Translations under genes and position numbers: made by a program
The notes under the pieces: model-generated
Told to the model about the DNA's origin: nothing
What the model saw: only the letters and a program-made list of their open reading frames with translations
The model's database searches: none
Source: an uncultured bacterium
Lineage (GTDB): Bacteria > Lernaellota > Lernaellaia > Lernaellales > Lernaellaceae
Length of the DNA: 33,136 nt
Assembly (NCBI GenBank): GCA_964534375.1
Contig: CAZHPN010000053.1
Coordinates: 1-33,136, forward strand
Reading direction: 5' to 3'
Shown here: positions 1-33,136 of the stretch, piece by piece
Numbering within the stretch: the first letter of the stretch is position 1
How the letters are laid out: every line of letters begins with the position of its first letter

Positions 1-2
1 AC

Positions 3-2378
3 CCCGCGGCCGGTCTTTCCGGCACGAACGGAAACAACGGACAATTTCTGATCGTCAACGCCGACCCCGGCGCGCCCGCCTTCATCGCCGCACAGGCCGG
101 CGGCTATGCGGCCTCGACCACTGTGCCCTACCTCTTCGCCGGCGGCATTACGTGGCTGACCGTCATGTTTTCGGCGCCGCTGACGCCAAACAACCCGACC
201 CCTCCAAACTGCGCGTACGGCGACGATGATGACGACACGACGCCGCTTGACGACGATGACGATAGCGTGCCCGGTGACGACGACTCTACACTGTCCGGCG
301 ACGACACGGCGCCCGCGGACGACGACTCCGCGCCGGCCGATGACGATGACCAGGCGAGCGACGACGACAACGATGACAACGACGACGAAGTTGAGAGCCC
401 GGCTCCGACGCCGCAGTGGATAGATGTGTCGTTATCGGTCCCGGCATGTCCCCAGGAGGAAGACAACGATTTGTGGGCCGTTTGGGGAAGTTCGTCTGCG
501 GACGTCTTTGCCGTGGGCGGCCCGCCGAATGGCGCCCCAGTAATATGGCACTACGATGGTTCGGCGTGGTCGAACATGTACAAGTTGTTGCCGTGGTCGC
601 CGGAGCGTGCGCCGTCCACAAACTTGCTCGGCGTTTGGGGAAGCTCGTCCTCGGACGTTTACGCCGTAGGAGGGTACGAACTGCCTTTGGCGCTCCACTA
701 CGACGGTTCGGCGTGGTCGCCGATAACGCCCGGGAACACGCCTCCGGGTTGGTTGAACGGCGTGTGGGGCGCCTCGTCCTCCAACCTGTACGCCGTGGGC
801 GGCGCGGGCGCTATTTATCAATACGGAGGTTCTCCACCGTCGTGGACGCTCGACGCGGACGATGACACGAGCCCAGAGATTAACGGTTGGAGAGGTGTGT
901 GGGGACATTCGCCCACGGACGTGTTCGTCGTGGGGGGGGATATAAACAATAACATTTTGATTTCGTACGGCGATGGCGCCTCATGGACGGCATTCGAGAG
1001 CCTGCCGGACAAATACGCAGCTGGAAGTTTGAATAGCGTTTGGGGGAGCGCCGCCGCGGACGTCTTTGCTGTCGGCGGCCATGGCACGATTCTGGTTTGC
1101 GATGGTCCCTGTAACGGTACATCTTCGTGGTCGGAGGTGACGGCTCATCCCCCTTCTAATTCTCCTCCGACTACACACGGGTTGAACGGCGTTTGGGGAA
1201 GTTCAGCTTCGGACGTGTTTGTTGTAGGCGATGAGGAGGGAGGGGGCCTCGCCTTGATTCTGCACTGCGATGGTTCTTGCGACAATGATTCTTCGTGGTC
1301 GCTCATGACGATCCCGAACGTGGACAAGACGTTGTCGAGCGGTGCGTCCGTCACCCCTTGGTTGGGCGGCGTTTGGGGAACATCCCCCTCGGACGTGTGG
1401 GCCGTGGGACAATACGGAACGATTCTACATTACACTAATGATGACGACGATGACAACGACGACGACACCGCGTGGTCGGAAATGGCGAGCGGCACAACGG
1501 CGAATTTGATCGGCGTTTGGGGAAGCTCCCCGTCGGACGTTTATGCGGTCGGCGCAGGGCCCGACAACGGCGTGGCTCTGCACTACGACGGCTCTTCCTG
1601 GTCGAATGTCGAGTCGTGCAACACGACAGGGCCGTTGAATGCCGTTTGGGGAAGCTCGCCGTCCGCCGTGTTTGTGGCGGGTGACGGGGCCTTGGTGTAC
1701 CAATTCGACGGTTCCGGCTGGACGCCAACGGCGGGCAGCGGGTACGATGATTGGAACAGCGTATGGGGATCATCTAGCTCCGATGTGTTCGTGGTGGGCC
1801 GATTGGGATCAATTAACCACTGGGACGGTTCGTCGTGGTCGGGCATGACGACCGGGGGCCCCGGCAGCCTGAACGGCGTTTGGGAAAGCTCGTCTTCGGA
1901 CGTGTTCGCCGTGGGATACGATCCGGACTTCGGCGTCGGGCAGATTTATGCGTACGACAGGCTCTTTAACAAGTGGCCTACGGTGGCCGACTGCGGCGCC
2001 TGTGTGTACGTCGGCATTTGGGGAAGTTCGGCCTCGGATGTGTTTGTCGTGGGCTTCGAAAACACCGATCCGTCTTTCCCGGGCATCATCACGCATTACG
2101 ACGGATCCGAGTGGCCGCAACCGAGCGCCCCGATCGCCAATTGCCCATCGTTGTTTGGCGTTTGGGGAAGCTCCCCGTCGGACGTATTTGCGGTGGGCGG
2201 GGATGTCAACTTCGACAACCGCACGGATGTGATTCTGCATTACGACGGCGCCTCGTGGTCGCCGGCCGGGCTGACCGGGATACCGCAAGAGTTGCGAGGC
2301 GTTTGGGGAAGTTCTTCCTCGGACGTGTTCGTTGTCGGCGGGGGCGGCACGATTCTGCACTATGCGCCTAATCCGTGA
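3..2378 (+). CDS. Large secreted/surface protein, 5'-partial: end of an unknown domain, poly-Asp linker, then two tandem 7-repeat WGSS beta-propeller domains separated by a short poly-Asp linker
   Basis: The frame is open from base 3 (PAAGLSGTNGNNGQFLIVN...), so the GTG at 123 is internal. It has 14 W-G-S-S-x-x-D-V-F/Y-A-V-G repeats in two blocks of 7, split by NDDDDDNDDDT. Stop TGA at 2376-2378. Confidence 0.85.
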   Translation, partial: PAAGLSGTNGNNGQFLIVNADPGAPAFIAAQAGGYAASTTVPYLFAGGITWLTVMFSAPLTPNNPTPPNCAYGDDDDDTTPLDDDDDSVPGDDDSTLSGDDTAPADDDSAPADDDDQASDDDNDDNDDEVESPAPTPQWIDVSLSVPACPQEEDNDLWAVWGSSSADVFAVGGPPNGAPVIWHYDGSAWSNMYKLLPWSPERAPSTNLLGVWGSSSSDVYAVGGYELPLALHYDGSAWSPITPGNTPPGWLNGVWGASSSNLYAVGGAGAIYQYGGSPPSWTLDADDDTSPEINGWRGVWGHSPTDVFVVGGDINNNILISYGDGASWTAFESLPDKYAAGSLNSVWGSAAADVFAVGGHGTILVCDGPCNGTSSWSEVTAHPPSNSPPTTHGLNGVWGSSASDVFVVGDEEGGGLALILHCDGSCDNDSSWSLMTIPNVDKTLSSGASVTPWLGGVWGTSPSDVWAVGQYGTILHYTNDDDDDNDDDTAWSEMASGTTANLIGVWGSSPSDVYAVGAGPDNGVALHYDGSSWSNVESCNTTGPLNAVWGSSPSAVFVAGDGALVYQFDGSGWTPTAGSGYDDWNSVWGSSSSDVFVVGRLGSINHWDGSSWSGMTTGGPGSLNGVWESSSSDVFAVGYDPDFGVGQIYAYDRLFNKWPTVADCGACVYVGIWGSSASDVFVVGFENTDPSFPGIITHYDGSEWPQPSAPIANCPSLFGVWGSSPSDVFAVGGDVNFDNRTDVILHYDGASWSPAGLTGIPQELRGVWGSSSSDVFVVGGGGTILHYAPNP

Positions 2379-2401
2379 CAAGGGACGGGGAGGATTGAGC
2401 G

Positions 2402-3637
2402 ATGACCAGTGAATTGAAACAGCATTGCCGGCTAGCCGTTCGCCTGAAAACAAAAAGCCAACCCTGTTTCTTGTTGCCTTTGTTGACGTTGGCGCTGCTC
2501 GCCTGCGCCATCGCCTGCGGCGGCGCTGGCGCCGGCAGCCTCGAGCGCCTGACCGATGACGATTCATCGGCGAACGATGACGACAACGACAACGATGATA
2601 ATGACGACGACGTTTCGCCGCCGGCCGATGACGATGACGATGACGACGACAGCACGCCGCAATGGTCAGTCATGTGGAACGGGAAGCCTGGTTCGTTATT
2701 CGACGTTTGGGGAAGCTCCGGCTTTGATGTTTTCGCCTCAGGAGACCAACCCCTGTCCGGCGTGTTTCTGCATTATGACGGTTCGTCGTGGTCGCCCGTG
2801 CCGGGTGTTCCGTCCACGGATAATTTCAGCGCCATTTGGGGAATCTCGGCCAGAGATATTTACGCTGGCGAACGACCCGCGACTCCCCCCTCTTCACCAA
2901 GAATCTTGCACTACGACGGTTCCACGTGGTCGGCGGTGCCGGGTATTCCCCAGACGGATTCGTTTGGCGCGATTTGGGGAAGCTCGGCCACTGACGTGTT
3001 TGCCGCGGGAACCACTTCGGAGAGTCCCTACTCCGGTGTCACCTTGCATTATGACGGTTCCTCGTGGTCGCCCGTGTTGGGTATCCCGCCGACGGATGCG
3101 TTCGCCGCAGTTTGGGGAAGCTCGGCCGAAGACGTTTTCGCCGTGGGCACTTGCGGTGGGCCACTTTGCATCTTGCATTACGACGGGTTCTCGTGGTCGT
3201 CGATGACCATACCGGACGGGACGGCGGGTCAGTTCGGGAGCGTCTGGGGCAGTTCGTCTTCCGACGTATTTGTTAGCGCTACGGGCATCTGGGGAAGCTC
3301 TTGGTCCGACGCGTTTACCATCGACGATCCCAATGGGATACTGCACTACGACGGTTCCGCTTGGTCGCCAATGACGGGCCCGCAACGGCTGGAGTTGCTT
3401 TCCGCGCCGCTGGAAACCCGGACTTCAGACAACGGTTATGACTGGATTTGGCATTATGACGGTTTCACATGGTCTGGGATGAACCTGCCCGCGCCGCCCG
3501 GGGCAACAGCCAATAGCCACTCCGCGACCCCTATTTTGAGAGGCATTTGGGGTAGTTCGCCTTCGGACGTGTTTGCCGTGGGCCAATATGGCTACGGCGA
3601 GACGTGGAACTCCATAATTTATCACTATGGTTATTAG
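2402..3637 (+). CDS. Lipoprotein with poly-Asp linker and 7-repeat WGSS beta-propeller domain
   Basis: RBS GGAGGA upstream; hydrophobic segment ending in LACAIAC-GG (lipobox-like); D/N-rich linker; 7 WG repeats. Confidence 0.85.
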   Translation: MTSELKQHCRLAVRLKTKSQPCFLLPLLTLALLACAIACGGAGAGSLERLTDDDSSANDDDNDNDDNDDDVSPPADDDDDDDDSTPQWSVMWNGKPGSLFDVWGSSGFDVFASGDQPLSGVFLHYDGSSWSPVPGVPSTDNFSAIWGISARDIYAGERPATPPSSPRILHYDGSTWSAVPGIPQTDSFGAIWGSSATDVFAAGTTSESPYSGVTLHYDGSSWSPVLGIPPTDAFAAVWGSSAEDVFAVGTCGGPLCILHYDGFSWSSMTIPDGTAGQFGSVWGSSSSDVFVSATGIWGSSWSDAFTIDDPNGILHYDGSAWSPMTGPQRLELLSAPLETRTSDNGYDWIWHYDGFTWSGMNLPAPPGATANSHSATPILRGIWGSSPSDVFAVGQYGYGETWNSIIYHYGY

Positions 3638-3822
3638 CGCATGGCGGCGGCCGGGGCGGCACGATGCCCGACTGCCGCGCCGCGAAATCGCCGCGGCGTG
3701 CTCGATTGCGGGGCGAGCGATGAGCGCTGCCGACCGGTGCGTTGGCCCCGGAGTTCGGAGGTCTGGACCCGAAAGCGGACGGAGGTTAGTATCGTTTCCC
3801 GAGTGGCACACGGAGCCGTGAG

Positions 3823-5016
3823 ATGAAATACATCGACCTGTTCGGCATTCCGTTGAAACCGAGAATCCAACCTTGTTTTCCACTGCCTTTATTATTGGCG
3901 CTGGCGCTGCTCGCGTGCGCCATCGCCTGCGGCGGCTCCGGCGCCGGCAGCGTCGATCACTTGAACGACGACGATTCGCCGCCGAGCGATGACGACAACG
4001 ACGACGACAATGACGATAACGACGACGCCACACCTCACTGGTCCGTGATGTGGACCGGCGAGCCAGGATCGTTTTTTGGCGTGTGGGGTAGCTCCGCCTT
4101 GGATGTTTTCGCCTCAGGAGACCAACCCCTGTCCGGCATGTTTCTGCATTACGACGGTTCCTCGTGGTCGCCCGTGCCGGGTGTGCCGTCGACGGATTAT
4201 CTGTCCGCCATTTGGGGAAGTTCAGCCACAGACGTCTATGCGGCGGGAATTGTTTCAGCGGGCGCCGACTCCGGTACGATTTTGCATTATGACGGTTCGG
4301 ACTGGTCGGCGGCGCCGGGTATACCGCCGACGTGTGGTTTCTCAAGCATTTGGGGAAGCTCGGCCACGGACGTGTTCGCCGTCGGGGGGTGCGGTTACAC
4401 GCCTTGTGTCTTTCACTACGATGGTTCGGCGTGGTCCGCGATGTCCGGCATACCGCCGACGTGCAGTTTGTTGGCCATTTGGGGAACTGCGGCCACAGAC
4501 GTGTTCGCCGTGGGCGGTTGCGATGACGCACCCTCAGTCTTTAACTACGACGGTTCCGCGTGGTCGGCGATGACCATACAGAACGGGATGACGGGTGCGT
4601 TCGGGAGTGTCTGGGGAACCTCAGCCTCTGATGTGTTTGCCGGCGGTGCGGGCATTTGGGGAAGCTCGTGGTCCGATGTGTTTACCATCGGCGATCCCAA
4701 TGGGACACTGCACTACGACGGTTCCGCTTGGTCGCCCATGACGGGCCCGCAACGGCTGGAGGTGCTTTCCGCGCCGCTGGGAACCCGGGCTTCAGACAAC
4801 GGTTATCACTGGATTTGGCATTACGACGGTTTCACATGGTCTGGGATGACCCTGCCGGCGCTGCCCGGGCCAACAGCCAATGGTTACTTTGCGACCCCTA
4901 TATTGAGAGCCATTTGGGGAAGTTCGCCTTCGGACGTGTTCGCCGTAGGCCAGTATAGCCACGGTGGCGATTATGGCAAGGCATGGATGTCCATAATCTA
5001 CCATTATGGTTATTAG
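3823..5016 (+). CDS. Lipoprotein with poly-Asp linker and 7-repeat WGSS beta-propeller domain; close tandem paralog of 2402..3637
   Basis: GGAG RBS; LACAIAC-GG lipobox; long near-identical DNA stretches shared with the upstream gene (e.g. DVFASGDQPLSG, GPQRLE.LSAPL). Confidence 0.85.
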   Translation: MKYIDLFGIPLKPRIQPCFPLPLLLALALLACAIACGGSGAGSVDHLNDDDSPPSDDDNDDDNDDNDDATPHWSVMWTGEPGSFFGVWGSSALDVFASGDQPLSGMFLHYDGSSWSPVPGVPSTDYLSAIWGSSATDVYAAGIVSAGADSGTILHYDGSDWSAAPGIPPTCGFSSIWGSSATDVFAVGGCGYTPCVFHYDGSAWSAMSGIPPTCSLLAIWGTAATDVFAVGGCDDAPSVFNYDGSAWSAMTIQNGMTGAFGSVWGTSASDVFAGGAGIWGSSWSDVFTIGDPNGTLHYDGSAWSPMTGPQRLEVLSAPLGTRASDNGYHWIWHYDGFTWSGMTLPALPGPTANGYFATPILRAIWGSSPSDVFAVGQYSHGGDYGKAWMSIIYHYGY

Positions 5017-5033
5017 CATATGACGGCGGCTAA

Positions 5034-5103
5034 TGGCCAGCGGCCGAGGGCTGGCGGCCAGTGGCCGAAAGCCAGTGGCCAGTGGGCAGGGGTCAGTGCA
5101 CAG
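5034..5103 (+). repeat. Degenerate heptamer tandem array (consensus TGGCCAG, about 10 units)
   Basis: tggccag cggccga gggctgg cggccag tggccga aagccag tggccag tgggcag gggtcag tgcacag, just after the stop at 5016. Confidence 0.7.
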
Positions 5104-5215
5104 CGAGCCGCACAGGGAGAACATCGACAACGCGTCGCCGTGCGCGAGGTGTTTCGATTCCCTGAGCCGATGGCAAGCAGCTCTTAAGATCCGCGAAGCT
5201 TTGACGAGCATAGAT

Positions 5216-7708
5216 TCACCAGGGGAATCTCATTTTCGCCGGGTCCCACAGCTCGGGGTGGCGCACGACGGCGATGGCCAGCGACGCCGCAAAGACCAGC
5301 GCGATGACGAGCAGCGCTCGGCGGCCTCGCGCTTCATCCGCCGGCGGGCGCAGGATCGCGAGGCCGGTCTCGCGGCGGAACGGTTTGCCGAAGAGGGCCA
5401 GGCCAAGCGTCAGCAAAAAAAGTCCGGCGCCGAAAATGATCTCGACGATGAATTTCGTCGGGCGGTAGCGAAAGACGATTTCATGCGCTCCGGCGGGCAG
5501 CGAGATGCCCTGGTAGAGATAGTCGGCGCGATAGATCGGAACCGCCCGGCCGTCCACCTGGGCGGTCCAGCCTGGGTAATAATTCTGGCGCATCACGAGG
5601 AAAGCCGGCCGCTCGGCCGCGGCGCGCAAACGATAAGAATCGGTCCCCGCCTCTTCAAGGTCGAGGCGGCCGCCCGCGGCGTCAACGGCAGCCGCCGGCG
5701 GCGGGTCGGTTATCCGCTCCACGTAAGCGACCGCCGTCACATCTGCGACCGGTTTGCTCAGCGCGGCCAACGCTTCGGCGGGGTCCCCGACGGCGACGAC
5801 TTGCCGCGCCAGGCTGAACAACGGCGCCGGCGCGGGAATTTCCTGAACTTTGACGCGGCCGGTGTCCAGCACGACCGGCAGTCCGGAGCCTTCTTCCGCC
5901 AGCAGGTACTTGACCGACATGCGCCGCAGCCACGTCACATTCAAGCTTGGGGCGACCTGTTCGTTTCGAGCAAAGCGCAAGGGCGTCTTGCAAACCGCCG
6001 TGTCGATCCCAAACAGGAGCGGGGTGCTGTGCGGCAATCCCTCAATGCCGTAATGGTAGGAGGACACGCCTTCCGCCCAACCGCCGTGACTGTACGGCAG
6101 GTGATTGACTTCGGAGTAGATGCGGAAGCCGTCCAGGTGGTCGTTGAGAAAGTCGACCGTCGCGAATGGCCCGAAAATCGCACGGTCCGCCACCGGGTTT
6201 TCGTTCATTCCGGCGGCCGCCAGGTCGCCGAAGAGCAGCAAGCCCAGGGCCAGACAAACGGCGCGTTTGACCTTCGGGCTGCGCCATTGCGGACGCGTCG
6301 CTGCAAACACCGCGAGCACGAGCGCGAGCGCGAGCGCGGAACGCCAACACAAATCCCGGCTCACCACGGCGCGGACCCGATCCAGCGCCGTCGCGACGGC
6401 GACGGCGTGGAAGGCGCGGGCAAACACCGGGGCGCCGTAGACGGCCGCCGCGCCGCCCCAGGCGGCGGCGAACCAGACCAGCGCGCCGCCGCCGGACAGG
6501 CGCAGAATCTTGCGGCGCGTGCGTTCGTCTGCCTCGAGGATGCGGTCGACGCCGGAGGCGATCAGAAAGGCCAGCGAAAGGTAGACGACCTGCATGAACC
6601 GCGGCGGAATGCGCAGGCGGTCGAACGGCGGCAACCGTTCGAGCCAGCCTTGAAACGGCCCGGCGGCGCCCATCATGTACAGCAACCCGAAGGCGACGAC
6701 CGCGAGATGGGCGCGGCCGCGGCGGCCCAGGTTGCCGGCGAATGCCGCCGGCGCCAGGATCAGCGCGCCCAGCCCCAGGTACGCGGCGACCTCTTTTTCG
6801 TTGTTGTTGATCAGCCACCAAGTGTCATTCATCGCGCGGCCGTGGTGCGCCGGACTGACGAGGCGGATGAGCAAATCCGGCGTCAACGACTGACTGAAGC
6901 TGAAGGCGGCGCCCATGGCCTCTTGCCGAATCGATTGGCCCAACAATTCGACCATGCTGTGAATGATCGCCGCCACCATGGCCAGCGCCAGCAGGACCAT
7001 CGCGAATATCGCCGCGGCCGTCGCCGCCGCCGGGCCGCGCCGTTTGCCGAACCAGGCTTCCATTGCGATTGTCGCGAGATAAACGCCCAGGCCCGCGAGA
7101 GCGAGAATCGGCCCCTGTTGGTGGCCCGTCGCGAACATCGCCGCGAGGATGAGACTGGCGGCCAACACATCGGAAATTCGGCCCTTGGTCAGGAACCGAT
7201 CGACGAAGAAAAAGAGCCAGGGCAGCAGGCAAGCGGACTCGAACAGCATCAAGTGCACCAAGTGAAAAACCAGGTACGACGAAAAAGCGTAGGTCACCGC
7301 GCCGATCGCGGCGGAAACCGCCCGATGCGTTTGCTGGAGCAGGAAATAGGCGCCGAGGATCGCTGCCGCGAGGTGGAGCAGCACCGTGAGGTTCATCGCG
7401 ATCCACGGCGGCAGGTGCGTGAAAATCAAGTAATTGGGCGGGTAAAGCGGCCCCAATTGGCCCTCGGCGAAGCCCGGAAAACCGCCGCAGACGCCCGGGC
7501 ACCAGAACGGGAAATGTCCGTGCGCGACCTCGCCGAAGAAGAACGAGCGATTCGGGGCGGTCAGCCCGATCAGGTCGAAATGAAACAGCGTGCCGGCGAA
7601 CGCCGCCACCTTCGGGAAGAAAGCGGCGATCGAGCCCAACAGCAGCGCGATAATCGGCCACGACGCGCTTCGTTGAGATTCGGGCCCGCACAATTTGCGC
7701 CTCGCCAA
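5216..7708 (-). CDS. YfhO-family multi-pass membrane protein (putative GT-C glycosyltransferase)
   Basis: N-terminal FPFWCP..CGGFP.FAE.Q.GPLYP motif, many TM helices, C-terminal LVMRQNYYPGWTAQVDGR..PIYRADYLYQGISLPAGAHEIVFRYRP typical of YfhO. TTG start is uncertain. Confidence 0.8.
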   Translation of the reverse strand: MARRKLCGPESQRSASWPIIALLLGSIAAFFPKVAAFAGTLFHFDLIGLTAPNRSFFFGEVAHGHFPFWCPGVCGGFPGFAEGQLGPLYPPNYLIFTHLPPWIAMNLTVLLHLAAAILGAYFLLQQTHRAVSAAIGAVTYAFSSYLVFHLVHLMLFESACLLPWLFFFVDRFLTKGRISDVLAASLILAAMFATGHQQGPILALAGLGVYLATIAMEAWFGKRRGPAAATAAAIFAMVLLALAMVAAIIHSMVELLGQSIRQEAMGAAFSFSQSLTPDLLIRLVSPAHHGRAMNDTWWLINNNEKEVAAYLGLGALILAPAAFAGNLGRRGRAHLAVVAFGLLYMMGAAGPFQGWLERLPPFDRLRIPPRFMQVVYLSLAFLIASGVDRILEADERTRRKILRLSGGGALVWFAAAWGGAAAVYGAPVFARAFHAVAVATALDRVRAVVSRDLCWRSALALALVLAVFAATRPQWRSPKVKRAVCLALGLLLFGDLAAAGMNENPVADRAIFGPFATVDFLNDHLDGFRIYSEVNHLPYSHGGWAEGVSSYHYGIEGLPHSTPLLFGIDTAVCKTPLRFARNEQVAPSLNVTWLRRMSVKYLLAEEGSGLPVVLDTGRVKVQEIPAPAPLFSLARQVVAVGDPAEALAALSKPVADVTAVAYVERITDPPPAAAVDAAGGRLDLEEAGTDSYRLRAAAERPAFLVMRQNYYPGWTAQVDGRAVPIYRADYLYQGISLPAGAHEIVFRYRPTKFIVEIIFGAGLFLLTLGLALFGKPFRRETGLAILRPPADEARGRRALLVIALVFAASLAIAVVRHPELWDPAKMRFPW

Positions 7709-7874
7709 CGTGGTTCATCCACGGATCGAATCCGCTGCCGCCAGGTTCCAGGCTATCGTCGCAGCACCGAAAAGCTTTGGCAACGCCGCCCGCGGCGAAG
7801 TTCAACGCCAAGTCCGGTTTTCCAGCCATTGCCGAGACGACAGGGCCGGCGTCGCGTGAGCGGGCCGCAGGCAT

Positions 7875-7906
7875 AAGAAAACGCCGCGACGGTGAGCGTC
7901 GCGGCG
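7875..7906 (-). terminator. Rho-independent terminator of the clostripain-family gene
   Basis: Perfect 10-bp stem cgccgcgacg/cgtcgcggcg (7882-7906) followed on the minus strand by TTTTCTT, about 20 nt after the stop at 7927. Confidence 0.75.
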
Positions 7907-7926
7907 CTGAGTTCGCTTTTCTTCGC

Positions 7927-9309
7927 CTAGTTCACGCCGCTGATCAGGTCCGTCCAATGCGGCACGTTCTTCGCCCAACTGAGGTCCGCATACGACGTAA
8001 GGTAGTACGGTGGGGGGTCCGTGACCGGGTTGGGAAAGTAAATCGAAATGCCGTGTTCGTCGGCGTCCTGCGAGAGGCCGTGCGCATGGTAGATCACGGC
8101 GTTGGCCACCGCGGTCTGCACGGCGGTCGCGGCGTCGTTCACGGCCTGGCCGAGGTTTTCGGCCTGAATCTTCACCGTGAAGTCGTACAGGTCGATGTAG
8201 TCGGTCACGAAAAACGCCAGCGTGTTCTCCAGGGCGTCGAGGACGCTGGCGTTGGCGTTGCCGCCGACGGCGATCAAGGTCACGGCGAAGGCGTCGACGG
8301 CCGTCGCCAGGGCGTCGAGCTTCGTCAAATCGGCCGCCGATTGCGTCGCGTCCGGATACTCGACGTAGGTTTGCGCGATGAGGGTTCCCAACTGCGCCGC
8401 GGTCATCGTCGGCGAGGCTTTGAGCTGCCCCAGGAACTTGTCGTAGGCCCAGCCTTCATCGCCTTCCGTTTCTTCCGAGCCGACGTTCATGGCGGCGAAC
8501 GGGCGCAGATAGTAGTCGATCTCGGCCATCGCCATCATGCAGCAGTCGAACCCGAAAAGGTCGATGTTCTTGACCGCGGTGTTCGCCTGGATCCACGTCA
8601 GCGCCGTAATGAGCTGGTCGTTGGTCATGAGCGCGCCGCCGCCGGGGCCGTCGTCTTCGCAGCAGTCTTTGGTCTTCTTCTTTTCCCAGCCCTCGCCGTG
8701 GTCCCACAGCACGAGCGCGTATTTCTTCGCCGGGAAATTGTCGAAGGCCCATTTGACGCTGTTCTCCAAAGTGACCGGGTCGGCCATGTTCAGCCAGCCG
8801 GGATCCACGAGGTCGTCGAGCGAATTGTGGTTCACTTTGTAGTAGTGGCTGTCGCCCGGGACCTGCCCCGAATAGATCACCAGAATATTCATCTGGGGCG
8901 TCGAGCCGACCGTTTCCATCTGCTGCATGTTCATCGTGCCGTAACCGTACTGGCCCAGATTATTGTCGGCAGCCATGTACACGACGAAGGTCCAATCGGC
9001 GGGCGAGGCGTCGTTGTCGTCATCGTCGTCGGCGGGCGAGGCGTCGTTGTCGTTGTCATTGTCGTCGTTGTCGTCGTCATCGTCGGACGGCATGGTGTCG
9101 TCGTCGTCGGGCGGCGTGTCGTTGTCGTCGTTGTCGTCGTCGTCGGCGGCGGGGGAGACGTCGTCGTCGGCGGGCGGACTCTGGTCGTCGTCGCCCGACG
9201 AAGAGTTATTCGAGCCGCAGGCGACGATCGCCAGCAGCAAGAACGCGCCGAGGAGCGCAACCGAAAGCCATGAACGGGAAATCTTCGGAAACCCAGGTGT
9301 CGAATCCAT
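7927..9309 (-). CDS. Clostripain-family (peptidase C11) cysteine protease, lipoprotein with poly-Asp linker
   Basis: WTFVVYMAADNNL, NMADP.TL, LVLWDHGEGW (catalytic His), GFDCCMMA (catalytic Cys), GSEE; lipobox AIVAC. Start placed at ATG 9309 (MDSTP...), not the ORF-track 9507. Confidence 0.88.
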   Translation of the reverse strand: MDSTPGFPKISRSWLSVALLGAFLLLAIVACGSNNSSSGDDDQSPPADDDVSPAADDDDNDDNDTPPDDDDTMPSDDDDDNDDNDNDNDASPADDDDDNDASPADWTFVVYMAADNNLGQYGYGTMNMQQMETVGSTPQMNILVIYSGQVPGDSHYYKVNHNSLDDLVDPGWLNMADPVTLENSVKWAFDNFPAKKYALVLWDHGEGWEKKKTKDCCEDDGPGGGALMTNDQLITALTWIQANTAVKNIDLFGFDCCMMAMAEIDYYLRPFAAMNVGSEETEGDEGWAYDKFLGQLKASPTMTAAQLGTLIAQTYVEYPDATQSAADLTKLDALATAVDAFAVTLIAVGGNANASVLDALENTLAFFVTDYIDLYDFTVKIQAENLGQAVNDAATAVQTAVANAVIYHAHGLSQDADEHGISIYFPNPVTDPPPYYLTSYADLSWAKNVPHWTDLISGVN

Positions 9310-9496
9310 CGTTGGTTTCAACTTTCGTATCGCCGTGTTGGAGCATCGTTTCGCTGCGGGCGAATCGGGAGCGAAAACGACCGTCATTTCAAAACCGCCG
9401 CGTGGGCCTGCGGCACCCACTTCATCAGTATCAAAACGGGCGCTTTTTGGCAATGGCCGGGCGGGCGGCGGAATGCGGTGGGCAGCCGACCGGGCT

Positions 9497-10399
9497 TCAC
9501 GCGGCATTCATCGCCAGCGCGATGGCGCCCAGGACGCCGGCGCGATTGCCGAGCGCGGGGCCGACCAGATAATGGTCGATGTCTCGCAGAATCCGGTCGG
9601 TTCGGAGGTAGCCGGCCAGAAGTCCCAGAGTCTTTTCGCGCACGCGCGGCAACAGGCGCGGCTGCTGCATGACGCCGCCGCCCAGCACAATGCACTGCGG
9701 CGACAGGGTGCAGGCCAGGTTCGCCGCTTCCCAGGCGAGATAGCCGGCTTCCATTTCCCACGCCGAGTGGTCGGCCGGCAAGGCCTCGGGGCTTGCGCCC
9801 CAGCGCAATTCCATCGCGCGCCCGGACGCCAGCCCTTCCAAACAGTCGCCGTGAAACGGGCAGGCGCCCGCAAACGGATCGGCCGCGCGGTCGTGCGGCG
9901 GCCGCGTGTGACCCATTTCCGGATGCACGAGGCCGTGCAACGGCCGGCCGCCGATCGCCACGCCGCCGCCGATGCCGGTTCCGACTGTCACGTAAACGAC
10001 CACCTCGAGACCCTGCGCCGCGCCCCAGCGCCATTCGGCGAGCGCCGCGCCGTTGACGTCGGTGTCGAAGCGGATCGGGCACGAGAAGGCGCGGCCGATG
10101 CGTCCGACAAAATCCGTGTCGGCCCAGCCGGGCTTCGGCGTGCTCGTGATGCGACCGTATGTCGGCGACCCGGGAAACGGGTCGAGCGGGCCGAACGACG
10201 CGATCCCGATGCCGGCCAGCGGGCCATGCACGGCCTCTTGCCGGCGCAGGAAATCGATCGCCAGGCCGATCGTCTCGTCGGGCGTCGTGGTCGGAATCCG
10301 GATCTCAGCCCGGATGTCGTCGGGGCCCGCGCCGACCGCGCAGACGAATTTCGTGCCGCCCGCCTCGATGCCGCCGTACAACAAACTCACCTTTTTCAT
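9497..10399 (-). CDS. scrK: ROK-family fructokinase
   Basis: [56 protein letters not shown] (Zn motif of ROK fructokinases). Confidence 0.9.
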
Positions 10400-10403
10400 C
10401 CTT

Positions 10404-11468
10404 TTATTCGCCGGGCAGCGGGCCGGCCTTGATGGTGTTGCCGCGAATCTCCAGCTCGAACGGCGAGGTGATCTTGCCGCAGAACTTGCGCGAGCCGGGA
10501 GCGGCGAGCAGCCAGGCCATCGCTCGCCACGGCCCCGCCGGCGAATCCGGCGGAATGGCGCGCGCCACGTACGCGCCGGAATCGTCGCCGAGAATCACGC
10601 CGTTGCCGTTGACCGGTTCGTACGGGCCTTCCAGCCGGTTCGCCGCGTAGCCGTGAACGCCGGTCTGCGCCGCGCCGCTTTCGCGCGCCCAATCGGGGTG
10701 GACCCAGCCGGCGAGGGTGGAAAAAATGATGTAAAACAGCCCGTCTTTTTGAAAAAGCTGCGGGCATTCCAGGTGGGAATAACGGCCCGGCGGCAGCAAC
10801 GGCGGATGAACCTCCCACGCGCTGAAATCCCCCGACGTGGCCAGGGCGAGGCAGCCGCGGCCGGCCGGCGAACGCGGCGCCGTCCGCCGCACCGCGCGGC
10901 CGAAGCGAGGCATGGTCGCCAGGTCGAGCGCCTGCCGGACGCTTTCCCACCAGCCGCGCGCGTCGGCCGGCGGCGCGGCGGTCGCCGTGACGAGCGCGCC
11001 GATCCGGCCGTCGGTTGGGAAGAGAAACGGGTCGCGCCAATCCTCGACGGGGGCCAGGCGGCGCGATTTTGCGTACCAGCGCGCGTCGGCGCACATAACA
11101 GGATTGGCCGGGTGCTTCGCGAAATGTTGGAGGTCATCGGAGACGGCCAGCCCGATCCGCTGCACCAACGAACGGCGCCGCTCCAGCGCCGTGTACAGGA
11201 ACCAGTAGCGGCCGTCGCGCTCGAGAATGGAGCCGGTCCAAATCGCCTGGTCGTCCCATTCGCCCTTGGGGCCGGGCGCCAGTGCGGTCCCGCGATATTC
11301 CCAATGCGTCAGGTCGTGCGAAAACGCGTGCCCCACGGAAGCATGAAAATGCCGCAGACCCGCCGGCAGACGGCGCGGCGCTTGCAGGTGGAATAAATGA
11401 TATCCATCCGGCGTCGGGACCAACCAAAAGTCCCAGGCGTATTGACCGGGCGGGGCGTAGAGCGGCAC
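10404..11468 (-). CDS. GH32/GH68-clan (GH-J) beta-fructofuranosidase-like glycoside hydrolase
   Basis: WDFW (nucleophile), WTGS, WRDPF, LECPQ catalytic motifs. Likely GTG start at 11468 with GGAG RBS; stop lies 4 nt from the fructokinase start. Confidence 0.82.
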
Positions 11469-11482
11469 AGCAGGTCTCCGCG

Positions 11483-11905
11483 CTAGGCCGGAAACGCATC
11501 CTTTGAGCGCATTTCTTCGAGATTGGCGACGATGCGCGGCAGGTCGCTGCCGGGAATGCTCACCATGACGCCGTCGGGCCCGAGTTTCAGTTGCGGGCGC
11601 GAGCCGACGTCGCCGAAGCCGTACGCGACCTTGCCGGTCAGATACGGAATCGCGGCCATCGAGCTGCAAATCGGCCCGGCGTCGGCGTGCAGGCCGCAGT
11701 ATTTCGCGCCGCCCATGCATTCTTCTTCCTCGATGGTCGAGTAGAAGCACGGACCCTGGGCGGCGAGGGCGAGCTTTGCGCAGAAGCGGGCTTTCTTCTC
11801 TACTTTGGCGATGTCGTTCGGCGCTTTGGTGAACCAGGCCAGCGCCACCGGTTCGCGCTCCAAACCGAGCAGCCGTTTCAATCCGCCGCGTGTTTCGCTG
11901 GTCAT
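11483..11905 (-). CDS. DUF169-like protein, apparently internally shortened (140 aa; possible pseudogene)
   Basis: LGLEREPVA, RFC..L..A..G, C.GG...CGL, ICS....IPYLTGK..YGFGD.GSR....L..D.....IP motifs resemble DUF169. GAGG RBS before ATG 11905. Confidence 0.65.
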   Translation of the reverse strand: MTSETRGGLKRLLGLEREPVALAWFTKAPNDIAKVEKKARFCAKLALAAQGPCFYSTIEEEECMGGAKYCGLHADAGPICSSMAAIPYLTGKVAYGFGDVGSRPQLKLGPDGVMVSIPGSDLPRIVANLEEMRSKDAFPA

Positions 11906-11930
11906 CGTCACTGCCTCATTTCCTGCCCAA

Positions 11931-11979
11931 CGGACCACTGACCACGGGCCACTGGCCACGGACCACTGGCCGCCGGCTA
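11931..11979 (-). repeat. Heptamer tandem array (TGGCCAG/TGGTCCG on minus strand, 7 units)
   Basis: cggacca ctgacca cgggcca ctggcca cggacca ctggccg ccggcta, abutting the stop at 11977. Confidence 0.75.
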
Positions 11980-12990
11980 CTTGCCGGTGTAATGCAAGAT
12001 CGTCCCGACGCTGCCCACGACAAAGACGTCCGCGTCCGAACTTCCCCAAATGCCGTACAACAGACTCGCCGTTCCGGTCGGCATCGGCGTCCAGGCCGAA
12101 CCGTCGTAGTGCTGGACGGTCCCCGCCAGCCCGACGGCGAACACGTCCGTGGCGGAGGTTCCCCAAACGGCGGACAAATCCTCGGCGGTGTCGACCGTCA
12201 TCGGCGACCACGCGGAGCCGTTGTAGTGCTGAATGACCCCCGTGGTTTGATCGAGGTCGAAGCCCACGGCAAACACGTCGGAGGGCGAGCTTCCCCAGAC
12301 GCCCGAAAATGTCCCGGCCGCGCCCGGCGTCATCGCCGCCCACGAGGCGCCATTGAAATGCAGGATCGCGCCGTCGCCGGTGGAGTCGACGCCCACGGCG
12401 AACACGTCGGAGGCCGAACTGCCCCACACGCCGGCGAAATCCGCGGTCGAGTTGGTCGTCATCGGCGCCCAGGCGGAGTCGGCGTAGAGGAAGATGTTGC
12501 CTTGATTGCCGACGGCGAACACGAGGGAGGCCGAGGCGCCCCAGACGCCGGTGAAATCCGTGTTCGCGCTGTTGGTCATCGTCGACCACGAGGCGCCGTC
12601 GTAGTGCAGAATCGTATCGTTATTGCCGACGGCGAAGATGTCCGAATCCGAACTGCCCCAGACGGCGACCAACCACTCGATCTTCGTGTTTTTCATCGTC
12701 GACCACGCGGCGCCGTTGTAATGCAAGATCACGCCGGAATTTCCCACGGCGAACACGTCCGAAGGAGATGTGCCCCAGACGCCGTTCAGGTCGTAGAACG
12801 TGCCGCTGGTCATCGGCGGCCATACGGCGCTGTCGTCGTCGGCGGGCGACTGGTCGTCGTCATCGTCGCTCGGCGACGCGTCGTCGTCGGTTGCGGCAGC
12901 GCTGCTGCTGCTGGAACTGCCGCAGGCGGCCGCGGCGGCGAACAGGGCGATCGTCAATAACGTCAGCAAGAACCAATTCGCGCGAATCAT
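11977..12990 (-). CDS. Lipoprotein with Ser/Asp linker and 7-repeat WGSS beta-propeller domain
   Basis: GAGGAG RBS; MIRANWFLL...FAAAAAC-GSSSSSS; DDDASPSDDDDDQSPADDD; 7 WG repeats. Confidence 0.88.
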   Translation of the reverse strand: MIRANWFLLTLLTIALFAAAAACGSSSSSSAAATDDDASPSDDDDDQSPADDDSAVWPPMTSGTFYDLNGVWGTSPSDVFAVGNSGVILHYNGAAWSTMKNTKIEWLVAVWGSSDSDIFAVGNNDTILHYDGASWSTMTNSANTDFTGVWGASASLVFAVGNQGNIFLYADSAWAPMTTNSTADFAGVWGSSASDVFAVGVDSTGDGAILHFNGASWAAMTPGAAGTFSGVWGSSPSDVFAVGFDLDQTTGVIQHYNGSAWSPMTVDTAEDLSAVWGTSATDVFAVGLAGTVQHYDGSAWTPMPTGTASLLYGIWGSSDADVFVVGSVGTILHYTGK

Positions 12991-13024
12991 GATTTCTCCT
13001 CGATTTCAGACGAGCAAGGGTGAA

Positions 13025-13046
13025 GGATAGGCGCCCCCGCCTGTCC
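13025..13046. repeat. REP-like short palindrome
   Basis: ggataggcg-cccc-cgcctgtcc inverted repeat in the intergenic gap. Confidence 0.45.
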
Positions 13047-13072
13047 GGTGTCGTTCATGTTGATCAGTCGAT

Positions 13073-13107
13073 ATTCCGCATTCCGCATTCCGCATTCGCC
13101 ATTCCAC
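13073..13107 (-). repeat. Heptamer tandem array (ATTCCGC/GCGGAAT, 5 units)
   Basis: attccgc attccgc attccgc attcgcc attccac, just downstream of the stop at 13116. Confidence 0.8.
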
Positions 13108-13115
13108 GGTCCCAT

Positions 13116-14165
13116 TCAGTTGCCGCTGTAATGGAGAATTGTCCCGGCCACGCCCACGGCGAACACGTCATCGGCGGCGCTGCCCCAGACGCCGAACAAA
13201 TCGGCGGTCGCGGCGGCGGTCATCGGCGCCCACGCGGAGCCGTCATATTGCTCGACGAGGCCGGCTTCGCCGACGGCGAAGACATTCGTCGCGGCGCTGC
13301 CCCAGACACCGTACAACGACTCCCCGGTTCCGCTGGTCATCGCCGACCAGGCGGAGCCGTTGTAACTCAGAATTGCGCCGGAATTGCCGACGACGAAAAC
13401 GTTCGCGGCGGCGCTTCCCCAGGCGCTTTCCAAGTTGGCCGTCGAGCCGCTGGTCATCGCCGACCAGGAGGAGCCGTTGTAGTTCAGGATCACGCCGGCG
13501 ACGGCGGCGCTGTCGAAGCCGACGGCGAACACGTCCGTGCTCGAGACGCCCCAGACGCCGGACAAATAATCCGTCGGCGACCCGCCCGTCATCGCGGACC
13601 ACGCCGAGCCGTCATAATGCACAATCACGCCGAGGTCGCCGACGACGAACACATCGGAAGCGGAGGTTCCCCAGACGCCGTACAAGCCCGAGTTCACGCC
13701 GCTGGTCATCGGCGACCAGGAGGAGCCGTCGTAGTGCAAAACCACGCCCACGAAAGTCGTGGTGTCCGTGCCGACCGCAAACGCGTCGTGGGCGGCGTCG
13801 GCCCAGACGCCGTTCAGTTCGGCCGTCGTCCCGCTGGGCTGCACCGACCATGCGGAGCCGTCGTAGTGCAGAATCAAGCCGGCGTAGCCCACGGCGAAGA
13901 CGTCGGAGGCGGACGTTCCGGAAACGCCGTTCAGATTCGTCGTCGTGCCGCTGTTCATCGCGGTCCAGGCGGGTGCCGTGTCGTCATCGTCGTCCGGCGA
14001 GGCGTCGTCGTCGGCCGGCGACGAATCGTCGTCGTCGTCCGTCGTGTCGTTGTCATCGTCGATCGCCGGCTGGCTGCTGCTGCTGGAAGACTTGCCGCAG
14101 GCGAACGCGCAGGCAAGCAACACAACGGTCAGCAGAAGCAAGAGAAACAGACGGCCGTGATTCAT
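13116..14165 (-). CDS. Lipoprotein with Ser/Asp linker and 7-repeat WGSS beta-propeller domain
   Basis: GGAGG RBS; LACAFAC-GKSSSSS lipobox; poly-Asp linker; 7 repeats. Confidence 0.88.
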   Translation of the reverse strand: MNHGRLFLLLLLTVVLLACAFACGKSSSSSSQPAIDDDNDTTDDDDDSSPADDDASPDDDDDTAPAWTAMNSGTTTNLNGVSGTSASDVFAVGYAGLILHYDGSAWSVQPSGTTAELNGVWADAAHDAFAVGTDTTTFVGVVLHYDGSSWSPMTSGVNSGLYGVWGTSASDVFVVGDLGVIVHYDGSAWSAMTGGSPTDYLSGVWGVSSTDVFAVGFDSAAVAGVILNYNGSSWSAMTSGSTANLESAWGSAAANVFVVGNSGAILSYNGSAWSAMTSGTGESLYGVWGSAATNVFAVGEAGLVEQYDGSAWAPMTAAATADLFGVWGSAADDVFAVGVAGTILHYSGN

Positions 14166-14233
14166 CGCGATCCCTCCGGGCGTATGCCTATCCTCAAGTC
14201 GGTCGAAAGATCGAGAAACGTTTGTTGTTTTCT

Positions 14234-14263
14234 ATAACTACGCGACCCGGGCCGCCCTGTCAA
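14234..14263 (-). promoter_or_regulatory. Putative promoter TTGACA-N17-TAGTTA(T)
   Basis: Perfect TTGACA about 95 nt upstream of the 14165 start; same layout as the motif at 15764-15793. Confidence 0.45.
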
Positions 14264-14407
14264 CGTTCCTGCGCCAAAGTTGCGCGGTTCGGGTCGGCTG
14301 GCGAACGGCGAAAACTGAACTCTTGAAGGCGGCTTCGCTTGATGCCCGCTCACCCGCTCAGTCTCCCAGGCCCCAGCCTCTCAGCCTGCCCGTTCTCCCG
14401 ACCTCGT

Positions 14408-15691
14408 TCAGCCTCCGTAGTGCAAGATCGTGCCGCCCGTGCCGACGGCGAACACGTCCGTCGCCGAACTGCCCCAAACGCCCATCAGCAGCGCGTGAAG
14501 CGCCTGATCGAACACGATCGACCACACGGCGCCGTCGTAATGCAAAATCGAGCCCCGGAAGCCCCAGCCCGCGTACAACACGCCCCCGACGGCGTACACG
14601 TCGGAGTGCGCGTCGCCCCAGGCCCGCGACATGGCCAGCGCGGCCGGACACGACATCGGCGACCAGGAGGACCCGTCGTAGTGCTCAATCAGCGCCTGAC
14701 CGCCGTTGTTCGTGCCGACCGCAAAAATGTCGCTGGGTCCGGTCCCCCAGAGGCCGCCCAAATAGGCATCGGGGATGGTCTGCTGGCCCCATCCCGACCC
14801 GTCATAGTGCAAGATGACCCCGTTGTCGGCGAGGGCGTACACGTCGCTGCCGGAAGCGCCCCATAAACCGAGAACTTCGTAAGGCGCGCCAGCGGCGCCG
14901 GCGTAGCTCGACGACCACGAAGCGCCGTCGTAGCGCAGCACGACCGCGCCGGTCGGCGTGTCGTCGTCATCGCCCCATGGTCCATAGCTGCCGCCGCCGA
15001 CGAAGACGTCGTCGGGCGAATCGCCCCAGACCGCGTAAAAGGCCAGGTATTGTTGGTCCGTCACGGACGTCCACGAGCTGCCGTCAAAATGAAGAATGAT
15101 CCCGTCGTGGATGAGGTTCCAGTCCGTGCCCACCGCAAAGACGTCGGTGCTCGCCGCCCCCCAAATGTCGGAAAGACCGAACGTCGTGCCGCTGGTCATC
15201 GCCGACCAGGACGCGCCGTCATAATGCAAAATCGTGCCCTCGTCGCCCACCGCGAAAACGTCGCTCGCCGCGGTTCCCCAAACGTTGTTCAGAGCCAGCG
15301 CCGTGCCGCTGGTCATTTCGCCCCAGGGCGAGATATCGTCGTCCGGCGGCGTCAAATCATCATCGCTCGGCGGCAGCGTATCATCGTCGCTCGGCGGCAG
15401 CGTATCATCGTCGCTCGGCGGCGTGGAATCGTCATCGTCAGGCGGGGTGGCGTCGTCGTCGGGCGGGGTGGCGTCATCGTCGGGCGGGGTGGAATCGTCA
15501 TCGTCGGGCGGGGTGGAATCGTCATCGTCGGGCGGCGTCAAATCGTCGTCGTCGTCGGGCGTGGCGTCGTTGTCATCGTCGTCTGCCGGGCCAATGTCGT
15601 CGTCGCCCGCATGATGCTGCGGCGCGCAGGCGCCGCCGGCGAGCAACACGGCCGCGAACAGAAACAACACCAACCAACGATTGCGTTTCAC
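14408..15691 (-). CDS. Lipoprotein with long Pro/Asp tandem-repeat linker and 7-repeat WGSS beta-propeller domain
   Basis: GTG start at 15691 with GGAGG RBS (VKRNRWLVLFLFAAVLLAGGAC); (TPPDDDDS)n linker; 7 repeats. Confidence 0.86.
   Translation of the reverse strand: MKRNRWLVLFLFAAVLLAGGACAPQHHAGDDDIGPADDDDNDATPDDDDDLTPPDDDDSTPPDDDDSTPPDDDATPPDDDATPPDDDDSTPPSDDDTLPPSDDDTLPPSDDDLTPPDDDISPWGEMTSGTALALNNVWGTAASDVFAVGDEGTILHYDGASWSAMTSGTTFGLSDIWGAASTDVFAVGTDWNLIHDGIILHFDGSSWTSVTDQQYLAFYAVWGDSPDDVFVGGGSYGPWGDDDDTPTGAVVLRYDGASWSSSYAGAAGAPYEVLGLWGASGSDVYALADNGVILHYDGSGWGQQTIPDAYLGGLWGTGPSDIFAVGTNNGGQALIEHYDGSSWSPMSCPAALAMSRAWGDAHSDVYAVGGVLYAGWGFRGSILHYDGAVWSIVFDQALHALLMGVWGSSATDVFAVGTGGTILHYGG
15335..15565 (-). 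repeat. Intragenic 21/24-bp tandem repeats encoding PPDDDDST / PPSDDDTL / PPDDDAT
   Basis: About 9 near-identical consecutive units visible in both DNA and protein. Confidence 0.85.
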
Positions 15692-15763
15692 GGCATAACC
15701 TCCCATTGTCGGCGCCTTTTCGGAACCCCTGTGAAGATGTCCCAATAGGCGGTTATTTGATCC

Positions 15764-15793
15764 ATAGCTACGCTTGCGGGGACATTCTGTCAA
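15764..15793 (-). promoter_or_regulatory. Putative promoter TTGACA-N17-TAGCTA(T)
   Basis: Perfect TTGACA about 100 nt upstream of the 15691 start; shares GCGTAGYTAT with the 14234-14263 motif at identical spacing. Confidence 0.45.
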
Positions 15794-15859
15794 GATCATG
15801 AGGGCCGTCAATCGCTGGGCCCGTCAGAAAATTCGCATGAAACTCCGCATCAAGCGCGG

Positions 15860-17230
15860 CTATTCCCCGCGAGGGGGCAGGGGAATATCAAACTTCTTTA
15901 GGCGATACAGCAGGATGTGCCGCGGGATGCCGAGAAAGCGCGCGGTTTTCGTCTGATTGTAATGGTTCATCTTCAGCGCCTCGACGATCACGTTGCGTTC
16001 CAGGTCGACGAGGTTGACGCCGGTCGCGGGCAGCTTGATCGCCTCCGCGTCGCTCATGGCGGCGGCGGGCGGGGGCGGCGCCGACCACGGCGGCAGCAGC
16101 TCCGGGCCGATTTCCTCGGTTTCGGCGAGCAGCGCCAGCCGCTGGCAGAGGTTCTCCAACTCGCGGACGTTGCCCGGCCAGGCGTGGGCGAGCAGCGCCC
16201 GGCGGGCGTCCTCGGCCAGATGCAGCGGCCGTTCCGGGCTGAACCGCGCGAGAAAATAGTCGGCCAGCAACGGGATGTCCTCCGGCCGGTCGCGCAACGC
16301 CGGCATCGGCGCCGCGACGACGTTCAGGCGATAGAACAGATCCTGCCGGAAACGGCCGGCGGCGACCGCTTGCGCGAGATCCTGGTTCGTGGCGGCGACG
16401 ACGCGCACGTCGACCGTTTGCGGCTGCTCCTTGCCGACGACGTCGATCGTCCGTTCGGAAAGCGCGCGCAGCAACTTGCTCTGCATCGGCAAGGGCAGTT
16501 CGCTGATTTCGTCGAGGAACAGCGTGCCCTGATGCGCCTGCTCGAATTTGCCCTTGCGGTCGCGGACGGCGCCGGTGAATGCGCCTTTGACGTGGCCGAA
16601 CAGCTCGCTTTCGATCAGTTCGTGCGGCAGCGCGCCGCAATTGACGGCGACGAAGGCCTTTTCGCGCCGGTTGCTTTTGCGGTGCAGCCGCTGGGCGAGC
16701 AACTCTTTGCCGACGCCGCTCTCGCCCATGATCAGCACGGTGGCGGGCGAGGGCGCGACGCGGTCGATCAGGGCGACGACCTCGCTCATGCGCGCCGAGC
16801 GGAAGATCAACTCCCGCGCGCCGCTGGCGACGACCGATTCGAGTTCGCGGACGCGGGCAGCGAGCGCCGTGTGCGCCAGCGCCTTGCGGATCGTGAGTTT
16901 AAAATGCTCCTTGCCGCAGGGCTTGGGGATGAAATCGAACGCGCCGGCCTTCATCGCTTCGACGGCCATTTCGATGTCGCCGAACGCGGTGATCATGACA
17001 ACCGCCGTTTCGGGGCTGCGTTCTTTCAGGCGGCGCAGCAACTCCAGGCCGTCCATCTTCGGCATCTTGAAATCGGTGACGACCGCGCCGTGCAGCGCCG
17101 GGTCGAACAGCGCCAGCGCGGCCGGGCCGTCCGCTGCCGCGTCGGCCTCGACGCCGTCCTCGTGCAAATGAAATTGCATCACTTCGCGAAAACTGTCGTC
17201 ATCGTCGACGATCAAAACGCGGTTCATCAA
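15860..17230 (-). CDS. Sigma54-dependent response regulator (NtrC/AtoC/ZraR family: REC - AAA+ - Fis HTH)
   Basis: VLIVDDD, TDFKMPKMDG, GESGVGKE, GAFTGA, LFLDEI, WPGNVREL, C-terminal NQTKTARFLGI HTH. Confidence 0.93.
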   Translation of the reverse strand: MMNRVLIVDDDDSFREVMQFHLHEDGVEADAAADGPAALALFDPALHGAVVTDFKMPKMDGLELLRRLKERSPETAVVMITAFGDIEMAVEAMKAGAFDFIPKPCGKEHFKLTIRKALAHTALAARVRELESVVASGARELIFRSARMSEVVALIDRVAPSPATVLIMGESGVGKELLAQRLHRKSNRREKAFVAVNCGALPHELIESELFGHVKGAFTGAVRDRKGKFEQAHQGTLFLDEISELPLPMQSKLLRALSERTIDVVGKEQPQTVDVRVVAATNQDLAQAVAAGRFRQDLFYRLNVVAAPMPALRDRPEDIPLLADYFLARFSPERPLHLAEDARRALLAHAWPGNVRELENLCQRLALLAETEEIGPELLPPWSAPPPPAAAMSDAEAIKLPATGVNLVDLERNVIVEALKMNHYNQTKTARFLGIPRHILLYRLKKFDIPLPPRGE

Positions 17231-17272
17231 ATCTCCCCGGACTTCGTTGCGCTATGCAAAGGTTTTTGCTTC

Positions 17273-17340
17273 AACCACAGAGTCACAGAGATCACGGAAA
17301 AAAAAAGACGCGACTCTGTGTCCTCCGTGCCTCTGTGGTT
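17273..17340. repeat. Imperfect palindromic extragenic element (AACCACAGAG...CTCTGTGGTT)
   Basis: Arms aaccacagag-tcacagag-atcacgga and ctctgtgtc-ctccgtgc-ctctgtggtt around an A-run loop. Confidence 0.75.
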
Positions 17341-17341
17341 C

Positions 17342-17386
17342 AATCCGCATGCCGCATTCCGCATTCGCCATTCCGCATTCCGCATT
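17342..17386 (-). repeat. Heptamer tandem array (ATTCCGC, 6 units)
   Basis: aatccgc atgccgc attccgc attcgcc attccgc attccgc, abutting the stop at 17387. Confidence 0.8.
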
Positions 17387-19123
17387 TCATTTGACTTCCG
17401 GCGGCGCCGCATGCCACCGCGCGGCCAGATCGTCGCGCACCGCCACGATCGTATGGCCGGCGCGGACCGTCTCGTAGCCGTCGTATTGCGGCGGCGTTTT
17501 GATCAGCGGCACGTCCAGCGAACTCGACCCCACCACGAGCGCCGGATGAAACTGCGGCAGCCACTCCGGCCGGTCGGTCCGCAGCGCCGCCGGCGTGAAC
17601 AACCCCAATTCGTCATAAATGCGATATTCGCGAGCGCCCCAGCCGAACGCGCCGATTTCCTTCGCGCCCAGCCAGTCGCCGCGCGGCGCGTTGGCCGCCG
17701 CCCAGGCGCCGAGCTGCAAATACGCCGCCTCGCGGCGCTGGTAGCGGAGCGTCATTTGCTCCCAATCGAAGAGGAGCGGCAGCAGCGCCACCGCGAGGAA
17801 AACGGCCGCCGCCAGGGCCGGCGTCGCGCGCGGCCACTTCAGCGGGCGGCCGGGGCGCAACTGCAGCGCCCAATAGATGCCGCAGCCGACGACGAAGGCG
17901 ACGACGAAGCTGAGATAAACCGAGAACACGAACCGCGCGAGCCGTTCCTCGTTGCCCGCAATCAGCGCCGGAATGACGTGCGCCGGCCAGCCGCCGTGGG
18001 TTTCGCGAAAGGCGTAGAGCGGCCGCACGACTCCGATGTAGCCGAGAGCCCCGCCGCTCAAGAGGCCGAGCAAATACAGGTCGGCGCGCCCGCTGAGGGC
18101 CTCGCGCAGGCGGCGCGCGACGGCCGGCGTCCCGCGCAGCGCCGGCAGAATGATCAGCGACAAGAACGGCGCGTAGTACCATTGGAAATACATCACGCAC
18201 GGCCGCGCGGACAACACGAAAAGTCCGGCGTGGCAAACGGCCGCCAGCGCCAGCAACTGCGTCGTCGCATCCTGCCGGCGAAAGCGCGCCACTACGTACA
18301 GCAGCCCCGGGATCAACAGGAAATGCGGCGCGAGAAACCAGTGCCAGGTCGAGAGCAGCCCCGAAATCGACGCGACGAACGACAAAGCGAGCACGAACGG
18401 CCCGCCGGCCGTCGCCGGACACGCCTGCGCCTTGGCCAGCGCCGATTGCGGCAACGGACTGCCGTACGTGGTCAGCGTAAATATCAAATAGGAGGCGGCC
18501 AGTCCGGCGGCGACGAGCGTCGGCCCGAGAGCCGGCCGCGGCCGTCCGGTTCGCAGCCAGGCGTAGAGCCACACCGGCGCGACGGCGAGGCCGGCGGGGC
18601 GCGTCGCGACGAGGCCCGCGAGCAGGGCGAGGCCGAGGCCGAACCGGCCTGTGCGGCACGCCAGCACATAGGCGAGCAGCAGCGCGACGAAGGTCGAAGT
18701 CTCCATGCCCGCGACGCCGTTCAGGGCCAGCAACGGATGCGTCAGCCACAAGGCGGCGGCGAGCAGGCCCCAGCGGAAGTCGCCGAACGAATCGCGGGCG
18801 AGGCGCAGCAGCAGCAGGCAGACGGCCTCGTCGGCGACGGCGGTCCAGGCCGCGGCGGCGACGGGGATCGACAACCCCGCCAGGCGCAAGGCGGCGAGGG
18901 CGAAGGCGTAGGCGAGGGTGGTGCAGCCGAAAATCGGCTCGCCGACGTTGAAGGCCAATTGGCCGTGCTGCGCGAGGTTGTACGCGCAGCGAAAGGTGAT
19001 GAACGCGTCGTCGCAGGGCCAGAAGCCGAGGGCGGTGCGTTGCGCGGCGACGGCGGCGGCGGTCGCCAGCCAAGCCCACGGCGGGACGGCGGCGGGCGAC
19101 GGCTGCGGTTGCGTCACGGGCAT
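17387..19123 (-). CDS. Multi-pass membrane protein, putative GT-C glycosyltransferase (DDAFI.FR.A.N motif)
   Basis: DDAFITFRCAYNLAQHGQLAFNVGEPIFGCTT, GMET, TRP, YGSPLPQS..AK, EIGAFGW, IYDELGL; AGGAG RBS. Confidence 0.75.
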   Translation of the reverse strand: MPVTQPQPSPAAVPPWAWLATAAAVAAQRTALGFWPCDDAFITFRCAYNLAQHGQLAFNVGEPIFGCTTLAYAFALAALRLAGLSIPVAAAAWTAVADEAVCLLLLRLARDSFGDFRWGLLAAALWLTHPLLALNGVAGMETSTFVALLLAYVLACRTGRFGLGLALLAGLVATRPAGLAVAPVWLYAWLRTGRPRPALGPTLVAAGLAASYLIFTLTTYGSPLPQSALAKAQACPATAGGPFVLALSFVASISGLLSTWHWFLAPHFLLIPGLLYVVARFRRQDATTQLLALAAVCHAGLFVLSARPCVMYFQWYYAPFLSLIILPALRGTPAVARRLREALSGRADLYLLGLLSGGALGYIGVVRPLYAFRETHGGWPAHVIPALIAGNEERLARFVFSVYLSFVVAFVVGCGIYWALQLRPGRPLKWPRATPALAAAVFLAVALLPLLFDWEQMTLRYQRREAAYLQLGAWAAANAPRGDWLGAKEIGAFGWGAREYRIYDELGLFTPAALRTDRPEWLPQFHPALVVGSSSLDVPLIKTPPQYDGYETVRAGHTIVAVRDDLAARWHAAPPEVK

Positions 19124-19203
19124 CTCCTACGGAACGGCGCCGGGTTTACGGGTTGCGGCGCCGGAATTATGGCACAGATTCGCGGCGGCGGGGATCGGCG
19201 GCG

Positions 19204-19240
19204 CGAAACAGAAAGGGCCGTCCCCGGTGGGGAACGGCCC
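19204..19240 (-). terminator. Rho-independent terminator after the S8 protease gene
   Basis: Stem gggccgtcccc/ggggaacggccc followed on the minus strand by TTTCTGTTT. Confidence 0.7.
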
Positions 19241-19263
19241 GCTGTGCGAACGTTCGGCGCCGC

Positions 19264-22107
19264 TCAGCAGCCGCAGCCGTGGTTGCTCTTGGAACTGCCT
19301 TTCGTCGGCTCGGCGGGCGACGCATCGTCATCGGTCGGCGAGGCGTCGTCGTCCATCGCCGAGTCGTTGTCGTCGTCGGGCGACGTATCGTCATCCGGCG
19401 ACGTGTCGTCATCGTCGTCGGCCGCCGTGTCGTCGTCGGCCGCCGTGTCGTCGTCGGCCGCCGTGTCGTCGTCGTTGTCGTCGTTGTCGTCGTTGTCATC
19501 GTTGTCGTCGTCGTCGGCGCCGCCGGGCAGGCCTTCGAGTTGGATGGTGTCGACGCCCCACCACCCGCTGCCCATCACGGGAGCTTGGTAGAAGTAGCGG
19601 ATTCTCAATTGGTCTTGCGACTCGGCATTGACGGGCATCGCGACCGATTGCATGCTTTCGTCGGTTTGATAGTACGTGATCAGATTCGTCCAGGTCTTGC
19701 CGTCGTCGATCGAATAGAGCACCGACGGCCGCTCGAACATTCCCTGCTGGAACGACTGCGCGAAATTCAGCGTCAGGGCGTGGTAGTGGTGCGTGTTGAT
19801 CGGCGGGCTGTCCATCGTCGTATTGACGGTCCCGAGCGGATTGAGGCACTCGGAAGTGTCGGCCGAGGCGAACGGACCGCTGAAGAGCGTCGAGCTGCGG
19901 CCGCCGGGGTTCGTATCCATCCAGCCGGCGTTCGCGCAGCCGTTGATGGTCACGGTCCACAGATTTTCGAGGTCGTGATTATCGAAGGTCTCCACGAACA
20001 GCCGAGCCGGGCCGGTGGGCGTGGCGGACAGTTGGACCGTGTTGGAGTCCTCGTTGCCGGCGGAATCGAGCGCGCGAACGACGTAGTAGTACGTCGTGCC
20101 GTTGATCGCTCCGTTGTCGACAAAGGGCGACGCGGCCGTGTTGGCGTGCGGCGTGGTCCAGTCGTACTGGTTCGAGGTCTCCGAGCGATAGACGTTGTAG
20201 GAGAGCGACAGGCCGTCCGGATCCGTCGCCGGGTTCCAGGTCAACGTCACTTCGAAATCGCCGGCCGTGGCGCCGGTCAGGCCGGCGAAGACCGGCGTCC
20301 CGCAATCCGCGGCGGCCGTTTTCGTCTTCGGCACGTTGTATCCGCCGTTGCCGTTGTTGGCGTCGACGTACGTCGCGGTGATGGTGTCGCCGTCGCTCAG
20401 TTGCAGTGCGTCGGTCACGGCCGAGGACGAGGTCTGCACCGAGCCTTGGTAGATGTAGCTGGTGCTGCCGGCCGTCAGCGTCGCGACGACGCCGCCGGGA
20501 TCGGTGTTGCTGGTCACGGTGACCGTCACCGTGTTTGCGCCGACGTTCGTGTCGATGACCTCGAGGTTGATCGTGTCGTGGCAATTGTAAATCGTGCGAT
20601 CGAGGAAGAGTTGGCCGTTCGGACCGGCCATGGCCGTGGTCAGCCATTCATAGGCCGCGACGCAGTCGATGCGGCCGCGGCCGAACGTGTTGTCTTCGCC
20701 GGCCGGCGGCCGCGTGCCGGGGTAGACCGCCGACATGTACAGCGCGTCTTTCACCTGCGCCACCGTCGCCTCCGGGTAGGCCGACCGCAGCAGCAACGCG
20801 GCGCCCGCCACCTGCGGCGTGGCCATCGAAGTGCCGCTCATATACTGATAAAGATACGGCGGGTCGTAGGCGACGGGCATCGAACTGCACACGCCGTAGC
20901 CGACGCCGACCACTTCCGGTTTGATCGGCGAGGGCGAGTCCGGGCAATCGGTCGGCCCGAGGCTCGAGAAATAGCAAATCGTCTCGCCGTCCTGATTGAT
21001 GCAGCCGACGGAGAAATTCGTGATGGGGTCGATCGCGCGATCGGCGGGCACACGGATCGTGCCGGCGCCGTTTTGGCCTTCGTTGCCGGCGGCGAAAACG
21101 ACCACCGCGCCCGAGGCCTCCGCAGCGTCAACGGAGGCGTTGAAAGTGTCCAGGCAGGGCTCCCAACCCGGATAGCCGTTGGCGATGCCCCAGGAATTGT
21201 TGATGACGTCCGGCACGCCGACGAGGCTGCCGGGGTTGCCGGTCGGGTCGGCGGCCCATTGGAAGGCTGCGACCGCTTCGGTGAAGATGCTGCCGGTCTG
21301 GTCGATCGTCTTGGCGGCGATCCACTGTGCGCCGGGGGCCATGCCGATCTGGGCGTTGGGCGCGCTGCCGACCATGATGCCCAACGTGTGCGTGCCGTGG
21401 CCCTCGTCGATGCCCGTGTCGATCGGCGTCTGTTCCGTGCCGTTCGGGTCGAACCAGCATTCGTTCCACGGCGCGTTCAAACCACGCCAACGCGAAGCGA
21501 CCGCCGGATGCGTGCCGTCGGCGCCGGCATCCTGATCGCAGGCGAGGGCGCCCGTGCCGTCAATGCCCAGCGCCCACAATTCGGGGGCGCGGCTGACCAC
21601 GACGTTGTTCTCGGGCGCCGTGCCGACGGGCGTGCAGGGGCCCGACGGGTCTTTCGTGCCGCGCACCGGATGGATCAACTCGATGGGGTAGTCGAACAGG
21701 ATCGCCTCGACGTCGGGATTATCTTGCAGATTTTCGAGAAACGCCGGCTTGATCGACATGGCGATCGCGTTCTGAATCCAGAACGGTTTGACCAGCGCGA
21801 CCTGCCGGCTGGCTTCCGCCGCCTGCAACTCGTTCAACAGCCGGAACTGCGTGTTGGCGGCCATTTCGCGCAGCGCCGTGATCACTTCGTAATGGCGTTG
21901 CAACCGCGTCGCGTGGATTCGGTCGTGCCGGGCCGTCATCGACCTGAGGTCGACCTGATCTCTGAGCACCACGTAAACGTCGACCCATTCGTTCGGACCT
22001 TGCGCTGCGATTTCGCGCAGGACGTTCGGATCCACCGTCGCCGCCTGGGCTCCCCACGCGCCGGCCAAAACGAAAAGCGCGGTCAACAATAAGGTTTTGC
22101 GCAGCAT
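19264..22107 (-). CDS. Secreted S8 subtilisin-like serine protease (bacillopeptidase F-like) with propeptide, FN3-like and C-terminal beta domains, poly-Asp tail and terminal GCGC
   Basis: Sec signal (AQA); DAGADGTHP (Asp), HGTHTLG (His), AAGNEG, SGTSMATP (Ser); LTW...YNVYRS...YYYVVRA FN3 motif. Confidence 0.92.
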   Translation of the reverse strand: MLRKTLLLTALFVLAGAWGAQAATVDPNVLREIAAQGPNEWVDVYVVLRDQVDLRSMTARHDRIHATRLQRHYEVITALREMAANTQFRLLNELQAAEASRQVALVKPFWIQNAIAMSIKPAFLENLQDNPDVEAILFDYPIELIHPVRGTKDPSGPCTPVGTAPENNVVVSRAPELWALGIDGTGALACDQDAGADGTHPAVASRWRGLNAPWNECWFDPNGTEQTPIDTGIDEGHGTHTLGIMVGSAPNAQIGMAPGAQWIAAKTIDQTGSIFTEAVAAFQWAADPTGNPGSLVGVPDVINNSWGIANGYPGWEPCLDTFNASVDAAEASGAVVVFAAGNEGQNGAGTIRVPADRAIDPITNFSVGCINQDGETICYFSSLGPTDCPDSPSPIKPEVVGVGYGVCSSMPVAYDPPYLYQYMSGTSMATPQVAGAALLLRSAYPEATVAQVKDALYMSAVYPGTRPPAGEDNTFGRGRIDCVAAYEWLTTAMAGPNGQLFLDRTIYNCHDTINLEVIDTNVGANTVTVTVTSNTDPGGVVATLTAGSTSYIYQGSVQTSSSAVTDALQLSDGDTITATYVDANNGNGGYNVPKTKTAAADCGTPVFAGLTGATAGDFEVTLTWNPATDPDGLSLSYNVYRSETSNQYDWTTPHANTAASPFVDNGAINGTTYYYVVRALDSAGNEDSNTVQLSATPTGPARLFVETFDNHDLENLWTVTINGCANAGWMDTNPGGRSSTLFSGPFASADTSECLNPLGTVNTTMDSPPINTHHYHALTLNFAQSFQQGMFERPSVLYSIDDGKTWTNLITYYQTDESMQSVAMPVNAESQDQLRIRYFYQAPVMGSGWWGVDTIQLEGLPGGADDDDNDDNDDNDDNDDDTAADDDTAADDDTAADDDDDTSPDDDTSPDDDNDSAMDDDASPTDDDASPAEPTKGSSKSNHGCGC
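19421..19510 (-). repeat. Intragenic 18-bp x3 (DDDTAA) and 9-bp x4 (DDN) tandem repeats
   Basis: gccgccgtgtcgtcgtcg exact x3 (19421-19474), then ttgtcgtcg-type x4. Confidence 0.85.
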
Positions 22108-22218
22108 GGCAGTCCCTCGCAGTTGGCGATCCTGGGGCGCAAACGCCCCGGACCATTTTTTTTGAAGGCGAATTCGCCGCAGGTTGTTGCTGGCTCCGTT
22201 AACTAGACGACTGGCGGA

Positions 22219-22247
22219 AGTTTACCGAAAGGAAAATCCAATTACAA
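22219..22247 (-). promoter_or_regulatory. Putative sigma70 promoter for the S8 protease (TTGTAA-N17-TAAACT)
   Basis: Canonical spacing, AT-rich patch about 110 nt upstream of the start. Confidence 0.5.
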
Positions 22248-22266
22248 CGCGGCGGACAACGCCGGC

Positions 22267-23589
22267 TCACTTCCCCGCGACGACGACGCCGTCGAAAACC
22301 AGGCTCGGCAAGCGCATCGCGCTGTAGGGCCACGGGTCGTTGGCGGCCTCGGCCAGTTTTTGCCAGAAGCGCAGGTGATTGTCGGCGATGTTCATTTCGG
22401 CGACCGACTGCACGGGTTCGCCGTTCTCGAAGAGCTTGCCCATGATGCCGACGGAAAAATCGCCGGTCGTCGAGTTCGAGTTGCCGCCGAGAAAATCGGT
22501 GATGAGGATGCCGCGGCCCAGCGCCTTCATGAGCTCCGCGACCGAGCGTGGGCCCGGCGGCAGGATGAGGTTGCCGGTCGAGCCGGTGGTCGGCTCGCAG
22601 CCCAGTTTCCGGCTGTAATACCAGTCGACGAGAAAGTCTTTGACCACGCCGCCTTCGACGATCGTGCGTTTTTTCGCCGCCATGCCGTCGCCGTCGAACA
22701 GCCGCGAGCCGAGGCCGCCGACCACGAGCGGATCGGCGATCAGCGTCAAGCGTTCGCTGCCGATTTTTTGACCTTTCTTGTCCGCCAGGCACGAGCGCTT
22801 CTGCTGGATCGCCTGCCCCGACAGCGGCGCCAGCAATTCGCCGACCAGTCGGCCGGCGATGCGGTTTTCCACGACGATCGGCAGCGTCGCGGTCGGAATT
22901 TTCTTCGCGCCCAGCAGCGCCAGCGTCCGCCGCGCGGCCTCGCGGCCGATTTCCGCCGGCGCCGGCAGCCCGTTTTGCCGCCGAGACGAGGCCCAGGAGT
23001 AACCGTTCGGCCGGCGATCGCCTTCGTCTTGGACGGTCGCGTCAGCGCCGCCGTTGAAATTGGTCGTTTCCTGCTCGCCGGTGAAACCGTTGCTGGTCAG
23101 GCGCACGTATTCGGCGCGGCTGTCCTGGCCGGTGGCGGTGACGGAGACGAGTTTGTCGCCGCCCGCCTCCAAACAAGCCGCCTCCATCTCGCGAACCAGC
23201 GCGTGGCGTTTTTCCGTTGTCGCCGCGGCGTAGGCCGGGTCGGCGAGCTGCAAATCGAGCGCGGCCCGTCCTTGGTAATATTTCGGATCGGGCAGGGTGC
23301 GGTACGGATCCTCGGCGAGCAATTTGGTCGCCGCGACCGCTTCGGCGATGAAATCCTGCAGCGCTTGCGGGCGCAGATCGTTGGTGCTCTGGAGGGAAAA
23401 ACGGCCGTTCACGTACAACGACAGCGCCAGCCGGCGTTCGACCGCCTCGCGCACGGTTTCCGGCTTCCGCTGCCGGTATTCGATATTGACGAACCGGCTC
23501 CACCCGACCGTGACGGCGTACTGCTGCGCGCCGGCCTTCGTCGCCGCGTCGCCGGCCCACTGCGCGAGTTCCCGCAATTTCGGGTTCAT
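22267..23589 (-). CDS. pmbA: PmbA/TldE family protein
   Basis: GSRLFDGDG, GGNSNSTTGDFSVG, ENGE..Q.VAEMNIA; no HExxxH; ATG 23589 overlaps the tldD stop (ATGA). Confidence 0.88.
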   Translation of the reverse strand: MNPKLRELAQWAGDAATKAGAQQYAVTVGWSRFVNIEYRQRKPETVREAVERRLALSLYVNGRFSLQSTNDLRPQALQDFIAEAVAATKLLAEDPYRTLPDPKYYQGRAALDLQLADPAYAAATTEKRHALVREMEAACLEAGGDKLVSVTATGQDSRAEYVRLTSNGFTGEQETTNFNGGADATVQDEGDRRPNGYSWASSRRQNGLPAPAEIGREAARRTLALLGAKKIPTATLPIVVENRIAGRLVGELLAPLSGQAIQQKRSCLADKKGQKIGSERLTLIADPLVVGGLGSRLFDGDGMAAKKRTIVEGGVVKDFLVDWYYSRKLGCEPTTGSTGNLILPPGPRSVAELMKALGRGILITDFLGGNSNSTTGDFSVGIMGKLFENGEPVQSVAEMNIADNHLRFWQKLAEAANDPWPYSAMRLPSLVFDGVVVAGK

Positions 23590-25121
23590 GCTTGCGACCC
23601 CGCTTTCACGCCGCCGACCGTCACCGATTTGACGAGCACGGTCGGCAGGCCGAACGACACCGGCACTTTCTGCCCGTTCTTGCCGCAATAGCCGGCCCCG
23701 CCCTGGTGCATCTTCAAGTCGCCGGCGACGGCGATGATGTTGCGCAGCAGCTTCGGCCCGTTGCCGATGATGTTGATGTCTTTGATCGGCGCGGTGAGCT
23801 TGCCGTTTTCGATGCGCTGGCCGCGCGACACGTAGAACGCGAAATCGCCCTCGCCGATCTTGACCTGCCCGTTGGTGACGTCCGCGACGTAGATGCCGTT
23901 CTTCGCCGCGCGGATAAGGCTTTCCGGCGCTTCCGGCCCCGGCAGCATGAACGTGTTGCGCATGCGCGGCATCGGCTGGAAGCTGTAATCCTCGCGGCGG
24001 CCATTGCCCGTCGGCGCCACGCCGTAGTGTTTGGCGGAAATGCGATCGTGCAGGTAGCTGGTCAGCACGCCGTTTTCGACCAGCACGGTCCGCTGCGACG
24101 CTTCGCCCTCGTCGTCGAAATTGAGCGAACCCACCTGGTTGGCGATCGTGCCGTCATCGAGAATCGTGACGAACGGCTCGGCGACTTGCTTGCCGATCAT
24201 CGTGCAAAATGTGGAAACCTTCTTGCGGTTGAAATCCGCCTCCATGCCGTGCCCGATCGACTCGTGCAACAGGATGCCGGTGACCCCCGGCCCGAGCACG
24301 ACGGGCGTTTCCCCGGCCGGCGGCTGCGTCGCGTCGAAGAGGAACCCGGCGCGCATCACCGCTTCGCTCGCCACTTCGTCCACGATCGCCGGCGTGTAAT
24401 ATTCGAAGCCGCGCCGGCCGCCCAGGTTCCACCGCGCCTGTTCGCGCCGGCCGTTCTTTTCCGCGACGACCGCGACGCTGAGGTAGCTCTTCGGCCGCAG
24501 ATCTTCGACCCGGCGCCCGTCGCTGCCGACCAGCAGCAGGCGCGACTGGCTCGTGTGCAGTTCGACGTTCGCCTTGACGATCAGCGGCGAGAGCGCAAAG
24601 CAGCGGTCGTTGACCGCTTGCACCACGGGCAGGCGTTCCGAAATGGGAATCGCCGTGAACAGCCGCGGCAGCGGATAGTAGTCGCCGGTCCGCGCCGGGG
24701 TGAAGACGCGCGCCGGCGCGCCGGCGGGGCCGTCGGCGATCGTCGCGGCCGTCGCCGCCGCGGCCAGCATCGCCTCTTCGGTCAACTCCTGGGTATAGCC
24801 GTAGCCGACCTGGTCGCCGCGCACCGTACGGATGCCGACGCCGAGCACGACACTGGCGTAGGCGCGATCGACCTTGCCGTCTTCGAGCGCGAGCCAGTTT
24901 AGCAGCGAATGCTCGAAATATAGGTCGGCGAAATCGCCGCCGCGCGAGAGGGCCTTGGCGAGCGCCCGGCCGCAGATCGCGTCGGTGATGCCGAACTGCG
25001 ATTCGAAATAACCCGTCTGGTTCGCGAAGGCGAAGTCGAGCCAGCCGCCCGACAGCAGTCCGGCCGCCGCCGCGCCGGCCGTGGTCTGAATAAACGAACG
25101 CCGCGTCATTCGGAGCATCAT
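23586..25121 (-). CDS. tldD: TldD metalloprotease with twin-arginine signal peptide
   Basis: GGDFADLYFE, GVGIR, LLHESIGHGMEADFNRK (HExxxH), GNGRRE..PMPRMRNT, CGKNGQ.VPV; N-terminus MMLRMTRRSFIQ...AFA; GAGGAGG RBS. Confidence 0.92.
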   Translation of the reverse strand: MMLRMTRRSFIQTTAGAAAAGLLSGGWLDFAFANQTGYFESQFGITDAICGRALAKALSRGGDFADLYFEHSLLNWLALEDGKVDRAYASVVLGVGIRTVRGDQVGYGYTQELTEEAMLAAAATAATIADGPAGAPARVFTPARTGDYYPLPRLFTAIPISERLPVVQAVNDRCFALSPLIVKANVELHTSQSRLLLVGSDGRRVEDLRPKSYLSVAVVAEKNGRREQARWNLGGRRGFEYYTPAIVDEVASEAVMRAGFLFDATQPPAGETPVVLGPGVTGILLHESIGHGMEADFNRKKVSTFCTMIGKQVAEPFVTILDDGTIANQVGSLNFDDEGEASQRTVLVENGVLTSYLHDRISAKHYGVAPTGNGRREDYSFQPMPRMRNTFMLPGPEAPESLIRAAKNGIYVADVTNGQVKIGEGDFAFYVSRGQRIENGKLTAPIKDINIIGNGPKLLRNIIAVAGDLKMHQGGAGYCGKNGQKVPVSFGLPTVLVKSVTVGGVKAGSQA

Positions 25122-25337
25122 CCCTCCTCGCCGTTGCCGGCCGCCGAGCCGGGCCCGGTGATTTTGCCGCTGCCGCGCCAGGAAAAATTTACGTCGACGC
25201 AATCTGCCTGTGGCGAGCGTCCCAAACATGCGTTACTTTGTCAACATGAGCGGACGTGGAGTCTGTGTCCCGTCGGCCTTGACGAGGCCGGGGCGAAAAG
25301 CGTGTAATAATCTCAGGCGACGCAAGGGAGTTGAAAA

Positions 25338-25652
25338 ATGAAACGATTTCTAAGTTTTGCGTTTCTTGCAATTTTGACTGTGGCGGTCGTTATTTTTGTG
25401 GTCACGTGCGGCCAGGCCGGGCAACGCGCTGTTAACGACTCCAATCTGGCCGGTGGAACCGCCGGCGGCGGCGGCACGACCGATGACGACAATGACGACA
25501 ACGACGACAACGACACCACGCCGGACGACGACGACGATACGACACCATTTACGGCGGCAGGTTTGACAGCGAACGAGGGCGGGCGCTTGATGGCGCCGGC
25601 GGCGATCGTCGCGCTGGCCGACGCGGCGCCCGCGCTCGACGAGTTGGCGTAA
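25338..25652 (+). CDS. Small putative lipoprotein with Gly/poly-Asp linker and no globular domain
   Basis: AAGGGAG RBS; MKRFLSFAFLAILTVAVVIFVVTC; DDDNDDNDDNDTTPDDDDD; TTGACG...TGTAATAAT upstream (25279-25311). Confidence 0.7.
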   Translation: MKRFLSFAFLAILTVAVVIFVVTCGQAGQRAVNDSNLAGGTAGGGGTTDDDNDDNDDNDTTPDDDDDTTPFTAAGLTANEGGRLMAPAAIVALADAAPALDELA

Positions 25653-25924
25653 TCCTCGACGGATAACTGCGGCGACGCGGTCGCCGGCGGCGCGTCACCG
25701 CCGCGATCCTGCGGTTAATGTGATCTTCATTCCCTTGGCGGCCTGCCGGTTCAGCGGAGTCGCCGCAATTTTCAGGCATATTTCACGGGGCGCGAATTTC
25801 CGCATCGTTGCGTCAAGACGCGAAAGACAGCGATGGCGCGCCGCGGCGCGCCATCGTCAGGCGCACGCCGTTGGCGCCGCCGGGTCGGGCGTCTCGCCCG
25901 CGGGATGGTGGTTGCTCGGCGCGA

Positions 25925-26995
25925 CTAGCCGCCGTAGTTGAGGATCGTGCCGTTGGCGCCGACGGCAAACACATCGGTCGGCGCGGCGGCCCACACTCCG
26001 CCCAAGCCCTGCGGCGTGCCGCTGTCCATCTGCGACCATGACGCGCCGTTGTACTGGGCGATGTAGCCGCTGTTGCCCGTAATGTACACTTCGCTGGCGG
26101 AAACTCCCCACACGCCGCCCAGCGTATTGCTGGGCGTGGTGTCCACCGTGCTCCAGGTTGTGCCATTGTAATATGCGACCTGCGCACTGCCCACGCCGTT
26201 GGCCACCGCGTACACTTCCGAGGGCGAGGCGCACCAGACGCCGGCAAACAGCACCTGCGAGAGCCCGCTGTTGACGGTGGACCAACTCGTGCCGTCGTAG
26301 TGCAGAATCGTGCTGGAGCCGCCCACCGCATACACGTCGGACGCCGAGGTCCCGTAGACGGCGGCCAGTTCCGCCGGGGCGCCGGCTTCGATGCTCATCG
26401 CCGACCACGATGTTCCTTCAAAGTGCAGGATGCCGCCCTGCTTGGGGTTGTTGGCTTCTTCGCCCACGGCAAACACGTCGGTTGCTGAACTGCCCCAAAT
26501 GCCGAACGTCAGCAACGCCGCCGTGCCCGTCATTTGCGACCAGCTTGCGCCGTTGTAATTCAAGATTATGCCCGCCTGCGTGGTCGCGTCGCCGCCGCCC
26601 GCGAAGACATCCAGCGAGTCGTCCTCCCACACCGCACGCAACGGCAGCGTCGTGGTGCTGGGCTCCGTTGTCCACTTCGTGTTGGCGCCTTGATAATGCA
26701 GGATTGTGCCGCTGTCGCCGACGGCGTACACGTCCGTCGTCGAATTTCCCGCGACGCCGTACATATTGACGGTCACGCCGCTGTTCTCCGACGTCCACGC
26801 GTCGTCGTTGTCGTCGTTGTCGTCGTTGTCGTCGTCGTCGACCGAGCTGTCGTCGTCGTCATCCGGCGCGGCGCTGTCGTCGTCCCCCTGGCGCGACGGC
26901 GTGACGCTGGCGGTACTGCCGCCGCAGGCGATCGCCCAAGCGGCCAAGACCATCGTCACGAGAACCAACAAAAGACCCCAACTGCGGCGTGTCAT
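25925..26995 (-). CDS. Lipoprotein with poly-Asp linker and 7-repeat WGSS beta-propeller domain
   Basis: ATG 26995 with GGAGG RBS (MTRRSWGLLL...AWAIAC-GG); 7 repeats. Confidence 0.86.
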   Translation of the reverse strand: MTRRSWGLLLVLVTMVLAAWAIACGGSTASVTPSRQGDDDSAAPDDDDDSSVDDDDNDDNDDNDDAWTSENSGVTVNMYGVAGNSTTDVYAVGDSGTILHYQGANTKWTTEPSTTTLPLRAVWEDDSLDVFAGGGDATTQAGIILNYNGASWSQMTGTAALLTFGIWGSSATDVFAVGEEANNPKQGGILHFEGTSWSAMSIEAGAPAELAAVYGTSASDVYAVGGSSTILHYDGTSWSTVNSGLSQVLFAGVWCASPSEVYAVANGVGSAQVAYYNGTTWSTVDTTPSNTLGGVWGVSASEVYITGNSGYIAQYNGASWSQMDSGTPQGLGGVWAAAPTDVFAVGANGTILNYGG

Positions 26996-27092
26996 TGCGA
27001 TCCCTCCGTTGCCCGTCCCCGCCCGAATTTCACGCGAATATTCCGGAAGGGCGGATGTTGCGCGAAACACAAAAATCCAGTCTTGAGTCAGC

Positions 27093-27120
27093 AATATACG
27101 GATTTTCCGGGAAAAGACAA
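27093..27120 (-). promoter_or_regulatory. Putative sigma70 promoter (TTGTCT-N16-TATATT)
   Basis: AT-rich patch about 100 nt upstream of 26995. Confidence 0.4.
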
Positions 27121-27141
27121 TCGAACAACCGGCGCGCCAAA

Positions 27142-27262
27142 CCGAATGCGGAATGCCGAATGCGGAATGCGGAATTTCGGACCCGGCCAATGCGGAATGC
27201 GGAATGCGGAATGCAGACCGGCCGGAAATTCCGCATTCGCCACTCGCCATTCGCCATTTGGC
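27142..27262. repeat. Heptamer array in two opposed orientations (GCGGAAT x about 8, then ATTCCGC/ATTCGCC x about 5)
   Basis: Directly visible; the opposed arms can base-pair. Confidence 0.85.
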
Positions 27263-27280
27263 CCGAATCCCGCCGCCGAC

Positions 27281-28096
27281 CTACGCGCCCTTGCGGACTC
27301 GCCCGACGACGGCGCAGACGAAGAAGCCGACGATCGCCGTGAGCACGATCGCCGCCCCGGCGGCGATCTCGAATTGGAACGACACGTACAGGCCGATCAC
27401 GCTCGACGCCAGGCCCAGGCCGACCGCCAGCCAGAACGCGCCGCGCATGCTCACCGCGGACATGCGGGCCGCGGCGGCCGGGGCAAGCACGAGCGCCGTC
27501 GCCAGCAGCGCGCCCACGAACCGCACCGAGGCCGCGACGAGCACCGCCAACAGCAGCGCGAAAACCAGTTCCAGCCGCCGCACCGGAATCCGTTCGGCGC
27601 GCGCCAGCGTCTCGGAAAGGCCGGCCAGCGCCAGGCGATTGCCGAACAAGCCGAGAAACAGGAACGCCCCGGCACACAGCGCGGCCGCGACGCCGGCCTC
27701 CTGCCGCGTCACGGCCAGCACGTCGCCGAACAAATATTGGGTGAAGTTCGCCGTCTGCCGCGTGATGCTCACCAGCGCCAGGCCGAGCGCGACTGACGCC
27801 GAGAGGAACACGCCGACCACCGCGTCCGGCGGCATCTTGCCCTTCGCCTTGAACCAGACGATCGCCGCCGCGACGGCCAGCGCGAAGCCGATCAGCGTGG
27901 CCATCGGCGAAATGCCCAGCGCCAGGCCGAGTGCGACCCCGGTGAAGGCGCTGTGCGCGATCGCGTCGGAAAAATACGACAGCCGCGCCTGCACGACGTG
28001 CGCGCCCATCGCCGCGCAGGCCGGCGCGAGCGCGACCAGCGCGACCAAGGCGCGGCGCATGAAGGCCGGTTCGAGCCACGCGGTCAGCGCGTCCAT
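27281..28096 (-). CDS. znuB: Metal (Zn/Mn-type) ABC transporter permease
   Basis: FMRRAL, SYFSDAIAHSAFTGVALG, YLFGDVLAV, VGALL..AL..APAAAAR. Confidence 0.88.
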   Translation of the reverse strand: MDALTAWLEPAFMRRALVALVALAPACAAMGAHVVQARLSYFSDAIAHSAFTGVALGLALGISPMATLIGFALAVAAAIVWFKAKGKMPPDAVVGVFLSASVALGLALVSITRQTANFTQYLFGDVLAVTRQEAGVAAALCAGAFLFLGLFGNRLALAGLSETLARAERIPVRRLELVFALLLAVLVAASVRFVGALLATALVLAPAAAARMSAVSMRGAFWLAVGLGLASSVIGLYVSFQFEIAAGAAIVLTAIVGFFVCAVVGRVRKGA

Positions 28097-28098
28097 GT

Positions 28099-28899
28099 TC
28101 AATCCTGGTGCAGGTGCAGGTGCGGTTTCTCTTCGTCGCAATCGTCGCAATGCGCCGGCTCCTGGCCGATCGCCATCAACCCGTAGAGCGCCGTCACCGT
28201 CTCGGCCGTCAGCACCGCCGCCGGCGGGCCTTCGAGCAGCACGCGCCGGCGCAGCGCAATGACGTAATCGGCGTGCCGCGCGACCGCCGACAGGTCGTGC
28301 GACACCCACAGCACTGTGACCGAGCGCTCGGCCGACAAGCGGTCGAGCAGGTCGCAGAAGACTTCCTCGCCCTGCGCGTCCATGCCCGCCGCGGGCTCGT
28401 CGAGCAGCAGGATGTCGGGGTCGTTGCGCAGCGCGGCGGCGAGCAGCACGCGTTTGAGTTCGCCGCCGGAGAGCACGCCGATCGGCCGGCGCGCCAGGCG
28501 GCCGGCGTTGGTCATTTCCAGCGCGCGCATCGCCCGCACGACGTTGTCCTTGCGGCGGCCGAGCCACAACGGCCGGCGCTGATCGGCGAGGCAAAGAAAA
28601 TCCAGCACCGTCACCGGCGCGTCGGCGTCGAACGACAGCTTCTGCGGCGCCAGGCCGAACAGCGGCTCGTGCCGGCCGTTCTTGTAATGATCGTGGTAGA
28701 CGATCTCGCCGGTGTACGGCACGAGTTGGAGCAGCGCCAAAAGCAGGGTCGATTTCCCGGCGCCGTTCGGGCCGACCAGCGCCGTCACGCCCTGGCACGG
28801 AATCTTCAGATTCACCTTGTCCAGCACCGTCTGCGCGCCGAATCGAACCGTCACGTCGCGCAGTTCCACCGCGGGCGAATGATCGTGAACGACGGTCAT
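28099..28899 (-). CDS. znuC: Metal ABC transporter ATP-binding protein with His/Cys-rich tail
   Basis: GPNGAGKST, LSGGELKRVLLA, LLLDEP, VSHDL; C-terminus HCDDCDEEKPHLHLHQD. Confidence 0.9.
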   Translation of the reverse strand: MTVVHDHSPAVELRDVTVRFGAQTVLDKVNLKIPCQGVTALVGPNGAGKSTLLLALLQLVPYTGEIVYHDHYKNGRHEPLFGLAPQKLSFDADAPVTVLDFLCLADQRRPLWLGRRKDNVVRAMRALEMTNAGRLARRPIGVLSGGELKRVLLAAALRNDPDILLLDEPAAGMDAQGEEVFCDLLDRLSAERSVTVLWVSHDLSAVARHADYVIALRRRVLLEGPPAAVLTAETVTALYGLMAIGQEPAHCDDCDEEKPHLHLHQD

Positions 28900-29837
28900 G
28901 GCGCGTTTCCTTTCGCGAGGGCGTTCGCCACCGTCCGCGTCATCAGCGTCAGGTCGTCGACGAACGCCTGCGGGCCCGTCGGCCCGGACATGCCGACCTC
29001 GACCGTGGCGACGGGCACGCCGATTTCCTCGGCGAACATGCGCGGCGTGCGCGGATCCACCTGCAGATCGGCGAGAATCGCCGCCGGCTTCTGCGCCTTG
29101 AGCCGCGCCATGATCGCCGCGACCTCGCCGGCGCTCAGGCCGTGGTGCTCGTCGTTGGTCAGCGCCGGCCCCGTTTCCAGGCCGGCGTCGCGCACGAGAT
29201 AGGCGAAGGTCGTCGTCGCCATCGCCACGCGCTTGTTCGGCAGCGCCTGCACCGCCTTCGCGAATTCGTCCTGGATGGCTTGCAGCTTCGTCGCCGCCGC
29301 GATGCCGTTTTCGAGGTAGCGCGCGGCGTGCGGCGGATCGAGCTGCGCCAGCGCCTCGGCCAGCGTCAGGGCCATCGCCGCGGCCTGCTTCGGGCTGACG
29401 AACGGATGCGGCTCCCGGTCGCCGGCAATGCGTTCGACGTTCTTATCGAGGCGCACGATCGTCAGCCGGCCGCGATAGTTGTCGGCGAGCTTGTCGAGGA
29501 ACGGCTCGTAGCCGGCGCCGACGGCGATCAACGCCTTGGCGTTTTCGAGCGCTTTCAAATCGCCCGGCTCCAATTGGTAGTCGTGCGGGCAGCCGGCGGC
29601 GATCGGCACGAGTTGGCGCACATGCACGCCGGGCACGCCGGCGGCGATCGCCAGCGTCAGGTTCTGCATCGGCAGGATCGTCGCCATCAGGTTCAGCGCG
29701 CCGGGGTCGGCCGGCGGCGCGGCGGGGCGTTTGTCGCAGGCCGGCGCGGCGAGCATCGCGCAGGCCAGCAAAACGGCCGTCAACAGCATCCGCGGCATCA
29801 CGAGACGAGTCCCCCTCCGGCCGCGAAATGTAATCAT
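28896..29837 (-). CDS. Metal ABC transporter substrate-binding lipoprotein (ZnuA/TroA-like)
   Basis: CPHDYQL.PGD, G.GYEPFL, EPHPFVSP, FAYL; lipobox-like APAC. Start uncertain (ATG 29837 or the downstream MPRM). Confidence 0.85.
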   Translation of the reverse strand: MITFRGRRGTRLVMPRMLLTAVLLACAMLAAPACDKRPAAPPADPGALNLMATILPMQNLTLAIAAGVPGVHVRQLVPIAAGCPHDYQLEPGDLKALENAKALIAVGAGYEPFLDKLADNYRGRLTIVRLDKNVERIAGDREPHPFVSPKQAAAMALTLAEALAQLDPPHAARYLENGIAAATKLQAIQDEFAKAVQALPNKRVAMATTTFAYLVRDAGLETGPALTNDEHHGLSAGEVAAIMARLKAQKPAAILADLQVDPRTPRMFAEEIGVPVATVEVGMSGPTGPQAFVDDLTLMTRTVANALAKGNAP

Positions 29838-30803
29838 CTACTTTTCTTCCGTTTTCTTCTCGATCAAATTGACATCGACGCGCGGCTTCTGGCCAGGCGC
29901 CAGCAGAACCAGCTTCGCGCGCGCCAGCACCTTGGCGATCGTATCCATGTAAAGGGCCGTGACGGTGAGCTTCGGCGTGATCTTTTTCTCCGCCAGTACG
30001 GACTCGAAGCGTTCCGCCGCGCCCTCGGCTTGCTGCGTGCGGGCGGAGGCCGTCGCGCTCGCCTCCTGCAACCGCTTGCCCGCCTCGCCGCGCGCGAGGT
30101 TGATCGACTTTTCCCGATTGCTCTGCGCCGTGTTGATCGCCCGCGCCGCCTCGGCCTTGGCGTCGCTCACTTTCAGAAACGCCTCGGCGGCGCCTTTGGG
30201 CGGGGTCACGGATTGCAGGTTCACCGCCATCAGCGTGACGCCGGCGCGGTAGCCGTTCAGCATTTCCTGCGCCGCCTTGCGGACGTCGTTCTGGATCTGC
30301 GCCTTGCCGGTCGTCAGCACGTCGTCGACGTGCATCCGCGCAACGGAATCGACCATCGCGGCGCGCACGCTCAATTTGAGGAGATCCTCCGGCTTCTCGG
30401 CGCCGTACAGATAATCGGCCAGGCGCGTGATCTTGTACTGCACGACGGCGACGGCGTCGATCAGGTTTTCGTCGCCGGTCATCAGGGCGATTTCCTTGTT
30501 CACGTCGCCGGCGATTTCGATCCGGCGCACCTCGCCCGTGCGCACCTTCGTCACGGCGTCGACGCCGCTGGGCAGCCGCAGGTGCAGCCCCGACACGATA
30601 TTGTCGTCGACGAGGCGCCCGAAGCGCAGCAGCACCGCCGACTCTTGCACGCCCACCGCGTAGACGCCGCCGGCCAACCACAGCGCCGCCGCCGCGACGC
30701 CGGCGGCCAGCGCGCAGGCCGCCGTGTGGCTGCGCACGTACGCCGCCGCGGCGCGGATGATGCGCACGCTCGGCGGATCGAGGCGGGGCGCGTTACTCGC
30801 CAT
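29838..30803 (-). CDS. hflK: HflK-like SPFH domain protein
   Basis: N-terminal TM, RFGR, GLHLRLP, LMTGDENLI, VDDVLT.GK, PP..A..AF..V, A.GAAERF. Confidence 0.8.
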   Translation of the reverse strand: MASNAPRLDPPSVRIIRAAAAYVRSHTAACALAAGVAAAALWLAGGVYAVGVQESAVLLRFGRLVDDNIVSGLHLRLPSGVDAVTKVRTGEVRRIEIAGDVNKEIALMTGDENLIDAVAVVQYKITRLADYLYGAEKPEDLLKLSVRAAMVDSVARMHVDDVLTTGKAQIQNDVRKAAQEMLNGYRAGVTLMAVNLQSVTPPKGAAEAFLKVSDAKAEAARAINTAQSNREKSINLARGEAGKRLQEASATASARTQQAEGAAERFESVLAEKKITPKLTVTALYMDTIAKVLARAKLVLLAPGQKPRVDVNLIEKKTEEK

Positions 30804-31671
30804 TGAGCGCCTTCAGCAGCTTCGAATTGCCGTCGATGAAAATAGTCGTCTTCTGGTCGATGATCGTCTCGTAGCTCTGCAACGTGCGCAGAAACTTGTA
30901 AAACTCCGGGTCTTTGCCGTACGCCGCGGCGAAGGTCTCGATCGCCTGCGCTTCGCCCGCGCCGCGGATCGATTCGGCCTTCGAAGCGGCCTCGGACAAA
31001 ATCTTGCTCTTCTCGGCCTCCGCCTGGGCCTCGATCTTGAGCGCCTCTTCCTCGCCCTCGCTGCGGTACTTGGTGGCGATGCGGTTGCGCTCGGCCCGCA
31101 TGCGCGCGATGACGCTCGACCGGTTCTGCGGCGGCAGATTCAGGCCGCTGATCTGCAAGTCGACGACCTCGATGCCGAACGAGCGGCCGACGATTTCATT
31201 GACCGCGGCGGCGACGCGTTTGGCGATTTCCCGCACTTTGATCTGGCCCTCGGTCGTGCTGATGAAACTTTCCATCGGCTCGTTGCCGACCGCGGCGCCC
31301 AGTTCCGACGAGGAAACATCGAGCAGCCGCGCCTCGGCCTCGTTGCGCGTCTTCACCGTTTGCGCGAACCGCAGCGGGTCGGCGATTTTCCAGCACAGGA
31401 AGCTCTCGACGAGCACGTTCTTTTTGTCCTGCGTCAGCATTTCCGTCGGCACGTTGTCGAAAACGAGCAGCCGCGAATCCATCGCCACCACCGAGTCGAT
31501 CGGCCAGAACAGCTTGAGGTGCAGGCCCGCCGTCGCGACGCCCGGCAGCGGCCGGCCGAAGCGCGTCACGATCGCGCGCTGCGTCTCGTCGATCGTGAAG
31601 AAGGCGGTCGAGAGCCAGAGCAAACCGACGAGGCCGGCGAGCAGCCAGAGCAGTTTTTTGGTCAGCGTCAT
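30793..31671 (-). CDS. hflC: HflC-like SPFH domain protein
   Basis: TRFGRP, LTQDKKNVLV, WKIADPLRF, RMRAER...A..YRSEGEEEA, AYGKDPEFYKFLRTLQSY; ATG 31671 overlaps the upstream stop. Confidence 0.88.
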   Translation of the reverse strand: MTLTKKLLWLLAGLVGLLWLSTAFFTIDETQRAIVTRFGRPLPGVATAGLHLKLFWPIDSVVAMDSRLLVFDNVPTEMLTQDKKNVLVESFLCWKIADPLRFAQTVKTRNEAEARLLDVSSSELGAAVGNEPMESFISTTEGQIKVREIAKRVAAAVNEIVGRSFGIEVVDLQISGLNLPPQNRSSVIARMRAERNRIATKYRSEGEEEALKIEAQAEAEKSKILSEAASKAESIRGAGEAQAIETFAAAYGKDPEFYKFLRTLQSYETIIDQKTTIFIDGNSKLLKALNGE

Positions 31672-33136
31672 TTTTTCGGCGCTCCCGTGGGAAGGGTTTG
31701 TGACTGCGACGAGCCGATGGCCGACGTCGGCGCCGCCGCGGTCGGCGGCGGCGGCGCGGCGGCGGAGAAGAGCGACGGCGCGTCGCGCCAGAAGATGACG
31801 TCGCGCCCCGCGGTTCCGCCGGGGACGATGAATTTTTCGCGGCCGGGCAGCACGCGCTCGGCCATTTCGAGCCATAGCAAATAACCCAGCAGGTTGGCGT
31901 GGCCGGCGAACGCCTGCGCCTGCGCGAGAAACGCCTCCGATTTGCCGGCGGCGATGGTCGCCGCCGTGTCCGCCGCGGCTTGCGCCCGCGCGACGTCGAG
32001 CGTCGCCTGGCCGCGCGCCTTCGGCGTCTCGCGCGCCAGCGTTTCGTACGCCTGATGGATGCGCGTCTCGCGGTCCTCGCGCGCGCTGGAGGCGTCGCGG
32101 AAGGCGAACACCGCGTCCTGCGGCGGGTGAATGTCGACCAGGTGGACCGTGCCGATGCGCACGCCCGCGCCGATTTCGTCGAGATGTTGCTGCAAATCGC
32201 GGGCGATGAACTGCTCCAGCTTGCTGCGGTCGTGCGTCAGCAGGTCGTCGAGCGTGCTCTTGGCGATGAATTCGCGCGCCGCGGCCTGGGCGTAGCGCGA
32301 CACGACGTTCGCGTCCTTGCCGACGCGATAAAAGAACGCATACGGATCGGACAGGCCGTAATGCACCGTAAAGCTGGCGTTGACGAGGTTCTCGTCGCCG
32401 GTGAGATATGACGTTTCGGTTTTTTGCGCGCTCATCGCCGCCACCGGGCTATGCCATTGCTCCGGGTTGACGTTCTTCATGATCTCGCGGCGCTGCGCGA
32501 GCTGCGTCAGGTCCGTGTTGAAGCCGATGTCGTTCTTGCGCGGATACAGGGTCCGCCAGACGTCGCGCCGGCCGAGCGGCCGCGGAATCCAGTAGTGCAA
32601 GCCCGGCGGCAGCGCGGCCCCGAGGCGTCGGCCGCAGAAGAATTCGTAACCCGCCGAGTCGGGCGGCACGATGAAGAATCCGGAGCCCAGGTACAGCGCC
32701 GCGGCCACGGCGAACGACGCCCAGACTCGGCGCGTGCGCCGGACGCGTGCGACCGCCGGTTCGACGGCGCGGCGCCCGAGCAACTCGCGATAGTTCGCGA
32801 GCAGATCGCGCACGCCTTCCCGCGCCGCGCCTTTGAAAAGCCGCCAGACGAGCAGCACGGAGAGGATGCCCATCGAGACCCATTGCAGCGCGCCGACCAA
32901 CCCGTAGGTCTTGGCCGACAGCGAGGCGGCGACGCGCAGGCCCGTCGCACCGAGGAAATAGTCGAGCAGCAAGCCCGAGAGCAGCGAGCCGATCGCTACG
33001 CTGAACAGGTAGATGCGCACGAAGCCGCGCCCGAAATTGCGCGTCAAAAGCAGCATCGTCGCCGGGTTCGTCGCCGGGCCGGAGAGCAGAAAGACCATCG
33101 CCGCGCCCGGGCTGACGCCCTTGAGCACCAGCGCCG
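31668..33136 (-). CDS. Fusion protein, 5'-partial: COG0701/SO_0444-type permease C-terminal part + TM + HflK-like SPFH domain + Pro-rich tail
   Basis: LKGVSPGAAMVFLLSGPATN is the signature of the SO_0444/DUF318 permeases; in the same frame follow PGLHYWIP, YLTGDENLV, DIHPP..AV.AFRDA.SAREDR (HflK-like). The frame runs off the window end. Confidence 0.82.
   Translation of the reverse strand, partial: ALVLKGVSPGAAMVFLLSGPATNPATMLLLTRNFGRGFVRIYLFSVAIGSLLSGLLLDYFLGATGLRVAASLSAKTYGLVGALQWVSMGILSVLLVWRLFKGAAREGVRDLLANYRELLGRRAVEPAVARVRRTRRVWASFAVAAALYLGSGFFIVPPDSAGYEFFCGRRLGAALPPGLHYWIPRPLGRRDVWRTLYPRKNDIGFNTDLTQLAQRREIMKNVNPEQWHSPVAAMSAQKTETSYLTGDENLVNASFTVHYGLSDPYAFFYRVGKDANVVSRYAQAAAREFIAKSTLDDLLTHDRSKLEQFIARDLQQHLDEIGAGVRIGTVHLVDIHPPQDAVFAFRDASSAREDRETRIHQAYETLARETPKARGQATLDVARAQAAADTAATIAAGKSEAFLAQAQAFAGHANLLGYLLWLEMAERVLPGREKFIVPGGTAGRDVIFWRDAPSLFSAAAPPPPTAAAPTSAIGSSQSQTLPTGAPKK

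Follow-up and report, generated by a model that had tools for sequence, protein, structure and literature searches.

A zinc-type metal exporter fused to an HflK-like protein in a conserved three-gene SPFH cassette

How the rings built from SPFH proteins (such as HflK/C, stomatin, prohibitin and flotillin) affect the proteins they enclose is debated, as, for the most part, is the identity of those clients. In the locus described here, HflK/HflC-type genes are coupled to genes for metal transport. The window, a 33,136-nucleotide stretch from an uncultured bacterium of the Lernaellaceae, is one whole contig (C53 of genome G000). Inspection of the open reading frames and of the letters at each junction bore out the first-pass description of six coupled, co-directional genes at 27281–33136 on the minus strand, on which all of the genes and domains below are read. 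In order, they encode a fusion of a permease to an HflK-like protein (K1), HflC, an HflK (K2), a ZnuA-type binding protein, an ATPase and an ABC-3 permease. An ATGA at 31668–31671 contains both the K1 stop and the HflC start, the HflC stop and the K2 start share an 11-nt overlap (30793–30803), and the TAG stop of K2 (29838) directly abuts the ATG of the binding-protein gene (29837). A second ATGA, at 28896–28899, joins the binding-protein stop to the ATPase start, and a 2-nt gap (28097–28098) follows the ATPase gene before the permease ATG at 28096. Just past the last gene (27144..27258) are two heptad arrays, 9.9 copies of GAATGCG and 3.6 copies of CATTCGC, parts of which, judged by eye, could pair as a hairpin on the gene strand; the gene after them has its own promoter-like site at 27120–27093.

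Because the window is a whole contig, K1 is cut at position 33136. The 5' part of the gene is found on contig C320, the first 55 nt of which are exactly identical to the last 55 nt of the window. The window therefore holds the 3' 1469 nt of K1 (31668..33136), or 488 of its codons. The complete fusion, 788 aa long, matches database entry P0004, which is 100% identical across the window's part. The fragment begins with the last helices of an SO_0444/ArsP_1 permease (aa 1 to about 100), continues through a basic cytoplasmic linker and ends in an HflK-like periplasmic part. A single membrane helix predicted at 32688..32750 (aa 129–149), from an AlphaFold2 model and the hydrophobic translation, sits as an anchor between the permease and the SPFH (Band_7) domain, which a family search places at 32046..32621; in the model the SPFH domain is accompanied by a helix of about 70 residues.

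Full-length K1 scores 147.5 bits against ArsP_1 and 63.3 bits against Band_7. Against NF033936, the equivalog of the SO_0444 Cu/Zn efflux permease (ArsP_1) of Shewanella oneidensis, it reaches 331.5 bits over model positions 2–348, above the cut-off of 300 (the window fragment alone gives 73.3 bits), and it shares the permease motifs PLPICSCG and C..STP. SO_0444 is described as required under ZnSO4 and CuCl2 stress and as a protein that stands alone, paired with a ZntR-like regulator (PMC3219624), whereas K1 has roughly 400 further residues of HflK-like scaffold as well as a His/Cys-rich loop.

The scaffold half of K1 falls below the HflK family model TIGR01933 (123.4 bits for the window part and 122 for the full-length protein, cut-off 159.4), and by these scores it is HflK-like and not a filed HflK; K1 proteins fused to other transporters (see below) do pass, at 202.8–220.6 bits. 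The best solved sequence match of its SPFH part is E. coli HflK, and a fold search with the K1 model also returns E. coli HflK first (9cz2_XA, E 1.3e-10) and aligns 7vhq HflK as well. Within the SPFH domain, K1 proteins have an insert of their own, about 40 aa long, with a conserved W..H motif, here WHS at aa 227–229, and W227, H228 and S229 are invariant among 36 aligned ArsP-type K1 proteins. The insert, which AlphaFold2 models at low confidence, is common to the CDF- and ATPase-fused K1 as well; it is absent from K2 and from one of three canonical HflK proteins, the other two having an insert that is shorter and lacks W..H.

The next two genes both pass their family cut-offs. HflC (30793..31671, 292 aa) scores 208.1 bits against TIGR01932 (cut-off 134.4) and its best solved match is E. 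coli HflC (7vhp_G, E 2.2e-38). K2 (29838..30803, 321 aa) scores 184.9 bits against TIGR01933, above the cut-off that K1 fails to reach, and matches HflK 7vhp_E (E 5.3e-33); trees group it with canonical HflK (SH-aLRT 95 and 98), to which it is, on this placement, the nearest paralog. The E. coli HflK/HflC-FtsH ring (7vhp, 7wi3, 9cz2, 9paw) is among the most similar known systems: HflC and K2 pass its family cut-offs, its solved chains are the best matches of K1, HflC and K2, and the K1 model has the same layout of one anchor helix, an SPFH domain and a long helix. The locus differs from it in having three subunit genes where E. coli has two, in the whole N-terminal metal exporter and SPFH insert that K1 adds, and in lacking an hfq-hflX context; a partnership with FtsH would here have to be presumed.

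We asked how far the arrangement extends. K1-HflC-K2 is kept in all ten relatives fetched, and these three genes are the conserved core. A K1 alignment led to 80 loci, 25 of which contain the whole fusion, with HflC and K2 both next in 22 of them; in the remaining three (L060, L085 and L091) the contig ends before both genes could appear. The 81 homologs of the K1 SPFH part (E <= 1e-10) comprise 73 ArsP_1+Band_7, four CDF+Band_7 and three P-type ATPase+Band_7 proteins, and one with Band_7 only, which is partial. When loci were sought by HflC alone, 69 of 80 encoded a metal transporter in the same open frame as K1 (40 P1B ATPases, 15 CDF and 14 ArsP_1), the best family of the fused ATPases being the Zn/Cd type (TIGR01512, 474.7 bits). 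A tree in which all 22 fused K1 proteins, most of which share the W..H insert, were constrained to one clade outscored the result of the unconstrained search (+25.4 lnL, p-AU 0.80). Distances of K1, HflC and K2 co-vary across 17 loci (r 0.82–0.84, uncontrolled for shared descent). These results show that the design is widespread, that the three genes are inherited together and that a single K1 paralog lineage has taken three alternative exporter modules. We found no published description of the fusions.

The reading that we prefer, and to which we give a probability of roughly one half, is that the operon specifies an HflK/C-type ring with a built-in zinc-type exporter that serves zinc homeostasis. 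The scaffold would have three kinds of subunit, one of them a single chain with the exporter: an SO_0444-type Zn/Cu export permease, a cytoplasmic linker, a membrane helix and a periplasmic SPFH domain with coiled coil. K1 would most likely occupy HflK-type positions beside HflC, together with the ordinary-looking K2, and the exporter domains would then form part of the wall of an inner-membrane ring resembling HflK/C, which would control their activity or turnover. The probable protease partner is FtsH, because the genome has no other hflKC.

That last point bears on the proposal in the first-pass annotation that the cage works on metal transporters instead of FtsH. It had stated that the window contains no ftsH, hflX or hfq; the single ftsH of the genome lies on contig C129, and the hflX and hfq families are unmatched among the 18 window ORFs scanned outside the six genes (ten of which match no family). 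A separate canonical hflKC locus was also looked for, and this 94%-complete genome has no hflC or hflK above the family cut-offs besides those of the window. With one FtsH present and no other hflK or hflC above cut-off, the words "instead of FtsH" are therefore unsupported. Of the refuting condition given in that annotation, that these are the only hflKC genes and bind FtsH, the first half thus holds. The trio likewise supplies the only hflC and hflK above cut-off in seven further genomes (G001, G005, G011, G015, G246, G248 and G249), and the set of eight includes a complete genome of 0.88 Mb.

A dedicated cage free of FtsH, in which a K1/HflC/K2 ring encloses or organises metal transporters, the ABC importer among them, as a metal-handling microdomain, is nonetheless the first alternative to weigh. 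A separate canonical hflKC is also present in seven of the 16 carrier genomes that were checked, in one case in the classical miaA-hflX-hflK-hflC-purA context, which suggests that the trio has a distinct function; as a counterpoint to the partnership proposed above, this pattern would fit a role apart from FtsH. SPFH rings whose clients are not proteases have been solved: stomatin with aquaporin 1 (9zd2, by its entry title) shows a ring associated with a membrane transport protein, although there the association is eukaryotic and non-covalent, whereas in K1 client and subunit share one chain. None of the 170 loci examined contains ftsH, but canonical hflKC of E. coli is not adjacent to ftsH either, so its absence from the neighbourhood says little. 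Against such a cage stand the eight genomes in which the trio has the only HflC above cut-off, and the position of K2 as sister to canonical HflK. We regard it as doubtful.

The preferred reading also assigns the ring to zinc homeostasis, and here the closest known system is the Pseudomonas aeruginosa locus PA2439-PA2434 (PaFlo5/6/7, PA2436 and the P1B ATPase HmtA), a likeness drawn from published gene order only. It has three SPFH genes (an HflK-type, an HflC and a third, in that order) and a heavy-metal transporter in one operon, and the same combination of trio and metal transporter in one coupled unit is found here; two of our loci, L180 and L211 (the latter in the same order as Pseudomonadales MAG G041), have an unfused K-C-K followed by a P-type ATPase. 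The transporter is separate in P. aeruginosa, whereas that of our window is part of the first SPFH chain, comes from a different family and is followed by an ABC importer. The P. aeruginosa locus is reported to be induced by zinc depletion, with Zur bound to its promoter (PMC4542158, PMC8531726, PMC11761036). The first-pass statement that no characterised example is known has to be tempered accordingly, since this unfused locus has a documented response to zinc limitation and Zur. A triple deletion of the P. aeruginosa SPFH genes is described as having mild phenotypes only, in rich conditions, in a study whose assays did not extend to zinc phenotypes or metal transport (PMC13086221). In our genome, the DNA upstream of K1 on C320 has no recognisable Zur box; three genomes of the same family share a short upstream motif.

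The link to the ABC importer is supported in part. Its binding protein (28896..29837, 313 aa) is a ZnuA-family (cluster A-I) lipoprotein that matches PF01297 at 143.3 bits and falls far below the ZnuA, MntC and AztC equivalogs (53.6–64.3 bits against cut-offs of 268–400), which places it at family level only. It is atypical: those equivalogs have a three-His (or His/His/Glu/Asp) metal site, whereas in an alignment to Synechocystis ZnuA (2ov1/1pq4) only two of its three ligand positions are the canonical His, the third is Thr, and a Cys stands two residues ahead of the first His (GCPH). The ATPase (28099..28899, 266 aa) is of Znu/Mnt type, with MntA (155.6 bits) and ZnuC (141.2 bits) as its best models, both under the equivalog cut-offs, and the ABC-3 permease (27281..28096, 271 aa, ZnuB/MntB type) matches PF00950 at 184.4 bits (gathering score 20.1).

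The importer was not found in any of the ten nearest relatives. Of the 38 ArsP-type cassettes, ten are adjoined by a ZnuABC-type importer and four more by ZIP, across several phyla, and 24 have none (three of these being too short to judge). None of 41 P1B-ATPase-type loci has an adjoining ZnuABC- or ZIP-type gene, and the sole importer match among 15 CDF-type loci is a ZIP about 3 kb past K2 in L149. The binding protein of the window belongs to a subtype peculiar to its lineage, has a close paralog at another site in the genome, is not orthologous to those in other cassettes and lacks one canonical zinc ligand; its adjacency may be an independent event, and the metal is uncertain. The importer is accessory to the core. 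The link of the three SPFH genes to metal transporters is upheld for the exporters, with K1 fused to three unrelated classes, and in part for importers, which flank 14 of the 38 ArsP-type cassettes but are missing from the nearest relatives.

These neighbours could also mean that the whole unit is for zinc acquisition, the K1 transporter moving metal inward or otherwise serving uptake within a scaffolded high-affinity import system for starvation. Besides the importers, a CobW_C (COG0523-type) protein and a short S14 gene adjoin ArsP-type cassettes (both come next in L058 and L066), and HmtA, from the zinc-depletion-induced locus, is itself listed as an importer (PMC4542158, PMC8531726). However, the fused classes are all known exporters, namely SO_0444 (from the mutant fitness reported in PMC3219624), CDF and the Zn/Cd-type P1B ATPases, and the lack of an importer next to any of the 41 ATPase-type loci speaks against this idea. 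Transport direction cannot be told from sequence alone, and we consider import through K1 unlikely.

Alternatively, this might be an ordinary housekeeping hflKC in which HflC and K2 modulate FtsH, the K1 fusion is incidental and the importer a neighbour by chance. Its being the only hflKC of the genome is in keeping with that, as are the importer's absence from the nearest relatives and the lineage-specific, duplicated binding protein. It is difficult to see, however, why 69 of 80 loci found through HflC should then carry a K1-fused metal transporter from one of three unrelated classes, why K1, HflC and K2 should be translationally coupled and co-inherited, or why 13 of 38 cassettes, drawn from several phyla, should have ZnuABC-type or ZIP genes at a constant offset after K2, and we think this quite improbable. 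Least probable of all is that the ring seals off a patch of membrane and periplasm into which the tethered exporters pump zinc as a private pool; if true, the pool would be the bacterial equivalent of a compartment for zinc storage or metallation, supplying exported zinc enzymes or being tapped by the co-encoded importer in starvation, and SPFH cages would be compartment makers beyond their part as protease regulators.

We return, then, to a ring that controls its built-in exporter. The co-transcribed ZnuA-type importer and the zinc-starvation genes beside sister cassettes point to a role in zinc homeostasis. An exporter within a zinc-starvation unit is counter-intuitive. We favour the view that the exporter would be made in advance, alongside uptake systems, under zinc limitation, and that the scaffold would restrain it, so that it serves as a safety valve should zinc suddenly flood in.

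In these proteins the client forms part of the subunit itself: a single HflK paralog lineage carries fusions to three unrelated classes of zinc-type exporter, spread over many phyla. Since the client is built into the scaffold, exporter and ring can be studied as a defined pair. The arrangement gives a testable role for the zinc-starvation-induced SPFH trio of P. aeruginosa, and it suggests that scaffolding is a general, overlooked layer in bacterial zinc homeostasis.

Six genes occupy 27281-33136 on the minus strand with overlapping or abutting ends, and the anatomy of this operon is real; when the ORFs and junction letters were re-read, all five junctions given in the first-pass annotation proved exact. 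The stop codon of K1, the fused ArsP_1/SO_0444 permease and HflK-like SPFH protein, overlaps the HflC start in an ATGA at 31668-31671; HflC and K2, the separate HflK-type protein, overlap by 11 nt (30793-30803); the K2 TAG abuts the binding-protein ATG at 29838/29837; the binding protein and ABC ATPase share an ATGA at 28896-28899; and a 2-nt gap (28097-28098) separates the ABC ATPase from the ABC-3 permease. By family scan, K1 couples the last part of an ArsP_1/SO_0444 permease to a Band_7/SPFH domain. Downstream of it come HflC (TIGR01932, 208.1 bits; cut-off 134.4), K2 (HflK, TIGR01933, 184.9 bits; cut-off 159.4), a ZnuA-family binding protein (143.3 bits), an ABC ATPase with MntA/ZnuC as nearest models and the ABC-3 permease (184.4 bits).

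Between the operon stop and the next gene, which has its own promoter-like site, lie heptad arrays (GAATGCG x9.9 and CATTCGC x3.6, 27144-27258), parts of which, judged by eye, could pair as a hairpin on the gene strand. A terminator scan gave 7 sites against 6.1 expected, and nothing usable. In one wetland RNA run, two small contigs of low depth covered 32378-32705 only, which does not amount to evidence for transcription as an operon. Further along are two predicted secreted or lipoproteins with Asp/Asn-rich triplet repeats (25338-25652, plus strand; 25925-27005, minus strand), within which GACGACAAC-type arrays occur at 25476-25537 and 26800-26884; the larger has a weak, below cut-off match to a beta-propeller family, Rax2. 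A TldD/PmbA metallopeptidase pair is encoded at 22267-25229 (minus strand), the second member having a TAT-signal-like N-terminus that scores under the Pfam cut-off.

The window is a complete contig (C53) whose end cuts the K1 gene; on contig C320 of the same genome, an ArsP_1 match extends past the contig start. The first 55 nt of C320 are identical to the last 55 nt of the window and the reading frames share 17 residues, so full-length K1 has 788 aa (317 + 488 - 17), its 5' part lying at 1-953 of C320 (L215). A 788-aa database protein, P0004, is 100% identical over the window part of K1; its ArsP_1 domain spans residues 13-358 and its Band_7 domain residues 474-663, and it passes the SO_0444 equivalog cut-off (331.5 against 300 bits). 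A PLPICSCG motif and a loop rich in His and Cys occur in the N-terminal part of K1. The SPFH part resembles HflK, yet at 122-123.4 bits it falls below the HflK cut-off of 159.4; E. coli HflK is its best solved relative by both sequence and fold (9cz2_XA, E 1.3e-10). An AlphaFold2 model of the window part (mean pLDDT 69.4) predicts one anchor helix (129-149), an SPFH core and a helix at 339-409.

A search with K1 of 40 relatives and the organism's own genome gave strong matches in 11 other genomes, ten of which were fetched, the eleventh (G002) lying on a 2.2-kb contig; the query had no match in G003 (98% complete), G007 (84%) and several others. Gene order across the SPFH trio is identical in all ten fetched relatives. 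The first gene is ArsP_1 plus Band_7 by Pfam in four (L032, L033, L035, L036), the same by tblastn only in L034, which lay outside the Pfam scan, and Cation_efflux (CDF) plus Band_7 in five (L037-L041). Beyond the relatives, a survey of species-representative genomes by K1 alignment returned 80 loci, with permease and SPFH domain together in 25; HflC and K2 come after K1 in 22 of these, and the other three reach the contig end first. Record titles place the surveyed loci in Deltaproteobacteria/Myxococcota, Planctomycetota, Acidobacteriota, Rokubacteria, Spirochaetales, Binatia and Gammaproteobacteria. When the K1 SPFH part alone was used, 81 proteins were found at E <= 1e-10: 73 ArsP_1 plus Band_7, four CDF plus Band_7, three P-type ATPase plus Band_7 and one partial protein (P0003) with Band_7 only.

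A gene-neighbourhood survey, which the first-pass annotation had proposed, bore out the link between scaffold and transporter. Among 80 loci found by HflC alignment, and therefore selected independently of the transporter, a metal transporter domain and K1 share a single open frame in 69 (40 P1B ATPase, 15 CDF, 14 ArsP_1). Of the other loci, one has ATPase and K1 separated by a stop, seven are cut by contig ends, two are without K1, and in one, L180, a P-type ATPase comes after an unfused K-C-K. For the fused ATPases the best-scoring family is the Zn/Cd type, TIGR01512 (452.5-474.7 bits). The fusions share one theme: a zinc-type exporter whose end lies in the cytoplasm, then one helix and a periplasmic HflK-like domain.

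Several loci carry further genes. In two from Rokubacteria, the K1 fusion is preceded at a distance of about 2-3 kb by an additional HflC-type gene (L068, 6841-7680; L096, 551-1360). Five CDF-type trios (L151, L159, L162, L176, L199), one of them from a complete WWE3 genome of 0.88 Mb and one labelled Blautia sp., lie 3-6 kb downstream of a P-type ATPase that is encoded separately. Mrp/NUBPL-type P-loop NTPase genes, one with a GBBH-like_N domain, lie just upstream of the ArsP-type cassettes L044 (5266-7459) and L062 (8769-9974). The Phycisphaerae genome G044 has an ArsP-type trio, a canonical hflKC with a fragmented hflK (L125), and a second SPFH trio (L122, contig C29, 3986-9801) followed by an ABC ATPase; the first protein of this second trio has 711 aa, and its N-terminal 300 aa match no Pfam family.

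Quick maximum-likelihood trees (LG+G4, SH-aLRT support only), with one AU test, place HflC-type and HflK-type proteins in separate groups (99 and 99). Canonical HflK and K2 form one group (95 and 98), and the fused K1 proteins fall outside it. In unconstrained searches the K1 proteins did not all fall into a single clade; the best tree constrained to hold 22 K1 rows together was 25.4 log-likelihood units better (p-AU 0.80). Across the three fusion types, most K1 proteins have in common an insert with a (Y/F)(E/Q)W..H motif, which is absent from K2, canonical HflK and one ArsP subclade (L058, L115). Since the same subclades recur for K1, HflC and K2 within the tree, and pairwise distances of the three co-vary (r 0.82-0.84 over 17 loci, shared descent not being controlled for), the cassette is inherited, and was probably transferred, as a unit; the window, which groups with the Thermoanaerobaculia locus L056, would be an example of such transfer.

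The first-pass annotation had seen in these genes an SPFH cage that organises metal transporters instead of FtsH. The separate canonical hflKC that it had suggested looking for did not appear: in this 94% complete genome, which also has one FtsH, no HflC or HflK outside the window scores above cut-off. Likewise, the trio's HflC is the sole HflC in eight of 16 carrier genomes (this one, G001, G005, G011, G015, G248, G249 and the complete, 0.88-Mb G246). Seven carriers have a canonical pair besides the trio (G041-G045, G247, G250), in a miaA-hflX-hflK-hflC-purA context in the Pseudomonadales genome G041, and G016 has a second, fragmented copy. No ftsH lies within any of the 170 loci examined, which says little because E. 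coli hflKC is likewise without ftsH in its neighbourhood.

The ABC importer, also part of the earlier proposal, is a recurrent but accessory neighbour. Among 38 distinct ArsP-type loci pooled from the surveys, a ZnuA/B/C-type transporter comes right after K2 on the same strand in nine (the window, L044, L050, L058, L066, L075, L087, L133, L156) and upstream of the cassette in one (L057), so that its linkage recurs in 10/38; a ZIP transporter follows K2 in four (L115, L170, L178, L187), and 24 have neither, including three too short to judge. ZnuA/B/C-type genes lie near the trio in none of the ten fetched nearest relatives (E <= 1e-5). No ZnuABC- or ZIP-type gene adjoins any of the 41 loci of the ATPase type, and a single CDF-type locus has a ZIP, some 3 kb past K2. 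A CobW_C protein near the L058 cassette and a short S14 gene near that of L066 point to zinc limitation. The window binding protein is not orthologous to those of other cassettes, and the adjacency may have arisen independently here. Compared with Synechocystis ZnuA, it keeps two of three zinc-ligand His, with Thr at the third and a Cys two residues ahead of the first. Its close paralog on contig C20 (within locus L216, which spans 14000-26000) comes immediately after an RND (AcrB/CzcA-type) pump; beyond it are two unknown ORFs and then another ZnuA-ZnuC-ZnuB set.

Upstream of the cassettes, where a Zur box had been envisaged, none was recognised: k-mer counts over 26 upstream regions yielded just a single AT-rich word, AAAACCGA, present in four. 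In this genome a promoter-like TTGACT-17-TAGCAAT has a related motif, ACCGATT, close by, and two same-family genomes carry that motif in their upstream regions. The signal is too weak for either word to be taken as an operator. The region upstream of K1 on C320, to about 1100, includes the promoter-like site and the word AAAACCGATT, common to the upstream regions of two same-family genomes (L035, L036).

A literature search outside subscription journals found no paper on K1-type transporter-SPFH fusions; the nearest described system is the Pseudomonas aeruginosa PA2439-PA2434 locus. Its P1B ATPase, HmtA, was reportedly described as an importer in its primary report; in yeast, a zinc exporter is said to be induced in zinc-limited cells and to protect against zinc shock. 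An HflC profile search of 201 genomes of the order of G041 gave mostly canonical HflC, and five large genomes of that order gave one unfused K-C-K-ATPase locus (L211). In published work, a znuA mutant shows PA2439-PA2434 genes raised 5.6- to 14.4-fold (PMC4542158, Table 2), Zur binds the PA2439 promoter (PMC8531726), and PA2438, PA2439 and HmtA increase in zinc-depleted proteomes (PMC11761036). Deletion of the trio, named PaFlo5-7, gave ~20% less biofilm and attenuated Galleria virulence (PMC13086221); the text of that paper links it to neither hmtA nor zinc homeostasis, hmtA being absent and zinc occurring once, in a sentence on FtsH. SO_0444 is described as required under ZnSO4 or CuCl2 stress (PMC3219624).

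The association of scaffold with transporter is strongly supported, and K1 and HflC would co-assemble. We give about even odds to our preferred reading, that an HflK/C-type ring bears the zinc-type exporter as part of zinc homeostasis; in this organism, FtsH would probably still work with the ring formed by K1, HflC and K2.
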